Part shown: piece after piece, positions 1 to 64,000 of the stretch
Numbering within the stretch: the first letter of the stretch is position 1
How the letters are laid out: each line of letters begins with the position of its first letter
From: Candidatus Parcubacteria bacterium
Lineage (GTDB): Bacteria > Patescibacteriota > Minisyncoccia > Phycocordibacterales > UBA2100
Reading direction: 5' to 3'
Assembly: GCA_003599295.1 (NCBI GenBank)
Contig: QZJK01000001.1
Span: forward strand, 88-64,087
DNA length: 64,000 bases
Program-made: the position numbers and the translations under genes
Notes under the pieces: model-generated
What the model saw: the letters and a program-made list of their open reading frames with translations, nothing else
What the model was told of the DNA's origin: nothing
Database searches by the model: none

Positions 1-188
1 GCATTCGCGCGCAAGCGCGAATTCCTTTTTCTAACTCTCCCCCTTTCTCGGGTGAGGCGTGCGAGTAAGCGAAACTCGTTGAGGCATGTGTTTGACGGAG
101 ACTAGCGAGCGCGACGGCGCGAGCTCGAGGAAATTTCCAGCAGAAAATTATCCGTGCTCCGGAGAACATATGCCGAGAAAGAGTTTCG

Positions 189-1451
189 CTAGTACGAGCG
201 AAGTTGCTTGGCGCGCTCGTGGAAACGAATCCTCTCCAACGCTTTCGCTTCGATTTGGCGGATACGTTCGCGGGTGACGCCGAACTCGCGTCCCACTTCT
301 TCAAGCGTGTAGCAAATGCCTGCGTCGGTAAGACCGTTCCGCATTTCCAAAATTTTCCGCTCCTTCGGTGAAAGTTCGTCCAAAATCTCCGCCATCTGCT
401 CACCGAGGATTCGGCGCGATGCGTCCTGGTCCGGGCTTGCGATTGTATCGTCTGCGATGAAACTGCCGAGCGTTGAGCGCTCGTCGTCGTCTTCTCCCAC
501 AGGCGATTCGAGCGACACGGTGTCCTGATTGATTTTCTGTATGGTGTAGATTTTCTCCACCTCGATGCCCATTTCCGCAGCGATTTCTTCCGGAAGCGGA
601 TCGCGGCCCAAATGTTGGCTTAATTCCCTGACTTTTTGCTTGTATTTCGCGATAGTTTCCACCATGTGGACAGGAATACGGATGGTGCGCGATTGGTCTG
701 CAAGCGCGCGTGTGATTGCCTGACGAATCCACCATGTCGCGTACGTCGAGAACTTATAGCCCTTCGTGTAGTCGAATTTATCCACGGCCTTGAAAAGGCC
801 GAGGTTCCCTTCCTGAATGAGATCGAGAAGTGTGAGGTCGGGACTGCGGTTCACGTATTTCTTCGCGATGGAAACGACGAGACGGAGGTTGGAGCGCGCA
901 AGAATGCCGCGCGCTTCGTCGTCGCCGATCAAGATGCGCTTCGCCAATTCCTTTTCCTGATTGCCGTTCAAAAGCGGATACTGACCTATCTCCCGAAGAT
1001 ACATTTGCACGGAATCGAATCCGGCGTCCGCGCGGCGGTGCTGGAGCTTTTTCTTTTCCAAGACGGTGTCCGCGGAATTGTCTTCAAGCATGCCGCCGCC
1101 TTCCAAGACATCAATGCCCGCGGCGCTGAAGCGCTCATACATTTCTTCAAGGAGAAGCACGTTATCTTCGATGGTAGGGAACTCGCGGAGAATTTCGTCG
1201 TACGTGATGTAGCCGCGCTCGCGGCCGAGCGTGATGAGCGTGTCTACCTTCGAACGTTCTCTCCCGCGGGAAAGAAGGGTCTTGTGCGTGCGGGAAGTAG
1301 CTTTCTTGAATTTTTCCGCCGCGCGGGATCTTTTCGCGCTCTTTTTTGCTTTTGGCGCGGCGTGTTTTTTTGCATGCGAGCGAACGCGTTTAACGCGTTT
1401 CGATGCCGCTCGTTTTACTGCCTTCTTTTTCTTTTTTGTCTTTTTTGCCAT
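189..1451 (-). CDS. rpoD: RNA polymerase sigma-70 factor RpoD
   Basis: Sigma-70 region 2 motif [40 protein letters not shown]; regions 3/4 present; basic Lys-rich N-terminus; SD GGGGGAGGG upstream. Confidence 0.95.
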
Positions 1452-1561
1452 ATGACCGTGAAATAAGCCCTCCCCCTTGCAGGTAGACGGAAATCGTTTT
1501 CAAAAATTTCGCCTTTCCTTCCCCCGCCGTAGAATACGGCGGAAACGCGAAGCGGTTCACT

Positions 1562-3259
1562 TTACACCGAAGTATGAAGTTGCGCAATACGCGCTGTCAA
1601 CAGTTTAACCACAGACATATGCACAGCCGCCTCCCCGTCATTCCCCGCCCGTTCGGCTTCCTTGAGAGCCGTGGTCGCGGCGGCAAGCTTCTCGGATAGT
1701 TTTTCTCTAATGATGACCTGAAGAAGCGTTTCGACCTCCTGCTTGAAGCCGGAACTTTTTCCGTAGATGCGCTCGGCGGAAAAGCGGAGCGCCTCCTGTT
1801 CGCTTTCCGGGAGCGCGCGCAGTGCATCGAACTCTTCTTTGCCTACCGCTTCCGCAAATGCCTGTTTGTATTTCTCCACGTCTATCTCCGGCTTCTTCTG
1901 CGCCTCTTGCCACAAAAGTATCGAAAGCGCTTGGCGTGCTCTGTCGGAGAGACGCGTGGCCTCGGGCGGCGCGGCGTCGCTCGAAGCACCTTCCGGAGCC
2001 GTCGGCATCTTTGCGAGCGCCTCGGAGACGGCGCTTTCGGAGACGCTGAGCCGCGCCGCAATTTCCCTCACGTAGCTTTCACGCGCGATAGGGCTCGGGA
2101 CGTCGGAGAGGAACGGGAGAACGATTGTCTCCACGGCGCGGCGGAACGCATCCTTGTCCTTCGACTTGCTTTCAAGCACATCAAGCAGGAACACGATGAT
2201 GTCCTTGGATTCGCGGATTGTCTTGCTCCACGCATCCTTCCCCTCTTTTTGTATAAGATCGGCCGGGTCGAGCCCCGTGGGAAGCTGGGCGACTTTCACG
2301 TTTAAACCGCCCTGTAGAGCCGCTCGGGCCGCCCGTGCAGCCGCTTTGAACCCTGCTTCATCAGGGTCGAGGGCTATGACGAGATTGTCCGTCATACGGC
2401 GAATGAGTGCGCCATGCTCCGGCGTGAAGGCCGTCCCGGAGACGGCGACCGTGTTCGCCCACCCTGCCTGATGCGACGCCAAGAGGTCCATCTGCCCTTC
2501 TACCAAGACGGCACAGCTGTGTTTGCGCATCGCCTGTTTCGCTTTGTCGAACCCGTAGAGAATGCGCGATTTCCTGAAAAGCGGCGTTTCCGGCGAGTTC
2601 AAATACTTCGGCGCTTCGGGCGACACGTTCTCGCCAAAGATGCGCCCCGAAAAGCCGACGACGCGCCCCGCAGAATCCGCGATGGGGAACATGATGCGAT
2701 TCCTGAATTTATCAATGAGCCCCCTATCGCCTTTCTTGGCCAAACCCGCATCAATAATTTCCTTGTCGCTGAATTTCTTCTCCCGAAAATATTCCGATGC
2801 GTCGCTCCACGCCTCACCCGCAAATCCGAGCCGGAACAACCGTATCATCTCGTCGTCCAAGCCGCGCTCCTTCAAATACTTCTTCGCGGGCTCGCTCAAA
2901 CGCGACGTGTAGAAAATGGTGGCGGTTTCAAGCAGTTCGAAAAGTCGATCGCGTTCGTCCTTCTTTTCAGGCCGCTCGTACACGAGCGGCACGCCGGCTT
3001 TTTCCGCGAGCACTTTGAGCGCCCCCTTGAAATCCAATCCCTCTATTTGCTCGACGAACGAAAATATATCGCCGCCGAGATTGCAGCCAAAGCAGTGGTA
3101 TGTGCCGCGCTCCGGCGAGACGAAGAACGACGGCGTCCGCTCCGCATGGAACGGGCATCGCGCGCGAAAATTCTGTCCGCTCCGCTCGAGCTTCACGTAC
3201 TGCGAAATAACATCGACTATGGAGAGTCGGTCTTTTATCTGCTGAACAGTATCCGCCAT
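1562..3259 (-). CDS. dnaG: DNA primase DnaG
   Basis: CHC2 zinc finger CPFHAERTPSFFVSPERGTYHCFGC; Toprim EGQMDLL; sits next to rpoD as in the classic MMS operon. Confidence 0.93.
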   Translation of the reverse strand: MADTVQQIKDRLSIVDVISQYVKLERSGQNFRARCPFHAERTPSFFVSPERGTYHCFGCNLGGDIFSFVEQIEGLDFKGALKVLAEKAGVPLVYERPEKKDERDRLFELLETATIFYTSRLSEPAKKYLKERGLDDEMIRLFRLGFAGEAWSDASEYFREKKFSDKEIIDAGLAKKGDRGLIDKFRNRIMFPIADSAGRVVGFSGRIFGENVSPEAPKYLNSPETPLFRKSRILYGFDKAKQAMRKHSCAVLVEGQMDLLASHQAGWANTVAVSGTAFTPEHGALIRRMTDNLVIALDPDEAGFKAAARAARAALQGGLNVKVAQLPTGLDPADLIQKEGKDAWSKTIRESKDIIVFLLDVLESKSKDKDAFRRAVETIVLPFLSDVPSPIARESYVREIAARLSVSESAVSEALAKMPTAPEGASSDAAPPEATRLSDRARQALSILLWQEAQKKPEIDVEKYKQAFAEAVGKEEFDALRALPESEQEALRFSAERIYGKSSGFKQEVETLLQVIIREKLSEKLAAATTALKEAERAGNDGEAAVHMSVVKLLTARIAQLHTSV

Positions 3260-3281
3260 TTCTCTATTATGCTCCCATCTC

Positions 3282-3323
3282 TCATAAAAAGCATCGGGAG
3301 GCGGGCCATCGCGGCGCGCCTCC
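3282..3323 (-). terminator. Putative intrinsic terminator downstream of uppS-like gene
   Basis: Hairpin GGGAGGCG-N11-CGCCTCCC followed, on the minus strand, by TGCTTTTTAT. Confidence 0.4.
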
Positions 3324-3331
3324 CTGAAGTC

Positions 3332-4051
3332 TCACTTGCCGAAGTTCCGCGGTTGTTTCTCGAACCATTCGAGCGCCGCGCGGAATTCACGGTGTGTTAA
3401 ATCCGGCCAGAGCGTAGCCGTGTAATACATCTCGGCGTAGCTCAACTGGAACGGAAGAAAGCCGCTAAAGCGATTCTCGCCCCCCGTTCTGATGAGAAGG
3501 TCGACACGTGGCACGCCGCCGGAAAGCAGGTACCGCTCCGGCTCTAACTCAACATCTGCGAACCCACGGCTCTTCAGGGCCTGGAAAAGAGGTTTCAGTT
3601 CGTGCTCTGGGAGCCCGGAGTAGTTCGCCGCGACATGGACAACGAAATCGTGCCGGTCGTGGTGCTCCGAACCGTTCAAGCGCTTCAACCGTTCATAGAG
3701 CGGTGCGTACTTCTCGACATCCTTGAATTCCTCGATGTGGCCGAACGCGTGGACGTGACCGACTAAGCCGATCACATCGAGAAAGCGGATAGCGCCCTTC
3801 ATGAGAGAATCGATCTCGAAGTCGGACCTGTTCTTCATGTTCTCGCAGGAGAGGCCGAAAAAGGTGACGTGGCGCACTCCCTGCTTCTTCGCCCAGCGGG
3901 TGACGCGAAGCGCTTGAGCGGCTCCTTTTATATAGCCGGTTTCGAGCGATATCGCGCGTTGCGCGCTACCCCGTCGGTTTCCATTCGGGATAATAGCAAT
4001 GTGATTCGGAATCTTGCTCACGTTCCCTCCTCGCGCGGTTTTGCCGCACAC
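3332..4051 (-). CDS. uppS: cis-prenyltransferase (undecaprenyl diphosphate synthase family), divergent active-site motif
   Basis: HIAIIPNGNRRGS aligns to UppS HVAIIMDGNGRWA; FGLSCENMKNR matches FSSENWNRP; LLIRTGGENRFSGFLPFQ matches RTGGExRxSNFLLWQ. The canonical Asp of MDGN is Asn here. Confidence 0.8.
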   Translation of the reverse strand: MCGKTARGGNVSKIPNHIAIIPNGNRRGSAQRAISLETGYIKGAAQALRVTRWAKKQGVRHVTFFGLSCENMKNRSDFEIDSLMKGAIRFLDVIGLVGHVHAFGHIEEFKDVEKYAPLYERLKRLNGSEHHDRHDFVVHVAANYSGLPEHELKPLFQALKSRGFADVELEPERYLLSGGVPRVDLLIRTGGENRFSGFLPFQLSYAEMYYTATLWPDLTHREFRAALEWFEKQPRNFGK

Positions 4052-4108
4052 ATTAAGACCAGTGCTTTAGGCACCTTAATCTAAGGCGAGGGTCGCGTCA
4101 AAACGCTC

Positions 4109-7100
4109 TTACCGCTCCATCGAGTCCTTTTGCTTCTGGGATTCGGGAACTTCTACGGGTGCGATTTCCGCGAGGTCGCGCTCCATCTGCTCTATCATTT
4201 CGTGCTTCTTCGAACCAGGGAAACCGGTGCCTGCAGGGATGAGGCGGCCGATGATGACGTTCTCCTTGAGGCCGATGAGGCGGTCTACGGCGCCGGAAAC
4301 AGCAGCTTCGGCGAGCTTCCTCGGTGTGTTCTGGAATGAAATTGCGGAGAGGAACGATGCGCGTGTGAGAGACACTTCGGTGATGCCGAGGAGAAGCTGT
4401 TTCGCCTTCGCCGGCTCGCCGCCCGCGTCTTTTTGATTCTTGTTGATGCGGTCAAATTCGAAATCTGCGATTATCTCTCCTGCCGACACGCCCGTGTCGC
4501 CGGAGTGCGAGACCGCTACGCGGCTGAACATTTGCTTCACGATTATTTCCAAGTGTTTGCGCGCGGTCGAAACGCCCTGCAATTCGTAAATGCGGGTGAT
4601 TTCGCCGATGATGTATTCCTGCGCCTGCTCTTTGCCGCCGAGCGTGAAGATGTCTTCAAGGTCCGCGGAACCGTCCGTCATGAAGTCTCCCTTTTCCACG
4701 TGCGCGCCTTCTTTGACGATAATGGTGCGGAGAGGGTGTATGCGATATTCGGTGTCGCGCTTCGCGGCCTTGGCAGATTTCCCTACCGAACCTCCGTCCG
4801 GAAGTATCGTTATGACCGTCTCGATGCCGTCTTTCGCCATGCCAGAAACAGTGCCGGAAACGCGCGCGATGGTAGCGGGCGCCTTCGGCATGCGGCATTC
4901 GAACACTTCTTCAACGCGCGGCAGACCCATGGTGATGTCGCCGCCAACGGTCGCAACGCCACCCGTGTGGAAGGTACGCATAGTGAGCTGGGTTCCCGGT
5001 TCACCGATAGCTTGCGCCGCGATGACGCCGACCGCTTCACCGACATCCACTAATTCTCCTGTGGTGAGGTCCATACCGTAGCACTTCTGACAGACGCCGC
5101 GTGCCACTTTGCAGGTCATCGGAGAACGCACTTCAACTTCCTGAATATCGCTTGCTTCGATGTTCTTTGCGTCATCACGGGAGATGAGCGCGTTGCGTTT
5201 CAAGTTACCGGCTTCTTTGGCAAGTACGCGTCCCATGACACGGTCTGCGAACGAGCCGCCGATGTTCTCACGCCCCGGGCGATTGATGACAATGCCCTCT
5301 TTGGTGCCACAGTCGTCCTCAAGAATGACGACGTCGTGCGCCACGTCGAAGAGGCGGCGCGTAAGGTAGCCTGCGCGCGCGGTGTTGAGCGCGGTGTCGG
5401 CAAGACCCTTTCTCGCGCCGTGGGTCGAGATGAAGTATTCGATAGGCGTAAGGCCCTCTTTAAGCGAGGACGTGATAGGGAACTCGATGATCTCTCCGCG
5501 CGGGTTCGTGATGAGGCCTTTCATGCCGGCCATCTGGTGCAGCTGAACGGCGCTACCACGGGCTCCGGAGGTTATCATGTCGTGCACGGGACCCTGTCTA
5601 TCAAGTGATTCGATGACTTGCTTCCTAAGGTCATTCGATACTTTGCCCCAGATCTCTATCGTCATGCGGCGCCGCTCCATCTCGGTCAAAAGTCCGTTCG
5701 AGAAGTTCTCCTGCTCGCGCGCAGCCGCTTCGCGGCCGGCCTGAACAAGCTCTTCTTTGATTCCCGGCGTGATGACGTCGGAAATTGACCATGTGATGCC
5801 GGCGTGTGTCGCGTAGCGGAAGCCGAACGCCTTTATCTTGTCGAGAATGCCCGGCAAGCTGTCGAGTTTGTAGTGCGCTACAAGGTCGTGGACAAGTGCT
5901 CCCATTCGTTTGTTGGTTATTTCTTCGTTCACGAACGGGAAATCAGAGGGGAGTACCGAGTTGAACAAAAGCCTGCCGACGGTCGTCTCGAACACGTTGC
6001 CTCCGAACTGCTCGTATTTCTTGCTGTCGCCCGGAAGGACTTTTATCTTTGCGCGAAGGTCAATGACGCCGAAATCGCAGGCGGTGATGGCCGCGTTCGT
6101 CGAAGGCATCGCCTTCCCCTCGCCTTTTGCGCCGACGACCGTCTTCGTCATCCAGTAGCAGCCGAGCACGATGTCGAGGAGCTTCGATGCGACGACGACG
6201 TCGCCGCTTCCCGGCTTCAAGACGTTCTTATTCGCGGACATTATGTTCGCGGCTTCCATCTGTGCGGCTTCAGAGAGCGGCACGTGGACGGCCATCGCGT
6301 CGCCATCGAAGTCGGCGTTGTATGCCGGACAGACCAACGGGTGCACCTGAATAGCGTTGCCTTCGATAAGGACCGGGCGGAAGGCCTGAATGGATTGACG
6401 GTGAAGCGTCGGGGCGCGGTTCAAGAGCACATATTTATCTTTGATAGCTTCTTCGAGAATGGGCCACACTTCCGGAGCTTCGTCTTCGATGAGGCGCCCT
6501 GCGCCGCGGATGTTGTATGCGAGTTCGCGCGCGAGAAGTCCCTGAATGACGAACGGGCGGAAAAGTTCCAAGACCATGTGCTTCGGAAGACCGCACTCGT
6601 CGAGCGCCAAGTCCGGGCCGACGACGATGACGGAACGGCCCGAGTAGTCAACGCGTTTGCCGAGAAGGTTCTGGCGGAGGTAGCCGTGCTTTCCTTTGAG
6701 ATAATCAGCGAGCGATTTGAGTGCGCGGCGGCGGCCTCCGAGGATTCCCAAGATGCCGCTCCCGCGGCGCATGGAATTGTCGAGGAGCGCGTCCACAGCT
6801 TCCTGCAGAATGCGCTTTTCGTTGCGGAGGATGACTTCCGGCGCGTGAATGGCCTGCAAGCGCTTCAAACGGTTGTTTCTGTTGATGACGCGGCGATAGA
6901 GGTCGTTCAGGTCGCTTGATGCGTGGCGGCCTCCTTCAAGCGCGACCATGGGGCGAAGCGCGGGCGGCACCACAGGAAGGCGCGTCAAGAACATCCATTC
7001 GGGGCGCACATCGGCGCGGCGGAGCGCCTCGGCGAGCGCAACGCGTTTCCTAAGCTTGTCGCGCCCTGCGGCTCCGGATTCCGCGTACTCTTTCTTCAAG

Positions 7101-7804
7101 CGCTCGATGAATGCCTCTACGTCTATCTGTTTCAAAATATTGAAGAGCGCCTCGGCGCCGATGGATGCCCGAAACATCGCGCCGTACTTGACCGCGAAGA
7201 GGTGATACGCGGCTTCGTCGAGAACTGCGCCTTCGCGGATGGATTCAATCTCCTTCTTCGCTTTTTGCGCTTTGTCCTTGAGTTCGGTCTTCACCTCGGC
7301 GCTCGCAGCGGATTTCGTCTTCGTCTGGAATTCCTGATCGAGTTCCTTGAGAAGGCGCGTGCGCTCCTGCTCGTTCACGGATGTGACGATGTAGCCCGCG
7401 AAATAGACGACCTTCTCGACTTCCGCGGCGGAAAGTCCGAGAAGCAGCGCTATGCGCGATGGAATGCCGCGGAGGAACCAAATGTGCGCGACCGGGGTCG
7501 CGAGGTCGATGTGGCCCATGCGCTCGCGGCGCACGACCGCGCGCGTTATCTCGACGCCGCACTTTTCGCAGACGATGCCGCGGAAGCGGATGCCGCGGTA
7601 CTTGCCGCAATAACATTCGTAATCTTTTTCAGGTCCGAACACGCGCTCGTCGAAGAGACCGTTCTTCTCGGGGCGCTGGGTGCGGTAGTTGATGGTCTCC
7701 GGCTTCGTTATCTCGCCGAAACTCCACTCTTGGATGCGCTCAGGCGAAGCAAGCCGCATTGCGACAGCTGCAAAATCAGCCGGTATGACGTCTTTCTTTT
7801 TCAT
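4109..7804 (-). CDS. rpoC: DNA-directed RNA polymerase subunit beta' RpoC
   Basis: [16 protein letters not shown] catalytic motif; 1231 aa; ATGA overlap with the upstream rpoB stop. Confidence 0.97.
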
Positions 7805-10800
7805 ATGCGTATGTTCTTAGCTCCTTCCCCCTCCACGAATTCGATGTCGATACCAAGCCCGCGGAGGTGCCGGACGAGGACGTTAAAGGTCGCGGGTGTG
7901 TGTGATTCCTCGATGCGCTTTCCGGAAACGATGGCATCGAATGCCGCCGAACGGCCGAGGATGTCGTCGGATTTGATGGTGAGGATTTCGCGCAAGCTGT
8001 ATGCGGCGCCGTAGCCGAGGAACGCCCAGACTTCCATTTCTCCGACCCTCTGGCCTCCGTTCTGCGCCTTGCCGCCGAGAGGCTGCTGCGTCGTCAAGGA
8101 GTACGGACCGATGGAGCGCATGTGTATCTTGTCTTCCACCATGTGGTGAAGTTTCAGCATGTACATGACGCCGACAGAAACAGGCTGAGCGAAGGCTTCA
8201 CCCGTGCGGCCGTCAAAGAGAACGCGCTTGCCGTTTTCCGCGACGCCGGCCTCTTTGAGTTCGTTCCGGATCTCCTCTTCCGAGGCACCCGAGAACGACG
8301 GTACGATGGCCTGGTAGCCGAGCATTTCCGCCGCGAGTCCCAAGTGCAGTTCGAGTATCTGCCCCAAGTTCATACGGGAAGGCACGCCGAGCGGGGTCAA
8401 AATGATGTCCACCGGGTTGCCCTCCTCATCGAACGGCATGTCTTCCTCCGGAAGCACGCGTGAGATGACTCCCTTGTTGCCGTGGCGGCCGGCGAGCTTG
8501 TCGCCGACGGAAATGGTGCGCAATTGGGCGACTTCGACATGCACGCGCGAGATGACGCCACTTTCGAGTTGGTCGCCGTTCTCGCGGGAGAATATTTTGA
8601 CGCCAACGACGCGGCCGCGTTTGCCGCCTTCCATGCGAAGCGACGTGTCTTTCACGTCCTTCGCTTTTTCGCCGAAGATGGCGTGGAGCAGACGCTCTTC
8701 AGGGGTCAATTGAGTCTCGCCTTTCGGCGTTACTTTGCCGACCAAGATGTCGCCGGGCCTGACTTCCGCGCCAATGCGAACGACTCCTTCTTCATCCAAA
8801 TTGCGGAGCTTGAACTCGCTGACGTTCGGAATGTCGTGCGTTGTCACCTCGGGCCCAAGCTTCGTGTCGCGAACGACGCACACGAATTCCTCCATGTGGA
8901 TAGAGGTGAAGCGAGCCTCTTTCGCCAGCTTCTCGGAAATGACGATGGCGTCCTCGAAGTTCGCGCCGAACCACGGCAAGAATGCGACGCGGACGTTCTG
9001 CCCTATCGCAAGTTGGCCTCCTGCAGATGTCGAGGCGTCTGCGATGACGGCGCCTTTTTTGACGTTGTCGCCGACGGAAACGGCCGGCCGCTGATGGAAG
9101 GTCGTGAAGCCGTTGGTACGCGAGAAATTGACGAGCGTGTACTCTTTCGTTTTGCCGCTTGAATTCTTTATGGATATTTTCTGCGCGTCCGCGTACGTTA
9201 CTTCTCCCGCTTCTTCGGCAAGAATGACGCGGCCGGAATCGCGAGCCGCTGCGGCTTCAACGCCCGTTGCGACCACGGGGGCCTCGGGTGTGACCAAGGG
9301 GACAGCCTGCTTTTGCATGTTCGAACCCATTAAGGCACGGTTCGCGTCGTCGTTCTCGACGAACGGGATGAGTGATGTCGCAACGGAGAACGGCTGGTTC
9401 GGCGAGACTTCCATGTAGTCAACGTTCTCGCGGCGCACCAAGGTCGGTTTCCCTTCTTTGCGGACGCCGACGATTTTCTCCACCAAACGCCCGTTCCCTT
9501 CGCGCGGGACCGCGGCGTGCGCTATCGCATACTGCTCTTCCTCGAGCGCATTCAAATAGACTATTTTGTCGGTCACGATGCCCTTCTCGACTTTTGCGTA
9601 CGGCGTCTCCATGATGCCGAATTCGTTCGGACGAGCGTACAAAGACATGTGAAGCACGAGTCCGATGTTCTTTCCTTCCGGCGTGTGAATAGGGCAGACG
9701 CGGCCGTAGTGCGATGAGTGCACGTCGCGGACCTCGAGCCCTGCGCGCTCGCTGGTCAATCCTCCGCGGCCCAAAGTCGAAAGGGTGCGCAAGTGCTCTA
9801 TCTCATCAAGAATGTTGTATTGCTGCATCAACTGCGAAAGCTGGTCGGTCGTGAAAAATTCGCGGATGGCAGCTTGGAACGGGCGCGGGTTCACGAATTG
9901 GACGGGGAGCGTCGTCTCGACGTCCACCATCGCCATTCTGTCCTGAATGTTCCGCTTCATGCGCGAGAGGCCGACGCGCATCCTCTGCTCCAAAAGCTCG
10001 CCGACGAAACGGACGCGGCGGAAGCCGAGGTGGTCGATGTCGTCAGGCGTTGCGCCCGGGTCGGCGTTCAATTCTGCGATGTGGTTCACGATGCGGACGA
10101 TATCCTCAAGACCGAGCGTTGCATTCGAAAGCTCCTTCTCTGTTGTGGGAAGTCCGAAGCGGCGGTTGAAATGGAAACGGCCGACGCGCGAGAAATCGTA
10201 TCGCTCGGGAGAAAGTATGGCGTCTACGTGCGTACGCGCGCTCTCGGGAGTCGCGATGTCTCCGTCGCGAAGCCTTCGGTATATCTCGACGTACGCTTCT
10301 TCCGGCTGTTTTGCGTTGTCGTGCTCAAGGGTCGCTGCGACGGCATCGTGCCCCGCGCCCTTGAATCGTCCGAGCATCTCTTTGTCGGTCGCGAGTCCGA
10401 GAACCCGGAGAAGGGAAGTCACGGGGAAGCGGCGCTTCCTGTCTATCTTTACGTAAATGCCGCCGTCCGGATCGGATTCGATTTCGACCCACACGCCGCG
10501 GGCGGGGATTATCTTCGCCGCAAAATAATTCTTTGCTTTGTAGGGGATCGCTTCGAAGAAGACACCATAAGAGCGGGCAAGCTGCGGAACGATGATGCGC
10601 TCAACGCCGTTGATGATGAACGTGCCGTGCGCGGTCATCCACGGAAAGTCCGCAAGGAAAATTTCCTGCTCTTTTTCGGAGCCGGTCGTTTTGTTCTTGA
10701 GCTTCACCACCATCGAAAGCGGCGCCTCATACGTGCGCATCGTCCGCTTCGCGTAGTGTTCATCCCAGCGCAGGTCGGCAAAGGAAAACTTCACGAGCTT

Positions 10801-10983
10801 CAGTTCGAACTTCTTTCCGGAGTGATCGGAAATGGGGGAAAATTCCTTGAAGACGCGCTCCGCGCCGCCCTCCACGAATTCGCGGAAAGAGGCGAGTTGG
10901 CTGTCCACCAGATTCGGCAATTTCACCAGCGGTTCCTGAAATCGTGCGAAGTATTTTTGCGGCCTGTGCTTCGTTTTTGCCAT
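7801..10983 (-). CDS. rpoB: DNA-directed RNA polymerase subunit beta RpoB
   Basis: 1060 aa with conserved beta-subunit blocks (e.g. GRHGNKGVISRV, LGQILELHLG); gene order rpoB-rpoC. Confidence 0.97.
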   Translation of the reverse strand: MAKTKHRPQKYFARFQEPLVKLPNLVDSQLASFREFVEGGAERVFKEFSPISDHSGKKFELKLVKFSFADLRWDEHYAKRTMRTYEAPLSMVVKLKNKTTGSEKEQEIFLADFPWMTAHGTFIINGVERIIVPQLARSYGVFFEAIPYKAKNYFAAKIIPARGVWVEIESDPDGGIYVKIDRKRRFPVTSLLRVLGLATDKEMLGRFKGAGHDAVAATLEHDNAKQPEEAYVEIYRRLRDGDIATPESARTHVDAILSPERYDFSRVGRFHFNRRFGLPTTEKELSNATLGLEDIVRIVNHIAELNADPGATPDDIDHLGFRRVRFVGELLEQRMRVGLSRMKRNIQDRMAMVDVETTLPVQFVNPRPFQAAIREFFTTDQLSQLMQQYNILDEIEHLRTLSTLGRGGLTSERAGLEVRDVHSSHYGRVCPIHTPEGKNIGLVLHMSLYARPNEFGIMETPYAKVEKGIVTDKIVYLNALEEEQYAIAHAAVPREGNGRLVEKIVGVRKEGKPTLVRRENVDYMEVSPNQPFSVATSLIPFVENDDANRALMGSNMQKQAVPLVTPEAPVVATGVEAAAARDSGRVILAEEAGEVTYADAQKISIKNSSGKTKEYTLVNFSRTNGFTTFHQRPAVSVGDNVKKGAVIADASTSAGGQLAIGQNVRVAFLPWFGANFEDAIVISEKLAKEARFTSIHMEEFVCVVRDTKLGPEVTTHDIPNVSEFKLRNLDEEGVVRIGAEVRPGDILVGKVTPKGETQLTPEERLLHAIFGEKAKDVKDTSLRMEGGKRGRVVGVKIFSRENGDQLESGVISRVHVEVAQLRTISVGDKLAGRHGNKGVISRVLPEEDMPFDEEGNPVDIILTPLGVPSRMNLGQILELHLGLAAEMLGYQAIVPSFSGASEEEIRNELKEAGVAENGKRVLFDGRTGEAFAQPVSVGVMYMLKLHHMVEDKIHMRSIGPYSLTTQQPLGGKAQNGGQRVGEMEVWAFLGYGAAYSLREILTIKSDDILGRSAAFDAIVSGKRIEESHTPATFNVLVRHLRGLGIDIEFVEGEGAKNIRI

Positions 10984-11221
10984 TGTGATAACAAGATACC
11001 CGTACGGCGCGGGAGCGTCGCAGGTTTGAGCGCGTTATTAAATTTTTTGCATCGAAAGCATCGCAAACTAATACTGCCGATGCCGACTCGCCGAATTGGC
11101 AAGTGTTTCTTCACTAAAAGCGCATCCGGAACTCAATCAAGCTAGTAGCAAATACCGCGGGATTTTATCATCCCCCGCTTCCCCGTCAAGCTTGACATGA
11201 GCTCAAGATTGTTGTCTATCG

Positions 11222-11875
11222 CTATTTTGAGGTTTTTCCGCCCTTCTTCCCTATTTTCCAAGCATCGATATTCGCGTGATGTCCGGACAAAAGCACTTTC
11301 GGTACGCGGTATTTTTTCCCCTTCCACGCAAGCACTTCGGGGCGCGTGTAGACTTTCGGACTCGATACGCGCGAACGTTCGAGCGATTCCGCTTTTCCAA
11401 GAACGCCGGGAACGAAGCGCGACACGGCGTCGATGAGCGCCGCCGCCGGAAGTTCTCCGCCGGTCAACACGAACGGCCCCATGGAGATTTTTTTCGCTTT
11501 AAGAATGGAGGCGACGCGCTCGTCCACTCCTTCGTAGTGCCCGCAAATAAGAAGAATGTCTTTTTGTTTCGAGAATTTCTTCGCAAGGATCTCGCTGAAT
11601 TGCTCGCCATCCGTTGAAAAGAATATGTTCGCCGAGCGCTTCTTCCCCACCGCTTTTTCCGCTGCCCGCAGCATCGCATCCGGTTCTAAGACCATGCCGG
11701 GCCCCCCGCCGTACGGACGCCGGTCTACGCGTCCGTATTTATCGCGCGTGAACTTCTTCGGGTCGTAGAATGAGATCTTTACCTTTTTATCCTTCTGTGC
11801 GCGGCCGAGTATAGAGCTTTTCAGGTAGGGTTCGATAGCCTCCGGAAAGAGGGTGATGATATGGAAATGGAGCAT
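11222..11875 (-). CDS. trmD: tRNA (guanine37-N1)-methyltransferase TrmD
   Basis: N-terminus MLHFHIITLFPE...; SPOUT-type motifs (LICGHYEGVDERV, GGELPA). Confidence 0.9.
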   Translation of the reverse strand: MLHFHIITLFPEAIEPYLKSSILGRAQKDKKVKISFYDPKKFTRDKYGRVDRRPYGGGPGMVLEPDAMLRAAEKAVGKKRSANIFFSTDGEQFSEILAKKFSKQKDILLICGHYEGVDERVASILKAKKISMGPFVLTGGELPAAALIDAVSRFVPGVLGKAESLERSRVSSPKVYTRPEVLAWKGKKYRVPKVLLSGHHANIDAWKIGKKGGKTSK

Positions 11876-11913
11876 ATGCTTGGGGCCGGCCCTATCCCCT
11901 TTTAGGGCTGGTT

Positions 11914-12231
11914 CTACTGACCGTTCTTAAGATCTGCGATGACGTCGTCCACCGAGCGGTCCGGTGCGTAGTTGCCGCGCTCGCTTCCTTCCGGTTCCTC
12001 GATCTTGAGATTCACGCGCGCGTCGTTCTTCATCCCGACGATGCGAAGAACGGTGCGGATGGCTTTCGCCGTCTGGCCGCTCCGGCCGATTATCTTTCCC
12101 ATGTCGTCTTTATTGACGGAGAGTGTAAGAAGAACACCCATCTCGTCGACGGTGCGGTTTATCTTGACGTCGTTCGGATTATCAACGAGCGCTTTTACGA
12201 CGTAGTCCAAAAATTGCTGGTCCTGTTCCAT
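11914..12231 (-). CDS. KH-domain RNA-binding protein (YlqC/UPF0109-like)
   Basis: GKIIGRSGQTAKAIRTVL KH motif; located between rpsP and trmD as in the rpsP-ylqC-rimM-trmD operon. Confidence 0.75.
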   Translation of the reverse strand: MEQDQQFLDYVVKALVDNPNDVKINRTVDEMGVLLTLSVNKDDMGKIIGRSGQTAKAIRTVLRIVGMKNDARVNLKIEEPEGSERGNYAPDRSVDDVIADLKNGQ

Positions 12232-12267
12232 AACGGGAGGCTATTTGTAATTCTATCCAGTATAGCA

Positions 12268-12660
12268 CTACTCCTGCTTCGCTTCTGCAACCTCGGGGGA
12301 TGCAGGTGTTTCTGCGGGTACTTCGGCTGGTGCCTCCGCGGGAACCGCGGCAGGAGCGCTGCTTTCGGGTGCGGCCTCGGCTTTCGGAGGAGATTTACGA
12401 GGAAGGACGTTGACCTTCTTGCCCTGAACGATGCTCGCCGAGACGAGCATATTGTGCATGGTGCCGGATGCCTTCGCTCCGACGGAGAGCCAGTACTTGA
12501 TGCGTTCCGTGTTCAAAATGCGCTCTTTCGTCTTCGGATTGTAGGAGCCGAGTTTCTCAAGAAAATTGCCCGCCTTCGGAGAACGCGTGTGTTCGGTAAC
12601 GACAATGCGGTACGTGGGCATGTTTATGCGCCCTGTCCTTTGCATTCGTATTTTCAACAT
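12268..12660 (-). CDS. rpsP: 30S ribosomal protein S16 with Ala/Pro/Glu-rich C-terminal extension
   Basis: MLKIRMQRTGRINMPTYRIVV... is the S16 N-terminal signature; low-complexity tail PAEAPAEVPAETPASPE. Confidence 0.9.
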   Translation of the reverse strand: MLKIRMQRTGRINMPTYRIVVTEHTRSPKAGNFLEKLGSYNPKTKERILNTERIKYWLSVGAKASGTMHNMLVSASIVQGKKVNVLPRKSPPKAEAAPESSAPAAVPAEAPAEVPAETPASPEVAEAKQE

Positions 12661-12702
12661 AACCGCGCCAATGTACCAGAAAATCAGGAAACTTCAAGCC
12701 GA

Positions 12703-14916
12703 TTACTTTGCTACCCTCTCGGCCTCCTCCAATTTCACCGAGAGTAGTTTCGACACGCCGTCCGAGCCCATTGTGACGCCGTAGAGCTCGCCCGCGGCGG
12801 CCATGGTCGCGCGGTTGTGCGAGATAACAATGAGCTGAGACTTTGCGCCGAGCTCCACTATCATATCGGCATAGCGGCGGCTGTTCGCTTCATCGAGCGC
12901 GGCGTCGGTCTCGTCGAGTATCAAAAACGGCGGCGGATTGACCTGTGTCATGGAGAAAATGAGCGCGATGGACGTGAGCGCCCGCTCGCCGCCGGAAAGC
13001 ACTTCGAGTCCGCGTATCTTTTTGCGCGGAATGGAGACGGATATGGAAAGCCCGGCATAAAGCGTCTCCTCTTCAGGCACCTCATCCTCGCCTTCCTCAT
13101 CTTCGTCTTCACCGGGCATATGAGCCGCTTTTCTGCGGGGTGCTTCGACGATAAGTTTTGCCGTGCCTCCGCCGAACAGTTTCTCGAAGAACGCCTTCAG
13201 CGCCTCGTTTATTTGTTTGAGGCCGTCATGGAAACGTGCATCTATCGTCTTCTCCAATTCGACGATGATGTCTTTGAGTGATGCCGCTGACTTCTCGAGG
13301 TCGTCGAGCTCGCGTGCAAGGAATTCCTCGCGTTCTTTCGTCTGCGTAAACTCCTTGATGACGGCATCGCCATTCCCTATCCCCGATTCCTCTATCTTTA
13401 TCTTGAGTCGTTCGATATCGCGGCGGCGTTTTTCCTGCACGGACCGCTCTTCGGAAAGCGCTCCTTCCGGTATCCCTGCCGATTTCCAATCGCCGATAGG
13501 GATTCCAAGCGCGACGCACTCGCGCACCTCTTCGTCAAACCGCCGCTTTGCTTCAGCGATGTTCGTGCGGGCCATTTGGATGGAAGAGAGCTTCCCCTGC
13601 GCCTCGCGAACGGATGACTCCAATTCGACGAGGTCGCGCTCTGCGGTGAATCCTTGTTCGCGCACTTCGGCTATCTTCTGACGGAAACTTTCGAGTTCCC
13701 CTGCGAGTGATTCTTCCTCTTTTTGGACGCGAGAGAGCGAGTCTGATAGAGATTTTATGCGCTCCTCAACTTCCTTATTCGTGTGCGGCGCGTAGCTCGT
13801 GAGCCCGTCGACGAACGCTTTGATACGACCCCTGACAGATGCAAGTATTTTACGGACCGATGCAATATCGTCTGTACTTTCCGCTTCCGCGATACTTTCT
13901 TCTATTTCACGCGTAAAGGTGCGCACATGAGGCACCGCGACTATCTGCTCCACGGTCACGTTCGTTGTTTGGAGGGCGCCCTCAGCACGGCCCAGTTCGC
14001 GCGCGAGCTCCTCGCTCTTTCGGCGCGCATCCGAGAGCTTTTTCTCGCGCTCGGCTATCGTTGTCTGCAGTTCCGCTATCGCACTGCCCCCCTTTCCGGA
14101 AGACGTGCTTGTTTTCCCGCGAGCGGCTTCAACGCGGCTGGAAAGCGATTTAAGCGCTGCTTCTTCCGCGCGCGCCTCTTCGGCGAGCCGCGCATCCTCC
14201 TGGCTTATCCACGCGTGCTCGCGAGCGAGATAGTCGTTCAATTTCACCGCAAGGTCTTCTTTCAGTTCGCGCGCCTTCTCAAGTTTCTGCACCTGCGAGC
14301 GCAAGAAATTCAGGTGCGGCGCGATCTCCCGGCGAAGCGATTTCGTCTTTTCGATATTCACGCCGGTCTCTTCAAGTTTGCGCTCGCTTTCGGCTTTTTT
14401 GTGTTGGTAGAGTTTGAGGCCGAGCGCGTCTTCCACCATTTCCCGCCGCTCGCGCGGGCTCGCATTCAAGACCCTGTCCGCCTCGCCCTGCGAGATTATC
14501 TGGTATCCCGAGCCGCCGATATTCGCGCCCGCGAGCAAACGTATGACGTCCTTTAAGCGCACCTGTGTCCCGTTCAAGAGGTACTCATTCTGCCCGTCGC
14601 GATAGACGACGCGTTCTATCGTGACCTCCTTAAAGTCAATATCGAGAAGGCGCTTCGAGTTGTCGAAGATTACTTTGACCGCGCCGCGATTCGCACGCGG
14701 CTGTGCGGGCGAGCCGCCCCAAATGAGGTCCTCACCGCGCTTGGAGCGCATGGATTTCATTGATTGCTCGCCAAGTACGAAGCGGAACGCCTCGGCGACG
14801 TTCGATTTTCCCGAGCCGTTGGGCCCTACGATAGCGGCAATGGGGCTTCCGAACCGCAGTTCAGTTTTCTTTCCGAACGACTTGAACCCCGCAAGTTCGA
14901 TGGATTTGAGGTACAT
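12703..14916 (-). CDS. smc: SMC-family chromosome segregation ATPase (short, 737 aa)
   Basis: N-terminus MYLKSIELAGFKSFGKKTELRFGSPIAAIVGPNGSGKSNVAEAFRFVLGEQS (Walker A); C-terminal LSGGERALTSIALIFSMTQVNPPPFLILDETDAALD (signature + Walker B); coiled-coil middle. Confidence 0.8.
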   Translation of the reverse strand: MYLKSIELAGFKSFGKKTELRFGSPIAAIVGPNGSGKSNVAEAFRFVLGEQSMKSMRSKRGEDLIWGGSPAQPRANRGAVKVIFDNSKRLLDIDFKEVTIERVVYRDGQNEYLLNGTQVRLKDVIRLLAGANIGGSGYQIISQGEADRVLNASPRERREMVEDALGLKLYQHKKAESERKLEETGVNIEKTKSLRREIAPHLNFLRSQVQKLEKARELKEDLAVKLNDYLAREHAWISQEDARLAEEARAEEAALKSLSSRVEAARGKTSTSSGKGGSAIAELQTTIAEREKKLSDARRKSEELARELGRAEGALQTTNVTVEQIVAVPHVRTFTREIEESIAEAESTDDIASVRKILASVRGRIKAFVDGLTSYAPHTNKEVEERIKSLSDSLSRVQKEEESLAGELESFRQKIAEVREQGFTAERDLVELESSVREAQGKLSSIQMARTNIAEAKRRFDEEVRECVALGIPIGDWKSAGIPEGALSEERSVQEKRRRDIERLKIKIEESGIGNGDAVIKEFTQTKEREEFLARELDDLEKSAASLKDIIVELEKTIDARFHDGLKQINEALKAFFEKLFGGGTAKLIVEAPRRKAAHMPGEDEDEEGEDEVPEEETLYAGLSISVSIPRKKIRGLEVLSGGERALTSIALIFSMTQVNPPPFLILDETDAALDEANSRRYADMIVELGAKSQLIVISHNRATMAAAGELYGVTMGSDGVSKLLSVKLEEAERVAK

Positions 14917-14927
14917 TGACCTTCATT

Positions 14928-15617
14928 TTACCAGCCTTTGGCGACTAATGCCTTTTGCGCTGCGTCCTGTTCGGCTTCCTGTTTCGCGCGGCCTTCGCCG
15001 GTCGCCACCTTCTCCTTGCCGATGTAGGCACCGACGACGAAGCGTTTGTCGTGGTCAGGGCCTGTCTGATCGAGAAGCTTATACGCGGGCGTAATGCCAT
15101 GTTTTTCTTGCGACAACTCCTGGAAACGGCTCTTCGCGTCCTGCCAGAGCCGCTTTGAGACAACGTCGTCGGTCTTGTGGAAGAGCTGTTCGGCGATGAA
15201 TTTCTTTGCGTCTTCGTATCCGGAATCTAGATATATAGCGCCGATGAGAGCTTCGAACGCGTTCGCAAGTATTATTTGCCGCGCCCGTCCCGTGTCGCGC
15301 GCTTCACCGCGCGAGAGGTATAGAAATTCGTTCATGCCGAGTTTTCCTGCGGCATCCGCGATGCTTTGCGTATTTACGAGCGCCGCTCGATAAGCGGTCA
15401 GGTCCCCTTCCGGCTTCTCCGGATATTTCGAGTAGAGAAATTCTGTAACGACAAGCTCGAGAACGGCGTCGCCGAGGAATTCGAGACGCTCGTTGTGCTC
15501 GCGCCCCGCTTCGCGGTTCTCATTCAAATACGAGCGGTGCGTGAACGCCTGCTCGAGGAGCCGTTTTTCTGTGAAAGAGTGTCCGATTCGTTTCTCGAAT
15601 TCTGGAAGTTCGGCCAT
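14928..15617 (-). CDS. rnc: Ribonuclease III
   Basis: ERLEFLGDAVLELVVTEFLY RNase III signature; C-terminal dsRBD. Confidence 0.9.
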   Translation of the reverse strand: MAELPEFEKRIGHSFTEKRLLEQAFTHRSYLNENREAGREHNERLEFLGDAVLELVVTEFLYSKYPEKPEGDLTAYRAALVNTQSIADAAGKLGMNEFLYLSRGEARDTGRARQIILANAFEALIGAIYLDSGYEDAKKFIAEQLFHKTDDVVSKRLWQDAKSRFQELSQEKHGITPAYKLLDQTGPDHDKRFVVGAYIGKEKVATGEGRAKQEAEQDAAQKALVAKGW

Positions 15618-15625
15618 GGCAGAGA

Positions 15626-16537
15626 TTATTTAGAGCCTTTCTGGGCAAGAATATTTATCGCTCTCGTAACGACCGGCAGGATATCGTCGTAGAAATTGAG
15701 GTCGCCGACAGAGGCCAGCGGGAACCATTGTGCGTCATCGAGACCGCCTGCCCTTTTGAGCATAAGGTCGCGGAAATCGCCGCATGCGAGGAAGTATGTC
15801 GCGTGCCGGCGCTTCTTGCCGCCGGATTCACCATCATTGGCGATGTATTCGTTCTCTCCCAGTTTGTCTTCGACGGAAACCTCAAGGCCCACTTCCTCCT
15901 TCACCTTTCTTACGACTCCGTCTTCGTGCGATTCGCCGTCTTGAAGCCGTCCCTTTGAGAGCGTCCAATGGCCGAAAATGTCATGCACAAGCGCGAGGTA
16001 GACTTCCCCGCCGTCCCGCGCGTAGACGACCGCGCCCACCAGCTTCTCGACCGGCATGGGGCCGGAGCGCCCTGCGTCTTTTTTGCGCGGCACACCCTCG
16101 GTCTTTCCCGGCTCCCCGAGCTCGATGTAGACAGCTCCGAGTACGCCGTTCACGAAGCGGCCTGATGAAGCGCTCCCGAATGTTTTCGCGAGCTCGATAG
16201 CTTCGTTTATGGCGACTTTTGCGGGCACTTGCGCGCGGTCCGCATACAATAATTCCGAGAGTCCGAGCCGAAGAATATTTCTGTCTATCGGCGCTATCTT
16301 TTCAAGCGGCCATTCCGGCGCGGCGCGTACGATGACTTCGTCTATCTCTCTCTGCTTTGCGATGGCCGTTTCGAGCAAGCTTTTCATGAACGGCAAGTCA
16401 GAATCGCGCGCGCCGAATTCTTGCGCGTAATCCGAAAGACGCGCCTCCGCCTCCGCGTTGGTCATCTTCCCCTGCGAGGAATCTCTTTCGAACAGTACTT
16501 GGAGGACAACTGAACGGGCGAGATGTCTATTGGCCAT
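15626..16537 (-). CDS. nusB: NusB antitermination factor fused to a C-terminal NUDIX hydrolase domain
   Basis: N-terminus ARSVVLQVLFERD...RFVNGVLGAV is NusB; C-terminal GHWTLSKGRLQDGESHEDGVVRKVKEEVGLEV matches the Nudix box GX5EX7REUXEEXGU; one uninterrupted 303-aa ORF. Confidence 0.8.
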   Translation of the reverse strand: MANRHLARSVVLQVLFERDSSQGKMTNAEAEARLSDYAQEFGARDSDLPFMKSLLETAIAKQREIDEVIVRAAPEWPLEKIAPIDRNILRLGLSELLYADRAQVPAKVAINEAIELAKTFGSASSGRFVNGVLGAVYIELGEPGKTEGVPRKKDAGRSGPMPVEKLVGAVVYARDGGEVYLALVHDIFGHWTLSKGRLQDGESHEDGVVRKVKEEVGLEVSVEDKLGENEYIANDGESGGKKRRHATYFLACGDFRDLMLKRAGGLDDAQWFPLASVGDLNFYDDILPVVTRAINILAQKGSK

Positions 16538-16595
16538 AAGGAACAGTATTCAGCGGAATGTGGGCACAAAGAGCAATGATGAGATCGAGTTTTTA

Positions 16596-16868
16596 TTATG
16601 TAGCGGTGGTTTCTTCTTTTTTAGTATCTGCTTGCTGGCCGGACTCGCGAAGCTCCTTTTGCTTCCGTGTTGCACGCCGAGCATCGCGCTTCGCGCGAGC
16701 GACGACGTCAATGACGATGCGGCCGTTGTACTTTCCGCACTCCGGGCACGCACGGTGAGAGAGACGAAGAGCGCCGCACTCGCATTTCGCGAGGCGGTCG
16801 GCTAGAAGCGCGTGATGGCTCCGCCTCTTGGCGGTCTGGGAACGATTTCGGCGCATTCGTACTACCAT
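16596..16868 (-). CDS. rpmF: 50S ribosomal protein L32 with basic C-terminal extension
   Basis: RRNRSQTAKRRSHHAL...CECGALRLSHRACPECGKYNGR matches L32 including the zinc-ribbon Cys pattern; the start may be the internal Met near 16856. Confidence 0.8.
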   Translation of the reverse strand: MVVRMRRNRSQTAKRRSHHALLADRLAKCECGALRLSHRACPECGKYNGRIVIDVVARAKRDARRATRKQKELRESGQQADTKKEETTAT

Positions 16869-16878
16869 ATGGCCGAGA

Positions 16879-17499
16879 TTATACAGAATTTTGGGCTATT
16901 CGCAATCCTCGGCAAAATGTCGCTCGATGAAGTTCAGAGAGGCCGTCTCGCGCGATGGCGCGCCGGTGCGCGAGCGTTCCGTAGCCTTTATGCTCTTCGA
17001 AACGGTATGCGGCATGCGTTTCTCCGAAATCTTCCATCAATCGGTCGCGCGATACCTTGGCGACGATGGAAGCGAGTGCTATCGCGGGAATAGTTTCGTC
17101 GCCTCGGATGAACGATTGCTGCCGCCAGCGAGATGGAGCCTTGAGCCCTGCATCAAGAAGCACTTCGACGTGCTCCGGTTCGGCGCCAAGAAGCGCGAGT
17201 GCGCTCGCGGTGGCCTCGTGCGCCGCGTTCACGATACCTATATGGTCAATAGTCTTTGCGTCAACGAACGCGCACGCATGGCGAAGGCGTCCATGCGCTG
17301 TGATGTGTTCATACAGAAGGTCGCGCTGTTGTGCGGTAAGCTGTTTTGAATCGCGAAGCCGAGGTGCCCCGCTCCGGGTGACGAGTTTGTAGAGTTCTTG
17401 CCAATCGAAATTCGACGGGAAGAGAACCGCGCCGACCGAGACCGGTCCTGCGAGGGCTCCCCGCCCTGCTTCGTCTATGCCGACGAGCAATCCTGACAC
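16879..17499 (-). CDS. rnhB: Ribonuclease HII
   Basis: LLVGIDEAGRGALAGPVSVGAVLF N-terminal RNase HII motif (DEAGRG). Confidence 0.88.
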   Translation of the reverse strand: MSGLLVGIDEAGRGALAGPVSVGAVLFPSNFDWQELYKLVTRSGAPRLRDSKQLTAQQRDLLYEHITAHGRLRHACAFVDAKTIDHIGIVNAAHEATASALALLGAEPEHVEVLLDAGLKAPSRWRQQSFIRGDETIPAIALASIVAKVSRDRLMEDFGETHAAYRFEEHKGYGTLAHRRAIARDGLSELHRATFCRGLRIAQNSV

Positions 17500-17568
17500 C
17501 TCTCAATAGTATCGCGAGCCGCGGGGAGTGAAGGCACTTATGCACTTCCTCTCCGCGGCTCAAGTGGG

Positions 17569-17778
17569 TCAGGCGCCGTTCCAGCTCGGATCGTCATTGA
17601 GCCGGGTCGGCGGTGTTCCCGTGATTCTTTCCCTCGGCGTCACGCCGGGAGGGAGGTTCTCGGATGGCACCTTGTCCACACCCGGAACCCCCTTGTCGAC
17701 TTCTTCCTGGGTCGGCCGCGGTCTGTACGGCCGGTCTTGCTTTTCCTCAGGACGGTCTCTGTCCATGGTCTTCGACAT
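17569..17778 (-). CDS. Hypothetical small hydrophilic protein (69 aa)
   Basis: ORF in the rnhB-dnaE intergenic region; charged/Pro-rich, no recognisable domain; coding status uncertain. Confidence 0.3.
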   Translation of the reverse strand: MSKTMDRDRPEEKQDRPYRPRPTQEEVDKGVPGVDKVPSENLPPGVTPRERITGTPPTRLNDDPSWNGA

Positions 17779-17802
17779 TTTCCCTCCTCGTTCAAGGTTC
17801 GC

Positions 17803-18018
17803 CTACGTCACAGTGCTTTTCGGCAACGGGAACGTTCCGCTCTTCTTGATGGCTTCGATTTCCTCCATCGTCAGCGGAGGTCTCTCCCTGAGCAACCGCG
17901 CTGTCTCATCGAGCACTGCGCGACGCCCAGGATCTCTGTTCCGCGTCGGAATTTCTTCCTCATCTACGAGCGGTTCACCTCGCCGACCTTTCGGACTACC
18001 GAGTTGCGAACTCATCAA
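17803..18018 (-). CDS. Hypothetical small hydrophilic protein (71 aa)
   Basis: ORF in the rnhB-dnaE intergenic region; helical charged C-terminus (MEEIEAIKKSG); no recognisable domain. Confidence 0.3.
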   Translation of the reverse strand: MMSSQLGSPKGRRGEPLVDEEEIPTRNRDPGRRAVLDETARLLRERPPLTMEEIEAIKKSGTFPLPKSTVT

Positions 18019-18119
18019 AACCTCCCGTGTCGGATTTCGGCCCCGACTTTGCCTACTATCACTATAGCGCCTCTCCGCGGATTTTCTATACTCGATACTT
18101 CATACGCTATACTGTCGAA

Positions 18120-21100
18120 ATGAGTGCGCGTGATTTCGTCCATCTTCATACGCACAGCCACTACTCTCTTCTCGAAGCGCTCCCGAAAATATCCGAACTT
18201 GTCGCGGCCGCCAAAGCGGAAGGGCAAACGGCGCTGGCCTTGACTGACAACGGCAACCTCTACGGCGCCATCGAATTCTATAAAACGGCGAAGAAAAACG
18301 GCATCAAACCGATCGTCGGCGTCGATTTTTTCTTGGCACCCCGTACACGCCATGATAAAGAGCACGCGACAGACGAGCCGAAGGGGCGTCTCGTGCTTCT
18401 GGCGAAGAACGAGACGGGCTATCGGAATTTGATACAGCTCGTTTCGAAATCGCATCTTGAAGGTTTTTACGAACGGCCGCGCGTCGACAGAGAGCTCCTG
18501 GAATTGCATCGGGAAGGCGTCCTCGCCATTCTTCCTTCTCACGCCGGAGAACATGCATACGCACTCCGCCATGGCGATAAGGACCGGGCGGCGCAGACAT
18601 TCGAGTGGTATAAAAAATTGTACGGGGATGATTGCTTCGTTGAAATAACAAGGCATCCGGAAATAGACGGACACGATGCGCGCATGAAAAGCATCGAGGA
18701 AGCCGCACGCGCCGCAACACTGCCGCTCGTCGCCGCGCACGATGTCTACTATTTGAAGCGCGACGATGCGCTCGCGTGCGACCTCGTCAACAAGATACGC
18801 TCGGGCGGCGTTCTCGACCGCGATATCGAGATGGAGCCGCGCGATTTCTCGTTCCTCACGCGCACGCGGATAGGAGAGCTTTTCGAAGACCTCCCCGAGG
18901 CGGTCGAGAACGCCGCCCGCATTGCAAGCATGTGTGAACTCGAACTGGAGCTGGGTGCGTGGGTGTTCCCCGAATTCCCTCTTCCCGCCGGCCATACCGC
19001 AGACGGTGAACTGCGCGCGCTCGCAGAGGCGGGCTTCGGCGAGCGCAACATGCCGAAAACCGAAGTGGCGAAAACGCGAGTTGATTACGAACTTTCCATC
19101 ATTGAGAAAAAGGGCTATGCCTCGTACTTCCTCGTCGTTGCGGATCTGCTTCGCCACGCGCGCGAGGAGAAAATCCTCACGAACACCCGAGGCAGCGCCG
19201 CCGGTTCGCTGGTGTCCTACCTCACAGGCATCACGACAGTGGACCCTCTCGAATACAATCTGCCGTTCGAACGCTTCCTGAATCCTGAACGCCCGTCGCC
19301 GCCCGATATCGACATGGACCTCGCAGACAACCGACGTGACGAACTCATCGAGTACGTGCGGCAAAAGTATGGAAGCGAGAAAGTCGCGCAGATAGGCACG
19401 TTCGGCACCATGATGGCCCGCGCGGCGGTGCGCGATGTCGCGCGAGCGCTCGGGCACTCGTACGGCCTCGGCGACATCATCGCGAAATTGATACCATTCG
19501 GGAAGCAGGGATTCCCCGTTTCCATCGCGAGCTCGCTCGATGAAGTCCCAGAATTGGCGCAGGTGTATAAAAGCGACGCGTCGGCGCGCGAAATCCTAGA
19601 CCTCGCGCAAAAGATAGAAGGCAACGCGCGGCACGTCGGGGTGCACGCTGCAGGAGTCGTCATTTCCCCGACGGCAGTCACGGATTACGTGCCCATCCAA
19701 TTCGACCCGAAGGGCGGAAAAATGATCACGCAATACGATATGCACGCCGTCGAAAGCGCCGGTCTTCTCAAATTCGACTTCCTTGGCCTCACGAACCTTT
19801 CTGTCCTCGCAGACGCCGTCGCGCGCGTCCGCGAACGATTGAATACGGAAGTGGAGCTGGAGCGTTTGCCTCTCGATGACAAGAAGACGTATGAAATGCT
19901 CGCGCGGGGCGAGACGCACGGCGTCTTTCAACTCGCCTCCGGCGGCATGACGAATTACCTGACGGAACTTGAGCCGTCGAGCATACACGACATCAACGCT
20001 ATGGTGGCGCTCTACCGTCCCGGCCCAATGGCTTTCATTCCAGCCTATATCGAGCGCAAAAAGAATCCGAAGCTCGTGAAATATATCGACCCCGCGCTTG
20101 AGCCCATTTTGAAGCACACGTACGGCGTCATAACGTATCAGGACGACGTTCTTGAAATTGCGGTGAAGCTTGCCGGCTATAGCTGGCTCGAAGCCGACAC
20201 GTTCCGAAAAGCAATGGGTAAAAAGATACCCAAAGAAATGGAGGCGCAGAAAGAAAAATTCAAAGCGGGCTGCCTCGCGAATCATGTAAAGCCGGCCGTT
20301 GTACAAAAACTGTGGGAGCAAATAGAGACGTTCGCCGCGTACGGATTCAACAAAAGCCATGCCGCGAGCTACGGAAATCTTGCCTACAAGACGGCGTACA
20401 TGAAGGCGAACTACCCTGTGGACTACATGGCGGCGCTTCTCACTGCGGACGCAGGCGATGTCGACAAGGTCGGTGAGACTATCCGAGAATGCAAGCGCAT
20501 GGATATTGCGATACTTCCGCCGTCCGTGAATGAAAGCAAGGGCACATTCACCGCGCTCGATGACACGACCATCCGATTCGGGCTCTATTCAATCAAGAAC
20601 TTCGGGACGGGTGTCGCGGATTCCATTATTTCGGCCAGGGGAGAAAAGCCGTTCTCCGATATCGCGGATTTTCTTTCGCGCGTGTCGGACAAGAATCTCA
20701 ATAAAAAATCTCTGGAGTCCCTGATACAGTCGGGTGCGCTTGACGAACTTGGCGAGCGCGGAGAACTGCTCGCGAATATAGACCTGCTTCTCGAATACCA
20801 CCGTGAACACGTGAAATCGCCGAATCAGGATTCCCTTTTTGGCGCAACAGCGTTCGCGGGACACGCGGCGATGACATTGAAGAAAGCCGAACCGGCATCA
20901 TTAGAACAGCGCCTCGAATGGGAGAAGGATCTGCTCGGCCTCTACGTATCCGGGCATCCTCTGGATAAGCACAAGGCGAAATTCGCCGACCCAAAGAAAA
21001 GCATCAAGAACGCGAAAGAGCGATTGCGCGGCGTTGAGTGCGTCATTGCGGGATTCATCGAAAGCGCGCGCGTCAATACGACAAAGAACGGCGAGAGGAT

Positions 21101-21275
21101 GAGTTTCTTCAAGATGATGGATTTTTCGGATGCGATAGAAGCCGTCGCATTCCCGCGCGTCTTTAAAGAATTCGAGAGTCTTCTGCGACAAGGCTCGTGC
21201 ATCGCCGTAAAAGGGCGCATTTCCAACCGGAACGGTGAAGCAAACTTCGTCGTCGAGAAAGCGAAAGCACTCTAG
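18120..21275 (+). CDS. dnaE: DNA polymerase III alpha subunit DnaE
   Basis: PHP domain FVHLHTHSHYSLLEALP; polymerase core; C-terminal OB fold. The ORF opens at 18027 but the conserved N-terminus begins at MSARDFVHLH, so start is set near 18120. Confidence 0.95.
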   Translation: MSARDFVHLHTHSHYSLLEALPKISELVAAAKAEGQTALALTDNGNLYGAIEFYKTAKKNGIKPIVGVDFFLAPRTRHDKEHATDEPKGRLVLLAKNETGYRNLIQLVSKSHLEGFYERPRVDRELLELHREGVLAILPSHAGEHAYALRHGDKDRAAQTFEWYKKLYGDDCFVEITRHPEIDGHDARMKSIEEAARAATLPLVAAHDVYYLKRDDALACDLVNKIRSGGVLDRDIEMEPRDFSFLTRTRIGELFEDLPEAVENAARIASMCELELELGAWVFPEFPLPAGHTADGELRALAEAGFGERNMPKTEVAKTRVDYELSIIEKKGYASYFLVVADLLRHAREEKILTNTRGSAAGSLVSYLTGITTVDPLEYNLPFERFLNPERPSPPDIDMDLADNRRDELIEYVRQKYGSEKVAQIGTFGTMMARAAVRDVARALGHSYGLGDIIAKLIPFGKQGFPVSIASSLDEVPELAQVYKSDASAREILDLAQKIEGNARHVGVHAAGVVISPTAVTDYVPIQFDPKGGKMITQYDMHAVESAGLLKFDFLGLTNLSVLADAVARVRERLNTEVELERLPLDDKKTYEMLARGETHGVFQLASGGMTNYLTELEPSSIHDINAMVALYRPGPMAFIPAYIERKKNPKLVKYIDPALEPILKHTYGVITYQDDVLEIAVKLAGYSWLEADTFRKAMGKKIPKEMEAQKEKFKAGCLANHVKPAVVQKLWEQIETFAAYGFNKSHAASYGNLAYKTAYMKANYPVDYMAALLTADAGDVDKVGETIRECKRMDIAILPPSVNESKGTFTALDDTTIRFGLYSIKNFGTGVADSIISARGEKPFSDIADFLSRVSDKNLNKKSLESLIQSGALDELGERGELLANIDLLLEYHREHVKSPNQDSLFGATAFAGHAAMTLKKAEPASLEQRLEWEKDLLGLYVSGHPLDKHKAKFADPKKSIKNAKERLRGVECVIAGFIESARVNTTKNGERMSFFKMMDFSDAIEAVAFPRVFKEFESLLRQGSCIAVKGRISNRNGEANFVVEKAKAL

Positions 21276-21344
21276 GGATTTCGATCGATCTGCGATATAA
21301 AGGGGCCTGACTTCCTTAAGGCCACCCAAACAAAGGGGGAATGC

Positions 21345-21716
21345 ATGCTCATTTCTGAACTCCGTGCTTCGGCGTCGCGGACCGCAAAGATGCTCGAGAT
21401 TCACGCGCGCAAACTGTGGAACGATAGTCTGCAGATTCAGATCGTTGATTTCATCGCGGGACTGAACCGGGCTATTGGCGACAAGGACGACAAAGAGAAG
21501 GAGAAGTTCTTCTTCGCCGCAATCCGGCACGAAAACTTGAAGCCCTATATTTCGAGGGACCCGTCTGCCCGCGATACGTGGAAAATCGTGGAAGACCTCT
21601 GTGAAGAGGTCACGCATATGGGGAACACCTTAACGAGAACACCGGATCGCTACAAGCTCACGATAGCGTTCTGCAAGGCCCTCAAGGAAACCTCTCACCC
21701 CATGCTCCGACGCTGA
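21345..21716 (+). CDS. Hypothetical protein (123 aa)
   Basis: ORF with GGGGG SD-like sequence upstream; no recognisable motifs. Confidence 0.45.
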   Translation: MLISELRASASRTAKMLEIHARKLWNDSLQIQIVDFIAGLNRAIGDKDDKEKEKFFFAAIRHENLKPYISRDPSARDTWKIVEDLCEEVTHMGNTLTRTPDRYKLTIAFCKALKETSHPMLRR

Positions 21717-21796
21717 AAGATGTCCGGGTGATACAACGGCGGCCAAGCGGGCCGCCGTTCCGTTTTTATAAATTGCCCGCACGGGAGAAGAGAGCT

Positions 21797-23038
21797 ATGA
21801 TGAGCCGCAATATGGCTGAAGAAGACTCAAAGAATCCAGACCACCGACGCCTTGGCCGCGAGTTGGATTTATTCGTGTTCTCCGACCTTGTCGGGAGCGG
21901 ACTCCCCCTTTGGACCCCTCGAGGCACTCTCGTACGCGACCTTCTCGACGACTTCGTGTGGCAATTGCGTAAAAAGCGCGGTTATCAAAAGGTGCAAATC
22001 CCCCACATCACCAAAAAAGAGCTCTACGAAACGAGCGGACACTGGGACAAGTTCAAAGATGACCTCTTTCGGATAACGACGCGCGAGGGGCACGATTTCG
22101 CGCTAAAGCCGATGAATTGCCCGCATCACATACAAATATTCGCGCGTCGCCCGCATTCCTATCGCGAAATGCCCCAGCGTTTTTGTGAGACGACGATGAT
22201 GTATCGCGATGAACAGTCAGGCGAGCTGAATGGCCTTTCGCGTGTACGCGCCATTACGATAGACGATGCTCACGTGTTCTGCCGAGAGTCACAAGTCAAA
22301 GAAGAGTTCCTAAAGGTGTGGGACATTATCGAGGAGTTTTATAACGCCTTCGGATTTTCGCTCCAAGTGCGTCTTTCGTTCCACGATCCAAAACAGCCTG
22401 AAAAATATCTCGGCGACAAAAAGTTGTGGAAATTCGCGGAGAGCATCTTGCGCGAGATAGCAGAAGAAAAGAAAGCAAACACGATAGACGGTATCGGCGA
22501 AGCCGCATTCTACGGGCCGAAACTCGACTTCATGGCGAAAGATTCACTCGGACGCGAGTGGCAGGTAGCGACCATCCAGCTCGATATGAACATGCCCGAG
22601 CGATTCGACCTCACGTGCATCAATGAAAAAGGCGAGCGCGAGCGAATTGTTATGGTCCACTATGCCGTTATGGGCTCCATCGAACGTTTTCTCTCCGTCA
22701 TTCTTGAGCACCTCGAAGGGCGTCTGCCCCTTTGGCTCGCACCAGTCCAGGCGAAAATACTCCCGATATCGGACAAGCACGCGTCATATGCTGAAGAGAT
22801 CGCACGTGTGCTGGGTGAAGCGGGGCTCCGCGTAGAAATCGACAGTTCGAATGAGACTCTCGGCAAAAAGATACGGAATGGGAAATCGGAGAAAATCCCC
22901 TACCTCCTCGTCGTTGGCGACGAAGAAGTCTCCGCAAAGACCGCCGCTGTCGAGAGTCGTGATAAAGGAAAGGTCGGAGCGCTTCCGCTTCCTGATGTGC
23001 TCGCACGACTGCAAGAAGAAATCCGCTCGCGCGCATAA
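21797..23038 (+). CDS. thrS: Threonyl-tRNA synthetase, catalytic plus anticodon-binding domains only (no N-terminal TGS/editing domains)
   Basis: DHRRLGRELDLF, class II motifs and FYGPKLDF; about 413 aa from ATG 21797 (preceded by GGGAGAAGAGAG), versus about 640 aa for typical bacterial ThrRS. Confidence 0.9.
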   Translation: MMSRNMAEEDSKNPDHRRLGRELDLFVFSDLVGSGLPLWTPRGTLVRDLLDDFVWQLRKKRGYQKVQIPHITKKELYETSGHWDKFKDDLFRITTREGHDFALKPMNCPHHIQIFARRPHSYREMPQRFCETTMMYRDEQSGELNGLSRVRAITIDDAHVFCRESQVKEEFLKVWDIIEEFYNAFGFSLQVRLSFHDPKQPEKYLGDKKLWKFAESILREIAEEKKANTIDGIGEAAFYGPKLDFMAKDSLGREWQVATIQLDMNMPERFDLTCINEKGERERIVMVHYAVMGSIERFLSVILEHLEGRLPLWLAPVQAKILPISDKHASYAEEIARVLGEAGLRVEIDSSNETLGKKIRNGKSEKIPYLLVVGDEEVSAKTAAVESRDKGKVGALPLPDVLARLQEEIRSRA

Positions 23039-23044
23039 CGAAAA

Positions 23045-23086
23045 CCGCCCGTCACACTCGCAAGTGTGTCGGGCGGATTTTCGTTG
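23045..23086 (+). terminator. Intrinsic terminator after thrS (convergent with surface-protein paralog 1)
   Basis: CCGCCCG-tcacactcgcaagtgtgtc-GGGCGG hairpin followed by ATTTTCGTT. Confidence 0.6.
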
Positions 23087-23118
23087 CTTCTACTTTGGAA
23101 CCCTTGCGGGCAGCGGCT

Positions 23119-24891
23119 TTAACTTCTTGCAATAACGATCCGAGGCGCTTTGCCGTTTTCGGAGCGAATGAACGTCATTGCATCCTTCGTGAGAGAACCC
23201 AGTGCGAGTTTCGTCGAAGAAGGCACGCGAAGCGGGATAGAAGCAGCAACTGATTTCGCGAACTGCATCGGTGCTTCCATGACCGGCGCGGGAACGCGGG
23301 CTTTGATGCCAGCGAACATCGGCAGGTAGTAGACTGCGAGATACGAGGCCGCAAGAGCGAACGCGAGGATCGAGAAGTAATAGGCCATTGTTCCAACGGT
23401 GCCGAGATCAAGGCCTGTGTATGGGATCTGTGTCAACGTTATCTGCGGAGGATATACCGGAGGCGGAGGGATGACCTGGGTTTGCGTCTGGCAGGTCGCG
23501 CTTTGGCCCTGCGCGTTGTACACGGTCATCGTGTACATCACGTAGCCGTCCGTGTACACCGTGCGAGAACCGGAAGTTGGGACAGAACCGATCAGGGGCG
23601 AAATGTATGCACTCGTCGCGTTGTTCGAGCCCCACGTGAGAGTCGCTTGCTGATTGTAGTTGTACGAGCCGTACCCATACTGCGGCGTGAGCGTTATCCA
23701 GCAGCTCGGCGGATTTTGGAATGGAATGGTGCTTACGGTGACAGTTGTTTGACACTGCGCGCTTTGACCCTGTGCATTGTAGACGGTCAGCGTGTATGTC
23801 GTTGTGTGCAACGGATACACAGTTTGGTTCCCATTCACGCCCACGTTGCCGAAATTCGTAAGGGTTGCGGACACCGCGTTCGAAGACGACCAGGTGAGGT
23901 ACGAAGAGCCGCCTGTTTGAATAGAAGACGGATTTGCGGAAATCGTGCACGAGGGCGTTTGCGCCTGTTGGACCGTAATCGTGGTCTGGCAGTTCGCGGT
24001 GCCGCCGGGGCCGGTCACGGTAAGTGTGAACGTCGTGTTCGAGGTGAGGTTGTGTTCCGCGTGCGAATCGTTGAGGGCGACAGTGCCGTGGCCCGAGAGC
24101 GACGCAGAGGTCGCGTTGCTGGAGCTCCATGTGAGTGTGGAGGAACCACCGTGCTGCACGTTGTTCGGATTCGCAGAAATAGTGCACAACGGAGCATTCG
24201 GAACCTCCTGAACGGTGACGAACGTCTGGCAGTTCGCGGTGCCGCCGGGGCCAGTTACCGTCATCGTGTACGTGGTCGTTACCGACGGCGAGACGGACGT
24301 CGAACCTGAAAGCGCGACATTACCGATGCCTTGATTGATGGTTGCCGACGTGGCGTTGGTCGAACTCCACGTGAGCGTAGATGAGCCGCCGTGCTGGATC
24401 ACGTTGGGATTTGCAGAAATGTTACACGCGGGAACAGGATTCTCCACAACGACGGTCGTCTTGCAAGTTGCCGTGCCGCCGGAACCCTTCACGGTGAGAG
24501 TGTAGGTCGTGGTAAGTGTCGGAACTACGGTAAAGGTGCCGCTTGTGCCGACAGAGCCGATGCTCGAGAGTGTCGCGGATGAAGCGTTCTTCGACGTCCA
24601 TGTCAGCACGGAGAAATCACCGGACTGAATTTTATCCGGATTTGCGGAAATATCGCACGACGGTTTCGGCTTCTTTTTTTCGCGGTCATTGTCGCGGTCG
24701 TTATCGCGACCACCTCCGCCGCCGCAACAACCACCGGAAGAACCGTCGCTCCATGCCGACGCAACTGAAGCAACAGAAACGCCGCCCTCATTTGAGAACG
24801 TCATTGAGAATGCAACGGTGCCCAGTGCAATCACGAAAACGGTCGTTGCGACCGACACTATCACTTTTCCAGAAACCGATTTGAAATTCAT
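23119..24891 (-). CDS. Surface protein paralog 1 (590 aa): signal peptide, five or more Cys-bounded Ig-like repeats, C-terminal IPYTG-TM-conserved tail
   Basis: N-terminal hydrophobic signal; repeated ~70-aa modules C.ISANP..IQ.GGSS.LTWSS.NATSA...TTTYTLTV.G.GGTA.CQTT; C-terminus QIPYTGLDLGTVG followed by a TM helix and a tail ending APRIVIARS. Confidence 0.8.
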   Translation of the reverse strand: MNFKSVSGKVIVSVATTVFVIALGTVAFSMTFSNEGGVSVASVASAWSDGSSGGCCGGGGGRDNDRDNDREKKKPKPSCDISANPDKIQSGDFSVLTWTSKNASSATLSSIGSVGTSGTFTVVPTLTTTYTLTVKGSGGTATCKTTVVVENPVPACNISANPNVIQHGGSSTLTWSSTNATSATINQGIGNVALSGSTSVSPSVTTTYTMTVTGPGGTANCQTFVTVQEVPNAPLCTISANPNNVQHGGSSTLTWSSSNATSASLSGHGTVALNDSHAEHNLTSNTTFTLTVTGPGGTANCQTTITVQQAQTPSCTISANPSSIQTGGSSYLTWSSSNAVSATLTNFGNVGVNGNQTVYPLHTTTYTLTVYNAQGQSAQCQTTVTVSTIPFQNPPSCWITLTPQYGYGSYNYNQQATLTWGSNNATSAYISPLIGSVPTSGSRTVYTDGYVMYTMTVYNAQGQSATCQTQTQVIPPPPVYPPQITLTQIPYTGLDLGTVGTMAYYFSILAFALAASYLAVYYLPMFAGIKARVPAPVMEAPMQFAKSVAASIPLRVPSSTKLALGSLTKDAMTFIRSENGKAPRIVIARS

Positions 24892-24980
24892 ACGAAATAA
24901 TTATGTTTTTGCTAATAACGATTAATAATTTTGGTAAGCAATGTTGGGAGGGGCGCATGGCGCCCGCTCCCAGAACCGGT

Positions 24981-25250
24981 CTACACGCAGGGATTCGCCC
25001 TGTACGTGTGGCCGGGGCGCAGCCAGCAGTGCCCGTTGAAGTAGAGGCGGTAGCCTTGTGCCTTGAGAGAGGCACGAAGCGCCCTCACCTCCGGCTTGTT
25101 GCGCTGCTCGTACTTGAGGACGAGGCATCCCATGTGGGGGACGTGCTCGTGCAAACGCCCCTTGGTGTAGTGGGCCTCGGCGGTACCGGCGACCGCGGCG
25201 AAGATGGTAGCGACACCGATGAGGACGGCACCCGTGAGAAGCTTGCGCAT
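24981..25250 (-). CDS. Hypothetical small secreted Cys/His-containing protein (~89 aa)
   Basis: Start at internal Met MRKLLTGAVLIGVATIFAAVAGTAEA (signal peptide) with AGGAAAGGA upstream; no known domain. Confidence 0.45.
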   Translation of the reverse strand: MRKLLTGAVLIGVATIFAAVAGTAEAHYTKGRLHEHVPHMGCLVLKYEQRNKPEVRALRASLKAQGYRLYFNGHCWLRPGHTYRANPCV

Positions 25251-25375
25251 CTGAATTCCTTTCCTGTGAGTGATGGATCTGCTCCGGAATCCTTGCGGAT
25301 CCCGGAAACGAACGAGCACGCAGTTACGCGTGCTACTGTCGAGTACAGTACCTGATAATCAATGCCCTGTCAATA

Positions 25376-25407
25376 GCAAAAGATGGCTCTGTAGAGCCAT
25401 TTTTTGC
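25376..25407 (-). terminator. Bidirectional intrinsic terminator downstream of paralog 2
   Basis: caaaag-ATGGCTC-tgta-GAGCCAT-tttttgc (A-run/hairpin/T-run). Confidence 0.55.
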
Positions 25408-25426
25408 TACCACGATTTGACAGTGA

Positions 25427-26572
25427 CTAATTTCGATTGTCTGAATTTTGCGACTCAGAGCGGAAAATCGCCGGCACTTCTACGCTGTTTTCCGTCTTCG
25501 CGAAGACTTCCGAAGAAGTCATCGGTGCACGAGAAGGTGCACGGAACGACAAACGGCTCGGAAAGTAGTAGACGACCATATAACCCGCACCGAGCGCAAA
25601 GAGTGCGATAGCGAACCAGTACAGCGTATTCCCTACCGTCCCGAAATCGAATCCTGTGTACGGAATCTGGTCGAGCGAGACGTTGGTCGAAGGCACCGGA
25701 GGAGGATACGTTGGGTACGTCGGGCCCGGATAGTACGATGTGCCGGTGACTGAAACATATGCGCTGCATGTCTGCGTGCGGCCTTGATTGTCATTCACGG
25801 TCAACGTGTAGTTGCGTGAGCTCTGCGGATAGACGGTGCGCGAGCCGCTCAAAGAAACGCTTCCGATGCCATCAGAGAGCCAAGCGCTCGTCGCTCCGGA
25901 GGATGTCCATGTGAGGTTAGTCGTTCCGCCCGGCGGAACCGTTTGCGGATTCGCCGTGACGGTGCAGTAAAGATTGCCCGGCTGGTAGTACGAAGATGTC
26001 TGACAGGTCGCCGACTGGCCCTGCGAATTGTAGACCGTCATCGTGTAGATCTGATTTTGCGTCGGGTATACGGTTTGCGAGCCGGACGTCGCGGCGGAAC
26101 CGATCGAAGAAATATTAGCGGAATTTGCATTCGTCGAGTCCCACGAAAGTGTCGCTGGCTGATTGTATTGGTACTGGCCGCTGTACTGCGGCGCAAGCGT
26201 TATCCAACAACTCGGCGCGCCACTCGTACCGGTAACAGTAACGGTCGTCTGACACTGACCACTCTGCCCTTCTGTGTTGTAGACAGTAAGAACGTATGTG
26301 TTCGTCGAGGAAGGATAGAATGTCTGCGAACCGGAGAGCGCGACCGAACCGACATTCGTGAGATTGGCCGAACTGGCGTTCGTCGAATTCCACGACACCA
26401 CGACCGGCGTATAGCTGGTTCCCGAGTAAGCAATGTTCGACGGATTTGCACTAATGGTGCACGTTGGCGCGACCTGCGCAGATGCAAATGAGATAGAGAG
26501 AGCGAATATCGCGATGCTTGCGAGGACGCTAATCGCAATGATACGTACTCTGTCGGATGCGTGTGTATTCAT
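25427..26572 (-). CDS. Surface protein paralog 2 (~381 aa): signal peptide, three Cys-bounded repeats, IPYTG-TM-tail
   Basis: Start at ATG encoding MNTHASDRVRIIAISVLASIAIFALSISFASA (the track's M at 26605 is a TTG); modules CTISANPSNIAY..., CWITLAPQYSGQYQYN..., CTVTANPQTV...; C-terminus LDQIPYTGFDFGTVG plus TM. Confidence 0.75.
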   Translation of the reverse strand: MNTHASDRVRIIAISVLASIAIFALSISFASAQVAPTCTISANPSNIAYSGTSYTPVVVSWNSTNASSANLTNVGSVALSGSQTFYPSSTNTYVLTVYNTEGQSGQCQTTVTVTGTSGAPSCWITLAPQYSGQYQYNQPATLSWDSTNANSANISSIGSAATSGSQTVYPTQNQIYTMTVYNSQGQSATCQTSSYYQPGNLYCTVTANPQTVPPGGTTNLTWTSSGATSAWLSDGIGSVSLSGSRTVYPQSSRNYTLTVNDNQGRTQTCSAYVSVTGTSYYPGPTYPTYPPPVPSTNVSLDQIPYTGFDFGTVGNTLYWFAIALFALGAGYMVVYYFPSRLSFRAPSRAPMTSSEVFAKTENSVEVPAIFRSESQNSDNRN

Positions 26573-26651
26573 ACTGAGTGCTCTGTTACGTGGTAATAGG
26601 TTCAACCCTTTTGAGGCGTGCTATTGGGACCATACGGGATTTTGAGAGTAC

Positions 26652-26657
26652 TGTCAA
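26652..26657 (-). promoter_or_regulatory. Putative -35 (TTGACA) of the paralog 2 promoter, with TATGGT -10 17 nt downstream
   Basis: Minus-strand TTGACA-N17-TATGGT upstream of the MNTHAS start. Confidence 0.4.
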
Positions 26658-26664
26658 CAATAAC

Positions 26665-26689
26665 GAAATCGCCCTTTTCGGGCGATTTT
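26665..26689 (-). terminator. Intrinsic terminator downstream of paralog 3
   Basis: GAAATCGCCC-ttttc-GGGCGATTTC palindromic hairpin flanked by T/A-rich sequence. Confidence 0.5.
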
Positions 26690-26710
26690 CGTTAGTTCAG
26701 AAAGCGAGAT

Positions 26711-27877
26711 TTAGCTGCGTGTTATGACGATGCGCGGTGCTTCCCCGTTCAAAGAACGCGCGAGCGTCATTGAGTCCGAAAGCATTGAGCCGGTCTTTGC
26801 GCGAAAGTCCTTCGCCGGCTTCGCAACAATAGTTGAAGCCGCGGAACGAGCGAATTGAATCGGTGCTTCCATCACACGCGTCGGAACCATCTGCTTCACG
26901 CGGAAGAGCGCGGGAATGTAGTAGACGGCAAGGTAGGCCATGGCGACGGCGAAGAGTGTGATACCAAGCCAGTAGAATGTGTTCCCTATCGGACCCCCGT
27001 CAAAGCCTGTGTACGGTATCTGGTTCAGCGACACGTACGGAGCCGAGTACGAGGGATAGTAATTCGGGTACGTGGGCGGATAGTAATAGTACGAAGGAGG
27101 AAGGACTGCGGTCGCAGTGTACTGCGGCGTCGCCGTGTACACAGGCGCGGGATTGTTCGTGATGTTCGTGTACGTGTTGAAGCTGTCGTTGATGCTGTAG
27201 TCGTAGGTGTTGTAGCTTCCTGAAATGCTATTGTCGATGGTCGTGTTCGATATCGGCTGCGAGGTGCCGACGGGATAGCTCGTGAAGAGCGGGGCTGTGT
27301 ACGTCGAAGACATAGAGTGTCCGACAGGTGCCGTGTAGTAAGACGGGGCCGCAATTCTAACCGGTGCCGCTACGCCGACGGGCTTAGAAACAGCTATGGG
27401 CGCAGAGTAGAGCGAGGGCGCTGTGTACGTCGGCACGTACGAATACCCGACATCATAGACGTCATACGCAGTGGCAGTGTAGTAATCCGTGTAGCCGAGG
27501 TAATCAGAGTTGCTACCGTAATACCCGAGCGTATCCGCGTAGTAACCAAGAGTATCCGAATAATTGTAGTACCCCAGCGTATCAGCACCGTAATAACCGA
27601 GCGAATCACTGAACGAATCCCAACCAGAACCGCCGTAGTATCCAAGTGTATCGCTGCCAGACCAATCGAAGTATCCAATTGAATCAGACGAGCCACTGAA
27701 AGAGCCGAGTGTATCCCACGAACCTCCGAAATATCCCAACGTGTCTGAACTACCTCCGTAGTACCCGAGAGTGTCCGCACGAACCGTGGATACAGGCAGG
27801 AGCAAGGTAGCAACAAAAATCGCAACGAAAACGCCCACGACAGTAAGTGTGAGATCGCCAGTGATTGTGTTTTTCAT
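26711..27877 (-). CDS. Surface protein paralog 3 (388 aa): Tyr/Gly/Ser/Thr-rich, (S/A)DTLGYYGG tandem repeats, IPYTG-TM-conserved tail
   Basis: N-terminal TM/signal; about 12 DTLGYY-type repeats; C-terminus LNQIPYTGFDGGPIG plus TM; tail VMEAPIQFARS...APRIVITRS closely matches paralog 1. Confidence 0.75.
   Translation of the reverse strand: MKNTITGDLTLTVVGVFVAIFVATLLLPVSTVRADTLGYYGGSSDTLGYFGGSWDTLGSFSGSSDSIGYFDWSGSDTLGYYGGSGWDSFSDSLGYYGADTLGYYNYSDTLGYYADTLGYYGSNSDYLGYTDYYTATAYDVYDVGYSYVPTYTAPSLYSAPIAVSKPVGVAAPVRIAAPSYYTAPVGHSMSSTYTAPLFTSYPVGTSQPISNTTIDNSISGSYNTYDYSINDSFNTYTNITNNPAPVYTATPQYTATAVLPPSYYYYPPTYPNYYPSYSAPYVSLNQIPYTGFDGGPIGNTFYWLGITLFAVAMAYLAVYYIPALFRVKQMVPTRVMEAPIQFARSAASTIVAKPAKDFRAKTGSMLSDSMTLARSLNGEAPRIVITRS
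27470..27770 (-). repeat. Imperfect tandem coding repeats (about 24-30 bp) encoding (S/A)DTLGY(Y/F)GG in paralog 3
   Basis: Repeated gtatccgagcgtatc / gtagtaaccaagagtatc-like units on the plus strand. Confidence 0.7.
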
Positions 27878-27889
27878 AGATAAGTTTTA

Positions 27890-27917
27890 ATTATACAAGA
27901 TAAAAATATATTGTCAA
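27890..27917 (-). promoter_or_regulatory. Consensus sigma70 promoter for paralog 3 (TTGACA-N16-TATAAT), about 12 nt before the ATG
   Basis: Minus strand reads ATATTGACAATATATTTTTATCTTGTATAATTAAAACTTATCTATG; no SD, implying a leaderless or near-leaderless transcript. Confidence 0.6.
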
Positions 27918-27995
27918 TATTTTGTACGCTTTGATTTTTAGTTTAGAGAGCGTGGCCACCCCGAAGATACAGGGCGGCCACGCGTAGTGTCGATC

Positions 27996-28691
27996 TCAGG
28001 TGCTGTATGACCTCTTGAGGCACGCGACGGCATCGTCGAGTTTGCCGCCCGCCTCAAGCCGTGCACGGACTCCCGGACCGAGGTCGATTCGGTTACCAGA
28101 GGAGTCGGTCACGGACCAGAAGTCGGTTCCCTCCCTGAGCCCGAGAGACACGAGACATGCGCTGACCCGCGGATACGTCGCATCGCCTCTCGGAACCGAT
28201 GGAGGAGCCGGCAGCGCGACATAGGGTGCCGTCGGCAGAGTCGGGGGAACCACGTACACCACCGGCGGTGGTGCAGGTGGGGTCACGACGGTCGGCGGAA
28301 GCGGCGGGGCAACCGCGTGCTGCTTCGTCGTTTCGTCGTCGTTGCCAAATCCAGCAGTAGCATTCGCATTCGCATTCGCGACTGCCCTGTCCCTTTCCGC
28401 CTGCACCTTCGCGATTTGGACACGCGAAGTTTGGCAGACGGCGTCGCAGTTGAATGTCCCGCCGTTGTAGAGGAAGGCGATACCGCCCGCCGCGAACAAC
28501 AGAACGAGAACAAAGGCGATGACGCCTCCGACCGACCACGATGAATCGTGAACAGCGCTAGTCCGCCGCCGAGAACGATCGCCGAATACTGGTTCTTCCC
28601 CTTCGTAGGTGTGGGTGTGAACCCACTCGACGGGCTGACGCACACGGCGTGCAGTAATCGGGCCAGTTTCGGCCGCTGATGTATCAGTCAT
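27996..28691 (-). CDS. Hypothetical single-pass membrane protein, Pro-rich
   Basis: Start MTDTSAAE with AAGGGAG SD; TM helix VIAFVLVLLFAAGGIAFLY; PPLPPTVVTPPAPPPVVYVVPPTLP stretch; followed by GC hairpin 27950-27983. Confidence 0.5.
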   Translation of the reverse strand: MTDTSAAETGPITARRVRQPVEWVHTHTYEGEEPVFGDRSRRRTSAVHDSSWSVGGVIAFVLVLLFAAGGIAFLYNGGTFNCDAVCQTSRVQIAKVQAERDRAVANANANATAGFGNDDETTKQHAVAPPLPPTVVTPPAPPPVVYVVPPTLPTAPYVALPAPPSVPRGDATYPRVSACLVSLGLREGTDFWSVTDSSGNRIDLGPGVRARLEAGGKLDDAVACLKRSYST

Positions 28692-28888
28692 GGCAATTCT
28701 CCCTTGGATTTGCCGTTGAAGACAAGGAACACGCCCCACCGGGAGCGTATCCCTGGTGAGAACTTAATGTTAATTATATCACTCAAAGACGAATTGTCAA
28801 TGTATAAAAATGGCTCAAAACAAGGACAAAAAAACAACGGCGGAGAGAACTGGTCTCCCCGCCGCCTTAGATTTCTGTTGCGCAGTCC

Positions 28889-29662
28889 TCAGTGGACTTG
28901 ACGAGTCTCACCACTTTCGCCTGCAGCCGTCTTCGCGGTGGGTGATGTCGGCGAAGAGGCTTCTTCATGGTCGATGGTCAGGCCGCCCACGGTCCCGGCA
29001 GGAATTTCCGAACGCACCCGCTTGGCGATGCGCGGGGTCGGAGTCGTCTCGATCCACTTGCCGTTCTCGTCTTGCACCACGAAGGTGAAAACGATGCCGA
29101 CCCGGTATTCCGTGACCTCCTCGGGAAGGCCCGTTCTCGACGGATGAAGCTTCGGTTCGTGGTCCGCGGGATATCCACCGGGAGGCGGAATGACACGAGA
29201 CTGCAAGGCAGCTGCATCACGTTGATCGAGAAAGGCCATGAGCTTCCGCTTCTTCAGACGCTGGATGATGCCGACGTCGAAGAGTGCGTAGAGCACGAGG
29301 CCGATGAGCAGTGCAACTGCATTCGGCGTGTTGAAGATCCTGCCGGCGTCGACGACGACTTCTCCGGAGAAATACGAGATGAAGAAGATCGTCGCGGTGC
29401 CGAGGACCGAGAGCAACGCAAGCACCGACCCGGTCGCATCGAGCCGGTATAACGCCTTGTTTGTCTGGTGCATCAGCCCCGAGAGAATGTTCGAGACCAC
29501 CCACACGACGAACATAGGGATGCCGAGCGAAATAAACGAGAGTTCGTATCCGTTCGGCAAGGTGACGTGATCCCAGCCCAAGAGGTAGACAACCGGGACT
29601 ATGACTGCCGTCGCAAGCGCAGTCGCGAATGCGGCGAGCGTGATGATGATTTCAAGAATCAA
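28889..29662 (-). CDS. Hypothetical polytopic membrane protein (about 4 TM)
   Basis: Likely TTG start with GAGGAGG SD; multiple hydrophobic helices; hydrophilic C-terminal half. Confidence 0.5.
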   Translation of the reverse strand: MILEIIITLAAFATALATAVIVPVVYLLGWDHVTLPNGYELSFISLGIPMFVVWVVSNILSGLMHQTNKALYRLDATGSVLALLSVLGTATIFFISYFSGEVVVDAGRIFNTPNAVALLIGLVLYALFDVGIIQRLKKRKLMAFLDQRDAAALQSRVIPPPGGYPADHEPKLHPSRTGLPEEVTEYRVGIVFTFVVQDENGKWIETTPTPRIAKRVRSEIPAGTVGGLTIDHEEASSPTSPTAKTAAGESGETRQVH

Positions 29663-29859
29663 GGCTAGTCCTCCTCATATTGCTCCATACGGAGCGGTGA
29701 ATCACCTACCCGCGAACGGGTAGGACGATGGTAGCGGCCGGAGCCGCAAATGGATATGAAGAACCATCGCTTAGCTCCTTTCTGGCCGCCTTGGCCTTTG
29801 GTGTGAAGTAACGCAGCCCCAGGCAGTCTGGGGAGCCGGCGAGATTGTACCTCAAAATG

Positions 29860-30135
29860 TCATTCTGTCAACTTTTCCCTCTCTATTTTCCGCTTCAGTT
29901 GCTCCAAAGAATCTGCAGCTTCGAGTCCTTTTTCTTGTATCTCGCTAATCGCATGTTCTTCTCGGATGGCATCGAAAAGAGTATTGAATAAAAGCGCGCG
30001 TCGCTCCTCTTCCGGAAGCCGCGGATAGTAATGCTCCACGTATTCGCGCACCTCGCCTTCCGAGCCGTTCTCGGTCAATTCCACAAGTTTCTCGCGGAAT
30101 GCGTCCAACTCTTCTTTTGTCATTACGGTGACCAT
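29860..30135 (-). CDS. Hypothetical small acidic helical protein
   Basis: Start 2 nt after the stop of the 566-aa gene (translational coupling); EEERRALLFNTLFDAIREEH. Confidence 0.4.
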   Translation of the reverse strand: MVTVMTKEELDAFREKLVELTENGSEGEVREYVEHYYPRLPEEERRALLFNTLFDAIREEHAISEIQEKGLEAADSLEQLKRKIEREKLTE

Positions 30136-30137
30136 AG

Positions 30138-31838
30138 TTATGCGTGAACGGGCCTGCCGAGTGCGGCGCTTGCCCCTTTGTTCCAATTTTGACCGAGCAG
30201 TATCTCAAAGACCCACGCCCAAAATCCTGTACCTGCATGTTCTTTTCTCTCGGTCTCGGCCATGCCGCCAAGTATACGGTCTTGTGCGGCGATATCGTTT
30301 TGCGGCCAGTCTCGCTCTCGCATGCGCGCACGCACCCGCTCCTCAACTGATTTCGGCGAGAAACGCTCCTTGCTCAACTTCTGCGCTTCCTCGTAAGAAT
30401 GCGGACCTCCTTCGCCGGACGCCTTTTGATTCTTGTTTGAAAGCACCTCTCGCGCGATACGCGTTCTCATTTCGGGATTGGAAATTGTCGGTTGGAGGAA
30501 TTCGGCGATGTCCTGCAGCGTTCCATCGATGCGGTTCATGACCCAGGAGCGCGGGTCGCGTACATCAAGCCGCGTTGGCATGGCTGATTCCATTTCACGC
30601 ATTGCCATCAGTGCAGCATTTCTCGAAGACCCGACAAAAGGGATTTTAGTAATTCGTTCAGCTCGATCAATCGCACGCCTGAACGTTCCAGCTCGTTCGT
30701 GAATATATGCAGTCAGTTGGTCTTTGCTGGCTTGCCGCTCATTCGCATTCGAGACGTTTACCATAACGGTCAGATCCTTTCGCGAAAGACCCAGCCGATC
30801 ACTAATCGCCTTGATGTCTTCATCGGCGCGTTTATATCTCAATGTGCCTCGATCTTTTTCCATGTCTGCCATCGCGCCCCACATCTTCATGATGTCGTCC
30901 GGCTTCTCCATCGCTTGATGCAATATTGCCTGATGCACCATCTCTGTCGCCCTATCGCCTTCGTGCGTAAGCAAGTTCAAAAAATCTTTATTCCGACGTG
31001 CTAAAAGCTCCACCTCCTGGGGCGTCATGCGCTTATTGATATCTTCGGCGAATCTCAAGCGCAGAGAATATTCATGCGCCGCATACGTCATGAAATCCAT
31101 GTCCTCTTTCGTCGGAGCGCCGTTGATATACCGCTCGAGAGCTCCGTCGGCATCTTTTGAATTGATGGCTCGCAGCGCTTCTCCGAAAAGCTGCGAATCG
31201 CGACTGTCCGCGAGAATGTCTCGGATGGGCTTTATCGGAATTCCCGCATACCGTCGGTCCCGTATCTCATAGGCACCCGGCCGCGGCCCGCCCGACATTA
31301 TGCGTCCCGCGTCGAGCCGTCCATCGCGAGAATGTTCCGGTGTAGGCGGCTCCGGCGATTGCACGCTGGGACCATCGCCCTGCCCATCGGCGGCGGCCGC
31401 AATGTATGCGCGATTAAATCGGAGCGGATTATTTTGCTGTTCGGGACTTGCTGGCGACGCAAGCGGTGTTGTTGGGGTAGGTTCTGTTGTCGTGGATGTT
31501 TGGTCATTTCCTCGCAGAGGTGAAGCTGGTGTTCCGTCAGCATCTAACATCCTTAATCTATATCTAACGGGTCCGCGCGGAGCGCCCCCGAGCATTTGAT
31601 GCGCGACCTCATCCTCTTCCGGCGTTCCGGGAACAAGTTGACGCTCGCTTCCGTCGGGATTGAACAGCACGACACCTTCGTCGCGTGATTGATATTCAAC
31701 TTCTTGAGGTGTTTCCGGCGATGCTTCGCCAGACTCTTCTTGTTGAACAGGGATCCGATTGCCGGGTGCGCTTGCTTCCTCGTCTTCTTCTCTGATGCGT
31801 ACGGTCTGTGAACGATTCAAGCCATCCTCCAAATTCAT
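30138..31838 (-). CDS. Hypothetical protein (566 aa) with about 200-aa disordered acidic/Pro-rich N-terminus and helical C-terminal region
   Basis: Long ORF, no TM or signal peptide, no recognisable catalytic motifs. Confidence 0.6.
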   Translation of the reverse strand: MNLEDGLNRSQTVRIREEDEEASAPGNRIPVQQEESGEASPETPQEVEYQSRDEGVVLFNPDGSERQLVPGTPEEDEVAHQMLGGAPRGPVRYRLRMLDADGTPASPLRGNDQTSTTTEPTPTTPLASPASPEQQNNPLRFNRAYIAAAADGQGDGPSVQSPEPPTPEHSRDGRLDAGRIMSGGPRPGAYEIRDRRYAGIPIKPIRDILADSRDSQLFGEALRAINSKDADGALERYINGAPTKEDMDFMTYAAHEYSLRLRFAEDINKRMTPQEVELLARRNKDFLNLLTHEGDRATEMVHQAILHQAMEKPDDIMKMWGAMADMEKDRGTLRYKRADEDIKAISDRLGLSRKDLTVMVNVSNANERQASKDQLTAYIHERAGTFRRAIDRAERITKIPFVGSSRNAALMAMREMESAMPTRLDVRDPRSWVMNRIDGTLQDIAEFLQPTISNPEMRTRIAREVLSNKNQKASGEGGPHSYEEAQKLSKERFSPKSVEERVRARMRERDWPQNDIAAQDRILGGMAETERKEHAGTGFWAWVFEILLGQNWNKGASAALGRPVHA

Positions 31839-31852
31839 AGCAAAATGGTAGC

Positions 31853-31894
31853 ATGAAAAAGAAATCGGAGCGGGTGGACTAGGTCCTCCCGCTC
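31853..31894 (-). terminator. Intrinsic terminator/attenuator between the 269-aa and 566-aa genes
   Basis: GGAGCGGG-aggacctagtcca-CCCGCTCC followed by GATTTCTTTTTC on the minus strand. Confidence 0.5.
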
Positions 31895-31922
31895 CGTTGC
31901 CGCAGCATAGCGCTTTGGCGAA

Positions 31923-32732
31923 TCAAACCGCGTGTTGAGGCGTTGATGACGCCTCAGCAGGTTTCGCGGCACGTAGATCGGACCGAAGTTTCTTGTAATT
32001 GTCCTCCAGCCGATCGAAGAACGAGCCGTAGTTCTTGGCGTCGACGCGACGCAAGACATCCCTCTGGGCAACGAGCCGCGTCAGCTTCCCGTTGACTTCG
32101 CGAATCAGGAGCACTGCGCCGATCGGCATCTTCCAGAGAACGTAGGATGACGCCGGGCAACCAAGCAGAGGGATATTGCGACCCACTGCTTTTGCTCCCA
32201 GTCGCTCCGCTTCGACCTTGCCCATGCTGAAAGTCGGATCGGTGAGAGCGTGCCGCAGTTCGGCTTCGTTCTCGGCCATCGCAACCCTGACTGAGGCATT
32301 GTCGAAGGAATACGAACCGTGGGTGACGAGTTCGCCATGCTTCTGAATTTCCAGCCGGTCGTTCGCCGTACTGCCGTTCACCGCCATGAGGCCCGTACGG
32401 ACAAGCACGTAGTAGGCTTGCTCGTCGCGGTGCGACACAATGAACGATTTCTTCAGGTCACCTTCTTCCACCTGAATGATAGACCCCGAGACGATCTTTT
32501 CGCCGCGCGTACCGTCGGCGGCAAATTTCGGGAAGTCCTCCAGTCCAGGCGGAATGATACGCGCCCATTTCACGGGCTTCTCGTTCTTGGCCCGCAACTG
32601 GGGACCAACGACAAGGGAAGGAACAACCCCCGCCCGATTCCCATAAGGATCGGGTACTTCGCTGGCACGAATGCCGTTGAAGAGAGCGTCGTTACGCCCG
32701 AGGAAAAAGTGGAAGTTCGTCTGTTCAACCAT
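31923..32732 (-). CDS. Hypothetical protein (269 aa)
   Basis: ORF with GGAG 8 nt upstream and a consensus promoter further upstream; no recognisable domain. Confidence 0.55.
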   Translation of the reverse strand: MVEQTNFHFFLGRNDALFNGIRASEVPDPYGNRAGVVPSLVVGPQLRAKNEKPVKWARIIPPGLEDFPKFAADGTRGEKIVSGSIIQVEEGDLKKSFIVSHRDEQAYYVLVRTGLMAVNGSTANDRLEIQKHGELVTHGSYSFDNASVRVAMAENEAELRHALTDPTFSMGKVEAERLGAKAVGRNIPLLGCPASSYVLWKMPIGAVLLIREVNGKLTRLVAQRDVLRRVDAKNYGSFFDRLEDNYKKLRSDLRAAKPAEASSTPQHAV

Positions 32733-32785
32733 TTTTCAGCTCCAGGTTGGGAGATAAGCCTCTGTGAGGCCAGAGCTACGGTATG

Positions 32786-32813
32786 CTCTAAGGAAATTAT
32801 ATCATGCAAAAGG
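32786..32813 (-). promoter_or_regulatory. Consensus sigma70 promoter (TTGACA-N16-TATAAT) for the 269-aa gene / putative operon
   Basis: Minus strand reads TTGACAATCTCCTTTTGCATGATATAAT. Confidence 0.6.
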
Positions 32814-32840
32814 AGATTGTCAAATTAGGCCTACGTTGAG

Positions 32841-32881
32841 CCAAAAAATCGTTCGGCGGCAGACACGCGCGTCTGCCGCCG
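32841..32881 (-). terminator. Strong intrinsic terminator after the membrane protein gene 32898-33431
   Basis: Perfect 11-bp stem CGGCGGCAGAC-acgcgc-GTCTGCCGCCG followed by TTTTTT on the minus strand. Confidence 0.7.
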
Positions 32882-32897
32882 ATTGAGAAACGCGCCG

Positions 32898-33431
32898 TTA
32901 TGCGCCCAAGCGACGCTCCGTCCGCTCTCCTCTCGGGGCCGATTTCAGCAGCTCCATGATGAGTCCGTAGAAGATGCGGTTCGAGAGGAGTATCGCGAGC
33001 CACGTGTGCGCCAGGATCACCCATTCGACAATGCCATACCGTATCGGGCTTCCCGCCGGCTCGTCGCGGAAGTAGACGAGCGCGACGAGCCAAACGACGA
33101 TGGCAAGAATGGCGCCGAAGTACGGGAGCTGCCCGGTCCTGATCTGCGCACGCGCCTGTGGAGCATCGATCGAGCCTCGTCCTTCCATCTGCCCTGTCAG
33201 CTCGCGGCCCTCGAGAAGCATGTAGAACGGGAACAGGCCGAACCAGATCGCGGCGATGATCCACTTGGTGCTGTCCGCGAAGCCGCTCCATCCGAGGAGC
33301 GGGACGGCGACCAGGATGATGAGCGCGTAGCCGGGTGCGTTCCAGCGTTCGGCCCATATGAACCTCGGCCTCCCATCTGGACCCGGTTGCCACAGTTTCC
33401 AACTCATGTCTTCCTCCTGCGTGACCGGCAA
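32898..33431 (-). CDS. Hypothetical membrane protein (177 aa, about 4 TM)
   Basis: Hydrophobic helices (ALIILVAVPLLGW, IIAAIWFGLFPFYML, AILAIVVWLVALVYF, WVILAHTWLAILL). Confidence 0.5.
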   Translation of the reverse strand: MPVTQEEDMSWKLWQPGPDGRPRFIWAERWNAPGYALIILVAVPLLGWSGFADSTKWIIAAIWFGLFPFYMLLEGRELTGQMEGRGSIDAPQARAQIRTGQLPYFGAILAIVVWLVALVYFRDEPAGSPIRYGIVEWVILAHTWLAILLSNRIFYGLIMELLKSAPRGERTERRLGA

Positions 33432-33564
33432 AATTGCCGAATAATCCTGAACCCGAAACAGCTCGGGACTAAATGCAGTAATGCATTAAAAAGTGGCGCG
33501 TGTCAAAGTGAGATAAAAGACGCCCCCGCGGCACTTAAGGTGCGCCGCGGGGTAATTGTGTTCG

Positions 33565-33987
33565 TCAGACCTCGACGTTCCGCCGCCGTGGAAACAGGAA
33601 GTGGCGGCAGAAGAGCCAGAAGTGCCGATCCCAAGTATCGTGGCCGTGGCGGCAGACCCGGACACGGAGTCTCCTCCGTGCCCATCCGACGATGAGCAAC
33701 GGAAGACCGATCTCGCCGATAACCATCCACCGCTCCACGTTGAAGAAGCGAAGGAACACCTCGACCTTGCCGCCGACGACGGGAATGTCCCGGAGAAGGC
33801 GGAGAATCTCAAGGTTGAAGTCGAACCAGCCGAGAAGCACTTCCTCGCCGCCCGTGAAGAAAATGGCGGCAAGGATCGCGATGGCAATGAGCCACCGGAG
33901 CCTGACGATAATTGTCCAAATCACCGGACCCGTTTCGTCAGCCACAATTGCAGTTCCAGTCTTCAGGTAGTGCCGAATGCGCTGCAT
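33565..33987 (-). CDS. Hypothetical membrane protein
   Basis: Start MQRIRHY with GAGGAG SD; TM helices; basic C-terminus. Confidence 0.45.
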   Translation of the reverse strand: MQRIRHYLKTGTAIVADETGPVIWTIIVRLRWLIAIAILAAIFFTGGEEVLLGWFDFNLEILRLLRDIPVVGGKVEVFLRFFNVERWMVIGEIGLPLLIVGWARRRLRVRVCRHGHDTWDRHFWLFCRHFLFPRRRNVEV

Positions 33988-34004
33988 CTTTTCTTCTCCT
34001 CGAT

Positions 34005-34346
34005 TCAGCGAAGTGGAAAGCAGACGTCGCCCCACGTGTAGTTGAGGCAACGGCCGACTGGGTGCGGGTCAATGACGATGATTTGTCCGCGGGGAATGAG
34101 ATGCGGTACGAGGACGCCGCGGGGCGGCGCGAACGGCGCCGCATGCCGAGGCGCGTGATGAGCACGAGACACACCACAACGGTTCAACGCTGCAAGGTTC
34201 CCGATTCGCCCCCGCCACTCCTCGTAGCAGAGCCGCACAAGAGGCGGCCAGCAGCCTTCGCCGAGAGCGCCGCCGCAATACGGGGACTGAGCCTGCGCCG
34301 CCGAAGAAACGACGAGCGCAAGTAGAATTGAAAGGAACATTCTCAT
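34005..34346 (-). CDS. Hypothetical small secreted Cys-rich protein
   Basis: Signal peptide MRMFLSILLALVVSSAAQAQ; six Cys. Confidence 0.45.
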   Translation of the reverse strand: MRMFLSILLALVVSSAAQAQSPYCGGALGEGCWPPLVRLCYEEWRGRIGNLAALNRCGVSRAHHAPRHAAPFAPPRGVLVPHLIPRGQIIVIDPHPVGRCLNYTWGDVCFPLR

Positions 34347-34453
34347 CGCTTTCCTCCGCGATGTGGCTCCGACGAACGCCCGAAATGGACGTCATGTGAG
34401 CCCGCACAGAACCTTCGCAAGAAGGTTCTGTGCGGGCATACACGAATGACTAA

Positions 34454-35125
34454 TTAAAGAACCCCTACGAACTCCGCGTCCAGGATCCAGCGGCTGTCTT
34501 TTGAGGTAAGCGTGTCGCAGGTGACGAGCGTAAGACGCGTGCCGTTCTTCGTCGAGAGGTCGATTATCTCGTCGTTCGCGTTTCCGCGGCGAACGGACTT
34601 CACGATATAAAGATACGACTTGCCATCTCCCATGATGGTTATCATGTCGCCGGGTGATAGCTCTGGTACGCGATTGAATGCACGGTACATCTGATTACGC
34701 ACGACCGGAAGATTTGACGTGTGCGCAAATATTAAGACATTGCCTTTCTCACCGGCTTTCGCCGAATCCACGTACCGTACCGGGCCGCTCTTTAGATATC
34801 CATCGAGCGTCTCAATGTCGCGCGTCGCGGGATTTGAGACGGGAAGATCAAGGTCGATCGAAGGAATGACGATGCGCTCAGGAAGTGCCGTAGGCACTGC
34901 CGGCTCATTTTCTGCGATGGTGGATTCGCTTCCGAGCTCCGGGAGATTTGAAAGCGCGACGCGCTCATCGCGAGATGGCGACCCGTCAATGTAGTACGGA
35001 ACGAATCCGACTGAATCGGCCGCAGAGAGGGTGAGGAAGAACATCACAATAGACGCAGCGAAAAAAACCCGCTTCGGAGGTTTCGCGTGATTTCGGATGT
35101 TTGAATTGTTGAAATTCGGCTCCAT
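34454..35125 (-). CDS. Sortase family transpeptidase
   Basis: N-terminal TM anchor; catalytic triad context NVLIFAHTS (His), TRLTLVTCD (Cys, TLXTC), SRWILDAEF (Arg). Confidence 0.85.
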   Translation of the reverse strand: MEPNFNNSNIRNHAKPPKRVFFAASIVMFFLTLSAADSVGFVPYYIDGSPSRDERVALSNLPELGSESTIAENEPAVPTALPERIVIPSIDLDLPVSNPATRDIETLDGYLKSGPVRYVDSAKAGEKGNVLIFAHTSNLPVVRNQMYRAFNRVPELSPGDMITIMGDGKSYLYIVKSVRRGNANDEIIDLSTKNGTRLTLVTCDTLTSKDSRWILDAEFVGVL

Positions 35126-35137
35126 ATCCAGGTGAAA

Positions 35138-35166
35138 ATAGTACCGTATTTAGCCGTCCTTGTCAA
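35138..35166 (-). promoter_or_regulatory. Sortase promoter TTGACA-N17-TACTAT, 12 nt before the ATG
   Basis: Minus strand reads TTGACAAGGACGGCTAAATACGGTACTATTTTCACCTGGATATG; no SD. Confidence 0.5.
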
Positions 35167-35209
35167 ATGCACTGTCTCCGGAGTCCAAAAGATGGTTTTC
35201 GAGCGCTCC

Positions 35210-35238
35210 TTGACAAGTGCCTTATATCCATGTATCGT
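35210..35238 (+). promoter_or_regulatory. Promoter TTGACA-N17-TATCGT for the CARDB-domain protein, 12 nt before the ATG
   Basis: CTTGACAAGTGCCTTATATCCATGTATCGTGCCGGAATTCTTATG; divergent from the sortase promoter. Confidence 0.45.
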
Positions 35239-35250
35239 GCCGGAATTCTT

Positions 35251-36324
35251 ATGGCAGAAAACACACAGGCGCCAGGACGGCCGTTTACCATCCCTCCCCC
35301 GCCTGAAGACACACGCACCAGTCTCATCTCGAACGTTCTCGCGGTCGCGGGGTTCATCGTCGTTATTATCGTCGTCATTTGGGGGCTCGTGAACCTCGCG
35401 AGCATCTCGCGCGGATGGTTCGGTTCCTTCTTCGGAGGCTCTTCGCAGGAAGAGACCATCGAGATAGCGGCTCCGGAAAACGCGGATTCAGGTGAAGTAT
35501 TCCGCATCACGTGGGAACACGAACCGTCTTCGACGGGTTCATATGCGTTCCTCTATCAGTGCGTAAGCGGTCTAGAGTTCCGCACGCCCACCCCGATGGG
35601 AACGCTCGGAGCTATCCCCTGCGGAGCTGCGTACACCGTTCCTTCCGACAGCGCGCTCACACTGACCGGTCTGCTTTCGGGAACATCTTCGGCTTCGGTC
35701 CCGCTTTCGATTATTTTCTTGCCGAGTGCGACAGGAACACGAGCGGAAGGAAGCGCTTCCATGACCATCAACAGAGGGGCTGCCATTCCTACGCCGACTC
35801 CTACTCCGACGCCCACGCCGACTCCTACTCCGACGCCCACGCCGACTCCTCAACCGACCCCAACCCCGGCACCGCGTCCTGCGACTCCGGCTGACCTTTC
35901 CGTCTACATTATGTCAGTGATACCCGATGCGGCAGGAATAACGACCGTCACGTTCTCGATTGCGAATAACGGCGGCACATCAAGCGGCACGTATTACTTC
36001 ACCGCCGAGCTCCCGACGACCCAAGCGTACACATATGCGTCGCCCGCGCAGGCATCGCTCGCGCCTGGCTCTTCAATCGTCAACACACTTCGCTTCACGC
36101 AGACGCGCCAAGGCGGCGGTACGTTCTCCGTCTCCGTTGATCCTTCGAACATCGTCCGCGAATCGAACGAGATAAACAACTACGCAAGCCAATTCATCAA
36201 CACGAATGTATACAATCCGTACCCGTACAATTACAACAATCAAAACCCATACAACAACCAATACCCGTACCCGAATCAGTACCAGCAGTATCCGTACTCG
36301 CAGTACTACCCGTACGCGTACTAA
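35251..36324 (+). CDS. Membrane-anchored cell-surface protein with (TP)n linker and CARDB-like domain; Tyr/Asn/Pro-rich C-terminus
   Basis: N-terminal TM ISNVLAVAGFIVVIIVVIWGL; TPTPTPTPTPTPT linker; CARDB-like features (LSVYIMSV..., VSVDPSNIVRESNEINN). Confidence 0.7.
   Translation: MAENTQAPGRPFTIPPPPEDTRTSLISNVLAVAGFIVVIIVVIWGLVNLASISRGWFGSFFGGSSQEETIEIAAPENADSGEVFRITWEHEPSSTGSYAFLYQCVSGLEFRTPTPMGTLGAIPCGAAYTVPSDSALTLTGLLSGTSSASVPLSIIFLPSATGTRAEGSASMTINRGAAIPTPTPTPTPTPTPTPTPTPTPQPTPTPAPRPATPADLSVYIMSVIPDAAGITTVTFSIANNGGTSSGTYYFTAELPTTQAYTYASPAQASLAPGSSIVNTLRFTQTRQGGGTFSVSVDPSNIVRESNEINNYASQFINTNVYNPYPYNYNNQNPYNNQYPYPNQYQQYPYSQYYPYAY
35791..35880 (+). repeat. Tandem repeat encoding the Thr-Pro linker
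   Basis: acgccgactcctactccgacgccc unit repeated about 3 times. Confidence 0.8.
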
Positions 36325-36336
36325 AACCGGCTCCTT

Positions 36337-37416
36337 CTAATCGAGGGCTGCCAGTTCATCAGAGACAGGCTGTTTCTTTCTCTCTTCAACGCGGCGAACT
36401 TCATCAATGCCGTGGAAGTATCCTACGCTTAAAGTTCGCTGAAATTCTTGGTCGGGCATAGGGCCCGCTCCCCAAAACACACCTGCCGGAACATACTTGC
36501 CGTTGAGATAGGCATACACCGTCGAACCGGACATACCTTTTGCATGAAGCGGAGATTCATCCTCGGGTTTCAATGCGAGCTTGCCCAGATCGTTTAGATC
36601 TGCCTCACTCTCTCCGGGCGGCAAGATCAACATGAAGGAGTTCTCCATTTGGATAACTTCCTCGGCATTATTCGTCAAACGTCTGGCAAGACCGGGAGAT
36701 ATTTTTATCGCAACGCCGGGATATGTTTTGTGGCCGCGATCGTGTGCCGCAGTCGAAGCCGTATCATCTACATCGACGCCAACCACGGCGACGAATTGGG
36801 CGTGGATGTCGTTATTTGTCATTGAGATATCGTCCTCGACAATACCTGCGCTATCAGAAGTCTCCGCTGTTCCTGACACGTCGACCATATCGATGTCTAT
36901 GTTCTTCACGGGATACGTTATGACTCCTCGCTCAGTTCCATATGTGGCGTGCGCTGCAGTGAGTACCGTTCTCCCATCCCGCCAATACGTACCGTTCCCG
37001 CGACCGTACGGAAAACGCATGCTGTGCACATACTTCTTGTGGAGCTCGGTCGTGTCGTAGGAAGTGTCTTCGAGATGCTCTTGCAAGAGCGGCGCTTCGA
37101 TAGCCCGAAGGACCGTCATGATGGGGTGCTTTCCCTTGCCTTCGAGCGCCTCCAGAACTTCCGGCTCTCGCAGTCTTTTTTGAATTGCTGCAATGGCCGC
37201 ATCAAGCGCCTTTTGTTTTTCGCTCGATTCCTTCTCGAATGAGCCCGCCAGGTCATCTATAAGATCCTGCGGCAATACTCGAACGGCTGCGAACGCTCCG
37301 ACACCGAACAGAAGCGATCTTCGGGTCAGCGAAGGCTCTTCTTGTTTTCGACGTCCCGAAGCCCACCGTGCCCGCTTGTCAGGAACAAAGTCGGGTGATG
37401 GGCCCCTTTCCTTCAT
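36337..37416 (-). CDS. Tat-signal secreted trypsin-like (chymotrypsin-fold) peptidase homolog
   Basis: Twin-arginine motif TRRSLLFGVGAFAAV; TVLTAAHA (His motif) and KGMSGSTV (Ser motif, GDSGG-like); moderate confidence. Confidence 0.5.
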   Translation of the reverse strand: MKERGPSPDFVPDKRARWASGRRKQEEPSLTRRSLLFGVGAFAAVRVLPQDLIDDLAGSFEKESSEKQKALDAAIAAIQKRLREPEVLEALEGKGKHPIMTVLRAIEAPLLQEHLEDTSYDTTELHKKYVHSMRFPYGRGNGTYWRDGRTVLTAAHATYGTERGVITYPVKNIDIDMVDVSGTAETSDSAGIVEDDISMTNNDIHAQFVAVVGVDVDDTASTAAHDRGHKTYPGVAIKISPGLARRLTNNAEEVIQMENSFMLILPPGESEADLNDLGKLALKPEDESPLHAKGMSGSTVYAYLNGKYVPAGVFWGAGPMPDQEFQRTLSVGYFHGIDEVRRVEERKKQPVSDELAALD

Positions 37417-37419
37417 ACG

Positions 37420-39486
37420 CTATATATCGAGCGTCGCTTCTTTCGCGTGCGACTGAATGAACGATTTTCTCGCGGGAACGTCGGTGCCCATGAGCATGTC
37501 AAATATGTTGTCAGCTTCCTGGGCATCTTCGATAGTGACCTGCTTTAAGATGCGGCGCGCCGGGTCCATGGTCGTTTCCCAGAGTTCTTCCGGATTCATT
37601 TCACCCAAACCCTTATAGCGCTGGACGGAAACCTTCGGCGCTTTTTTTGTTTTATCTTCCGCTTCTTCTGGTACCGCTTCTCCTTCTTCGGGTTCGGCCG
37701 CTTCTTCGGCGACCGGCGTCTCTTTCCCGGCGATTTTTACTTTCTCCTCCTCCGTGTATGCATATGCGACCTCTTTCCCTTTTCGTATCTTGTAGAGGGG
37801 CGGCTGGGCGATGTAGAGAAAACCGCCGTCTATAACGGGACGGAAATGCCGATAGAAAAGCGTAAGGAGGAGTGTCCTGATGTGCGCGCCATCCACGTCG
37901 GCATCGGTCGCGATGATGAGCTTGTGGTAGCGCAATTTTGAGATATCGAACACGTCGCCGATGGCCGTACCGAGCGCGACGATAAGATTCTTTATCTGCT
38001 CGGATGCGAGCATTTTATCGAGCCGCGCCCGTTCGATATTGAGTATTTTACCGCGGAGCGGCAACACCGCCTGCGTGCGCCTGTCGCGACCCATCTTGCC
38101 GCTTCCGCCAGCACTGTCACCCTCCACAATGAAGAGTTCCGCTTCTTCAGCCCGCCTGGTCTGGCAATCGGCTAGTTTTCCGGGAAGAGCGAGGCCTTCA
38201 AGAGCACCTTTCCGGAGAATGCTGTCTTTCGCAGCTTTCGCGGCTTTGCGCGCCTTCATTGCGAGCGCGACTTTGCCCATGATGGCGCGCGCATCATCCG
38301 GATTTTCTTCGAGGAACGCGGCGAACGCCTCGCTGAACACGGCTTCAACCGCTCCGCGTGCTTCGACACTGCCAAGTTTAGATTTCGTCTGCCCTTCGAA
38401 CTGGACTTCGCGCATCTTGACCGATATGACGGCCGTGATGCCTTCGAGAACATCGTCTCCCGTAAACGAGTCGCCTTCTTTGCCGCCTCCGTTCTTCGAC
38501 GCCGAGTTCAAGGTGCGCGTGAGCGCGGTTTTGAAGCCGGTGATATGCATGCCGCCTTCGGCGTTATAGATATTGTTCGCAAAGGCAGAGATGCGTGAAG
38601 AGATGTCGTCCACATACTGGAGCGATACTTCGACGGCAACGCCGTCTTGCTCTTTCTCGATGTAAAAAATATTCTTGTGCACCGGCTCCAAGTGTCGGTT
38701 CTGGAACGCGACGAGGCTCCGAAGCCCTCCTTCAAAGTAGAAACTCATCGAGGGCGCGTCAAGGCCAAGCTCGCGAAGATAGTACACGTCTTCGTCATCC
38801 ACTTTCCCGGCCTGTCGGAGGTCTAGAATGCTTATGCGCAAGCCCCGGACGAGGTACGCCTGCTGACGCATATGGCTGACGATGGTCTCCCATTTGAACT
38901 CGCGGTCCGGAAATATCTTCGAATCAGCCTCGAACGTGATGATAGTGCCGTGCATGTCGGAGTTCTCGATCTTTTTCACTTTTCCGACGGGCTTGCCGCC
39001 GTCTTTATATTCCTGAACATACTTTCCATCTTCACGGTGCACCTCCGCACGCACTGCAGTCGAAAGTGCGTTCACGACAGAAACGCCGACGCCGTGAAGT
39101 CCGCCCGATACCTTGTACCCTTCACCGCCAAATTTTCCTCCGGCATGTAATTTCGTCATGACGGTCTCAAGCGCGGAGACTTTCGTTTTCGGGTGAATGT
39201 CTACCGGGATGCCGCGGCCGTTGTCAGCGACGCGCACGCGATTCCCCGGCAGAAGCGCTACCTCGATATCGTTCGCGAAACCGCCCATGGCTTCGTCGCG
39301 CGAGTTGTCGAACACTTCCCACACGAGATGGTGAAGCCCGGCCGTGTCGGTCGTACCGATGTACATGCCGGGCCGGCGGCGCACGGCTTCGAGACCTTCA
39401 AGAACGGTGATGTCTTCCGCGCTGTACGATGAACCCCCCTTTTTGGGGGCCTCTGCGACCGCTTTTTTTGCCTGTTTTTTAGCCAT
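37420..39486 (-). CDS. gyrB: DNA gyrase subunit B
   Basis: GHKL ATPase (GLHGVGVSVVNALS); Toprim EGDSAGGS; C-terminal GyrB tail; 688 aa. Confidence 0.93.
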   Translation of the reverse strand: MAKKQAKKAVAEAPKKGGSSYSAEDITVLEGLEAVRRRPGMYIGTTDTAGLHHLVWEVFDNSRDEAMGGFANDIEVALLPGNRVRVADNGRGIPVDIHPKTKVSALETVMTKLHAGGKFGGEGYKVSGGLHGVGVSVVNALSTAVRAEVHREDGKYVQEYKDGGKPVGKVKKIENSDMHGTIITFEADSKIFPDREFKWETIVSHMRQQAYLVRGLRISILDLRQAGKVDDEDVYYLRELGLDAPSMSFYFEGGLRSLVAFQNRHLEPVHKNIFYIEKEQDGVAVEVSLQYVDDISSRISAFANNIYNAEGGMHITGFKTALTRTLNSASKNGGGKEGDSFTGDDVLEGITAVISVKMREVQFEGQTKSKLGSVEARGAVEAVFSEAFAAFLEENPDDARAIMGKVALAMKARKAAKAAKDSILRKGALEGLALPGKLADCQTRRAEEAELFIVEGDSAGGSGKMGRDRRTQAVLPLRGKILNIERARLDKMLASEQIKNLIVALGTAIGDVFDISKLRYHKLIIATDADVDGAHIRTLLLTLFYRHFRPVIDGGFLYIAQPPLYKIRKGKEVAYAYTEEEKVKIAGKETPVAEEAAEPEEGEAVPEEAEDKTKKAPKVSVQRYKGLGEMNPEELWETTMDPARRILKQVTIEDAQEADNIFDMLMGTDVPARKSFIQSHAKEATLDI

Positions 39487-39780
39487 ATTTTGTCCCTTTA
39501 GTATAGCAAAAAATATACCGAAATGGAAGGGGTCTTACGCGAAATGGGGATTCCTATTTCCCAACCTCCAAGCGAGGGGTATTGCCTTTGCGGAACCTGT
39601 GCAGACGGCATATTGAGACGCAGTCTCAATTCCATTTCAACCTTCAAAGCGAAGGCCGATATTGCCCGAGAGAACATCGCGTGGGAGACGCTCTGTTCAA
39701 GGTAATGACCGCGTAGTGGTGATACAGAATACTGTTCCACGCGCGTACTGTTCGGACCGGGCAATATCGGCCCGAGCGCC

Positions 39781-41583
39781 CTACCTAATTTCGAAGCCTC
39801 TTGACTTCAATGCCCCGTACACGCTTTCCATGCGTTGATTAGCGTCTTCGTCGGTCAATGTGCGGTCGAACGATTGGAAGACGAGGCGGAATGCGAGTGA
39901 TACCTTGCCGCCTTTTTCGAATCTGTCGAAGAGGTCAATGCGCTGAAGAAGCTCTCCTGCCGCACCGCGTATTACGGTCTCCACTTCTGCGGGCTCCTGT
40001 CCCGCCGACACCCAAAGCGCGATGTCGCGCACGATGTACGGATATCGCGAGAATGACTGATAGCGTTCCGCGGCAGAAACTGGAAGAGATTCATACGAAA
40101 TCCCTTCGGGTAAGTTCTCTGCCATCTCGGAAAGCAGTTTCTCCGAGACGCCGCCTTTCTCGCTCGCAACACCGACGCATAGTTCTTCTTTTCCATTGCG
40201 CCAAACGGAGCCGATTTCGAAGAGGCGGACTTCGGGTATGCCGAGCAATTCTTTATTGCGAACGTTCCGTTCAAGCGCCTCGGACAGACCATCGGTCAGG
40301 TTTGCGCGGAGGTAGGGTCGTTCTCCGCCGACCTTGTTCAAGACCTCACGTTCGCCGCTCTCCCTGAACACCGATGTGTAAATTTCCGAATAGCCATCGG
40401 ACATCAGGTCTTCGCGTATCCGCTCGCTCCAGAAAAAGTTCTTGTTGATGGGCGGTTTTTTCGGGAACGGCGAGAGTGCAACGGATGGGATTTTGTCATA
40501 GCCAATGATGCGGCCTATCTCTTCGGCAATGTCTTCGGGAATGGATAAGTCGAGGCGCTCGAACGGGACCCGAATCGTGAATGTTCCTTGTGCCGCCTTG
40601 AACGGGAGGTCGAGGCGTGCAAGAACATCCGCCATGTCGCTTTCGGCAAGGCTCCGTCCGAGGACGTCGTTCACTTTCTGGGAGGAAACGGTAATTTCGG
40701 TGGACGGAAGCGGCGACGGGTACTCGTCCGCGAATCCTACGAGTTCTCCTCCGGCAAGTTCGATAATAAGATCCGCCGCGGCGCGGATGCCGTAGGCAGC
40801 CAGTTCCGGCGAAATGACCTGCTGGAAGCGCTCGGAAGCATCGGTCCGAAGTTTTTGCGCCTGCGCGGTACGGCGCACGGAGACGCCATCGAAATTCGCA
40901 GATTCGAGGATGATGTCATGTGTTGAGTTCTTTACTGCCGCGAAGATACCGCCCTTTACGCCGGCAATACCAACCACTTGTCCCGTTACACCATCGGCTA
41001 TCACAAGATCTTCGGCGTTCAATGCGAATTGTTTATTATCAAGACTTGTTATTGGTTCATCTTGAGATGCTCGCCTGACGATTATTTTCTTGGTATCTCC
41101 GCCTTGTGCTAGGTTAAGAGCATCAAAAGCGTGTAATGGTTGACCAAGATTGAACATTACATAATTTGTGGCATCTACAACATTATTGACAGGGCGTTGC
41201 CCAATAGATTCTAGAAATCGAATGATTCTTTGATCTTTTGTAGGACCAACATCTACACCCCGAATGTGCGCTGCTATATAGCGAGAACAAAGCGTGGGTT
41301 CTTTTATTGAGACTGATACGTTCTCCGAATGCGGTGTGAGTATTACTTTTTCTCGAAGCGGGTCGTTCTTCATCGAAAGCTTCAAGATGGCTGATAGCTC
41401 TTTCGCAATACCGCGATGACTCAAACAATCATGTCCGCGATTCGGAGTTACTTTCACGTCCAGAATGTCGTTCTCCACGCTCTCAATTTCGAATGCATGG
41501 AACGTCAGGGCGTCGGACAAGACATCGGCCTCCGGCAGTTCTTTCTCGAAGTACGTCTGAAGCCAGTCGCGGGATATCTTCAT
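39781..41583 (-). CDS. pheT: Phenylalanyl-tRNA synthetase beta subunit (short form, 600 aa)
   Basis: N-terminus MKISRDWLQTYFEK; TPNRGHDCLSHRGIAKE; B3/4 and B5 core; the N-terminal OB-fold tRNA-binding domain seems absent. Confidence 0.88.
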   Translation of the reverse strand: MKISRDWLQTYFEKELPEADVLSDALTFHAFEIESVENDILDVKVTPNRGHDCLSHRGIAKELSAILKLSMKNDPLREKVILTPHSENVSVSIKEPTLCSRYIAAHIRGVDVGPTKDQRIIRFLESIGQRPVNNVVDATNYVMFNLGQPLHAFDALNLAQGGDTKKIIVRRASQDEPITSLDNKQFALNAEDLVIADGVTGQVVGIAGVKGGIFAAVKNSTHDIILESANFDGVSVRRTAQAQKLRTDASERFQQVISPELAAYGIRAAADLIIELAGGELVGFADEYPSPLPSTEITVSSQKVNDVLGRSLAESDMADVLARLDLPFKAAQGTFTIRVPFERLDLSIPEDIAEEIGRIIGYDKIPSVALSPFPKKPPINKNFFWSERIREDLMSDGYSEIYTSVFRESGEREVLNKVGGERPYLRANLTDGLSEALERNVRNKELLGIPEVRLFEIGSVWRNGKEELCVGVASEKGGVSEKLLSEMAENLPEGISYESLPVSAAERYQSFSRYPYIVRDIALWVSAGQEPAEVETVIRGAAGELLQRIDLFDRFEKGGKVSLAFRLVFQSFDRTLTDEDANQRMESVYGALKSRGFEIR

Positions 41584-41586
41584 GAT

Positions 41587-42336
41587 TCAAAATTGGTTGA
41601 TGAAGCGCAGGTCGGCGGAGTGCATGAGGCGTATGTCGTCGATGCCCCAGCGGAGAATGGCGAGTCGATCGAGGCCCATACCGAAGGCGAATCCGCGGTA
41701 TTTCTCAGGATCAACGCCGGCGTTCTTGAGAACGTTCGGATGCACCATGCCCGCACCCATCATTTCTATCCATGTGCCGCGCAATTTTTCCGGTACGTTC
41801 TCGCCCGCGACGCGCATATCTACTTCGACTGACGGCTCGGTGAAAGGAAAGAAGCTCGGGCGGAATCGCACTTCGACGTCCGCGCCCCTGAACAGCTCTT
41901 TGAAAAAGCGTTCAAGCGTGCCCTTGAGGTGCGCGAGCGTTATATCCTCTCCAACGGCAAGTCCTTCTATCTGATAGAACTCCGCTTCATGCGTGATATC
42001 CGTCGCTTCGTTCCTGAACACTTTCCCGGGCACGATGATGCGGTACGGAGGTAAGATATTCTTTTTCATCTGCGTCTCCATATAGTGCACCTGTACGGGG
42101 CTGGTGTGCGTGCGCAAAACGTGTCCCGACTCGCCCTTTACGAAAAATGTATCCTGCATGTCGCGCGCCGGGTGATCTTTAGGGACGTTCAGCATGTCGA
42201 AGTTATATCGTTCGCTCTCAAGAAGCGGTCCTTCTTCAAAGGCGAAGCCCATTCTCTCGAAAATGCCGTTCGCCTCGCGGATAAGGCTCGAGATCGGATG
42301 CATGTGACCGCGTTCCATCGGGTCAGTATAGCCCAT
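41587..42336 (-). CDS. pheS: Phenylalanyl-tRNA synthetase alpha subunit (short form, 249 aa)
   Basis: HPARDMQDTFF class II motif; 4-nt gap to pheT. Confidence 0.9.
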   Translation of the reverse strand: MGYTDPMERGHMHPISSLIREANGIFERMGFAFEEGPLLESERYNFDMLNVPKDHPARDMQDTFFVKGESGHVLRTHTSPVQVHYMETQMKKNILPPYRIIVPGKVFRNEATDITHEAEFYQIEGLAVGEDITLAHLKGTLERFFKELFRGADVEVRFRPSFFPFTEPSVEVDMRVAGENVPEKLRGTWIEMMGAGMVHPNVLKNAGVDPEKYRGFAFGMGLDRLAILRWGIDDIRLMHSADLRFINQF

Positions 42337-42383
42337 ACCACAGTGGGAATTAAAGGCGATTTCTGCTATTATTCGTCGTTCAT

Positions 42384-43619
42384 ATGGCTGAAGCCGGAAC
42401 CTTCATAACGCTCGGACTTCTTTTCCTCGCATTTTATTTCGAGGTTTTTTTGCTTGTGTCATTCCTCGAACGACAATTCGGTCTTCGCACGGCAGCGCCG
42501 GCAAAGAAACCGGTTGTTTTTCCCAAGGTCGCCATCGTCGTCCCTTGTTTCAATGAGGAGAGAACGGTCGGCAAATCTCTGCTCTCGCTCCTCGCGCTTG
42601 CATATCCGAAAGAAAAACTGGAGATACTGGTCATTGATGACGGTTCGACCGACGATACCTACGAGACTGCTTTGCGATATACGAATGACCCGAGGGTCAG
42701 GGTGTTCAGAAAAGAGAACGGCGGCAAACACACCGCGCTCAATTTCGCCCTTGCGCGTACCGATGCGGAACTCATCGGCTGTCTCGACGCGGACTCAATG
42801 GTAGACCAGCACGCGCTCGAGAGAATAGCGTCCGGCTTCGAGAATCCGCGCGTTGCGGCAGTAACTCCGGGCATTCACGTCGATGCGCCGCGCACTCTGA
42901 TACAGCACCTTCAGTACGTAGAGTATCGGCTAAGCGTGTTCAACCGCTACGCGTTCGCGGGGCTCGGCTCGATATTCATTACGCCCGGGCCGTTCTCTAT
43001 TTTTCGGGCGTCAGCCATCCGAGATATCGGCGGTTGGCGGCACGGACACTCAACGGAAGACATGGAGCTGGGGCTTCGGCTTCAGAGCGCGGGGTGGACG
43101 ATAACGAACGACCCGCTTGCGACCGTCTATACAAAAACTCCGGAGAGTCTTCGCACGCTCATTCGTCAGCGAGTACGCTGGTCGTATGGATTCCTGAAGA
43201 ACGTATTCGACTATCGTCATATGATTGGAAATCCGAAGTACGGGAATTTGGGGCTTATCATCTTGCCCGCGGCGCTTGTCTCTTTTGGCGCGGGTCTTTA
43301 CTTTGCGGGACGCTTTTTCTTCTATCTCATACGATCTGCGGCCGACACGACATCTCATTATCTCGCGACCGGCATCGAGCCATGGCAATCGTTCGATCCG
43401 TTATTCGCTCTGAACACGAGTTTCCTCTGGATTACCGTATATGCGACGGTCGCGATGACGGTCGTCTTGATATCGCTTGGCACATACCTCTCGACCGGAA
43501 AGCGTTACCCTCCAGTCGCGACACCGCTCTTCCTCGCGCTCTATAGTTTTATTGTTCCCTTGTGGCTTGGCATCGCGCTTGTTCGTGCCGTCCTCAACAC
43601 GGGCGTTCGCTGGCGATAG
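42384..43619 (+). CDS. Family-2 processive glycosyltransferase (membrane; cellulose/chitin/PNAG-synthase-like)
   Basis: N-terminal TM; VIDDGSTDDT; DAD motif; QRVRWSYG (QxxRW processivity motif); C-terminal TM bundle. Confidence 0.85.
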   Translation: MAEAGTFITLGLLFLAFYFEVFLLVSFLERQFGLRTAAPAKKPVVFPKVAIVVPCFNEERTVGKSLLSLLALAYPKEKLEILVIDDGSTDDTYETALRYTNDPRVRVFRKENGGKHTALNFALARTDAELIGCLDADSMVDQHALERIASGFENPRVAAVTPGIHVDAPRTLIQHLQYVEYRLSVFNRYAFAGLGSIFITPGPFSIFRASAIRDIGGWRHGHSTEDMELGLRLQSAGWTITNDPLATVYTKTPESLRTLIRQRVRWSYGFLKNVFDYRHMIGNPKYGNLGLIILPAALVSFGAGLYFAGRFFFYLIRSAADTTSHYLATGIEPWQSFDPLFALNTSFLWITVYATVAMTVVLISLGTYLSTGKRYPPVATPLFLALYSFIVPLWLGIALVRAVLNTGVRWR

Positions 43620-43622
43620 CAT

Positions 43623-44342
43623 ATGGACAACGAGACTCCGGGAGAAGCGCGGAAGGCCCGCTGGCTGACGTATGTAATAGCGTTCGGCATTACGACTATC
43701 ATCTTTGGGACTGCGTTGTATGTCTCGAATTATTTCAACGACGTGCGCGCGGCGGAAATACGGGCGGCGCAGGACAATATTTCGATAGACATACTTTCCA
43801 TCGAAACGCAGTTCGACCTGCTCGCGGAACAATCCTGCCGCGATATCTCCGAAAGCTCGGTGCTCTCGACGGAACTCCGCTCTATCGCGGAACGCCTTTC
43901 CTACCTTGAATCTCAGACGGGGGTGAATGTAGAAGAGCTCACCAGCCTGAAGCGGTATTACTCGCTCCTCCAGATAAAAGACCTGCTCCTCATGCAACGC
44001 GTCTCGGAAAAATGCCGTCTCAATCCCGTATTCATCCTGTACTTTTACTCGAATGAAGGCGATTGCGAAGCGTGCGAAGACCAGGGGGATATCCTGACCG
44101 AACTCTCGCGAAGCTACCCGCAGCTTCGCGTGTACTCGTTCGATTACAACTTATCGGTCTCTCCCCTTCGAACGCTCATCAACATCAACAACATCGAGAA
44201 AGACTTGCCTGCCCTCGTCATCAAGGAAGAAGTCTATTACGGATTCCGCAGCGTGGACGATATCAAACAAATACTTCCGGAACTGGCAACGCTCCAGATG
44301 GCAACGAGTACGCGTGCAGCGACGGGAACAAAGGCCAGATGA
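43623..44342 (+). CDS. Hypothetical membrane-anchored protein with CxxC motif in a thioredoxin-like context
   Basis: Start 4 nt after the GT2 stop; TM WLTYVIAFGITTIIFGTALYV; VFILYFYSNEGDCEACEDQGD (beta strand then CxxC). Confidence 0.5.
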   Translation: MDNETPGEARKARWLTYVIAFGITTIIFGTALYVSNYFNDVRAAEIRAAQDNISIDILSIETQFDLLAEQSCRDISESSVLSTELRSIAERLSYLESQTGVNVEELTSLKRYYSLLQIKDLLLMQRVSEKCRLNPVFILYFYSNEGDCEACEDQGDILTELSRSYPQLRVYSFDYNLSVSPLRTLININNIEKDLPALVIKEEVYYGFRSVDDIKQILPELATLQMATSTRAATGTKAR

Positions 44343-44395
44343 AAATTTCCTCGACCCCTCACAATCTGAGATTCTTCTCACTCACTTTGTTCGTG

Positions 44396-44467
44396 AGCCG
44401 CCTCCCAGATTTGAACTGGGGACCTTCTCTTTACAAAAGAGTTGCTCTACCACTGAGCTAAGGCGGC
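44396..44467 (-). tRNA. tRNA-Thr (anticodon UGU)
   Basis: Minus strand GCCGCCTTAGCTCAGTGGTAGAGCAACTCTTTTGTAAAGAGAAGGTCCCCAGTTCAAATCTGGGAGGCGGCT folds as a cloverleaf (7-bp acceptor, D arm GCTC/GAGC, anticodon loop TTTGTAA, T arm CCCAG/CTGGG with TTCAAAT loop); CCA not encoded. Confidence 0.85.
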
Positions 44468-44500
44468 GCTTCGACATTCTGCGCGAAGTACGGCCATTTT

Positions 44501-45109
44501 TCAAGGCTTCTCCTCTGACGCCTCAATAACGGGTTCACGCCCGATTTCCGCGGTACGTTTCTTTTTTCTTCCTTTAATGCCGAAACGAGACAGTCTTGTT
44601 CTGCGAGGTTTGGAAATAGCCGCGCTTTGCTCTACTAAAAGCTCCTGCGCGGGAGCCGGCAGCGCCGGTTCAACTACAGGGCTCACAGAAACCGGCGCGG
44701 GAACCTCCTCTCGAGGAAGTGCGCCGTTCCGATTCGTTATCGGGTAGTCCGTCACCTGTTTTAGGAACTCGGAGCGCGTCTCCTTGCGCTCGAAACGATG
44801 CTTATAGGAAACGAGGTCGGCGAGCGCATGAGAGCGTTCCCCTATCCAATGCGCAAGGTGTCCGAACCCTATCGCCAATACCCGAACGATGGCACTCGCA
44901 ATCGCGAGAAGAAGCGGAGGAAGTTTCTCGAGGTCGTGAGAACTGGCAAGAATCATAGCTTTTAATTTGACCGCTTTTTCATCCGCCCCGCGGCGAAACT
45001 CCGACAGCACCATCCGCTGATGCTCCTCCTCCCAGCGTTTGAGAGTAAAAAGCCCTATGATGCCGGCGCACGCGAGAAAGAAAGCTGTTCCCGCGAAAAT
45101 CATATGCAT
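44501..45109 (-). CDS. Hypothetical membrane protein with basic C-terminus
   Basis: N-terminal TM helices; stop overlaps the tsf stop region; no known domain. Confidence 0.4.
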   Translation of the reverse strand: MHMIFAGTAFFLACAGIIGLFTLKRWEEEHQRMVLSEFRRGADEKAVKLKAMILASSHDLEKLPPLLLAIASAIVRVLAIGFGHLAHWIGERSHALADLVSYKHRFERKETRSEFLKQVTDYPITNRNGALPREEVPAPVSVSPVVEPALPAPAQELLVEQSAAISKPRRTRLSRFGIKGRKKKRTAEIGREPVIEASEEKP

Positions 45110-45690
45110 TACTTGACCGAGAGGCGCTCGAAGCGAGCGACCTCGACCCGCTCGCCGAATTTCTGCACCGCCGAATCAAGGAGTCCCTTGATGGTTATTG
45201 TCGGGTCTTTGACGAATGACTGTTCGAGAAGTACCCGCTCGCCGATGTACGTGTTCAACTTTCCTTCGATGACCTTTGCACGCATCTTTTCCGGAACTAC
45301 TGATGCCTCCTTCTCGAAAACCTCCTTTGCGGCTTTGACGTCGGCATCTTTCACATCCTCGCGGGTCCGGAATTGCGGGTTCATGGCCGCAACGTGCATG
45401 GCGATGTCATACGCGAGCGCTTTGAATTGCTCGCCTTTCGAAACGAAGTCTGTTTCGCACAGAAGAACAACTGCCGCCACGACGGAGCCGCCCGCGTGCG
45501 TGTATGCTGCGACTACTCCTGCGCCGAGCTCGCGGTCGCTTTTCTTGCTCGCTATCGCGGCGCTTTGCTTGCGGAGAATGACCTTCGCCTTCTCGATATC
45601 GCCGCCTGCTTCCTCAAGCGCTTTCTTGCATTGCATGACGGACACGCCGGTCTCGTCGCGCAGCTGCTTTAAGGTTTCGTTTACTGCCAT
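45109..45690 (-). CDS. tsf: Elongation factor Ts
   Basis: MAVNETLKQLRDETGVSVMQCKKALEEAGGDIEKA (UBA-like N-terminus); downstream of rpsB. Confidence 0.88.
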   Translation of the reverse strand: MAVNETLKQLRDETGVSVMQCKKALEEAGGDIEKAKVILRKQSAAIASKKSDRELGAGVVAAYTHAGGSVVAAVVLLCETDFVSKGEQFKALAYDIAMHVAAMNPQFRTREDVKDADVKAAKEVFEKEASVVPEKMRAKVIEGKLNTYIGERVLLEQSFVKDPTITIKGLLDSAVQKFGERVEVARFERLSVK

Positions 45691-45746
45691 AGTGTGAAAA
45701 TACAATAATACCCTGTTGGATCGGGACAGGCACGCGGTGTATGGGG

Positions 45747-46493
45747 TTAAGCCGCCGAACCGGCGTTCTTGACGTCTCCCTGCGAATTCCCTTTCGCGCG
45801 GTGCGCGTCAGCATGCCCGCGCACGCAGCTTTCAGAAATAGCGTCGCAAATGATCCGCACGCTTTTGACGGACGTATCATTCGCGGGGATCGGGAATTGT
45901 ATGAGCGAGAAGTCGCAATCCGAGCTCGCGAGTCCGATGACAGGAATGTGAAGCTGGTTCGCTTCGCGGACGGCCGTGTCTTCGTGCCGCGTGTCAACGA
46001 TGAACAAAGCTCCTGGCAATTCTGGCATGCCTGCGAGTCCGCCGAAACGAATCGTGAGTTCGTCTATCTCGCGGTCTATGAGAAGGCGTTCGCGCTTCGT
46101 GTATTTCTCAAGCTCTCCCGACTCGCGCTCCGCCATGAGTTTTTGCATGCGCTCCACGCGCTTTCGGATGTTCTTGAAATTGGTGAGCGTGCCGCCTATC
46201 CAGCGGCCGACCACGTAGGGCATGCCGGCAGAAAGAGCCGCGGACTTTACGATATCTCCGGCCTCCTCTTTCCCGCTTACGAAAAGCACCTGTTTCCCGC
46301 TTCCCGCGAGAGAAGCAAGGAACGCTGTAGCGGCTTCTATGCGCTTTCCTGTCTCTTCGAGGTCAAAAATGTCCGTGTGGTCTTTGGTGCCGAAGAGGTA
46401 GGATGAGGCGCTCGGGTGGCGACGCGCGCGAGAGTAGCCAAAATGCGCTCCGGCCTCGTATAGAGTCTGAACGTCAATTGCGGATTTTGTCAT
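45747..46493 (-). CDS. rpsB: 30S ribosomal protein S2
   Basis: LYEAGAHFGYSRARRHPSASSYLFG; rpsB-tsf arrangement. Confidence 0.92.
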   Translation of the reverse strand: MTKSAIDVQTLYEAGAHFGYSRARRHPSASSYLFGTKDHTDIFDLEETGKRIEAATAFLASLAGSGKQVLFVSGKEEAGDIVKSAALSAGMPYVVGRWIGGTLTNFKNIRKRVERMQKLMAERESGELEKYTKRERLLIDREIDELTIRFGGLAGMPELPGALFIVDTRHEDTAVREANQLHIPVIGLASSDCDFSLIQFPIPANDTSVKSVRIICDAISESCVRGHADAHRAKGNSQGDVKNAGSAA

Positions 46494-46531
46494 GATGTAA
46501 AAGCCTTTTGGGCCGGTGAATACTACCAGAA

Positions 46532-47512
46532 TCAGCCCGCCGTCGCAACCGCCTCACCGGCTTCCGCAGCCTGAAGTTCTTTCAACATGGGGCCTATCCC
46601 CCCCGCAAGTATTTTGGGGATGTTCGACCAAGAACTTTTGATGCGGTGATCGGTCACGCGGTCCTGTGGAAAATTGTACGTGCGTATCTTCTCGGACCGG
46701 TCCCCTGTCCCTATCTGGCCGCTTCGCTCGGCCGAGCGAAGACGCGCCTCTTCTTCATCCTTCGCCTGCTGGAGCCGGCTCGCCAATAGCTTCATCGCCT
46801 TCTCGCGATTCTGCTGCTGGCTCCGCTCGGAGGTACATTTCACTTCAATGCCGGTCGGTTTGTGCACGAGCCTGACCGCAGTCTCCACTTTGTTCACGTT
46901 TTGCCCGCCTGCGCCGCCCGAGCGAGCGAATGACATTTCGATATCAGAGGGATTTATCTCCATCTTAGTGCGTTTATAAAGCGGAAGTATCGCGACCGAG
47001 GCAGTCGACGTATGGATGCGCCCCGCTTTCTCTGTCGCGGGCACGCGCTGGACGCGATGCACGCCGGTCTCGTACTGAAGTTCCTTGTAGCAATCCTGGC
47101 CTTTTATCTCGAACTGCGCTTCTTTGTAGCCGCCAAGCGGCGACCCGGATTCATCAAGCGGTTTCCACGACCAGCCGCGCGATTCGGCATAGCGGAGGTA
47201 CATCTTCGCAAGGTCCTCCGCAAAAAGCGATGCTTCTTCGCCGCCGACTCCCGCGCGCACTTCGAGTATGAGCTCGTTCGGCCATTCGCGCTCGCCGGGC
47301 GCGCCGACGATGGCCTCTATCTGCGCCATAAGGCGGTCTTTCTCCGCGCCGATGTCTTTGAGTTCCTTATCGGCGAGCTCGCGCATTCCGGGATCGACTT
47401 CTACAAGCTCCGTTGCGTCGCGCTCGGCTTGTGAAAGCCGCTTCCATTCGGAAACGAGGTATGCCACGCGGTGGTCGTTCGCGAATTCTTCCGGGTTAAT
47501 GTGCGTACTCAT
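46532..47512 (-). CDS. prfA: Peptide chain release factor 1
   Basis: GGQ motif [18 protein letters not shown]; PAT tripeptide (RF1-type, not SPF) in [16 protein letters not shown]. Confidence 0.85.
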
Positions 47513-47583
47513 AGAAATAAGTGTACAGCGGTTGCATGAAAGCGCGACACCCCGAAGGGCGGGGTGTCGCGCCGAATATGTAG

Positions 47584-47853
47584 TTATTTCTTGTCTTTCT
47601 TCGTCGTCTTCTTCGCGGCGCGGGTCTTGAACTTCTCGACGCGGCCCGCAGTGTCGATGGTCTTTGATGTGCCGGTGTAGAAAGGGTGCGATGCGCTCGA
47701 TATTTCAACCCGGAACACGGGGTACTCTTTGCCGTCGTCCCACTTGTCGGTTTTCGAGGCGGCGACCGTTGAGGAAATCAAAAAACGCTTGCCGGAGGTG
47801 GCATCTTCAAAAATGACGGGACGGTAGTCCTTCGGGTGTATATCCTTTTTCAT
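47584..47853 (-). CDS. rpmE: 50S ribosomal protein L31
   Basis: [29 protein letters not shown]...HPFYTG. Confidence 0.85.
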
Positions 47854-47935
47854 TGTCCGCGTACTATACAAAAAATACGCTTAAAAGCAATTCCGTATTC
47901 GACAGGACGCCGACGAACAGTGAAGGCGAGGATGT

Positions 47936-48658
47936 TCAGTCCTCGCCCTCGTCGGCTAGCGCCAGAAGCATTGCCTCGAGCTTCCTTGCGACGACCTGAG
48001 GATCCGATTCCTCAAATCGCACGGGATGCCCGATCTTAATCCGTATCGGCAACCAGCCCCTCCTTTGGTCTTTGACCCATGGGTACGAGACCGAGATAGG
48101 AAGGACTGTCGGGCGAGCCGCTACTACTATTTCGCCCGTCCGCTTTCGAAGTGGTCGGAGCTCGTTATCTTTTGGGCTCCGAAGTCGTTCGTTCTCGGGA
48201 ATCCTCCATGTGCGCCCGCCCTCGGGGAACAGGATTATTCGCCCGCCAATGCGAAGGATCGCACCCATTCTGCGTAGCGCTCTATACGTTGCGTGAAGGA
48301 ACTGCCGGTTCGTTTCTCCTTCCGCACGTTTCCGAGGCACGGGTATATTCCGCGCGCCGCCTACCCAGAAGAACCATGCGAACTTCGTCTCCAGGTTCGT
48401 CCGGTCCGGTGTCGACCATGGCCCCCATTTGATCGGAGACCATATCCACTCCCGCACGAAGAGCGAGGGAATGAAGAACGGCTCGACAAGCGACGGGTGA
48501 TTGACCGCGATGAGGAGCGATGATTTCCAGCGCGGGATACGCTCTCCGTGAATGAGTTGCACCAGGCCTACTGCCCGCAGTAGGTGAAAGATGCCGGCGA
48601 TGATGGTTCCTGCAACGTAGGCGAGCGCGAACTGCGGCGCTTTATTCGACTTTTGCAT
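47936..48658 (-). CDS. Lysophospholipid acyltransferase (PlsC-like)
   Basis: N-terminal TM; NHPSLVEP (HX4D/E-like); FPEGGRT motif. Confidence 0.6.
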   Translation of the reverse strand: MQKSNKAPQFALAYVAGTIIAGIFHLLRAVGLVQLIHGERIPRWKSSLLIAVNHPSLVEPFFIPSLFVREWIWSPIKWGPWSTPDRTNLETKFAWFFWVGGARNIPVPRKRAEGETNRQFLHATYRALRRMGAILRIGGRIILFPEGGRTWRIPENERLRSPKDNELRPLRKRTGEIVVAARPTVLPISVSYPWVKDQRRGWLPIRIKIGHPVRFEESDPQVVARKLEAMLLALADEGED

Positions 48659-48729
48659 CGTGCCCTCCCTTTTGTGGCCAAAATGGCCCCGCGGCATCCT
48701 AGCAAACCCGCAGACGGCAAGCGAGCAGG

Positions 48730-50079
48730 TTATCTCCCTTCCAAAATATCAATGTCCTTTTGATACTGGTCGGCAAAGCTCATCACGTCATCCCCATAGA
48801 ACGCGTAGGCGGCCTTCCGTGCATTCGCCCAGCCAGCGAAGTAGCGGAGTGCCGCGAGGCGCTCCGCCGCACGCGTTCCCGCGTCCGCACCGTTATCGGC
48901 CATTAAGAGGGCCGAGGCGAAGATGGCGGTCCGCGCTGTCCACGGGTTCGGAGGATTCTCGCCGGAAATGCGCGCGATGCGGTCCTTATAAAGAACCCAC
49001 GTCGAGGGGATGAATTGCGCCGGCCCCATGGCGCCGCCCCAGCCGTACGAAGGTTTTTTCGATACCGGCATCGTGTCAGGATTCAGTCCGAGTTCTTCCA
49101 TGAGTTCCGCGAATACCGGCTGGTCGCGGGTCGGGTGCATGTCCGCTTTCCAGTTGCCAGTGCCAACGTTCTGGCCGAGGTTCGACTCTTCACGGAGTAT
49201 CCCGAGTATGACCGCGGGCCGGACTCCCGTCACGGCAGATGCTTCTTTCGCATATTGATACGCGATGCCAAAAGAGATGGCGGTCGAGTCGCGCAAACCG
49301 AACAAAGCCGAACGTATTTGCGCCGCCTGCTGCTCCCGCTCTGCTATGAGCGACTGATACGTCTTCTCTTCGCCCTTTGTCACCGTCAGTATCTGCTGCT
49401 TCTCTTTCTCCTTCTTCTCGATAGCTTGCCGTTCCAACACTTGAAGCCGCCGCAGCTGCTCTTCTTCGCTCTGCTTTCCCTCAAGCGCGACTTTTCGCGC
49501 CGACAGATCAACGCGAAGCGTGGCCATCTCGTCGAACGAAAGATCGAGCGCACGCTCGACACGCTCGAAATCATCGACATCGCGGAAAAAATCGGTGAGT
49601 GAACCGGAGAGGACGAGTTCGGTGAGCGAAGTGTCGTCTATTTCACGGGTGCGCCGGAGTATCTGTGCCAACGACGCGGCGCTTCGTCCGACCTTCTTAT
49701 CCAACTCTGCGATGGCGACCTGTTTGTTGCCGATGTCGTCGCGTATCTTCGAGAGAGTTATGTCGCGGTATTTTATTTGTTGTTGAGCGATACCTATCTG
49801 ATTGTCGAGAATGGCGATGTCACGCTCAAGCGTGGTGCGCTCTTTTTGCTTTTCGGATAGCACGCCTCTCTTCTGAATAATATCTTGCTCTATGACCGCG
49901 AGCTCCTGTTCAAGCCGCGCCCGCCGCTCTTCCACCGTCTCAGCCGCAGTGAAAAATGGCACCTGCAAAAAGGGTGTTGCCGCAAATATGAACAACAAAA
50001 AAAGCGTTTGCGCGCGTTTTCGCGTATGCATCGCGATAAGTATAGCAAACGCTCGCGCGCGCTTCGTATCCGTCCTCAC
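48730..50079 (-). CDS. Secreted coiled-coil protein with C-terminal SLT-type lytic transglycosylase domain
   Basis: Signal peptide; long coiled coil; C-terminal ILGILREESNLGQ and GAMGPAQFIPSTW (SLT hallmark). Confidence 0.7.
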   Translation of the reverse strand: MRTDTKRARAFAILIAMHTRKRAQTLFLLFIFAATPFLQVPFFTAAETVEERRARLEQELAVIEQDIIQKRGVLSEKQKERTTLERDIAILDNQIGIAQQQIKYRDITLSKIRDDIGNKQVAIAELDKKVGRSAASLAQILRRTREIDDTSLTELVLSGSLTDFFRDVDDFERVERALDLSFDEMATLRVDLSARKVALEGKQSEEEQLRRLQVLERQAIEKKEKEKQQILTVTKGEEKTYQSLIAEREQQAAQIRSALFGLRDSTAISFGIAYQYAKEASAVTGVRPAVILGILREESNLGQNVGTGNWKADMHPTRDQPVFAELMEELGLNPDTMPVSKKPSYGWGGAMGPAQFIPSTWVLYKDRIARISGENPPNPWTARTAIFASALLMADNGADAGTRAAERLAALRYFAGWANARKAAYAFYGDDVMSFADQYQKDIDILEGR

Positions 50080-50100
50080 ATACGTGAAGACGGCAAGAAA

Positions 50101-50757
50101 TTACTCCGCTTTCTTCTTCTCTTCTGCCGGGGCGGCCGCTTCCTCCTCTGCTTTCTTCTCTTCGCCTATGATGACGGTCTCCGGAGCGGGAATAACTTCG
50201 ACCACCTCTTCCTTGAACTCTTTGACTGAAGCGACTATTTCATCAGGGCTTGTGACAAGCGAGGCGCTTCCCGGAAGCTGTATGCGTGAGGCGGTAATGT
50301 GGTCTCCGATGTTCTCGAGTACTGAAAGGTCGACGGGGAGACTGTGCGGCAGGTCTTGCGGCGTCACCTCGATCTCCACTTCGTGCAAGGTCTTTACCAC
50401 AATGTGTCCGGCCTTTTCGGCGGGTGCCTGGCCTTCGAAAGTAAGCGGGACTTTTATCTGCACCTTCTTTCCCTTCTCGATGACATAGAAATCGGCGTGC
50501 TCAAGCTTGCCTGTCACTGGGTGGAACTGCACATCGTGAATGAGGGCGTCTTTTTCCTCACCAACGCCTGTAAGACGAATAACGGTCGTCTCACCCGCTT
50601 GCCGCCAGAGGCGTTCGAATTTCAAGGAGTCGATGGCGATAGGTGTTGTCTTTTCCTTCGGGCCGTAAAACACAGCAGGAACGACCCCTTGCTTCCGAAG
50701 GGTGTCTGCAGATTCTCCCGCTTCGCGCGGCTGTATTTCAAGCTGTATTGCGGACAT
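50101..50757 (-). CDS. rplY: 50S ribosomal protein L25 / general stress protein Ctc
   Basis: MSAIQLEIQPRE...AVFYGPKEKTTPIAID...; C-terminal Lys/Glu/Ala-rich tail. Confidence 0.8.
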   Translation of the reverse strand: MSAIQLEIQPREAGESADTLRKQGVVPAVFYGPKEKTTPIAIDSLKFERLWRQAGETTVIRLTGVGEEKDALIHDVQFHPVTGKLEHADFYVIEKGKKVQIKVPLTFEGQAPAEKAGHIVVKTLHEVEIEVTPQDLPHSLPVDLSVLENIGDHITASRIQLPGSASLVTSPDEIVASVKEFKEEVVEVIPAPETVIIGEEKKAEEEAAAPAEEKKKAE

Positions 50758-50876
50758 AAGAGTGCTCAATATACCGAAAGGCGAGGTAGAAGTCAAAATT
50801 AAAAAGACAGAATGAGCGCTCGGGATTTTCCCCGCCTCTCATACGTTATATCCCATACGTTATACGGTATACTTCT

Positions 50877-51866
50877 TTGATGCGGTACGACTTTGTTTCT
50901 TTCGGCGACATTACGACCGACGCATTCATCAAGCTGAAAGATGCCCGGGTGAACTGTGATATCAACGACGAGAACTGCATGCTGTGCGTGAAGTTCGGCC
51001 AGAAAATACCCTTCGAATCGGTGACGGAAGTGCTCGCGGTCGGAAATGGACCGAACGCCGCAGTGTCTGCCCACCGTCTCGGTCTTTCGAGCGCCCCTGT
51101 TACGGATATAGGCGATGATAGGAACGGCACTGATTGCGTAGCGGCCTTAAAAGAAAGAGGAGTATCGACGGAATACGTGAGGGTGCATCCGGGAAAGAAG
51201 ACAAATTATCATTACGTTCTGCAGTACGAAGCGGAGCGTACCATTTTGGTAAAGCATGAAGAGTTCGACTACAAGATGCCGGCCTTTAGTGAACCGCCGA
51301 AGTGGTTTTATCTTACGTCGCTCCCCCTCCATTCAATCGATTACCAGCTTTCGATAGCAAAGTACGCGAAAGAGAATGGGGTAAAACTCGCATTCCAGCC
51401 GGGAACATTTCAATTGAAACTGGGGAAAGAAAAACTCGCGCCCGTGTACCAAGCGTCAGAGATATTCTTTTGCAACAAAGAGGAAGCACAGCAAGTTCTC
51501 GGGACCGACGAACACGACATAAAGAAGCTTCTGACCGGTGTCCGTGCGCTCGGCCCGAAGATAGTAGTCATCACAGATGGACCGAAGGGTTCTTCTATCA
51601 TGGATGAGAACGGGGCTTGGAGTGCACCCATGTACCCAGATCCCGCACCCCCGAAGAACCGTACCGGTGCCGGTGACGCGACTGCTTCGACGACCGTAGC
51701 CTATATTGAAAAAGGGCTCGAGCCTAAGAACGCGCTCCTTCGCGGTCTCGTGAATGCAGCTTCGGTAGTACAGGGAGTTGGCGCACAGACCGGTCTTTTA
51801 ACCGACACGCAGATAGAGGAATGGTTCGCCAAGCGGCCGCCGGAATTCAAGACAACGGCTATCTAG
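50877..51866 (+). CDS. PfkB-family carbohydrate kinase (ribokinase/fructokinase-like)
   Basis: N-terminus VSFGDITTDAF; GNGPNAAV; C-terminal GAGDATAST (DTxGAGD-type motif). Confidence 0.8.
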   Translation: MMRYDFVSFGDITTDAFIKLKDARVNCDINDENCMLCVKFGQKIPFESVTEVLAVGNGPNAAVSAHRLGLSSAPVTDIGDDRNGTDCVAALKERGVSTEYVRVHPGKKTNYHYVLQYEAERTILVKHEEFDYKMPAFSEPPKWFYLTSLPLHSIDYQLSIAKYAKENGVKLAFQPGTFQLKLGKEKLAPVYQASEIFFCNKEEAQQVLGTDEHDIKKLLTGVRALGPKIVVITDGPKGSSIMDENGAWSAPMYPDPAPPKNRTGAGDATASTTVAYIEKGLEPKNALLRGLVNAASVVQGVGAQTGLLTDTQIEEWFAKRPPEFKTTAI

Positions 51867-52851
51867 TTTTCCTTCCGGCGGCTTTCTTTACGGCCGCGAT
51901 AATGTGGGAAACGCCCATGCCATAGTGCTCAATAAGTTCCTGCGGTGCGCCGGATTGGCCGAACTGGTCGTGTACGCCCACGAATTCCATCGGGGTCGGC
52001 GCCTCGCGCGCGAGAAATTCTGCGATGGCCCCTCCAAGGCCCCCCGCTACCTGATGCTCTTCGACGGTGACAACGGCCCCCGTTTCGCGTGCGCATGCGA
52101 GGACGGTCTCTTCATCAAGGGGTTTTATAGTGTGCACATTCACGACCGTGACCCCGAACTGTTCTTTCTCAAGTTCGCGCGCCGCGAGAAGCGCGTTATG
52201 CACCAAGGGGCCGGTTGCGAAGATGGCGACCTTCGGCTCGACGCTCTTCCACAACACATTCGCTTTCCCTATCGAAAATGGTGTTTCCGCCGTTGTCATG
52301 ATGGGCGTTTTTTCGCGCCCGAAGCGCATGTACACGGGTTTTCCTAATTTCGCCGCGGCGAGGGTCGCCTTCCTCCCCTCCTCGGAATCACACGGAGAAA
52401 TAACGGTGAAGCGCGGAAGTGCGCGCATGAGCGCAATATCCTCAAGCGCTTGGTGCGTCGCGCCGTCGGGTCCAACGGAAACTCCCGCATGCATGCCGCA
52501 GACAATGACGGGAACATTGTTTATCGCTATCGTCGTTCGTATCTGTTCCCAGTTCCTCCCCGGAGAAAATGTCGCGTAGGATGTTATGAAAGGGAGTTTA
52601 CCGTAATTGGCCATGCCCGCAGCGACCGTTGCCATGTTCTGCTCGGCAACGCCGACCTGAATGAACCGCTCCGGAAATGCCTTTTGGAAATGGTGCGCTT
52701 GCGTCGACTCGGCAAGGTCCGCGGAAAGAACGACTACGCGTACGTCTTCCTTTCCCGCCTCAACAGCGCCTTTACCGAACCCTTCGCGGGTCGAAGCCAT
52801 GTCCGGCTTTTCAAAAATATTCGAAGCGAGCTTTGCGTCGGGATTAATCAT
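51859..52851 (-). CDS. Transketolase C-terminal subunit (pyrimidine-binding / C-terminal domains)
   Basis: VAEQNMATVAAGMANYGKLPFITSYATFSPGRNWEQIRT; split-transketolase arrangement. Confidence 0.88.
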   Translation of the reverse strand: MINPDAKLASNIFEKPDMASTREGFGKGAVEAGKEDVRVVVLSADLAESTQAHHFQKAFPERFIQVGVAEQNMATVAAGMANYGKLPFITSYATFSPGRNWEQIRTTIAINNVPVIVCGMHAGVSVGPDGATHQALEDIALMRALPRFTVISPCDSEEGRKATLAAAKLGKPVYMRFGREKTPIMTTAETPFSIGKANVLWKSVEPKVAIFATGPLVHNALLAARELEKEQFGVTVVNVHTIKPLDEETVLACARETGAVVTVEEHQVAGGLGGAIAEFLAREAPTPMEFVGVHDQFGQSGAPQELIEHYGMGVSHIIAAVKKAAGRKTR

Positions 52852-53708
52852 ATTTGTGTTTCCTCGAGCTCTTTGAGGAACGTTTCCTTTTGTTTATCGG
52901 CGGGCACTTTATCCGTGGGGCCCTTCCCCGGCGGGTTTCCGTGCCAGCGGTAATCATTCTCTATGGAGGGAACGCCTTTGCCCGGCGTTGTGTGGGCAAG
53001 AATGAGCGTCGGTTTTTCTTTGATGGATTTCGCTTCGTCGCATGCGTCGATGAATTCAGTGATATTGTGCCCCCCGATCTCGATGACATGCCAATTGAAT
53101 GCCCGATACTTATCGGCAAGCGGTTCTAACGGCATCACGTCCTCCGTGTTGCCGTCTATCTGGATGTTATTCCTGTCCATGACAGCCGTTAGGTTCGTGA
53201 GCCGATATTTTCCGGCGAACATCGCACCCTCCCATGTATTCCCCTCTTCCTGTTCTCCGTCCGACATGAGGCAAAAAACGCGGAATGTTTTCTCATCCAT
53301 GCGCGCCGCATACGCGTACCCCGAGGCCTGCGAAAGACCACTTCCCAATGGCCCCGACGTCGTCTCGACACCGGGAAGCCGCTCGCGCTCGGGATGTCCC
53401 TGAAGGCGCGAGCCGAACTTACGCAAGGTGAGACATTCGGAGAGCGGAAAATACCCCGCGTGCGCCATCGCCGCGTAGCGAACTGGTGTGATGTGTCCAT
53501 TTGAAAGCATCAACCGGTCGCGCTCGTTCCAATCTGGATGTTTAGGGTCGTGCTTCAAGACATGAAAATAGAGCGCGGCGAAAATATCAGCCATTCCCAG
53601 GGGGCCCGCCGTGTGTCCGGATTTTGCCTCGGCGAGCATTTCAATTATCGTTCTTCGGATGGCCAAAGCTTTTTTTTCTATATCCTTTATCTGCTTGTCG
53701 GTGATCAT
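52848..53708 (-). CDS. Transketolase N-terminal subunit (TPP-binding)
   Basis: GHTAGPLGMADIFAALYFHVLKHDPKHPDWNERDRLMLSNGH; start at MITDKQIKD with GGGGG SD; 4-nt overlap with the C-terminal subunit gene. Confidence 0.88.
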   Translation of the reverse strand: MITDKQIKDIEKKALAIRRTIIEMLAEAKSGHTAGPLGMADIFAALYFHVLKHDPKHPDWNERDRLMLSNGHITPVRYAAMAHAGYFPLSECLTLRKFGSRLQGHPERERLPGVETTSGPLGSGLSQASGYAYAARMDEKTFRVFCLMSDGEQEEGNTWEGAMFAGKYRLTNLTAVMDRNNIQIDGNTEDVMPLEPLADKYRAFNWHVIEIGGHNITEFIDACDEAKSIKEKPTLILAHTTPGKGVPSIENDYRWHGNPPGKGPTDKVPADKQKETFLKELEETQI

Positions 53709-54139
53709 ACCCCCATGCTGATGAGATTGAGGCCGGTATCCTCGTCGCGTGCGCGAATTAAAGGCTGCGTCACATGCCAAAGGCAGAGCTCAAGAGTAAG
53801 TGCGACGCGAGCCCTTCGAAGATGCCCTCCTATGCACTCGAGCGATTCGTCGCAACGGGAAAGCACTGCATGCGCGTGTACGACAGGAAGCTCTTCAGCC
53901 ATCTCTGCTATGTTCCCATCCATGCTGGCGACCTCAAAAGGTCCTTCCTCTACCCGAAAAACATACTGCCGGGTCTCAAGGTCGTAGTACCCGATCTCAA
54001 CATCTTCGACTGCGCCGATGGCTTGGAACTGCGCCCAGTGAACTTCATTCTCCTCGCAAAAACGAGTCAGGGTCTCCATAAAATCCTCACCGCGGGAAAA
54101 CACGAGAAAGAAGCCGTTGTGTATCTGCACCGCCTCCAT
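53705..54139 (-). CDS. PPC/DUF296-family protein (predicted DNA-binding)
   Basis: FEVASMDGNIAEMAEELPVVHAHAVL resembles the DUF296 core; stop abuts the transketolase start. Confidence 0.5.
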   Translation of the reverse strand: MEAVQIHNGFFLVFSRGEDFMETLTRFCEENEVHWAQFQAIGAVEDVEIGYYDLETRQYVFRVEEGPFEVASMDGNIAEMAEELPVVHAHAVLSRCDESLECIGGHLRRARVALTLELCLWHVTQPLIRARDEDTGLNLISMGV

Positions 54140-54144
54140 GCCGC

Positions 54145-54837
54145 CTATTGTAGCGCATTTTCCGCAGCGACTTTCAGCGCTTGATACGCCGCTTTGGGGT
54201 CCTCTGCCTTAGAGATCGCAGAACCGACGCCGAATCGTGAAGCGCCCGCGCGCGCAAGGTCTGCGATGTTCTCTAGGCTGACTCCCCCGTCGATCGCTAT
54301 TAGGAGTTCCGGATGATCGTTGCGTAAGGTTTTTATTCGCTCGAGAATACCAGGTTCGTACGATGCGCCCTGTTTCCCTATCGTCGCGATGGACATCATA
54401 AGCACGACATCACATTCAGACACGGCCTTCTCTATTTTTTCAAGCGGTGTATGAAAAAGAATAGCCAAGCCTGCTTCCGCTCCACGCTTCCGCCACGCTT
54501 CTAGCGCACCACGCGCAGAATCCGTGCCGGTGAACGCTTCAATGTGTCCCATAATTCGTCTAGCGCCCGCACCGATAAGAAGTTCGCCTGTCTCTTGTGG
54601 TTCCTCGATCATGAGATGCGCTTCGTAGAGCACGCGCTCAGAGAGCGGCAGTTGCTTTGTGATTAACTCATCCCATTGTCCGCTCTGGTACGGCCATGAA
54701 ATTACGGGGGAGAATTTCCCGTCGCTCACATCAAGCTGGATGTGCGGCGCGAATGAAGCGAATGCGGAAGAGCGTCGTGCAAGCTCCTCAAAATCCGGAG
54801 GGCATGTATTCGTCGGAATTACCTCAATTGACCTCAT
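54145..54837 (-). CDS. rpe: Ribulose-phosphate 3-epimerase
   Basis: IQLDVSDGKFSP (HxDxMDG-like); TIM-barrel C-terminal motifs IAIDGGVSLENI. Confidence 0.8.
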   Translation of the reverse strand: MRSIEVIPTNTCPPDFEELARRSSAFASFAPHIQLDVSDGKFSPVISWPYQSGQWDELITKQLPLSERVLYEAHLMIEEPQETGELLIGAGARRIMGHIEAFTGTDSARGALEAWRKRGAEAGLAILFHTPLEKIEKAVSECDVVLMMSIATIGKQGASYEPGILERIKTLRNDHPELLIAIDGGVSLENIADLARAGASRFGVGSAISKAEDPKAAYQALKVAAENALQ

Positions 54838-55318
54838 CTATTTGTTTGACGCGCCGCGCATGGCGTTCTTCGCCGGTATGTGGAAGCACTAGCCAATCTT
54901 TTACTGCTTCTTTCGCCTCGTCGAGTGAAAGGAAGCGCAGACCGAGGCTCAATGCATTTGCATTGTTGTGCTCGCGTGATGAAGCAAGCATGTCGAGCTT
55001 TTTTCCGCTCATGTCGGTCTGCTCGCGAAGCGCCTTCCCGTAATACACCGCGCAACGAACGCCTTTGAAGCGGTTCGCGACCATCGCTTCACCTTGACCC
55101 GAAGCGCCTGCGATTATCGCACGGTTGTCGCGTCCCGCGAGAGAATCTTTGGATAATTTCAACGCGGCGCTCGCGATTATCGCGGGATAATCGTCGTTTG
55201 CGTCATACGTGGTAGCTCCGCAATCTTCTACTTCGTATTTGAGTTCATCTCGAACGAATGCGAGTAATTGATTCTTTATTTCGAACCCGCCGTGATCCGC
55301 CGCGAAATACACGCGCAT
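54824..55318 (-). CDS. rpiB: Ribose-5-phosphate isomerase B
   Basis: MRVYFAADHGGFEIKNQL...EDCG; RAIIAGASGQGEAMVANR. Confidence 0.88.
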   Translation of the reverse strand: MRVYFAADHGGFEIKNQLLAFVRDELKYEVEDCGATTYDANDDYPAIIASAALKLSKDSLAGRDNRAIIAGASGQGEAMVANRFKGVRCAVYYGKALREQTDMSGKKLDMLASSREHNNANALSLGLRFLSLDEAKEAVKDWLVLPHTGEERHARRVKQIDEVN

Positions 55319-55320
55319 GG

Positions 55321-56331
55321 TTATTTGAGTCGCTTCCCTACCTCAAGAACGTGGAGGATGAGTGTGTGCACGTATCCCATTTCATTGTCGTACCACGCGA
55401 GAACTTTGACGAGCGTGCCGTCTACGACCCGAGTCATCTGGAGGTCCGCAATAGCGCCATAAGGAAGCCCCAGAATGTCGGATGATACGAGCGGTTCTTC
55501 GGAAACCGCGAACACGCGCTTCCATCGCTCGCTTGCCGCCGCCGCTTTGAGCGCACCGTTCACCTCTTCGACGGTCGTCGGCTTTTTCGAAACGAATGTG
55601 ATGTCTGCGATAGAACCTGCTGCAACGGGAACGCGAACTGAAATACCGTCGAATTTTCCTTTGAGCGACGGGTGGGCAAGCGCAGTCGCCTTTGCGGCAC
55701 CCGTTGACGAGGGCCCCAGGTTTGCTGCTCCCGCGCGTCCGCGGCGGAAATCGTCCGGCGCCGGACCGTCCACGATGGACTGTGTTGCCGTGTACGCGTG
55801 CGTCGTGTTCAGGATCGCGCGCTCGATGCCGATTGCCTCATTTAAAACGCCGACGATGGGCGAGCAGGCGTTCGTCGTGCAGGAAGCGTTCGAGGTGATG
55901 GCGCCCGCGCTCTCGAACAGTTCCTCGTTCGCACCGATGAGTATCGTCTCGACGCCGTCGCCTTTTGCGGGAGCCGTAATGACGACGTGTTTCGCACCGG
56001 CATCGATGTGCGGCTGGGCTTTTTCTTTCGATGTGAAAATGCCTGTTGATTCAACGACGACGTCCACATTCATGTCTTTCCACGGAAGCTTCGCGGGTTC
56101 CCGCTCCGAAAGCACGGGAATGGTTACCCCGTCGACGATAAGTGCCGCACCCTTTGCTTCAACCGAAAATGGCGCACGGCCGTACACGGTGTCGTACTTC
56201 AAAAGGTACGCGAGATTTTCGGGGCTCGTGAGGTCATTGACCGCGACGACTTCAATATCTTTGTTGGCATGGGACGCCCGCATAAACGCGCGGCCAATTC
56301 TTCCGAATCCATTTATCGCCACTCGCACCAT
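55321..56331 (-). CDS. gap: Glyceraldehyde-3-phosphate dehydrogenase
   Basis: MVRVAINGFGRIGR; ASCTTNACSPIV active-site Cys motif. Confidence 0.93.
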   Translation of the reverse strand: MVRVAINGFGRIGRAFMRASHANKDIEVVAVNDLTSPENLAYLLKYDTVYGRAPFSVEAKGAALIVDGVTIPVLSEREPAKLPWKDMNVDVVVESTGIFTSKEKAQPHIDAGAKHVVITAPAKGDGVETILIGANEELFESAGAITSNASCTTNACSPIVGVLNEAIGIERAILNTTHAYTATQSIVDGPAPDDFRRGRAGAANLGPSSTGAAKATALAHPSLKGKFDGISVRVPVAAGSIADITFVSKKPTTVEEVNGALKAAAASERWKRVFAVSEEPLVSSDILGLPYGAIADLQMTRVVDGTLVKVLAWYDNEMGYVHTLILHVLEVGKRLK

Positions 56332-56382
56332 CCAACTGTTATACCATTTTCACTGCGCTTGAGTGCGTCCGTATCTGTTAAT

Positions 56383-56407
56383 ATGATTGACATCGTAAGT
56401 CAATCAT
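56383..56407 (+). repeat. REP-like 25-bp perfect palindrome, copy 1 (left flank of the RAYT gene)
   Basis: ATGATTGAC-ATCGTAA-GTCAATCAT (9-bp stem, 7-nt loop). Confidence 0.85.
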
Positions 56408-57085
56408 ATGGAAGAGCTTTACCATTGCCTTAACCGCGGGGTCGACAAGCGAACGATCTTCACCGACAACAGGGACCGTGCTCGCTTCGTGCACGATCTC
56501 TATGAATTCAACGATGATAGACCAGCGTTCAACGCGGGGCGAGGGTTCAGCGGCAAGCCAGACCCCATGATTGACTTCGTAAGTCAATCATCGGAGCGGG
56601 GGGTGGCACTTGTCGACATACATGCGTGGTGTCTCATGGGAAATCACTACCATCTCTTACTTTCTGAAGCGAAAGAGGGCGGCGTTTCTCTCTTCCTTCG
56701 AAAGCTGAACGTTGGATATGCACGATATTTCAACGACAGACATCGGCGCCAAGGCACACTATTCCAGGGGCGAACAAAGAAGATCCATATCAGTTCCGAC
56801 GCGCATTTTCTCCACATACTGCACTATATTCATCTCAACCCGCTTGATTTTCTCAAGGGCTCTGAAGACTGGCGCTCGTTACGCGTCAAAAGCGCAAAAC
56901 AGGCCCTTAGCCATTTGATGCAATATCGTTGGAGCAGTTATCTTGATTACTGCGGCAGAAAAAATTTTCCTTCCATTCTGACGACCGGACTTTTCCGCGA
57001 TGTGTTCGGAAATTACGGAAGTGTCCTTTCCTCATACCTCAAGGATATTGAGCTTTCCGATGTCAAACCGTACCTGCTGGAATGA
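56408..57085 (+). mobile_element. tnpA: IS200/IS605-family HuH Y1 transposase (REP-associated tyrosine transposase-like)
   Basis: YHCLNRGVDKRTIF N-terminus; HuH motif GNHYHLLL; YIHLNPL motif; MQYRWSSYLDY candidate catalytic Tyr region; flanked by inverted REP-like hairpins; the unit is about 725 bp. Confidence 0.8.
56567..56591 (+). repeat. REP-like palindrome, copy 2, in-frame inside the RAYT ORF (encodes MIDFVSQS)
   Basis: ATGATTGAC-TTCGTAA-GTCAATCAT. Confidence 0.85.
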
Positions 57086-57106
57086 TTGACTTACGAAGTC
57101 AATCAT
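57082..57106 (+). repeat. REP-like palindrome, copy 3 (right flank, inverted loop relative to copies 1 and 2)
   Basis: ATGATTGAC-TTACGAA-GTCAATCAT; overlaps the RAYT stop and lies 5 nt from the giant gene stop. Confidence 0.85.
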
Positions 57107-57111
57107 TCCCG

Positions 57112-60100
57112 TTACGGGGTTGTGTCTTCAGGGACTTGAGGAGTCGGTTCTGGTGTAGGTTCCGGCGTAGTGGTTGCGGGTTCCGGTTCTGGTGTAGGTT
57201 CGGGAGCAGGTTCTGCTTGCGGTGAGCTTGTTGAATCCGGTTCAGTCTGCCCCGACTCGTCAGGCGTCGGGGATGTCGGTTCTGGCTCCGGAGGAGTCGT
57301 GGTCGCGGTATCAGGCGGCGGCGTTGTCCCTGTCTCTTCTGGCGGTGGGGTCGGAGTCGGCTCGTACACCTCGACGATGCGCGTCGCTACTGTGGCATTG
57401 TCGTCTTTGTCTACGGCGCGATAGGTTATCTCATAGGTCGTCGAGGTTGATGTGTCGAGGTGGACGGCGTTCACATGCTCGCCGTCCACAAATACCGTCG
57501 CGATGAGGCCGTCGTCCTTGTCGTCGGAAACGAGAGCGCCCAAGTCGGTGTATGAGCTGCCGACCGCGACGCGCGCAGGGTTGTCGCCCATGATGATTAT
57601 TCTCGGCGCACCAGCCTCTCCCGATGATTGACCTACGAGGTCAATCATTGAAGCTGGGTCGCCCTCGCCATTTCCATCTGCGTCCGTGGATGTAGAGGTA
57701 GAGGTAGACACCGCGGCTCCCGCAGCCATCGCCTCAAGGTCATCTCCGTCCACACAAAATTCGGTGCCGTCGGACTTTTCTACGCAGATCTCTTTTGTAT
57801 GCACACGATTCGCAAAGAAATCCGTAATCCCGTTCGCCGCGTCGGCGAACCAGGATGCGATGCTCCCAAAGAGCCGTCCGAGGAAACTGTTGTCGAAATA
57901 TGAGGGGGAAGTGGAGGTGGCTTGCTCCGAGCTCATGGCAGTTGAACTCGCGCTCGTGATGTCGGATGTGGTCGCGCTGGTGGTGGTCGTAGCGGGGCCG
58001 AAGAGCCGCTCGGTAAATGCGGTGATGAGGCGCTCCACGAATCCCGGTGTCGTGGTCGCGGTAGAGCTTGCGGCAGAGTTGGTGGCAAGCAGTGCATCAG
58101 TGAGCGCACTCAAGCTAATCCCTGGCTGGAGGTCAATAAATATTTCGATGAGTTCATCTTCGCTTGCGCCGCCCGTGTACGGCTCAAGCGCAATGCCAAC
58201 CGTCGCGTCAAAGAGTGTCGCTTTGCGGCCAACGCCCGGCGTTGATGAGAGCGCGATACGGTCGCCGATATTAATCTCACCGCCTTCTATAGTTACCTTC
58301 GTCGGCACGCGGCCCTTGAGAGCTACTGGCCGCTGGCCAAAGGGCTGCTTGGTGTCTCCGAGCAAGAGACCTGGTTTGGTCGAGATAACCCCCGCAAGTG
58401 GGCGGTCTGCTGCCGCGTCTGCTAGAGAGACTGCTATTGGATAGCTCGTTGCAATCGCAACGATGTCTCCCGCCTCAACACCTGGACCCTCCACAGCATA
58501 GAGCTCTGCCAGGTCTGCGCCGCTGTTGGAGATGGTGTAGATATATATGGTGACACCGCCGTGGCCGCCTTGGCCGCCGTCGCCGCCGGTGGTGCCGGCG
58601 CCGCCACCACCACCACCACCCATGGTGCCGTTGACGCCGTTGACGGAGCCCTGTATGCCGCCGTCGCCGCCGCCAAGAAAGCCGCCGAGGACGCTGCCGG
58701 TTTCGCCGGTTTCGCCGAGTTCGCTGTGGGCGCCGGTCTGGCCGTTGCCGTTGCTGTTGCCGGCGCCGCCACCGCCACCGCCGGGGCCGCCGGAGTTGCT
58801 GGCGCCGTTGTTGCCGGCGCCACCGGAGCCGCCGGTGTAGTTGAAATCACCCCCCGAGCCGGTGCCGCCGGTGCCGATGGTGGTGTTGGCACTTCCGCCG
58901 CCGCCGGCACCACCTGTCGCTTGGATGGTAGGGCTGGTGCATGCGGTTGCATTCGTTCCGTAGCAGGTGGTGCCTCCTGCCGTGCCCGTGCCAGTGCCGG
59001 TGTTCCCCGCGCCGCCTGCGGCGACGGTGTAGTAGCTTGCGGTCGTGTTCGTAATTATCTTCCGAGAATAGCCGCCTCCGCCACCGCCGTTGCCGCCGTC
59101 ATCGGCGGCATCTTCGCCGCCTCCGCCACCGCCGCCGCTTCCCCAAACCTCTGCGGTGTAGTACTGGGTGTTTGATGGGAGAGTAAGCACGCCTGCAGAA
59201 AAACTTGGGGAGCTGTCGACGGCTCCAGTAAAGACGACAGAGACGTTCGAGCCCGGCGTCGATGTGGAGTATACGAACGCAAGCGCTGTTGTCTCCCCTA
59301 TGCACTCGCCATTGCGGGCATAGCAGCCCGAGGTGATGTTGATACCAGTGCCGAATGTTGATGTTGCAGTTGCAGAAATATTTATCGTGTTTGCACCCGT
59401 GTTGCCCAATGAAAGTAATGTACCGGGACTGGAGGTGCCTATGCCGACGTTGCCGGTGTTTTGAACAATGGTGACAAGGTTTGCAGAAAAGGCCCCGGCG
59501 TCTGTCATCTTTTGGAATACCCAACCACCGCCGGTAATACTTGTCCCACCATCGTACACTAATCTTCCGTTCTGATTACCGGTAGTCCGGGTGTCAGACA
59601 TCATAAAGGCCGCTTGGCCTGCCGTGCTAACACTCAACTTTGAAAGAGGGCTCGTCGTCCCGATACCGACGTTGCCGGTACTGGTTACTACCACCTTAGG
59701 TGTATTGGTTGCGCCAGGAGTATCCGCGGTATTAAATGCAAATCCACCGTAACCACCCAAAGTAAGAGCATTAACATTAAACTCGCCATGTAGCCCACGA
59801 CCGATGTAGAGGCCCGCGCCGGTGCTTGTTGCCGCTGCTGCAGTGTCTCCAAAAGACACAACTCCGGTGGTGCCGTCGTAGCCGGATACTTTTAGATTTC
59901 CTTTTACTTCTAACCGGTCAATGGGGGTTGTATCTCCGATACCGACGTCGCCGGTCGAAGTTAGCCGCATTTTTTCTGAGAAGCCCGTCCCGTCCGCCGC
60001 CGTCGAAGGTCCGAAACGGAGATCGTTGACGGTCCCTCCATTCCAGTGGATGGCCGGGCCGACGCTGCTGTGCGCGAACAGTGAAGTGTAGTCGTTGCCA

Positions 60101-63100
60101 GACTCGGCTGCGATATTTGTGCCTTGCCCGCTGGTTTTCCAGACCGCGAGCTGCACGTTCGGAGTCGTCGTCCCGATGCCGACTTTGCCTGCCGTAGTTA
60201 TAGTAAGTGTCGAGGTGCCAACGGCCGTGTCGGTCCCACTAAAGTAGGCAACCTGGCCAGTGGTGCCGGTGAGTGAAGCGCTTCCGCCACCCACACAGGT
60301 ATCGTTGATGGCGTAGCAGCCGGTCGTGATGTTGAAGCCGACGTTTGAAGTGGAGGTGGCAGAGCCCGAGATGGTGAGACCGGTGACGGTTGTCGTGCCG
60401 AAGCCGGTGCTTGCGATAGAGAACGGAGAGTTAACGGTGTCGACGAGCGCATCGGAGGTCGTTGCGAGCTTGAACGTGCCGCCGGTAGATTGCAGGAACC
60501 AGTGTTTGAGGTTGGCGCCTGCACTCGTGTCGGAGAGAGTGAACTTCGGTGTGGTGCTTGCCACATGAAGAATGCTATTGGGGGTCGTGGTACCGATACC
60601 GAATCTGGCGGCCGCTGTAATGCGTGCGGCAACGCCATTGTTTTCGTCAAATGAGGAGTTATTGACGTTGAAACTTATCCCTTTGGTGGCACCTGCTTGT
60701 AGTACGACAAAGTTACTGTCGAGTCCAACGTTTCCTCGACTGTCGCCGAAGTCCACGCGCCAGGTGCCAGCGCCTTGACCAACGTTCACAACACCACCTA
60801 TGACCTCTAAATCACCTGTTGTCGTAGCGTTACCCGAGACTGTGAGGCCACCTGCCCCCGTGCCGTCACCGATAGTAGAAGAAGCGAGGGCGTAGAGCCC
60901 GACATTGAAGCCGATAAGGGTGGAGGTGGAGTTTGCGGCAGTGGAGCCGAAGGTGGTCGGCGTCCACGAGAATGTGCCGCTTCCTGTGCCGCATGCAGTG
61001 CCGGTGTTCGAGATGGTGCCGTTTGTGCTGAAGGTCGCACAACCTGCAGTGCCGCCTGCGCTGGAGACCGTGAGGTTGGTCGTGCTTGCCGTGCCCGAGA
61101 CCGTGATGGCGGTCGAGGAGGCGTATGGGAATGTGGAGGCAGCGGTGGTGGAGGTTGCGACAAAGTGTGAGGCGTCTACGAGTGAAGTGAAGCGTGCGTT
61201 TCCGGTTACGTCGAGATTGTAGGTGGGGGAAGTGTCTCCGATCCCGATGTTGCCGCTATTATCTATTACAAACCTGCTCGTTGTTGCTGTTCCGGCGGCA
61301 TTGATATAGTTAATCGTAAACAAGCTACTAGATTCAAACGCTGCATTAGATGCCTTTCCTCCAATCACCCATGCGGAATAACCGCTGTTGATTCTTGTTC
61401 CTGTATTGGCCACCTCACCAGGATTATCAATATAAGCGTTCACACCAAAGAAACCTAGCTGATGGTTCCCATCGCCGGTGCGTACTCCCATAACAACATC
61501 GTCCGCACCGTTCACATTGCTTGTAACACGCAACATTTCCAGACCCGACGAGGCATCATCTCTTGATAAATGAAGTAATGACCCCGGATTCGCCGTCCCC
61601 ACCCCTACGTTACCTTTTCCATCAATCACGAAGCGATCGTTGGTGCCGAGTGCGGTGGAGGAAGAAATCTTGAACTTGCCTCCATCAGAGTAGTCCTGAC
61701 CGATAGTCCACTTGTATGGGTCGCCGGTGAGGGAGGAGAATTCGATGGCTGAATCCGCCGTTGAATTAAAAATGGAGAGTTTTTGGTTGGGCGTCGTCGT
61801 CCCTAGCCCCACGTTGCCGGAATAGTCGATTGTCATTGCCGTATTGGTGATACCGCTAGCGTATGAATTTGAAGTGCCGAAATGGAGGTAACTGCCTGAG
61901 GAGGTAACTTGCGAGCCGATGCGAGCTTTTGGAATACCGAATGAGGCCGCGCCACTCACAGCACTTCTGCTTCCGAAATCAATTACAGTATATTCATTTG
62001 CACCCGTACCCGCTTGCACCCGTAGTTGACCATCAGTGGTCCCTGTAAATGCCGAAAGTGCAGTCCCCTCTATATTTAGATTTGTTTCTGGTGTAGTTGT
62101 CCCGATACCGACGTTGCCGGTCGTTGTTATCCTGACCTTTTCGCCCGCGGCAGCATAAAATCGCAAATTGCCCGCATCAGAATCCAAAATCATGTCGGTC
62201 AAGTTATCGCCACCACCGAGATAGCCGATGCGAGTTGCAGCATTGTAGAGAGTTAGGTAATTCTGCGATCCGCCTGTAGCTTCGAGGCGAAGCATCTCTC
62301 CTGAACTACTCGTGACGTTTAACTTTGTTGCAGGTGTCGTCGTCCCGATGCCGACGTTGCCGTTTTCATTGACCATCAGGAGGGATGTGCTCACTTGTCC
62401 CGTGCCTGCCGCTAACGTTTGAAAATGGAACCCGCCGCCGCCGAAGGACATGATGGACCCCTGCCTGCCTGCATGGTCGGTCGTTCCCGTGAACGGGCTC
62501 GTATAGTTGAGAGGCTGAAGACTCGAGGTCACGTTCACCCCGCTGGTAAGCAATGTGAGTTCTCCGTCCGGCCCTTGGTAGAGGCGCGCGGATCCAGCGA
62601 GAGCGGTAGCCGCTTTATTCTCCCACTGAGCCAAAAGTTCTCCGGTTGCCGACGTGCCGTACACATGGAGCTTCGTCGAGGGCGATGTCGTCCCGATACC
62701 GACGTTGCCGCTGTCGAGAATGCGCATCGCTTCGGTGAGCGTGCCGGAACGGAGCGTCGAGAAAGCGAGGTTGCCGGCTCCGCCGTTGTAATTCTGGGTG
62801 AGGATGCCGGTAATGGCCCCCGTCGAGGTGGCGTTCACGAGGTCTTTGGTGCGGAAGGAGAGGCGGGAGGCGGTCGAAGTGGCGGAGAAATCGTTCGTGA
62901 GGTAGAGCTGGTCAGCGGTGGCGCCCGAAGAAGAGTTGGTGACGTCGAGTTTCGTTCCCGGCGTTGAGGTGCCGATGCCGACGTTGCCTGTTGTTGATTG
63001 CAACACTACGGCCCCAGATTCGTTATCTATTTTCAGTGGGATTGCGCCAGTACCTTGGATCCCTTTTTGCACACCACCCGCCTGGAACAACATATACTCT

Positions 63101-64000
63101 GTGCCCGGTGAGGACGCATTGGAAATCTTGAGCGCGTTTCCAGTCCCGGCGTTGGTCAAGACCGTGAGGGGCGTGTCGGGTGTCGTCGTCCCGATGCCGA
63201 CGCGTTGCGACGAATCGATTCGAACCGCTTCGGTACCCGATGTGCGGAACCTCATGCTTGAGCCAGCCTCCGCTCCATAAAAGTCGAAAAGGTCGTTCGT
63301 CCCGTCGTAACTAATCATTGCATACCGTGTCGAAGCGTCCGAGATATCACCGATGACGGTCGTGTTGCTTCCTGCACTCGGATGCAAACGAATGCCTTGG
63401 TTCGTAGTCGTGAAGAGATAGAGTGGTGCGATTGTGTTATTCGTCGAAGGTTGAGAACCATTCGCGCCGCCGATTATGTTACTGGAGAAATAGGCTTTGA
63501 GTGTAGTCGTCGCTCCTCCTGAAATGGTGAGTCCGCCTGCTTGAGCGCCGTTCCCGATGGTGGTGGACGCGAGGAAGAGGTTGCCGCCAGTGAACCTGTT
63601 GTTGCCCGAGAAGGTGTTGGAGTCGGCAAGGAGAGTTGAGGAGGCGAACGTCCACGTGGAGGTGGAGAAGGTGTAGAGCGCGCCGGTCGAGTCGGCTGCG
63701 AGGGCGCCGGAAGTGTAATTGGAGAGAGTGAGCGTGGAGGTGGCGGTGAGTGCGCCGCCGAAGAACGCGGTGCCGCTCACATATGAGTTGCCCTGTACTG
63801 AAAGTGTTTTGGCTGGCGAGGTGGTGCCGATGCCGACGAGGCCGGAGGAGTTTATTATAAGCCGGGGCGTATAATTGGTGCCGAGCCACACGTTACTAAC
63901 GCCAGACAGGCCTACGGCGTAATCACCGCCGAAGGTATTATTGGGATCTCCATAGGAAAGATGGCCAACAGTGAAGTCACCTACTGACCCGGCGTTGAGA
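57112..64000 (-). CDS. Giant repeat-containing surface protein (>2290 aa; 5' end beyond window): tail-fibre-like GNVGIGTTxP repeats, Gly-rich region, C-terminal DUF5011 Ig-like domain and Pro/Thr/Glu-rich tail
   Basis: More than 15 repeats of G(N/D)VGIGTT(S/T)P..KL.V; the frame stays open upstream of the track's GTG start to the window edge; C-terminal IIIMGDNPARVAVGSSYTDLGALVSDDKDDG...TYEITYRAVDKDDNATVATRIVEV resembles DUF5011. Confidence 0.8.
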   Translation of the reverse strand, partial: LNAGSVGDFTVGHLSYGDPNNTFGGDYAVGLSGVSNVWLGTNYTPRLIINSSGLVGIGTTSPAKTLSVQGNSYVSGTAFFGGALTATSTLTLSNYTSGALAADSTGALYTFSTSTWTFASSTLLADSNTFSGNNRFTGGNLFLASTTIGNGAQAGGLTISGGATTTLKAYFSSNIIGGANGSQPSTNNTIAPLYLFTTTNQGIRLHPSAGSNTTVIGDISDASTRYAMISYDGTNDLFDFYGAEAGSSMRFRTSGTEAVRIDSSQRVGIGTTTPDTPLTVLTNAGTGNALKISNASSPGTEYMLFQAGGVQKGIQGTGAIPLKIDNESGAVVLQSTTGNVGIGTSTPGTKLDVTNSSSGATADQLYLTNDFSATSTASRLSFRTKDLVNATSTGAITGILTQNYNGGAGNLAFSTLRSGTLTEAMRILDSGNVGIGTTSPSTKLHVYGTSATGELLAQWENKAATALAGSARLYQGPDGELTLLTSGVNVTSSLQPLNYTSPFTGTTDHAGRQGSIMSFGGGGFHFQTLAAGTGQVSTSLLMVNENGNVGIGTTTPATKLNVTSSSGEMLRLEATGGSQNYLTLYNAATRIGYLGGGDNLTDMILDSDAGNLRFYAAAGEKVRITTTGNVGIGTTTPETNLNIEGTALSAFTGTTDGQLRVQAGTGANEYTVIDFGSRSAVSGAASFGIPKARIGSQVTSSGSYLHFGTSNSYASGITNTAMTIDYSGNVGLGTTTPNQKLSIFNSTADSAIEFSSLTGDPYKWTIGQDYSDGGKFKISSSTALGTNDRFVIDGKGNVGVGTANPGSLLHLSRDDASSGLEMLRVTSNVNGADDVVMGVRTGDGNHQLGFFGVNAYIDNPGEVANTGTRINSGYSAWVIGGKASNAAFESSSLFTINYINAAGTATTSRFVIDNSGNIGIGDTSPTYNLDVTGNARFTSLVDASHFVATSTTAASTFPYASSTAITVSGTASTTNLTVSSAGGTAGCATFSTNGTISNTGTACGTGSGTFSWTPTTFGSTAANSTSTLIGFNVGLYALASSTIGDGTGAGGLTVSGNATTTGDLEVIGGVVNVGQGAGTWRVDFGDSRGNVGLDSNFVVLQAGATKGISFNVNNSSFDENNGVAARITAAARFGIGTTTPNSILHVASTTPKFTLSDTSAGANLKHWFLQSTGGTFKLATTSDALVDTVNSPFSIASTGFGTTTVTGLTISGSATSTSNVGFNITTGCYAINDTCVGGGSASLTGTTGQVAYFSGTDTAVGTSTLTITTAGKVGIGTTTPNVQLAVWKTSGQGTNIAAESGNDYTSLFAHSSVGPAIHWNGGTVNDLRFGPSTAADGTGFSEKMRLTSTGDVGIGDTTPIDRLEVKGNLKVSGYDGTTGVVSFGDTAAAATSTGAGLYIGRGLHGEFNVNALTLGGYGGFAFNTADTPGATNTPKVVVTSTGNVGIGTTSPLSKLSVSTAGQAAFMMSDTRTTGNQNGRLVYDGGTSITGGGWVFQKMTDAGAFSANLVTIVQNTGNVGIGTSSPGTLLSLGNTGANTINISATATSTFGTGINITSGCYARNGECIGETTALAFVYSTSTPGSNVSVVFTGAVDSSPSFSAGVLTLPSNTQYYTAEVWGSGGGGGGGEDAADDGGNGGGGGGYSRKIITNTTASYYTVAAGGAGNTGTGTGTAGGTTCYGTNATACTSPTIQATGGAGGGGSANTTIGTGGTGSGGDFNYTGGSGGAGNNGASNSGGPGGGGGGAGNSNGNGQTGAHSELGETGETGSVLGGFLGGGDGGIQGSVNGVNGTMGGGGGGGAGTTGGDGGQGGHGGVTIYIYTISNSGADLAELYAVEGPGVEAGDIVAIATSYPIAVSLADAAADRPLAGVISTKPGLLLGDTKQPFGQRPVALKGRVPTKVTIEGGEINIGDRIALSSTPGVGRKATLFDATVGIALEPYTGGASEDELIEIFIDLQPGISLSALTDALLATNSAASSTATTTPGFVERLITAFTERLFGPATTTTSATTSDITSASSTAMSSEQATSTSPSYFDNSFLGRLFGSIASWFADAANGITDFFANRVHTKEICVEKSDGTEFCVDGDDLEAMAAGAAVSTSTSTSTDADGNGEGDPASMIDLVGQSSGEAGAPRIIIMGDNPARVAVGSSYTDLGALVSDDKDDGLIATVFVDGEHVNAVHLDTSTSTTYEITYRAVDKDDNATVATRIVEVYEPTPTPPPEETGTTPPPDTATTTPPEPEPTSPTPDESGQTEPDSTSSPQAEPAPEPTPEPEPATTTPEPTPEPTPQVPEDTTP
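57624..57648 (-). repeat. REP-like palindrome, copy 4, in-frame inside the giant gene (encodes MIDLVGQS on the minus strand)
   Basis: Minus strand ATGATTGAC-CTCGTAG-GTCAATCAT. Confidence 0.85.
58545..58920 (-). repeat. GC-rich simple-sequence region ((GGC)n/(GCC)n-like) encoding the Gly-rich segment of the giant protein
   Basis: Runs of gccgccaccgccacc...; all six frames open here; encodes GGGGGGG/GSGG stretches. Confidence 0.7.

Follow-up and report, generated by a model that had tools for sequence, protein, structure and literature searches.

Tandem surface proteins of a Parcubacterium share a conserved C-terminal QIPYTG module, probably an extended sortase sorting signal

Three minus-strand genes at positions 23119-27877 of a 64,000-nt stretch of DNA from Candidatus Parcubacteria bacterium (GCA_003599295.1 QZJK01000001.1:88-64087; the whole stretch is called the window hereafter) probably encode Sec-exported surface proteins whose C-termini form a Parcubacteria-specific, extended sortase cell-wall sorting signal. 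On sequence grounds, the core of this module is best read as a derived, lineage-specific LPXTG-type sorting signal. The undescribed part is the extension, made of a conserved transmembrane (TM) helix and a cytoplasmic tail. The anatomy of the module, its conservation, its predicted topology, the presence and linkage of a sortase and a continuity with classical LPXTG anchors are documented in the following sections.

The gene array and the C-terminal module

An earlier note, made from the sequence alone, had described three adjacent genes, each ending in QIPYTG, a TM helix and a tail. The ORFs (590, 392 and 388 aa for genes 1, 2 and 3) and their coordinates were confirmed (Table 1), as were the Cys-bounded Ig-like repeats of genes 1 and 2 and the Tyr/Gly-rich DTLGYYGG repeats of gene 3, which are devoid of Cys. 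The array also stands, but the genes are not strictly adjacent: the ORF of an 89-aa secreted protein lies between genes 1 and 2. Conservation of this small protein is limited to the closest relatives, and its membership of the anchoring system is uncertain. All three surface proteins start with a hydrophobic segment, AxA-type sites being recognized by inspection in genes 2 and 3, and an N-terminal hydrophobic run was found in 107 of 120 full-length family members.

Table 1. Features of the window (all coordinates counted from its first nucleotide)
Feature	Position	Strand	Description
Gene 1	23119..24891	-	NCBI C4556_00095; N-terminal hydrophobic signal/anchor, ~5-6 Cys-bounded Ig-like repeats, Pro-rich stalk, C-terminal module
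Gene 1 module	23119..23451	-	aa 481-590; IPYTG 23413-23427; TM ~23326-23403; tail 23122-23325 (68 aa)
Gene 1 terminal β-hairpin (predicted)	~23125-23184	-	AMTFIR / PRIVIA
Small secreted protein	24981..25250	-	89 aa; between genes 1 and 2
Gene 2	25427..26605	-	signal peptide ASA|QV; three Cys-bounded Ig-like repeats; short-tailed module
Gene 2 module	25427..25690	-	IPYTG 25652-25666; TM ~25565-25642; tail 45 aa
Gene 3	26711..27877	-	signal peptide VRA|DT; Tyr/Gly/Asp-rich DTLGYYGG tandem repeats, DNSI..SFN motif, Tyr/Pro stalk, module
Gene 3 module	26711..27043	-	IPYTG 27005-27019; TM ~26918-26995; tail 68 aa
Small acidic helical cytoplasmic protein	29860..30186	-	recurs between sortase and module genes in related loci
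Sortase	34454..35125	-	223 aa; Pfam PF04203, E=5.5e-18

The three C-termini have QIPYTG[LF]D.G..G in common. The residue preceding the Q is T, D or N, not Q, D or N as first reported. The core is followed by a hydrophobic stretch of ~26 aa ending in Y[LM][AV]VYY and then by the tail; across the three modules, 26 of 110 columns are invariant. The uncharged 26-aa segment begins 4-8 residues past the G of IPYTG, a helix is predicted by AF2 at module residues 17-42 (pLDDT ~90), and its flanks obey the positive-inside rule (K+R 0.07 outside vs 2.6 inside).

The earlier note had proposed a dedicated, recurrent C-terminal anchoring or sorting module, and this proposal was borne out. An exhaustive profile search of protein clusters (50% identity) retrieved 817 cluster representatives at E<=1e-3, 274 of them at E<=1e-10. 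In each of the best 150 of these 817 matches, the protein extends no more than one residue past the match at its C-terminus, and the alignment with the profile runs end to end in 149. Word-indexed homology searches of 5.8e9 proteins returned nothing significant, either with the 110-aa module alone or with a 31-sequence core-only alignment, because the queries were too short for a database of this size. Against PDB sequences, the module profile gave only noise (E>1). The core is well conserved, with [IL]PYTG kept in 143 of 145 profile matches and flanked by L[ST]Q… and …[FL]D[FL]GP.GN, and the TM helix exceptionally so (Y36 100%, Y23 98%, A31 95%, W24 92%). The ectodomains carried by the module belong to at least two unrelated types, Ig-like repeats (110/128) and Tyr/Asp/Gly-rich tandem repeats (18/128), in agreement with the idea of interchangeable extracellular parts.

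The cytoplasmic tail

Tail length ranges from 56 to 145 aa across the family, or from 45 to 145 aa if the window proteins are included. Besides basic residues after the TM helix, the tails bear conserved non-basic motifs. VMEAP[MI]QFA[KR]S and NG[KE]APRIVI[AT]RS are present in both gene 1 and gene 3, as originally noticed, together with a terminal D.M…G.APRIVI.R element; the gene 3 tail thus carries MEAPIQFARS and finishes with APRIVITRS. At the extreme C-terminus, P-R-I-V-I-x-R is 85-98% conserved per position, and structure prediction gave a β-hairpin at the end of the gene 1 tail. The gene 2 tail terminates after a VPAIF motif, without the PRIVI element. A frameshift or a pseudogene was rejected as the cause, since no PRIVI remnant was found downstream of gene 2 in any frame and the orthologue in a related locus (L001) has an equally short tail. 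Two short linear motifs are enriched as compared to shuffled tails: P[AVSTMK][IMLVQ]F was found in 31 of 160 tails (3.7 in shuffles) and LP[VTAI] in 56 of 160 (4.3 in shuffles).

The tail motif [AT]PA[IM]F[AS][KR] recalls the C-terminal peptide of FtsZ. This identification was rejected as the registers differ (P-x-F-L-R vs P-x-φ-F-x-K). The C-terminus of a parcubacterial FtsZ (L141) is IPSFLRR, and the 'DVPAFL' of long-tail relatives is the beginning of a helical domain. Judged from the motif, the likeness may at best be a weak lead.

Positional orthologues in distant lineages have the same core followed by cytoplasmic regions of 220-290 aa, in which two confidently folded domains are predicted. 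Their fold match to clamp-loader domains II-III is marginal (E ~1e-3, TM 0.33), and therefore no function was assigned from it. A conserved cytoplasmic partner was also looked for. Comparison of 54 distinct loci gave no universally conserved neighbour; one small protein family alone recurs, that of the acidic helical protein in Table 1 (35 loci, ~40% of complete loci), too rarely for it to count as more than a possible partner of the tails. The long conserved tail itself had no match in Pfam or NCBIfam and no description in the literature searched.

A linked sortase and the relation to known sorting signals

The window encodes a sortase 6.6 kb upstream of the module genes, on the same strand and in a conserved neighbourhood. 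It has an N-terminal TM anchor followed by a conserved juxtamembrane LSAADSVGFVPYYIDG segment, and 22 orthologues share its catalytic His (FAHTS), Cys (TLVTC) and Arg. Among the 23 species loci with >=9 kb of upstream sequence, this sortase family occurs upstream and in the same orientation in 20, and downstream in none. Reciprocally, an IPYTG gene lies downstream in 13 of the 14 sortase-anchored metagenome loci with >=9 kb of downstream sequence. In distant lineages, the PYTG gene comes one gene after the sortase and has a wholly different tail. The interval between sortase and module genes holds 1.8-9.7 kb of variable genes, with housekeeping genes nearby, and is not a tight operon. Because the region is block-syntenic (GyrB-CARDB-sortase-…-PYTG genes-ThrRS-DnaE; of the 54 distinct loci, 47 have ThrRS and 46 have DnaE), the linkage could partly be inherited gene order. 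No sortase was found within 10 kb on one contig (L004/L006), nor near the short-tailed relative P0119. The sortase reaches none of the NCBIfam class cut-offs (A-F), its best class being E with 37 bits for a cut-off of 160, so that its specificity is not readable from its class. It is presumed to be the processing enzyme of the module proteins. A peptidoglycan lytic transglycosylase and UppS are also encoded within the window.

The earlier note had set the module apart from LPXTG signals and did not recognize it as a described sorting signal. The long tail does lack a Pfam or NCBIfam counterpart, but the separation from LPXTG/sortase sorting did not hold. As in LPXTG proteins, an N-terminal signal peptide, a Pro-rich stalk (wall-spanning in the LPXTG paradigm), an [ILV]PxTG pentapeptide, a hydrophobic segment within ~8 residues and basic residues on the cytoplasmic side are all present, and a sortase with His, Cys and Arg is encoded in the genome. 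There are four differences: the motif is fixed as QIPYTG with conserved flanks; the TM helix is almost invariant, whereas that of LPXTG signals is simply hydrophobic; the tail has 45-145 aa and conserved motifs in place of 5-10 basic residues; and the sortase fits no NCBIfam class. The tails of the window modules (45-68 aa) also depart from the short, mostly basic tail of LPXTG signals. The TIGR01167 LPXTG_anchor model (cut-off 15.9 bits) matched neither the window proteins nor the isolated core, even at E<=10. However, short-tailed PYTG relatives scored above this cut-off (P0037, 17.6 bits; P0119, 22.7 bits). These relatives have the same Ig-repeat ectodomain and a short basic tail (VPYTGPED…YRRRH). 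In addition, a short tail follows the LTQIPYTG core in tandem neighbours within the same loci. Taken together, the sortase-signal elements, the upstream sortase and the relatives passing TIGR01167 lead us to read the module as an extended variant of the described signal. An abundance of sortases and 'sortase motifs' is known for CPR bacteria (PMC6744442, PMC5220378).

Scans of full proteins and isolated cores with Pfam and NCBIfam gave no match to the module; PF26918, precomputed on some homologues, is Ig_Eae in the ectodomain and is irrelevant to the module. In PEP-CTERM/exosortase, GlyGly-CTERM/rhombosortase and PGF-CTERM/archaeosortase systems too, diverse surface proteins end in a short signature motif, a TM helix that is conserved as part of the signal, and a basic cluster. 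The motif of the present module, however, belongs to the LPXTG class, and a sortase is the enzyme linked to it. The NCBIfam models for PEP-CTERM, GlyGly-CTERM, PGF-CTERM and T9SS CTD did not match the window C-terminal modules, and a scan of 26 window ORFs yielded neither exosortase nor rhombosortase. A Por_Secre_tail hit on gene 2 (16.5 bits, cut-off 23) lies inside the ectodomain. Dedicated sortase/substrate cassettes are another parallel; they include class B SrtB-IsdC (NPQTN), class D/E sortases with their own motifs and a 'marine' single-target sortase. A divergent sortase, a conserved neighbourhood, one to three substrates and a private motif variant are common features, whereas gene order here is loose, with intervening variable and housekeeping genes. 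To our knowledge, no sortase cassette has substrates with long conserved cytoplasmic extensions.

Proposed mechanism, alternatives and significance

From the features described above, we infer sortase cleavage, attachment to the wall and a role for the tail. After export, the conserved TM helix would retain the protein in the membrane with its tail in the cytoplasm. The membrane-anchored sortase would recognize L[ST]QIPYTG just outside the membrane, the peptide VSLTQIPYTGFDFGP being its expected substrate, cut the T/G bond and move the ectodomain with its Pro/Tyr-rich stalk to a peptidoglycan precursor. The G-FDFGP.GN segment, the TM helix and the tail would then be left in the membrane. The near-invariant helix and the tail, with its short linear motifs and D.M…G.APRIVI.R β-hairpin, would be lineage-specific additions. 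Their action most likely precedes or coincides with cleavage, the precursor being docked to the TM region of the sortase and/or to a cytoplasmic partner; alternatively, they may mark the remnant. A discarded remnant is not expected to retain a near-invariant TM helix and a conserved PRIVI end, an observation that runs counter to this mechanism.

Permanent bitopic membrane proteins would account for this conservation, both of the helix with its invariant Y36 and of the extreme C-terminus. PYTG would then be a juxtamembrane cap or a vestigial, uncleaved or conditionally cleaved sortase site, and the helix and tail would connect the Ig-repeat array at the surface with a partner in the cytoplasm, in a scaffolding, localisation or signalling role. 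The enrichment in short linear motifs, the small cytoplasmic protein recurrent in the neighbourhood and the folded domains of the distant positional orthologues, odd for a throw-away remnant, point in this direction. However, a vestige would not remain invariant in nearly all of such diverged members, lineages that differ in their tails still have the adjoining sortase, its catalytic triad intact, and the short-tailed relatives are bona fide LPXTG anchors according to a curated model. We regard bitopic proteins as rather unlikely. The two explanations are not mutually exclusive, as the tail may act before cleavage.

More speculatively, the sortase site may work together with the TM helix and the cytoplasmic extension as a single outside-inside coupling device, a proposal to which we give only a minor chance. 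In a docking version, the tail (short linear motifs and PRIVI β-hairpin, or folded domains in sister lineages) would bind a cytoplasmic partner that decides where and when the sortase anchors the precursor. In a remnant version, cleavage would free a conserved, membrane-tethered cytoplasmic fragment that reports or regulates surface-protein display, as a built-in form of 'C-pep' signalling. As far as the cited account goes, the SGO_1180 two-component system of Streptococcus gordonii monitors the membrane peptide ('C-pep') left by sortase A, a precedent for a function of the post-cleavage G-TM-tail fragment (PMC11326707). The remnants in that account are short signals of the ordinary kind, detected by a histidine kinase (PMC11326707), whereas the remnant here would carry a conserved tail of 45-145 aa, or whole domains in other lineages.

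A sortase-polymerised heteromeric pilus or fibre, comparable to those of the Gram-positive SpaABC and RrgABC islands, is suggested by three tandem substrates with Ig-like repeat domains near a sortase; IPxTG-type motifs are known from pilins. It was rejected on Lys content and sortase class and is very improbable: the ectodomains of genes 2 and 3 contain 0 and 2 Lys with no YPKN-like pilin motif, and the sortase scores 24.8 bits with the class C model NF033745 (cut-off 160). CnaA/CnaB or pilin Pfam domains were not found either, and many related loci have just one or two module genes. Finally, a recent local duplication or a low-complexity artefact could make adjacent paralogues look alike without any family, but this has virtually no chance of being true given the family size, the synteny of the three-gene array in related Kaiserbacteria/Paceibacterota MAGs (module identity 30-70% across species) and the 49% identity of the gene 1 and gene 3 modules with their motifs retained.

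An extended sortase signal remains our preferred reading of the module. Parcubacteria, like other CPR bacteria, have yet to be cultivated; their genomes are tiny, and a life in attachment to other cells is assumed for them. Surface proteins play a central part in this lifestyle and are almost entirely unannotated. With QIPYTG and the conserved TM helix taken as the local sortase signal, hundreds of 'hypothetical proteins' become probable wall-anchored surface proteins, and the combination can be used in searches as a signature that escapes current LPXTG models. What lies on the C-terminal side of the sortase signal is commonly viewed as disposable. This textbook view is challenged by a cytoplasmic extension that is conserved here and replaced by folded domains in sister lineages, which raises the question whether sortase processing is linked to the cell interior in these organisms. 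If the coupling device were real, it would give the C-terminal side of the sortase signal a new function in the envelope of an episymbiotic phylum.

The three genes and their C-terminal module

A six-frame motif scan showed that genes 1–3 are the only ORFs in the entire window (GC ~0.56) with an [ILV]PxTG motif followed by a membrane segment. Their products share the pattern …L[TDN]QIPYTG[LF]D.G..G, followed by about 26 uncharged residues ending in Y[LM][AV]VYY and by tails of 68, 45 and 68 aa for genes 1, 2 and 3, respectively. The tails of genes 1 and 3 have VMEAP.QFA.S and the terminal …D[AS]MT….NG.APRIVI.RS (PRIVI element) in common. That of gene 2 stops past a VPAIF motif; no PRIVI remnant was found 3′ of this gene in any frame, and the same short form occurs in a Kaiserbacteria contig orthologue. 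ORFs and motifs thus bear out the earlier description of the module, except that the residue before Q is T, D or N, not Q, D or N. The three tandem genes are also present as described, but an extra ORF for a small secreted protein separates genes 1 and 2. This protein is kept in the closest relatives only (L001 and L008) and has no Pfam match.

Surface-protein genes and other features of the window
Feature	Coordinates	Strand	Description
Gene 1	23119-24891	minus	590 aa; identical to NCBI C4556_00095 of Candidatus Parcubacteria MAG
Small secreted protein	24981-25250	minus	89 aa; Cys-containing; signal peptide …AEA/HY; between genes 1 and 2
Gene 2	25427-26605	minus	392 aa
Gene 3	26711-27877	minus	388 aa
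Small acidic protein	29860-30186	minus	helical, cytoplasmic
Sortase	34454-35125	minus	223 aa; same strand as genes 1–3, 6.6 kb upstream; Pfam Sortase, E=5.5e-18
CARDB-domain surface protein	35167-36324	plus	N-terminal TM anchor, (PT)n linker, Tyr/Asn/Pro-rich C-terminus
IS200-like Y1 transposase	56408-57085		adjoins giant ORF
Giant ORF	57112-63891	minus	2259 aa; Bact_surface_Ig-like domain, PT/PE-rich C-terminus

The flanks of the TM helix obey the positive-inside rule, with K+R of 0.07 outside versus 2.6 inside. The tail is therefore placed in the cytoplasm, as the earlier note had proposed. AlphaFold modelling of A2, a 23-sequence alignment of the module, gave a confident TM helix (pLDDT ~90), weaker helices in the MEAP.QFAKS region and, at low confidence (pLDDT ~56), a terminal β-hairpin formed by AMTFIR and PRIVIA. 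Elsewhere in the window, neither a C-terminal TM segment nor a sortase motif was found in the giant ORF.

A recurrent core with variable ectodomains and tails

With full-length gene 1 as query, 1440 homologues were retrieved; among the matches listed, about 80 of 120 contained [ILVMA]PYTG followed by a membrane segment. A profile search of the kind suggested in the earlier note was run with A2, exhaustively, against 1.84e9 cluster representatives and gave 817 matches at E<=1e-3 (274 at E<=1e-10). The C-terminus of the protein was reached, or missed by at most one residue, in all 150 best matches, and the profile matched end to end in 149 of these. [IL]PYTG was present in 143 of 145 new matches, and ITFTG in one. 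The module thus recurs widely, and at the C-terminal end in the best 150. Chance similarity and recent duplication, the latter raised in the earlier note for the tails, are both excluded by the family-wide profile matches and by recurrence of the array in related loci of other species.

Position-wise conservation was computed in 160 members, QIPYTG being a selection criterion there. Past the motif, D14 (94%), G16 (96%), G19 (94%) and N20 (75%) are conserved. In the TM helix, the conserved residues are Y23 (98%), W24 (92%), F30 (83%), A31 (95%), A33 (85%), Y36 (100%), L37 (94%) and Y40 (95%). The helix is followed by [RK]GG or P, by a variable linker of ~30-120 aa and by the terminal D.M…G.[AM]P(97%)R(91%)I(90%)V(85%)I(93%)xR(98%)x-COOH. 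Two linker motifs are enriched over shuffled sequences, P[AVSTMK][IMLVQ]F (31/160 versus 3.7) and LP[VTAI] (56/160 versus 4.3).

The ectodomains of genes 1 and 2 consist of Cys-bounded Ig-like repeats and that of gene 3 of Tyr/Gly/Asp-rich tandem repeats. The Cys-bounded Ig-like repeat is found in 110 of the 128 family members whose N-terminal part is substantial. The remaining 18 are of the gene 3 type, with Tyr/Asp/Gly/Ser-rich tandem repeats of differing unit sequence followed by DNSI[NS].SFN. The extracellular parts are therefore interchangeable, as proposed earlier, for at least two classes, which in practice follow orthology with the individual tandem genes of the array. The mature part of gene 1 opens with an odd CCGGGGGRDNDRDNDREKKKPKPSC segment (aa 55-78) ahead of the first Ig-like repeat. 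The ectodomains of genes 2 and 3 are nearly Lys-free (0 and 2 residues), with Ser, Thr, Tyr, Asn and Gly very abundant; this composition may reflect avoidance of proteases or of sortase nucleophiles.

Both its architecture and its relatives place the core with LPXTG-type signals. Relatives with Ig-repeat ectodomains carry textbook C-terminal signals, e.g. VSSVPYTGPEDGIYVGVMGIISLISFAVLYRRRHGLRAILNI, and two short-tailed ones pass the TIGR01167 LPXTG_anchor model (17.6 and 22.7 bits, cut-off 15.9). The module differs in lacking the short basic tail and in falling outside this curated model, to which the window's core gave no match at all. Tandem neighbours in syntenic loci share the LTQIPYTG[FL]D.GP core and differ in their endings: short basic tails, amphipathic-helix tails, a recurrent …YQAF.NVA..AA.P…RR tail, or the PRIVI tail (59 PRIVI versus 27 other). 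Further relatives extend 150-300 aa past the motif. Positional orthologues from other Parcubacteria (L139 10001-12304 and L140 10001-12892) have the PYTG-TM core followed by cytoplasmic regions of 220-290 aa. In one relative, AlphaFold folds the long cytoplasmic region into two confident domains (pLDDT >90), whose best PDB match, clamp-loader γ/δ domains II-III, is marginal (E ~1e-3, TM 0.33). Because the same core bears such varied endings, the PYTG-TM core is the conserved unit and the cytoplasmic extension a swappable add-on.

Linkage to a sortase

The window sortase is under all NCBIfam class cut-offs (best, class E, 37 bits versus 160), and the nearest relative of known structure, B. anthracis SrtA, matches at only E=1e-3. 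The 22 orthologues keep His (FAHSS), Cys (LTLVTCDT) and Arg, and also the juxtamembrane segment LSAADS[VI]GFVP.YIDG. Orthologue conservation of this segment is at least 90%, a level uncommon for the anchor region of a sortase; a possible pairing partner is the substrates' own conserved juxtamembrane and TM part.

Co-occurrence with sortase genes, a check proposed in the earlier note, was found from both sides. The module-anchored set comprised 53 loci from distinct species genomes, 23 of them with at least 9 kb upstream. In 20 of these 23, a window-type sortase is encoded on the same strand at a distance of 1.8-9.7 kb upstream; none of the 23 has one downstream of the module genes. One of the three exceptions is a contig (L002/L007) whose sortase is just past 10 kb. 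Conversely, at least one IPYTG gene lies downstream on the same strand in 13 of 14 sortase-anchored metagenome loci with at least 9 kb downstream, and upstream in 2 of 26 sortase-anchored metagenome loci.

The entire region is block-syntenic (GyrB-CARDB protein-sortase-variable genes-PYTG genes-ThrRS-DnaE-RNase HII-L32-NusB, with ThrRS in 47 and DnaE in 46 of 54 distinct loci compared), so that linkage alone does not prove function. The functional link is strengthened by P0038 and P0107, positional orthologues from more distant Parcubacteria, since they stay near the sortase, one small gene past it and in one case with genes inserted on the ThrRS side, despite entirely different cytoplasmic regions. 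The CARDB protein is the divergent neighbour of the sortase; 17 loci retain the pairing, as does the distant L139, and no sortase motif was found in this protein. Homologues of the small acidic protein were found in 35 related loci. Where a sortase is in view, they lie in the variable stretch on its downstream side; they can be on either strand, and some loci have two copies. The protein may be a partner of the cytoplasmic tails, but only ~40% of complete loci have it.

Proposed role and relation to known signals

We favour, with moderate confidence, the reading that the products of genes 1–3 are sortase substrates, with YVSLTQIPYTGFDFGPIGN as a candidate substrate peptide. After Sec export, the TM helix would retain the precursor in the membrane. 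The neighbouring sortase would recognise L[ST]QIPYTG, cut between T and G and join the ectodomain and stalk to peptidoglycan. The tail and the conserved TM helix are additions that, we infer, probably serve in precursor recognition or positioning, or give the remnant a role. Peptidoglycan-related genes of the window include a lytic transglycosylase and UppS. The chief alternative, which we hold less likely, is that the proteins stay bitopic, with the tail contacting a cytoplasmic partner: it would suit the fact that regions thrown away in a classical signal are conserved here, but PYTG is invariant and the sortase is retained intact. Sortase processing and such a contact can also be combined. 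A sortase-assembled pilus is unlikely, as the gene 2 ectodomain has no Lys, the window sortase is not of class C and pilin domains are absent.

Sortases and 'sortase motifs' encoded by CPR bacteria are already on record (PMC6744442, PMC5220378). In full-text literature searches, neither a PYTG signal nor extended tails were found described, and nothing in Pfam (2025), NCBIfam 20.0 or the PDB matched the module. The only functional precedent for a C-terminal remnant, as summarised in PMC11326707, is C-pep sensing in S. gordonii. The finding helps to annotate CPR surface proteomes and raises a testable question, namely what role a sortase signal plays on its cytoplasmic side.

Follow-up and report, generated by a model that had tools for sequence, protein, structure and literature searches.

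The locus described here, from the genome of an uncultured member of the Kaiserbacteria (CPR), encodes a sortase and three proteins with the pentapeptide IPYTG in front of a transmembrane (TM) helix, and raises the question whether these proteins are substrates of the enzyme. The cell envelope of the ultrasmall, mostly episymbiotic CPR bacteria is poorly understood. More than half of CPR genomes have been reported to encode sortases (PMC6744442). The literature on CPR sortases that was examined does not define a substrate, a full-text literature search returned no paper joining 'IPYTG' to sortases or CPR bacteria, and the CPR pilus presented in a recent preprint is of a chaperone-usher-like type and not sortase-based. 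The analysis covered a stretch of 64 kb (the window) and related loci from other genomes; the features of the window are collected in Table 1.

The identity of the enzyme was established at several levels. Pfam Sortase (PF04203) matched with 65.4 bits at a cut-off of 26.6, and the catalytic residues that the preliminary description had read from the sequence, i.e. the His of FAHT, the Cys of LVTCD and the Arg of SRWILDAEF, were all found in place and are invariant in an alignment of 61 sortase homologues. The protein has one hydrophobic segment, which serves as membrane anchor at the N-terminus (residues ~19-42) and has a conserved end, LSAADSVGFVPYYIDG; a weakly conserved linker follows and, from residue ~82, the catalytic domain; a C-terminal TM segment is absent. 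An AlphaFold (AF2) model with a pLDDT of 71 matched solved sortases of all classes at E ~1e-8 in Foldseek; 123 PDB chains were found at E<=1e-3, and every match shown was a sortase. Class E and class A enzymes lead the structural neighbours, with ~22-24% identity to the SrtE structures of T. fusca and S. coelicolor. This structure-based search was needed for the classification, the PDB sequence search alone being too weak (a single match, 2kw8, at E = 1e-3). All NCBIfam models for classes C-F and SrtD matched below their cut-offs; the best was class E (NF033747) with 37 bits against 160, while class C (NF033745) reached 24.8 against 160 and TIGR01076 (sortase_fam) 31.5 against 39.35. Judged from sequence and model, this is a genuine sortase with predicted transpeptidase activity; it is divergent and fits none of the matched NCBIfam classes C-F or SrtD. 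No other sortase was seen in the locus.

Candidate substrates were searched by a six-frame scan of the whole window for xPxTG, LPxT[GASN] and LAxTG followed by a hydrophobic stretch. Exactly three matches were obtained, every one of them IPYTG and encoded, as is the sortase, on the minus strand, in genes located downstream of the sortase gene and co-oriented with it. The motifs lie 7.4, 8.8 and 11.0 kb from it, so that the distance of 7-10 kb given before was roughly right. All three proteins combine an N-terminal hydrophobic signal with a single C-terminal TM helix, and in all three IPYTG is separated from the helix by a spacer of 8-9 residues. The tails past the helix measure ~43-63 aa, and two of the three end in a PRIVI box; the tail class of the 392-aa protein recurs in its orthologues P0125, L005 (6632-8023) and L006 (3797-5146), and the nearest family representative of the 590-aa protein is P0121. 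The short basic terminal tail of the LPXTG anchor domain is absent from the three proteins. The modules of the 388- and 590-aa proteins gave no match to the LPXTG anchor models TIGR01167 and PF00746 at E = 10 and nothing meaningful in Pfam and NCBIfam at the same threshold, while a weak Ig-like Pfam match was found among the ectodomains. In an AF2 model of the last 114 aa of the 388-aa protein, the IPYTG segment is extended, the TM helix has a pLDDT of 90-98, and a disordered linker leads to a terminal beta-hairpin (pLDDT 81-85).

Table 1. Features of the locus in the window (positions in nt; aa, amino acids; TM, transmembrane)
Feature	Position	Strand	Description
IPYTG protein, 590 aa	23119..24891	-	signal peptide; ~five Ig-like two-Cys repeats
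IPYTG motif of the 590-aa protein	23427-23413		residues 489-493
TM helix of the 590-aa protein	23388-23311
Terminal box of the 590-aa protein	23196-23122		SLTKDAMTFIRSENGKAPRIVIARS
IPYTG protein, 392 aa	25427..26605	-	signal peptide; Ig-like two-Cys repeats
IPYTG motif of the 392-aa protein	25666-25652		residues 314-318
TM helix of the 392-aa protein	25627-25559
Tail of the 392-aa protein			43 aa, different class (..VPAIFRSESQNSDNRN), without PRIVI box
IPYTG protein, 388 aa	26711..27877	-	signal peptide; Tyr/Ser/Thr/Pro-rich ectodomain
IPYTG motif of the 388-aa protein	27019-27005		residues 287-291
TM helix of the 388-aa protein	26980-26897
Terminal box of the 388-aa protein	26788-26714		SMLSDSMTLARSLNGEAPRIVITRS
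Variable stretch, sortase to IPYTG genes	27996..34050	-	seven co-oriented ORFs, 108-566 aa
Sortase, 223 aa	34454..35125	-	Pfam, catalytic triad, fold
Catalytic Arg212 (SRWILDAEF)	34490-34492
Catalytic Cys203 (LVTCD)	34517-34519
Catalytic His135 (FAHT)	34721-34723
CARDB-domain membrane protein	35167..36324	+	divergent from sortase; Pfam CARDB 37.6 bits; likely true start Met at 35251

The three matches are not due to chance, because all three genes belong to one family of paralogues, and IPYTG is nearly invariant throughout it. This family was recovered only by an exhaustive profile search: a word-indexed protein search with a single 125-aa C-terminal module gave no match, and with a 30-sequence profile it returned only 37 short 'hypothetical' fragments. 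The family comprises 563 clusters at 50% identity, is found in Kaiserbacteria/Paceibacterota only, and is currently annotated as 'hypothetical protein' without a Pfam or NCBIfam model. Its module consists of PYVSL[ST]Q-IPYTG-FDFGPxGN, a conserved aromatic TM helix, a variable linker and a terminal box with the consensus ..D[SA]M..S..GxAPRIVIxRx-COOH, for which a beta-hairpin is predicted. Exact IPYTG is present in at least 144 of the 150 best family representatives, and the clear variants, LPYTG and ITFTG, keep Thr-Gly. The 'X' position is Tyr in 99% and position -1 is Gln in 95%, FDxGxxGN follows the motif, and conservation reaches 9 residues to either side of IPYTG, with ~24 conserved residues in all. 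IPYTG itself lies in a segment predicted to be extended, and the helix follows ~9 residues later. An N-terminal signal was found in 95 of 102 full-length representatives and exactly two hydrophobic segments in 91 of them. The main orthologue form carries a cytoplasmic extension of 40-100 aa that ends in the conserved box, and in 99% of boxed members the C-terminus lies exactly one residue past an invariant Arg. Short tails of 2-30 aa past the helix occur in ~20 of 110 modules, and several are basic (e.g. ..ALV-RRNRIFANVRGE and ..AY-RLRLVG); one LPYTG member, from locus L073, passes TIGR01167 (LPXTG_anchor) with 17.4 against 15.9 bits. The preliminary description had remarked that cleavage after Thr would leave an unusually long conserved cytoplasmic remnant. 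The remnant is odder than stated, with a box whose distance from the C-terminus is fixed and a TM helix that is itself conserved.

For the analysis of gene linkage, the pattern L[ST]QIPYTG[FL] was searched in one genome per species (185,579 species); it matched in 279 places, 256 of which were relatives. The 79 loci retained all derive from CPR/Patescibacteria-type MAGs, labelled mostly Kaiserbacteria or Paceibacterota. Relatives were compared as 20-kb slices, and linkage was counted in the 38 loci whose upstream flank covered the full 10 kb. In 34 of these 38 loci the IPYTG genes are preceded on their own strand by a gene for a sortase of the same subfamily (290-370 bits), 0.4-7.9 kb upstream and never downstream; in a 35th locus (L010) the same contig carries it ~15 kb upstream. 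Four genomes show a tight or operon-like arrangement: 16 bp separate the end of the IPYTG gene from the start of the sortase gene in L049, the two reading frames are 18 bp apart in L038 (stop-to-stop ORFs), in L063 gaps of 3-56 bp separate the sortase gene, two small ORFs and two IPYTG genes, in this order, and in L073 the LPYTG gene starts within 430 bp after the sortase gene. The number of IPYTG genes at the locus is one in most genomes, three in tandem in the window and 2-4 in some relatives. The low-scoring paralogues P0282, P0284 and P0279 were considered as independent contexts and rejected, all being located in the same thrS-dnaE locus.

The surrounding region follows a clade-wide collinear order, pheS-pheT-gyrB-CARDB-sortase-[variable]-IPYTG-thrS-dnaE. 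Therefore, the sortase-IPYTG linkage taken alone is confounded, gyrB, thrS and dnaE being equally 'linked', and it could reflect inherited gene order and not selection. The thrS gene is nearer to the IPYTG genes than the sortase gene is, and the CARDB gene is nearer to the sortase gene than the IPYTG genes are. The CARDB protein, with an N-terminal TM anchor, a two-Cys domain, a (PT)n linker, the CARDB domain and a Tyr/Gln/Asn/Pro-rich end (..YYPYAY), is the most constant neighbour of the sortase and is paired with it in 42 related loci. The spacer between sortase and IPYTG genes varies from 0.4 to ~15 kb and its content is not conserved. Several of the seven ORFs in this stretch of the window encode membrane proteins; none matched Pfam or NCBIfam, homologues occur in just 0-13 of ~80 related loci, and as a set the ORFs are not conserved in relatives. 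When the ORFs between sortase and IPYTG genes were clustered over 45 loci none was universal, and the commonest, for a secreted VG[YRH]-repeat protein, was present in 14 of the 45. The region had been described before as an island. This view was abandoned because of composition and synteny, as the GC content stays at 0.52-0.59 across the whole window and the region forms a variable part of a core that is collinear throughout the clade.

The window and ~1.3 Mb of related loci were also searched for other substrates. IPYTG before a TM helix was found 101 times and MPYTG, TPYTG and LPYTG once each, while no other xPxTG, LPxTx or LAxTG motif with a TM helix was recurrent, the class E-type LAxTG included; the remaining matches were singletons, in the wrong frame or N-terminal. 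Two findings had been named beforehand that would speak against a sortase signal, namely canonical LPXTG substrates matching this enzyme and IPYTG proteins without a sortase. Canonical substrates were not recurrent in the ~1.3 Mb of related loci, and no locus was shown to lack the sortase in the sequence examined.

Taken together, we favour, with some confidence and on sequence evidence, the reading that the neighbouring sortase uses the C-terminal module of the three IPYTG surface proteins as its sorting signal; enzyme and proteins probably form a dedicated sortase-substrate system. The earlier suggestion that IPYTG may be a sortase signal gained support from each test applied, namely from the topology, the extended motif, the linkage in 34 of 38 loci with its tight form in four genomes, and the short tails, several of them basic; the linkage itself is confounded. 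The proteins would be exported by Sec as type I proteins and held in the membrane after export by the conserved TM helix. The N-terminally anchored sortase would recognise the extended juxtamembrane segment L-[ST]-Q-I-P-Y-T-G-F-D, presumably cut between Thr and Gly of IPYTG, and transfer the ectodomain to an amine acceptor, the simplest candidate being a peptidoglycan precursor as in other monoderms. Peptidoglycan-related genes are present in the form of an SLT lytic transglycosylase gene in the window and a YkuD gene in L001. The G-FDFGPxGN-TM-tail fragment would remain in the membrane. The family may have derived from an ordinary LPXTG-type signal, which persists in the short-tailed members, with the main orthologue form having gained a flexible cytoplasmic linker and the beta-hairpin box.

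LPXTG signals and the housekeeping sortases that process them (class A in Firmicutes, class E in Actinobacteria) share with this locus the signal peptide, the xPxTG form and the single C-terminal helix, as well as a membrane-anchored His/Cys/Arg enzyme, for which class E is the best NCBIfam and structural match. Basic residues on the cytoplasmic side are a further shared trait, and some family members have the canonical short basic tail. In contrast, the motif is a fixed IPYTG, with Ile instead of Leu and an invariant Tyr at 'X', and lies within ~24 conserved residues; the TM helix, too, is conserved in sequence, and the main form has the cytoplasmic extension of 40-100 aa with its box. Substrates of housekeeping sortases are usually dispersed in the genome, whereas every candidate substrate gene seen here shares the sortase locus.

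The strongest alternative is that the IPYTG proteins stay in the membrane permanently as uncleaved type I proteins and that the sortase acts on other proteins, encoded elsewhere in the genome; we regard it as rather unlikely. The juxtamembrane segment, the aromatic TM helix and the hairpin box would then form one structural and docking unit and couple the Ig-like or low-complexity ectodomain outside the cell to a cytoplasmic partner, the likeness to xPxTG would be vestigial or coincidental, and the proximity of the sortase would follow from collinear gene order. Conservation far beyond the pentapeptide, extending through the TM helix to a C-terminal box predicted to fold as a hairpin, speaks against the sortase reading, as known sortase signals neither require nor typically show it, and would fit such a stable protein. 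Region-wide collinearity explains the linkage equally well, the intervening gene content is variable, and the window modules fail the LPXTG anchor HMMs. In addition, L080 is rearranged, with the IPYTG block displaced relative to pheST and located beside FBA-L25-SLT-RF1, and has no sortase within 10 kb. However, the uncleaved reading is opposed by the short-tailed members, several with basic tails like canonical signals and one passing TIGR01167, and by the IPYTG genes that adjoin a sortase gene outside the usual layout in L049, L038, L063 and L073. Moreover, the variant motifs keep Thr-Gly at the canonical distance from the helix, and no alternative candidate substrate was found within the ~1.3 Mb.

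No known sorting signal has a conserved cytoplasmic tail of this kind. On the reading of IPYTG as a sortase signal, the terminal box would most likely dock on a cytoplasmic partner, acting in targeting or retention if docking precedes cleavage, or in the fate or signalling of the remnant if it follows. No such tail partner or kinase was found among the clustered intervening ORFs of the related loci. A two-sided module, with the outer half as sortase signal and the inner half as docking peptide with a fixed free C-terminus, is a tentative proposal that we hold to be unlikely as it stands. A precedent for a functional remnant is S. gordonii, in which the histidine kinase SGO_1180 senses the membrane remnant (motif remainder, TM helix and tail) of LPXTG adhesins cut by sortase A (PMC11326707). 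Such a function could explain the conservation of the remnant here. The S. gordonii remnant is short and sensed within the membrane, whereas in the present one a hairpin at the C-terminus would reach into the cytoplasm on a long linker. If the two-sided proposal is true, the display of proteins at the surface would be linked to an event in the cytoplasm: before cleavage, the tail might bring the precursor to a particular export or division site, or the remnant might report or regulate surface-protein processing as a built-in, much elaborated form of C-peptide sensing. In that case the module would represent the first known example of a sorting signal that carries a conserved effector end on the cytoplasmic side, and CPR would have their first defined sortase system.

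Among dedicated sortase loci, class B SrtB is associated with NPQTN, class C with IPxTG/YPxTG/VPxTG pilins and class D with LPNTA. As in the window, a specialised sortase is encoded there beside few proteins with a deviant, class-specific pentapeptide, and Ile at position one is shared with pilin signals, IPxTG being typical of them (e.g. IPQTG of pneumococcal RrgB). The window differs from these loci in the absence of pilin motifs, in few Lys residues, in the missing class C C-terminal anchor, in scores far below the cut-offs of the NCBIfam class C, D and F models, and in a long conserved tail without counterpart. It is very improbable that tandem IPYTG pilins are joined via Lys-Thr isopeptide bonds into a pilus by a class C-like sortase. 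The three tandem genes of the window (2-4 in some relatives), the Ig-like repeats of the ectodomains and the IPxTG-type signal would agree with such a cluster, but in the majority of genomes the locus holds only one IPYTG gene, the sortase lacks a C-terminal TM segment and scores far below the class C cut-off, and its structural neighbours are led by classes E and A. The pilus cluster was rejected on motif counts, with YPK in 3 and an E-box in 0 of 233 family proteins and Lys at 0.6% of the ectodomains.

The sorting domains of the Haft type, PEP-CTERM/exosortase, PGF-CTERM/archaeosortase and GlyGly-CTERM/rhombosortase, are likewise lineage-restricted, strictly C-terminal tripartite modules on unrelated ectodomains that co-occur with one candidate processing enzyme; they have a short basic tail and polytopic membrane enzymes, whereas a sortase-type motif and a conserved cytoplasmic box are found here. 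That the module is a signal for an exosortase- or rhombosortase-like enzyme, with the sortase as bystander, is highly unlikely: its extended motif and conserved TM helix are closer to Haft-type domains than to the loose LPXTG signal, but no exosortase, archaeosortase or rhomboid-like gene was found among the scanned ORFs of the window, only sortase and CARDB are universally conserved in the locus, and the motif fits the xPxTG form of sortases.

The locus offers a concrete enzyme-signal pair of one sortase and one invariant 24-residue motif, and the motif signature can be used to recognise, in metagenomes, the surface-exposed proteins of Kaiserbacteria-type organisms. The conserved cytoplasmic end conflicts with the textbook view of a disposable stop-transfer signal behind the pentapeptide and, if functional, points to a cross-membrane coupling of surface-protein anchoring. 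Peptides spanning the candidate sortase signal are LSQIPYTGFDFG and PYVSLSQIPYTGFDFGPVGN.

The window encodes rpoD, dnaG, rpoC, rpoB, smc, dnaE, thrS, gyrB, pheST, EF-Ts, S2 and RF1 and is part of the core chromosome of an uncultured bacterium assigned to Candidatus Kaiserbacteria (CPR/Patescibacteria); the taxon-named close homologues of its sortase (57-88% identity) are labelled Kaiserbacteria. The GC content is flat across the window (0.52-0.59) and the locus, called an island in the preliminary description, is therefore not a compositional one. That a genuine sortase is encoded here was confirmed by a Pfam Sortase match of 65 bits (cut-off 26.6 bits), and the His/Cys/Arg triad named earlier corresponds to His135, Cys203 and Arg212, which were invariant in an alignment of 61 homologues. 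The AlphaFold model (pLDDT 71) matched solved sortases of every class in Foldseek (E ~1e-8), led by class E (Thermobifida, Streptomyces) and class A enzymes at 19-24% identity. None of the NCBIfam class cut-offs was reached, the best score being that of class E (37 bits vs 160). The enzyme has one N-terminal and no C-terminal membrane anchor, and its TM/juxtamembrane segment LSAADSVGFVPYYIDG is largely invariant. Based on Pfam match, invariant triad, fold, the lack of a class assignment and the N-terminal anchor, the protein is a real, unclassified CPR sortase. According to PMC6744442, over half of CPR genomes encode sortases.

Scanned in six frames, the whole window has exactly three sites at which a sortase-type pentapeptide precedes a hydrophobic stretch; all are IPYTG and lie in ORFs on the same strand as the sortase. 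All three proteins have a signal-like segment at the N-terminus and only one TM helix, at the C-terminal end, and the reported position of IPYTG before this helix holds for all of them. Their ectodomains are unlike (two with Ig-like two-Cys repeats, one Tyr/Ser/Thr/Pro-rich), their C-terminal modules of pentapeptide, helix and tail are mutually alignable, and none received a Pfam or NCBIfam assignment.

Features of the sortase region and the IPYTG genes
Feature	Position (nt)	Strand	Remarks
IPYTG protein	23119-24891	co-oriented with other two IPYTG ORFs	590 aa
IPYTG protein	25427-26605	co-oriented with other two IPYTG ORFs	392 aa
IPYTG protein	26711-27877	co-oriented with other two IPYTG ORFs	388 aa
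Sortase	34454-35125	-	223 aa
CARDB-domain type II membrane protein	35167-36324, likely start 35251	+	divergent from sortase in 42 related loci
359-aa ORF	36337-37416	-	between gyrB and CARDB gene

A profile of the three C-termini was searched exhaustively against 1.84 billion representatives and retrieved 563 clusters at E<=1e-3, of which 221 reach E<=1e-10; the matches inspected all had the module at their extreme C-terminus. The consensus of 264 non-redundant modules (percentages give conservation) runs P-Y-V-[SA]-L(95%)-[ST]-Q(95%)-I(94%)-P(96%)-Y(99%)-T-G into the motif and F-D(95%)-[FL]-G(94%)-[PT]-x-G(92%)-N past it; next come an aromatic TM helix that is likewise conserved (..YW..LL.FA.AGAYL.VYY), [RK]-G-G and a linker that differs in length between members. 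About 80% of the members end in a terminal box, T-x-D-[SA]-M-x4-S-x2-G-x-A-P-R-I-V-I-x-R-x-COOH (PRIVI box), with the C-terminus exactly one residue past Arg in 99% of these. IPYTG is exact in at least 144 of the 150 best representatives, the clear variants being LPYTG and ITFTG. In the AlphaFold prediction for the last 114 residues the motif segment is extended, the TM helix is confident (pLDDT 90-98), the linker is disordered and the C-terminus folds into a beta-hairpin (pLDDT 81-85). A hydrophobic N-terminal signal is present in 95 of 102 full-length representatives, and exactly two hydrophobic segments in 91. Wherever source names were given, all read "hypothetical protein". No relevant paper mentioning IPYTG was found in the searchable literature, and neither there nor in the family libraries is the motif, its C-terminal domain or a CPR sortase substrate described.

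Additionally, a weaker cytoplasmic mini-motif, [AVT]Px[ILM]F (APIQF, VPAIF, APMQF), was present in 60 of 245 family tails (~12 expected from shuffles), including those of all three window proteins (e.g. nt ~26830-26890, ~25470-25500 and ~23240-23300). Another class of tails lacks the PRIVI box and ends ..[VI]PAIF[RH]S[ED]S..; it includes the 392-aa window protein, the cluster representative P0125 and members in L005 and L006 (related loci from other MAGs are numbered L001-L083). The tail box ..APRIVI[TA]RS (26714-26788 and 23122-23196) resembles the first beta-strand of the sortase, ..LPERIVIPSI (34850-34880); this is probably coincidence, and a C-terminal strand mimicking it could in principle add to a beta-sheet.

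Searching one genome per species (185,579 species) for L[ST]QIPYTG[FL] gave 279 matches, 256 of them confirmed relatives. All 79 retained loci came from CPR/Patescibacteria-type MAGs, labelled mostly Kaiserbacteria, Paceibacterota or Parcubacteria. Many MAGs with the Kaiserbacteria-type locus (L023-L083) were deposited as "uncultured Candidatus Saccharibacteria bacterium"; these labels are probably pipeline mislabels, since the gene order is shared, as in CAYNRJ010000002.1 (gyrB-sortase...thrS-dnaE). When six-frame ORFs were searched with HMMs, 45 of the 79 loci had a sortase of the same subfamily (290-370 bits) 0.4-7.9 kb upstream and in the same orientation, as had 34 of the 38 with a full 10-kb upstream flank; it was downstream in none. 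In L010 it lies ~15 kb upstream on the same contig, and most of the other loci are truncated by a contig end. Essentially every locus is, however, collinear throughout, pheS-pheT-gyrB-CARDB(-)-sortase(+)-[variable genes]-IPYTG gene(s)(+)-thrS(-)-dnaE(-), so that inherited gene order can explain the linkage. The spacer between sortase and IPYTG genes varies in size and content, with no universal gene among the related loci compared, and lower-scoring paralogues that were looked up occupy the same thrS-dnaE position. One genome, that of L080, is rearranged: its IPYTG block neighbours FBA-L25-SLT-RF1, and no sortase gene occurs up to 10 kb away.

Evidence beyond collinearity was provided by extra IPYTG-family genes abutting the sortase in uncommon layouts: a 613-aa IPYTG protein gene stops 16 bp before the sortase start codon (L049), 18 bp separate the two reading frames (L038), a row made up of the sortase gene, two small ORFs and two IPYTG genes has gaps of 3-56 bp (L063), and an LPYTG gene starts within 430 bp after the sortase (L073). 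Moreover, ~20 of 110 modules in related loci have short tails (2-30 residues past the helix), several of them basic, e.g. ..GAYALV-RRNRIFANVRGE and ..AAYLLAY-RLRLVG. With a short basic tail the modules match the canonical tripartite cell-wall sorting signal exactly, and the L073 member, which keeps the YVSLTQ family flank, scores 17.4 bits against TIGR01167 LPXTG_anchor, above the curated threshold of 15.9 bits. A rival motif does not recur either: the window and ~1.3 Mb of related sequence contain 101 IPYTG, one each of MPYTG, TPYTG and LPYTG, and otherwise noise. No other sortase-type motif before a TM helix was recurrent there, nor were the separate canonical substrates for which a check had been proposed.

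We consider it reasonably probable that these genes form a dedicated sortase-substrate system. The IPYTG module would be a lineage-specific derivative of an LPXTG-type sorting signal, which the neighbouring sortase would recognise and cleave between Thr and Gly; the simplest acceptor would be peptidoglycan because an SLT lytic transglycosylase is encoded in the window and a YkuD gene in L001. The earlier proposal of IPYTG as a non-canonical sortase signal is thereby the best-supported reading, with the reservation that collinear gene order can equally give the linkage. In the main rival reading, for which that reservation leaves room and against which the abutting genes and short tails speak, the IPYTG proteins would be stable type I membrane proteins that are not cleaved, with the sortase acting on other targets; this appears rather unlikely. 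A sortase-assembled pilus was rejected, with YPK in 3 of 233 proteins, the E-box in none, 0.6% Lys in the ectodomains and class C features absent from the sortase.

Within the dedicated system, the long conserved cytoplasmic remnant would be even more unusual than had been remarked: conserved flanks, a conserved TM helix and a cytoplasmic hairpin box with fixed C-terminus are misfits to the textbook sorting model and are not known to be needed in any sortase system. A TM helix followed by a variable disordered linker and a conserved C-terminal peptide is an architecture typical of a docking motif. Conservation of both the substrate TM helix and the TM/juxtamembrane segment of the sortase suggests that the two recognise each other within or at the membrane. 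A functional remnant has a precedent in C-peptide sensing by a histidine kinase in S. gordonii (PMC11326707). The interest is moderate as it stands and would be higher if the cytoplasmic box coupled surface anchoring to an intracellular process.

The constant partner of the sortase across loci is the divergently transcribed CARDB membrane protein, with a conserved N-terminal TM helix (..AGFI..I..WG), a two-Cys domain, a (PT)n linker and a Tyr/Gln/Asn/Pro-rich C-terminus nearly always ending ..YPY[AVT]Y-COOH; it has no sorting signal. The 359-aa ORF has homologues at the same gyrB-CARDB position in four related loci (L032, L052, L055, L072) and no Pfam match; its motifs ..VLTAAHAT.. and ..AKGMSGSTVY.., which are chymotrypsin-like, point to a possible divergent serine protease of the S1 type. 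In 14 of 45 related loci (L049 5627-6301, L019 2975-3850 and 12 others) the gene directly 3' of the sortase encodes a secreted protein of [PAS]V[GND][VI]G[YRH]-type hexapeptide repeats (..GYPVNVGYPVNVGRPVDIG..), which is absent from the window. A giant 2259-aa ORF (57112-63891, minus strand) carries a Bact_surface_Ig-like domain close to the C-terminus and ends in a stretch rich in Pro, Thr and Glu; no hydrophobic segment or sorting motif was detectable in it, and this large surface protein is therefore apparently not handled by the sortase. Adjoining its gene is a weak IS200-like Y1 transposase match (56408-57085, plus strand; 24.9 bits vs a 23-bit cut-off).

Follow-up and report, generated by a model that had tools for sequence, protein, structure and literature searches.

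A RAYT-type Y1 HUH gene and its probable cognate hairpins at a conserved locus in Candidatus Parcubacteria

A 64-kb stretch of a Candidatus Parcubacteria genome (64,000 nucleotides of contig QZJK01000001.1, hereafter the window) contains a transposase-like gene with the same 25-nt palindrome on both sides of it, inside its own coding sequence and again inside the neighbouring gene of a giant surface protein. This raises the question of what these palindromes are: repeats belonging to the enzyme, elements of gene expression, ends of a mobile element or the DNA of a shared peptide motif.

The RAYT-like gene, its neighbours and the four palindromes

The gene at 56408-57085 (plus strand) encodes a protein of 225 aa with the motifs GNHYHLLL and YIHLNP. 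The HUH motif corresponds to H80-Y81-H82 (56645-56653), the predicted catalytic tyrosine is Y140 within YIHLNP (56825-56827), and a YRWSSY tail motif was also found. The HUH and Y---NP motifs were invariant in an alignment of 27 homologues. Pfam attributed residues 69-142 to Y1_Tnp (PF01797; 24.9 bits at a cut-off of 23) and detected no HTH or other domain in the protein; the sole NCBIfam match was REP_Tyr_transpos (NF047646), whose 39.8 bits fall under the cut-off of 80. A sequence-profile search against the PDB gave no match. Modeling using AlphaFold2 led to a model of moderate confidence (pLDDT 66.8) with a TnpA-type fold, for which the top PDB match in Foldseek was 4er8_A (E 1.2e-3, TM 0.65 on the target), the E. 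coli TnpA_REP with a bound REP hairpin, followed by the TnpA proteins of ISDra2 and IS608. The protein was 100% identical to a hypothetical protein from a Candidatus Parcubacteria MAG. The Pfam domain, the invariant motifs and the match to 4er8_A confirm the identity proposed in the first-pass annotation, and the product is a RAYT-type (REP-associated tyrosine transposase) Y1 HUH enzyme.

The divergent upstream neighbour is the gap (GAPDH) gene (55321-56331, minus strand), whose conserved synteny anchors the module. The divergent gap/RAYT pair was kept in 11 related loci (L005, L015, L021, L022, L023, L026, L032, L053, L069, L073 and L080), with gap identity as low as 56%. The RAYT-like gene occurs as one copy in the 64-kb window, no tnpB-like ORF adjoins it in the window, and neither its relatives nor the palindrome were found in viral contigs. 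The single window copy, the synteny with gap and the absence from viral contigs characterize it as a single-copy, vertically inherited (domesticated) gene. The convergent downstream neighbour (57112-63891, minus strand) encodes the giant surface protein, listed with 2259 aa, in which Pfam found a Bact_surface_Ig-like domain at residues 2100-2175. A convergent giant gene was also located downstream of the RAYT-like gene in loci L006, L015 and L022.

An exact search of the window yielded four copies of the palindrome ATGATTGAC-N7-GTCAATCAT, two of them coding and in frame, as had been reported at first pass, and revealed no extra copies elsewhere in the 64 kb with up to three mismatches permitted. 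All four lie within 1.3 kb, and every one of the eight occurrences of the 9-mer arm in the window falls within them. Shuffling of the window gave an expectation of 0.03 copies, and four copies were reached in 0 of 100 shuffles. Folding as ssDNA showed that each copy forms a hairpin (z-scores from -4.5 to -7.8). The loops of copies 1-4 are ATCGTAA, TTCGTAA, TTACGAA and CTACGAG; their outer bases covary (T..A, C..G), and the effective stem is therefore 10-11 bp long with a loop of 3-5 nt.

Copy 1 (56383-56407, assigned to neither strand; ATGATTGAC-ATCGTAA-GTCAATCAT) is located in the 76 nt that separate the RAYT-like gene from the divergent gap gene. Its last base directly precedes the ATG of the RAYT-like gene, and its extended stem (56381-56409) takes in the A and the T of this start codon. 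Copy 2 (56567-56591, plus strand) lies in frame within the RAYT-like gene, where it encodes M54-S62 (MIDFVSQSS), its centre being 63 nt upstream of the NHYH codons. Copy 3 (57082-57106, likewise without a strand) overlaps the end of the gene so that its bases 2-4 are the TGA stop codon; its extended stem of 14 bp (57079-57109) occupies most of the 26-nt gap before the convergent giant gene. Copy 4 (57624-57648, minus strand) is in frame in a linker of the giant protein, 512-536 nt from the 3' end of its gene, and encodes MIDLVGQSS (residues 2082-2090), 10 residues before the Ig-like domain.

The presence of a coding hairpin in two different genes had been regarded as unusual, but ATGATTGAC is closed by TGA in frames 2 and 3, on both strands alike since its arms form a palindrome. 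A coding copy can thus use only the ATG-ATT-GAC frame; as read from the nucleotide sequence, the frame common to both coding copies is forced and is no coincidence; precedents for coding copies also exist (PMC6006769, PMC3733652). The copy 2 peptide falls inside segment 42-63 of the AlphaFold2 model (pLDDT <50), between the helix at 21-33 and the strand at 69-76, and is thus predicted to lie in a disordered loop.

Hairpin layout and copy number at related loci

About 80 related loci were compared, and hairpins were counted for the 55 complete genes with at least 38% identity. The RAYT-like family was confined, so far as seen, to Kaiserbacteria/Paceibacterota (Patescibacteria). A hairpin was found upstream, at the site of copy 1, in 34 of the 55 loci, and downstream, at or just past the stop codon, in 36; an internal hairpin (perfect, at least 8 bp) occupied the copy 2 site in 21. 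The gap between hairpin and start codon was about 0-49 nt, the position relative to the stop codon ranged from -6 to +30 nt, and the background hairpin density was 0.53 per kb. An identical arm was shared by the upstream and downstream hairpins in 25/55 loci, by the upstream and internal ones in 18/55 and by all three sites in 15/55, so that the internal hairpin matched the upstream hairpin of its own locus in 18 of 21 cases. Any given site was without a perfect hairpin in about one third of the complete loci. Each locus has a hairpin sequence of its own (for example, ATGATGGAGAT, ATATCGGGAGAT, TGTGGGACGT, ATGTTGAGAGT and CAATCGGAAG), which varies among genomes and is uniform across the sites of one genome. 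The layout with three sites, one at each end of the gene (start and stop codon) and one in frame some 60 nt ahead of the HUH motif, is therefore family-wide and co-varying, and it extends an arrangement that is known but uncommon. The copy within the transposase gene, which had been taken for an isolated oddity, turned out to be conserved throughout the family and to change together with the flanking hairpins.

It had also been noted that the two flanking loops are mutually inverted. In the window the copy 3 loop, once reverse-complemented, equals that of copy 2 exactly and agrees with that of copy 1 at 6/7 positions, and copies 3 and 4 have equal loop orientation. However, inversion is not a rule: loop orientation is free to vary among sites and genomes and flips even between close relatives.

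The peptides encoded by internal hairpins were unrelated from locus to locus and always mirrored the flanking hairpin of their own locus. Close RAYT homologues share a loose M-x-D-[LF]-[VR] pattern, in which the alternation of V/R and F/L corresponds to loop inversion, and in relatives with flanking hairpins only, the loop of the protein was about 6-10 aa shorter. These comparisons suggest that the encoded peptide merely follows the palindrome and that the constraint acts at the DNA level and not at the peptide level.

The orthologues of the giant gene gave a divided answer. Copy 4 is identical in L006 (25/25 bases) within linker DNA that is otherwise unalignable, and the palindrome is missing from the orthologues in L022 and L015. 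Across copy 4, 8/8 amino acids and 7/7 synonymous codons were identical between the window and L006, against a synonymous identity of 50% elsewhere in the two giant genes. The MIDxVxQSS peptide was found in none of 105 homologues of the Ig domain. The homology with L100 and L101, the closest relatives, breaks off precisely at the 3' edge of copy 3, and on the 5' side it is continuous in L100 through copy 1 into gap. The earlier suggestion that the hairpins mark a recombination or insertion hotspot linking the transposase to the giant gene gains only indirect support, since homology with these two relatives stops at the 3' hairpin and copy 4 is preserved base for base in L006.

Dispersal of the hairpins was low. 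Four representative CPR genomes contained 1 or 2 exact copies of the palindrome each, and about 285 kb of flanks of related loci added few further hairpin copies. An in-frame copy was seen in ligA of L077, and an orphan intergenic one in L008. Doublets resembling REPINs (paired inverted REPs) were found in L024, L053 and L065. The GT[AG]G motif was absent from the 5' foot of the hairpins, where ATGAT.., ATAT.., AAAG.. and others were found, and GTAG was located solely within the loops of some copies. With four copies in 1.3 kb of the window and 1-2 exact copies per representative genome, a classical dispersed high-copy REP was rejected and the term REP in its population sense is inapplicable. 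The first-pass reading of a REP-RAYT-REP unit holds for the anatomy, as the 724-bp hairpin-gene-hairpin arrangement is real and recurs in dozens of loci, but not for the nature of the repeat.

Interpretation of the module

These results make it likely that the locus is a REPtron-like module, in which a fixed single-copy gene for a RAYT-type Y1 HUH enzyme is accompanied by its own cognate hairpin at three conserved sites. What the sequences show directly is how the module is built, that its hairpins co-vary across the family, that their copy number is low, that synteny is kept and that conservation extends to the nucleotide level; an activity on the hairpins, the way in which they are homogenised and a role in the cell are what we infer. 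The substrate of the enzyme is probably the hairpin in its folded single-stranded form, next to which it would cleave and rejoin DNA, as judged by analogy with IS608 TnpA and the TnpA_REP proteins of E. coli, S. maltophilia and Marinomonas. Enzyme-mediated copying or gene conversion among the copies, together with template-switch correction, could then account for the identity of hairpins within a genome despite their drift between genomes. Such correction would keep the stems perfect and flip the small loop. A few extra copies would be seeded nearby, here in the giant gene's linker, and coding copies may survive because they fall in unstructured, sequence-tolerant protein segments and have a single open frame. 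Several observations stand against this reading, namely the wide miss of the NCBIfam RAYT threshold, the moderate confidence of the AlphaFold2 model and the Foldseek E-value of 1.2e-3, the lack of a GT[AG]G foot, the low dispersal and the third or so of complete loci without a perfect hairpin at a given site. In addition, the random loop orientation is unexpected for a strand-specific ssDNA hairpin substrate with a defined loop and would also fit a dimer recognising a double-stranded palindrome.

That the hairpins are primarily elements of gene expression and not transposition-type substrates seems unlikely to us, although such a role is compatible with the module described above. The upstream hairpin could occlude the promoter or translation start or serve as an autoregulation operator for a dimeric protein, the downstream one, between the convergent genes, could terminate transcription in both directions or stabilise mRNA, and the internal ones could be pause or attenuation sites. 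This agrees with positions tightly bound to the start and stop codons, with a weak -10-like TATGAT (a consensus match only) overlapping the left arm of copy 1, with a random loop orientation as for a symmetric duplex site and with some accounts of REPs elsewhere as 3'UTR regulators. However, copy 3 is not followed by a T-tract, and the terminator-like matches of the scan lay elsewhere and at chance level; no Rfam family was matched. Selection at the RNA level on the transcribed strand would enrich G.T relative to A.C mismatches, and the hairpins showed no such excess. The copies in the giant gene and in ligA and the orphan copy of L008 are also left unexplained by such roles.

It is very improbable that the segment 56383-57106 is an autonomous insertion sequence of the IS200/IS605 type moving by single-strand peel-and-paste, with the extra palindromes as remnants or solo ends. 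A Y1 transposase gene with subterminal hairpins on either side, the structural matches to the TnpA proteins of IS608 and ISDra2 and the abrupt end of homology at the 3' hairpin in the closest relatives would be expected of such an element. Its motif, however, is Y---NP (class 2, RAYT type) and not the Y---Q of IS200, there is no tnpB and only one copy in 64 kb, the place beside gap is kept in 11 loci with gap identity down to 56%, homology with L100 is unbroken on the 5' side, and viral contigs lack it. The remaining reading, that MIDxVxQSS is a functional motif of both proteins and its palindromy incidental, draws on the identity of the peptide between the giant protein of L006 and that of the window and on the loose pattern in close RAYT homologues, and is effectively refuted by the co-variation data, by the 25-mer at two further sites that are non-coding or overlap a stop codon, by the alternation matching loop inversion, by the fully conserved synonymous positions and by the absence of the peptide from the Ig-domain homologues.

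The REPtron-like module places a RAYT/REP-type system in Patescibacteria, with their tiny and gene-dense genomes, and shows it pared down almost to a minimum, with one enzyme gene and 3-4 cognate hairpins, one of which sits in the enzyme's own frame at a conserved site. The turnover of hairpins between genomes combined with their identity within a genome provides many natural enzyme-substrate pairs for studying the co-evolution of specificity, the homogenisation of short palindromes and loop inversion. Annotation is affected as well, since a short peptide that a palindrome encodes in a CPR protein, as in the giant protein or the LigA of L077, can be a repeat insertion and not a functional motif.

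A more speculative extension, to which we assign only a slim chance, is that the three-site hairpins are a self-contained, enzyme-operated DNA circuit with breakpoints and not a remnant of the spread of REPs. The in-frame copy would then be a 'safe-haven' master copy, shielded by reading-frame selection, that keeps hairpin and enzyme linked in streamlined genomes with almost no intergenic space. At the hairpins, which would act as RAYT-dependent breakpoints, neighbouring DNA would be exchanged, including the 3' part of the giant gene that copies 3 and 4 delimit as a cassette. If so, a domesticated ssDNA nuclease would serve the targeted rearrangement or diversification of a CPR cell-surface gene.

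Comparison with known systems

Among domesticated bacterial transposases whose repeat population is inherited vertically, the RAYT/REP systems have been studied best. REPtrons are tnpA_REP/RAYT genes with cognate flanking REPs (Nunvar 2010; Ton-Hoang 2012; PMC6006769; PMC8266576). Like them, the module has a single-copy Y1 HUH gene of class 2 (Y---NP, conserved here in YIHLNP, as opposed to Y---Q in IS200; PMC6006769 Table 1) that is vertically inherited at a fixed locus and bracketed by a genome-specific hairpin co-evolving with the gene (copies 1 and 3 in the window). Unlike them, it lacks the GT[AG]G foot, has a repeat of 25-27 nt, misses the NCBIfam equivalog threshold and resides in Patescibacteria; in place of tens to hundreds of dispersed copies, it has 1-4 that are essentially module-bound. 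Perfect-palindrome REPs are a known substrate class that is processed in vitro by the cognate TnpA_REP (Corneloup et al. 2021, PMC8266576).

Subclass 2.4 of TnpA_Y1, or Bertels group 4, is known to have REPs in frame within its tnpA_REP genes (Quentin 2018, PMC6006769); such copies, in a peripheral variable region of the enzyme's own gene, are a predominant trait there. In the present family, however, the hairpin lies upstream of the HuH motif (by 63 nt), between helix A and strand 2, the signature is NHYH/FQ/YIHLNP and not NH[IFV]H/WQ/YIxNNP, and the long, GTAG-tagged 'double foot' REPs of that subclass differ from these hairpins; the enzyme was not assigned to it. The best signature match, judged by inspecting the alignment against Table 1 of PMC6006769, was subclass 2.1 (TIRYT, Bertels group 1; PMC3733652), with NH[YF]H, FQ, Y[IV]HLNP and the SS tail. 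Further likenesses are a length near 238 aa, a low copy number and flanking repeats that are often outside a dispersed family. Subclass 2.1, however, is described without REP-like hairpins and with a C-terminal HTH-like domain (Bac_DnaA_C / HTH_23 / HTH_28), and TIRYTs have terminal inverted repeats with GGGGWSAS, whereas Pfam found only Y1_Tnp here and the flanks are self-complementary hairpins.

Ogata and co-workers are said to have described, in 2000, Rickettsia palindromic elements (RPEs) within protein-coding genes. Intragenic REPs, including RPEs, occur in many genes (Di Nocera 2013, PMC3733652), and the present copies resemble them as in-frame palindromes in unrelated genes, tolerated in loops and linkers; hosts reported before include DNA ligase, which the copy in ligA of L077 parallels. 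RPEs are numerous, measure 100-150 bp and have no tie to an adjacent RAYT, in contrast to the single 25-27 nt hairpins described here, which lie about 2.5 kb or less from their cognate RAYT-like gene. The IS200/IS605 elements IS608 and ISDra2 share the Y1 HUH fold and have subterminal hairpins recognised as ssDNA, which makes them a mechanistic model, by analogy, for the probable action of the RAYT-like enzyme. Elements of this group are mobile and multi-copy, carry Y---Q and often tnpB, and none of these traits was seen here. Thus, in-frame REPs within RAYT and other genes were known already, and what is new is the variant found in Patescibacteria.

Palindrome copies and the RAYT-like gene

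A scan of the window for the palindrome ATGATTGAC-N7-GTCAATCAT revealed four exact matches, starting at 56383, 56567, 57082 and 57624, against 0.03 expected from shuffles, which bears out the four in-frame and flanking copies reported in the first-pass annotation. No additional match with up to three mismatches was found in the whole window, which contains no copy outside this 1.3-kb cluster, and all eight occurrences of the 9-base arm lie within the four copies. Copy 1 (56383–56407) ends on the base before the start of an ORF (56408–57085, plus strand, 225 aa) encoding a protein like the REP-associated tyrosine transposases (RAYTs). Copy 2 (56567–56591) is located inside this ORF and encodes residues 54–62, MIDFVSQSS, and bases 2–4 of copy 3 (57082–57106) are its TGA stop. 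Copy 4 (57624–57648) is located inside the convergent giant surface-protein ORF (57112–63891, minus strand), where it encodes MIDLVGQSS (residues 2082–2090) ten residues ahead of an Ig-like domain (2100–2175). The regions ±40 nt of the four copies were aligned in search of a longer MITE- or REPIN-like unit, and nothing common was found beyond the 25-mer.

The N7 loops of copies 1–4 are ATCGTAA, TTCGTAA, TTACGAA and CTACGAG. Their outermost bases covary (T..A, C..G), so the effective structure is a stem of 10–11 bp with a loop of 3–5 nt. When folded as single-stranded DNA, every copy fell well below its own shuffles (z = −4.5 to −7.8). An Rfam scan of positions 56000–58000 with E-values up to 1 matched no family. 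Two further long perfect hairpins of the window (34400–34437 and 47542–47572, with stems of 17 and 13 bp) show no sequence relationship with the palindrome family. A weak sigma-70-like match, TTGAGT-17-TATGAT, was noted at 56359–56387, in which the left arm of copy 1 supplies the −10 hexamer; the match is one of consensus only and is as frequent as chance predicts, and the outer stems of the relatives' hairpins are likewise AT-rich (TATGAT, ATAT, ATAA).

Two of the three frames of ATGATTGAC contain TGA, and this is true of both strands because the arms are palindromic. Any surviving coding copy must thus use the ATG-ATT-GAC frame and encode M-I-D...Q-S, so that the shared frame and the similar peptides of copies 2 and 4 follow from the palindrome sequence and leave no coincidence to explain. 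The first-pass annotation was right that the coding copies are in frame; it overlooked the TGA in the other frames, which forces this placement.

The RAYT-like protein passes the threshold of the Pfam family Y1_Tnp (24.9 bits, threshold 23), and its sole NCBIfam match is REP_Tyr_transpos at 39.8 bits, well under the cut-off of 80. A hypothetical protein from a Candidatus Parcubacteria MAG has the identical sequence (100%), and the relatives of the RAYT-like protein number more than 5000, the named ones belonging mostly to Candidatus Kaiserbacteria or Paceibacterota. In an alignment of 27 homologues (58–90% identity), H80 and H82 of the HUH motif, Y140 in YIHLNP and the YRWSSY tail were invariant or nearly so. 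A search of PDB by sequence profile gave no matches. The best PDB match of the AlphaFold2 model (pLDDT 66.8) was 4er8, the E. coli TnpA_REP with a bound REP hairpin, followed by the TnpA proteins of ISDra2 and IS608. Among the subclasses whose motifs Quentin et al. 2018 (PMC6006769) tabulated, the signature NHYH / FQ / YIHLNP / SS fits subclass 2.1 (Bertels group 1) best.

Hairpin layout and copy number in related loci

A metagenome scan yielded 80 loci encoding relatives of the RAYT-like protein and a genome scan added four more from Patescibacteria (CPR). Each locus was scanned for perfect hairpins with a stem of at least 8 bp, and sites were counted for 55 complete genes with at least 38% identity. 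A hairpin was found within 110 nt 5' of the start in 34 of the 55 loci, at or just past the stop in 36, and inside the gene, centred 54–87 nt 5' of the NHxH codons, in 21, with a background rate of such hairpins of 0.53 per kb. One arm was common to the upstream and downstream sites in 25 of these loci, to the upstream and internal sites in 18 and to all three in 15, and more loci join this set when one or two mismatches are permitted. The hairpin sequence differs from locus to locus, yet it is common to the sites within a locus, as in L020 (ATGATGGAGAT-cgt-ATCTCCATCAT, four copies) and, with three copies each, L023 (ATATCGGGAGAT), L043 (TGTGGGACGT-gca), L071 (ATGTTGAGAGT-tca), L066 (CAATCGGAAG), L060 (CTATGAGA-cccga) and L068 (GATTGAAGT-cgg). 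The three-copy layout of the window is therefore the family norm, and the copy inside the gene is conserved, evolving in concert with those that flank it. Loop orientation follows no rule across loci.

A C-rich tract (TCCCC or CCCC) is located 0–15 nt 5' of the upstream hairpin in L020, L021, L023, L024, L025, L026, L035, L043 and L073. This tract, which copy 1 of the window lacks on its upstream side, could be a candidate motif for recognition or cleavage, comparable to the GTAG tag. In addition, CCC or CCA (a Pro codon) often precedes the internal hairpin in related loci.

The search for the exact pattern was extended to 185,579 species, each represented by a single genome; the source MAG is not among these representatives. 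Only four CPR genomes contained the pattern, each in one or two copies, namely at the RAYT gene in L005 and L015, in the giant gene in L006 and in an intergenic spacer in L008. Matches outside CPR (Deinococcales, Shewanella, Pseudoalteromonas and others) were set aside, their loops and flanks being unrelated. The palindrome is thus no dispersed repeat. The L008 copy, from a Paceibacterota genome, is an orphan palindrome at 382–406 with the variant loop CTCCGAG, between rpsJ and a small ribbon-helix-helix-like ORF, with no RAYT-like gene within 6.8 kb.

Extra hairpin copies in the flanks of related loci were rare and nearby: one at +772 in L020, a REPIN-like doublet about 1.8 kb away in L024, and hairpin doublets in L053 and L065. 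In L077, the locus's RAYT hairpin, CAATGTCAAGGT-tga-ACCTTGACATTG, recurs in frame in ligA (about 6253–6279, minus strand), where it encodes MSRFNLDI just ahead of the KxDG motif. The 3' hairpin of the same locus (about 4516–4542) encodes the final residues of both convergent genes (NVKVEP* and NVKVQP*).

Constraint and change in the coding copies

Different loci encode unrelated peptides at the internal site (DPMIDFVSQSS, NPMMEIRSPSS, KYREIVSPDI, KNVGRATSHI, NVESSTLNM and VQQSEAGLPIVE); the internal copy is constrained as DNA and not as peptide. In the AlphaFold2 model, the copy 2 peptide falls within the only long low-confidence segment (residues 42–63), between the helix 21–33 and the strand 69–76. 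The NRG-to-NHxH spacing has a median of 70 aa in proteins with an internal hairpin, about 60–64 aa in those with flanking hairpins only and 41 aa in distant relatives, which fits an insertion of roughly 9 codons into a variable loop that was long already.

L100 and L101, the closest relatives, encode a protein with 88% identity to that of the window, at a DNA identity of about 85%; copy 1 is identical in them and copy 3 differs by one base. In the copy 2 loop (56576–56582), comparison with L100 revealed an inversion of the central three bases (CGT to ACG) in an identical context, by which FV in the peptide becomes LR. The pattern suggests that the loop was inverted once, as opposed to two separate substitutions, and it accounts for the V/R alternation throughout the family, since the V/R and F/L alternation among close homologues is the exact product of the CGT/ACG loop inversion. 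The 3' edge of copy 3 (57106/57107; about 1243 in L100 and 1187 in L101) is the exact end of homology with both relatives; the downstream gene there is unrelated to that of the window, and the giant gene is not a neighbour. In the 5' direction, homology continues through copy 1 into the divergent GAPDH gene gap (55321–56331, minus strand). In the L049/L058 pair, which was compared for unit mobility, homology extends into the downstream gene. Identity between the window and L100 is 95–98% at 56306–56650 and 82% at 56652–57081 (Fisher p = 7e-8), and this step inside the RAYT-like gene suggests a recombination mosaic. A step at the internal hairpin itself was rejected, the actual one being close to the HUH codons, about 60–70 nt further downstream.

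The orthologous giant gene of L006, also a Kaiserbacteria genome, contains the identical 25-mer in the same place before the Ig-like domain. The linker DNA around the palindrome is unalignable; the Ig-domain DNA downstream of it is about 75% identical. Across the palindrome, 8/8 amino acids and 7/7 synonymous codons are identical, compared with a synonymous identity of 129/260 elsewhere in the two giant genes and an amino-acid identity of 16/40 over the 40 upstream codons. The palindrome is absent from the giant-gene orthologues of L022 and L015. None of 105 homologues of the giant protein's C-terminus (Ig-domain) matched its peptide; the word-based C-terminus search returned no long orthologues, L006 and L022 having been found by DNA scans. 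These results agree neither with random placement nor with ordinary peptide sequence, the two outcomes named against its own reading by the first-pass annotation: the copy is identical amid an unalignable linker, and its synonymous codons are fully conserved. Judging from these alignments, copy 4 is a lineage-restricted insertion under nucleotide-level constraint or homogenisation.

The RAYT-like gene beside the giant gene in L006 (4379–5143) is a paralogue of 37% identity that has a hairpin of its own, GGCAAGGC-aag-GCCTTGCC, located internally and after the stop, and the giant-gene palindrome has no matching partner in the L006 locus. Right after this palindrome, L006 contains a 15-bp tandem duplication (3737–3791, AATCATCAGGGCAAG twice, encoding SSGQE SSGQV), which begins inside the right arm. 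At the same gap-adjacent locus of L080 (gap 2846–3850, RAYT-like gene 4001–4657), gap is 74% identical to that of the window and the RAYT-like gene only 37%; its hairpin, CAAGGCGTCGCCTTG-ctag, differs from the window's and resembles that of the L006 paralogue. This pattern points to a second RAYT-like lineage that may occupy the same gap-adjacent position.

Proposed module and comparison with known systems

Best supported is the reading of the locus as a REPtron-like module that belongs to a RAYT-like family of Patescibacteria. In this module, the enzyme's putative cognate hairpin is located at the start of the gene, inside it and at the stop, and has occasionally been seeded locally into genes nearby. 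Homology with IS608 TnpA and TnpA_REP makes it probable that the enzyme binds this hairpin within single-stranded DNA, cleaving and rejoining alongside it; perfect-palindrome REPs are processed in vitro by some TnpA_REP enzymes (PMC8266576). The concerted evolution of the copies implies copying or conversion among them. Template-switch correction at quasi-palindromes yields perfect stems and flipping loops, and on the basis of such established mutational mechanisms it may have kept the stems perfect and flipped the loops here. We infer the activity of the enzyme on the hairpins, the homogenisation route and any cellular role.

The hairpins may instead be mainly regulatory, a role that could coexist with the REPtron-like module. 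Among imperfect copies, G.T and A.C mismatches numbered 22 and 19, and this absence of bias argues weakly against an RNA-level function, as stem-end mismatches are ambiguous. The unit is unlikely to be an active IS200-type element: the divergent gap/RAYT pair is kept in 11 loci and the RAYT-like gene is present in a single copy in the window. The viral contigs searched contained no relatives of the RAYT-like protein and no palindrome copies and so give no sign of a phage link; the gene is fixed in the chromosome. A peptide-level motif as the selected unit is refuted by the unrelated internal peptides and by the full synonymous identity of the giant-gene palindrome with that of L006.

Strict assignment of the REPtron-like module to RAYT/REP systems is weakened by the absence of a GT[AG]G foot, the absence of a dispersed repeat population, the sub-threshold NCBIfam score and the random loop orientation, which could fit a dimer recognising the duplex palindrome as well.

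The in-frame hairpin phenomenon itself is already known. In subclass 2.4, REPs were described as 'inserted within the tnpA_REP genes themselves' with the frame intact (Quentin et al. 2018, PMC6006769), and intragenic REPs were catalogued in many genes, including DNA ligase, and tied to Rickettsia palindromic elements (Di Nocera et al. 2013, PMC3733652). In full-text literature searches, no account of a Patescibacteria RAYT/REP system was found, and the host clade is new for a system of this type. Subclass 2.1, which has a similar enzyme signature, was described as being without REP hairpins (Quentin et al. 2018, PMC6006769), whereas the family studied here does have them. Its in-gene insertion site differs from that of subclass 2.4, being fixed in position ahead of the HUH motif. 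In addition, its palindrome is minimal (25–27 nt), perfect and without the GTAG tag, and the dispersed repeat population of RAYT/REP systems is nearly absent; all these features are new.
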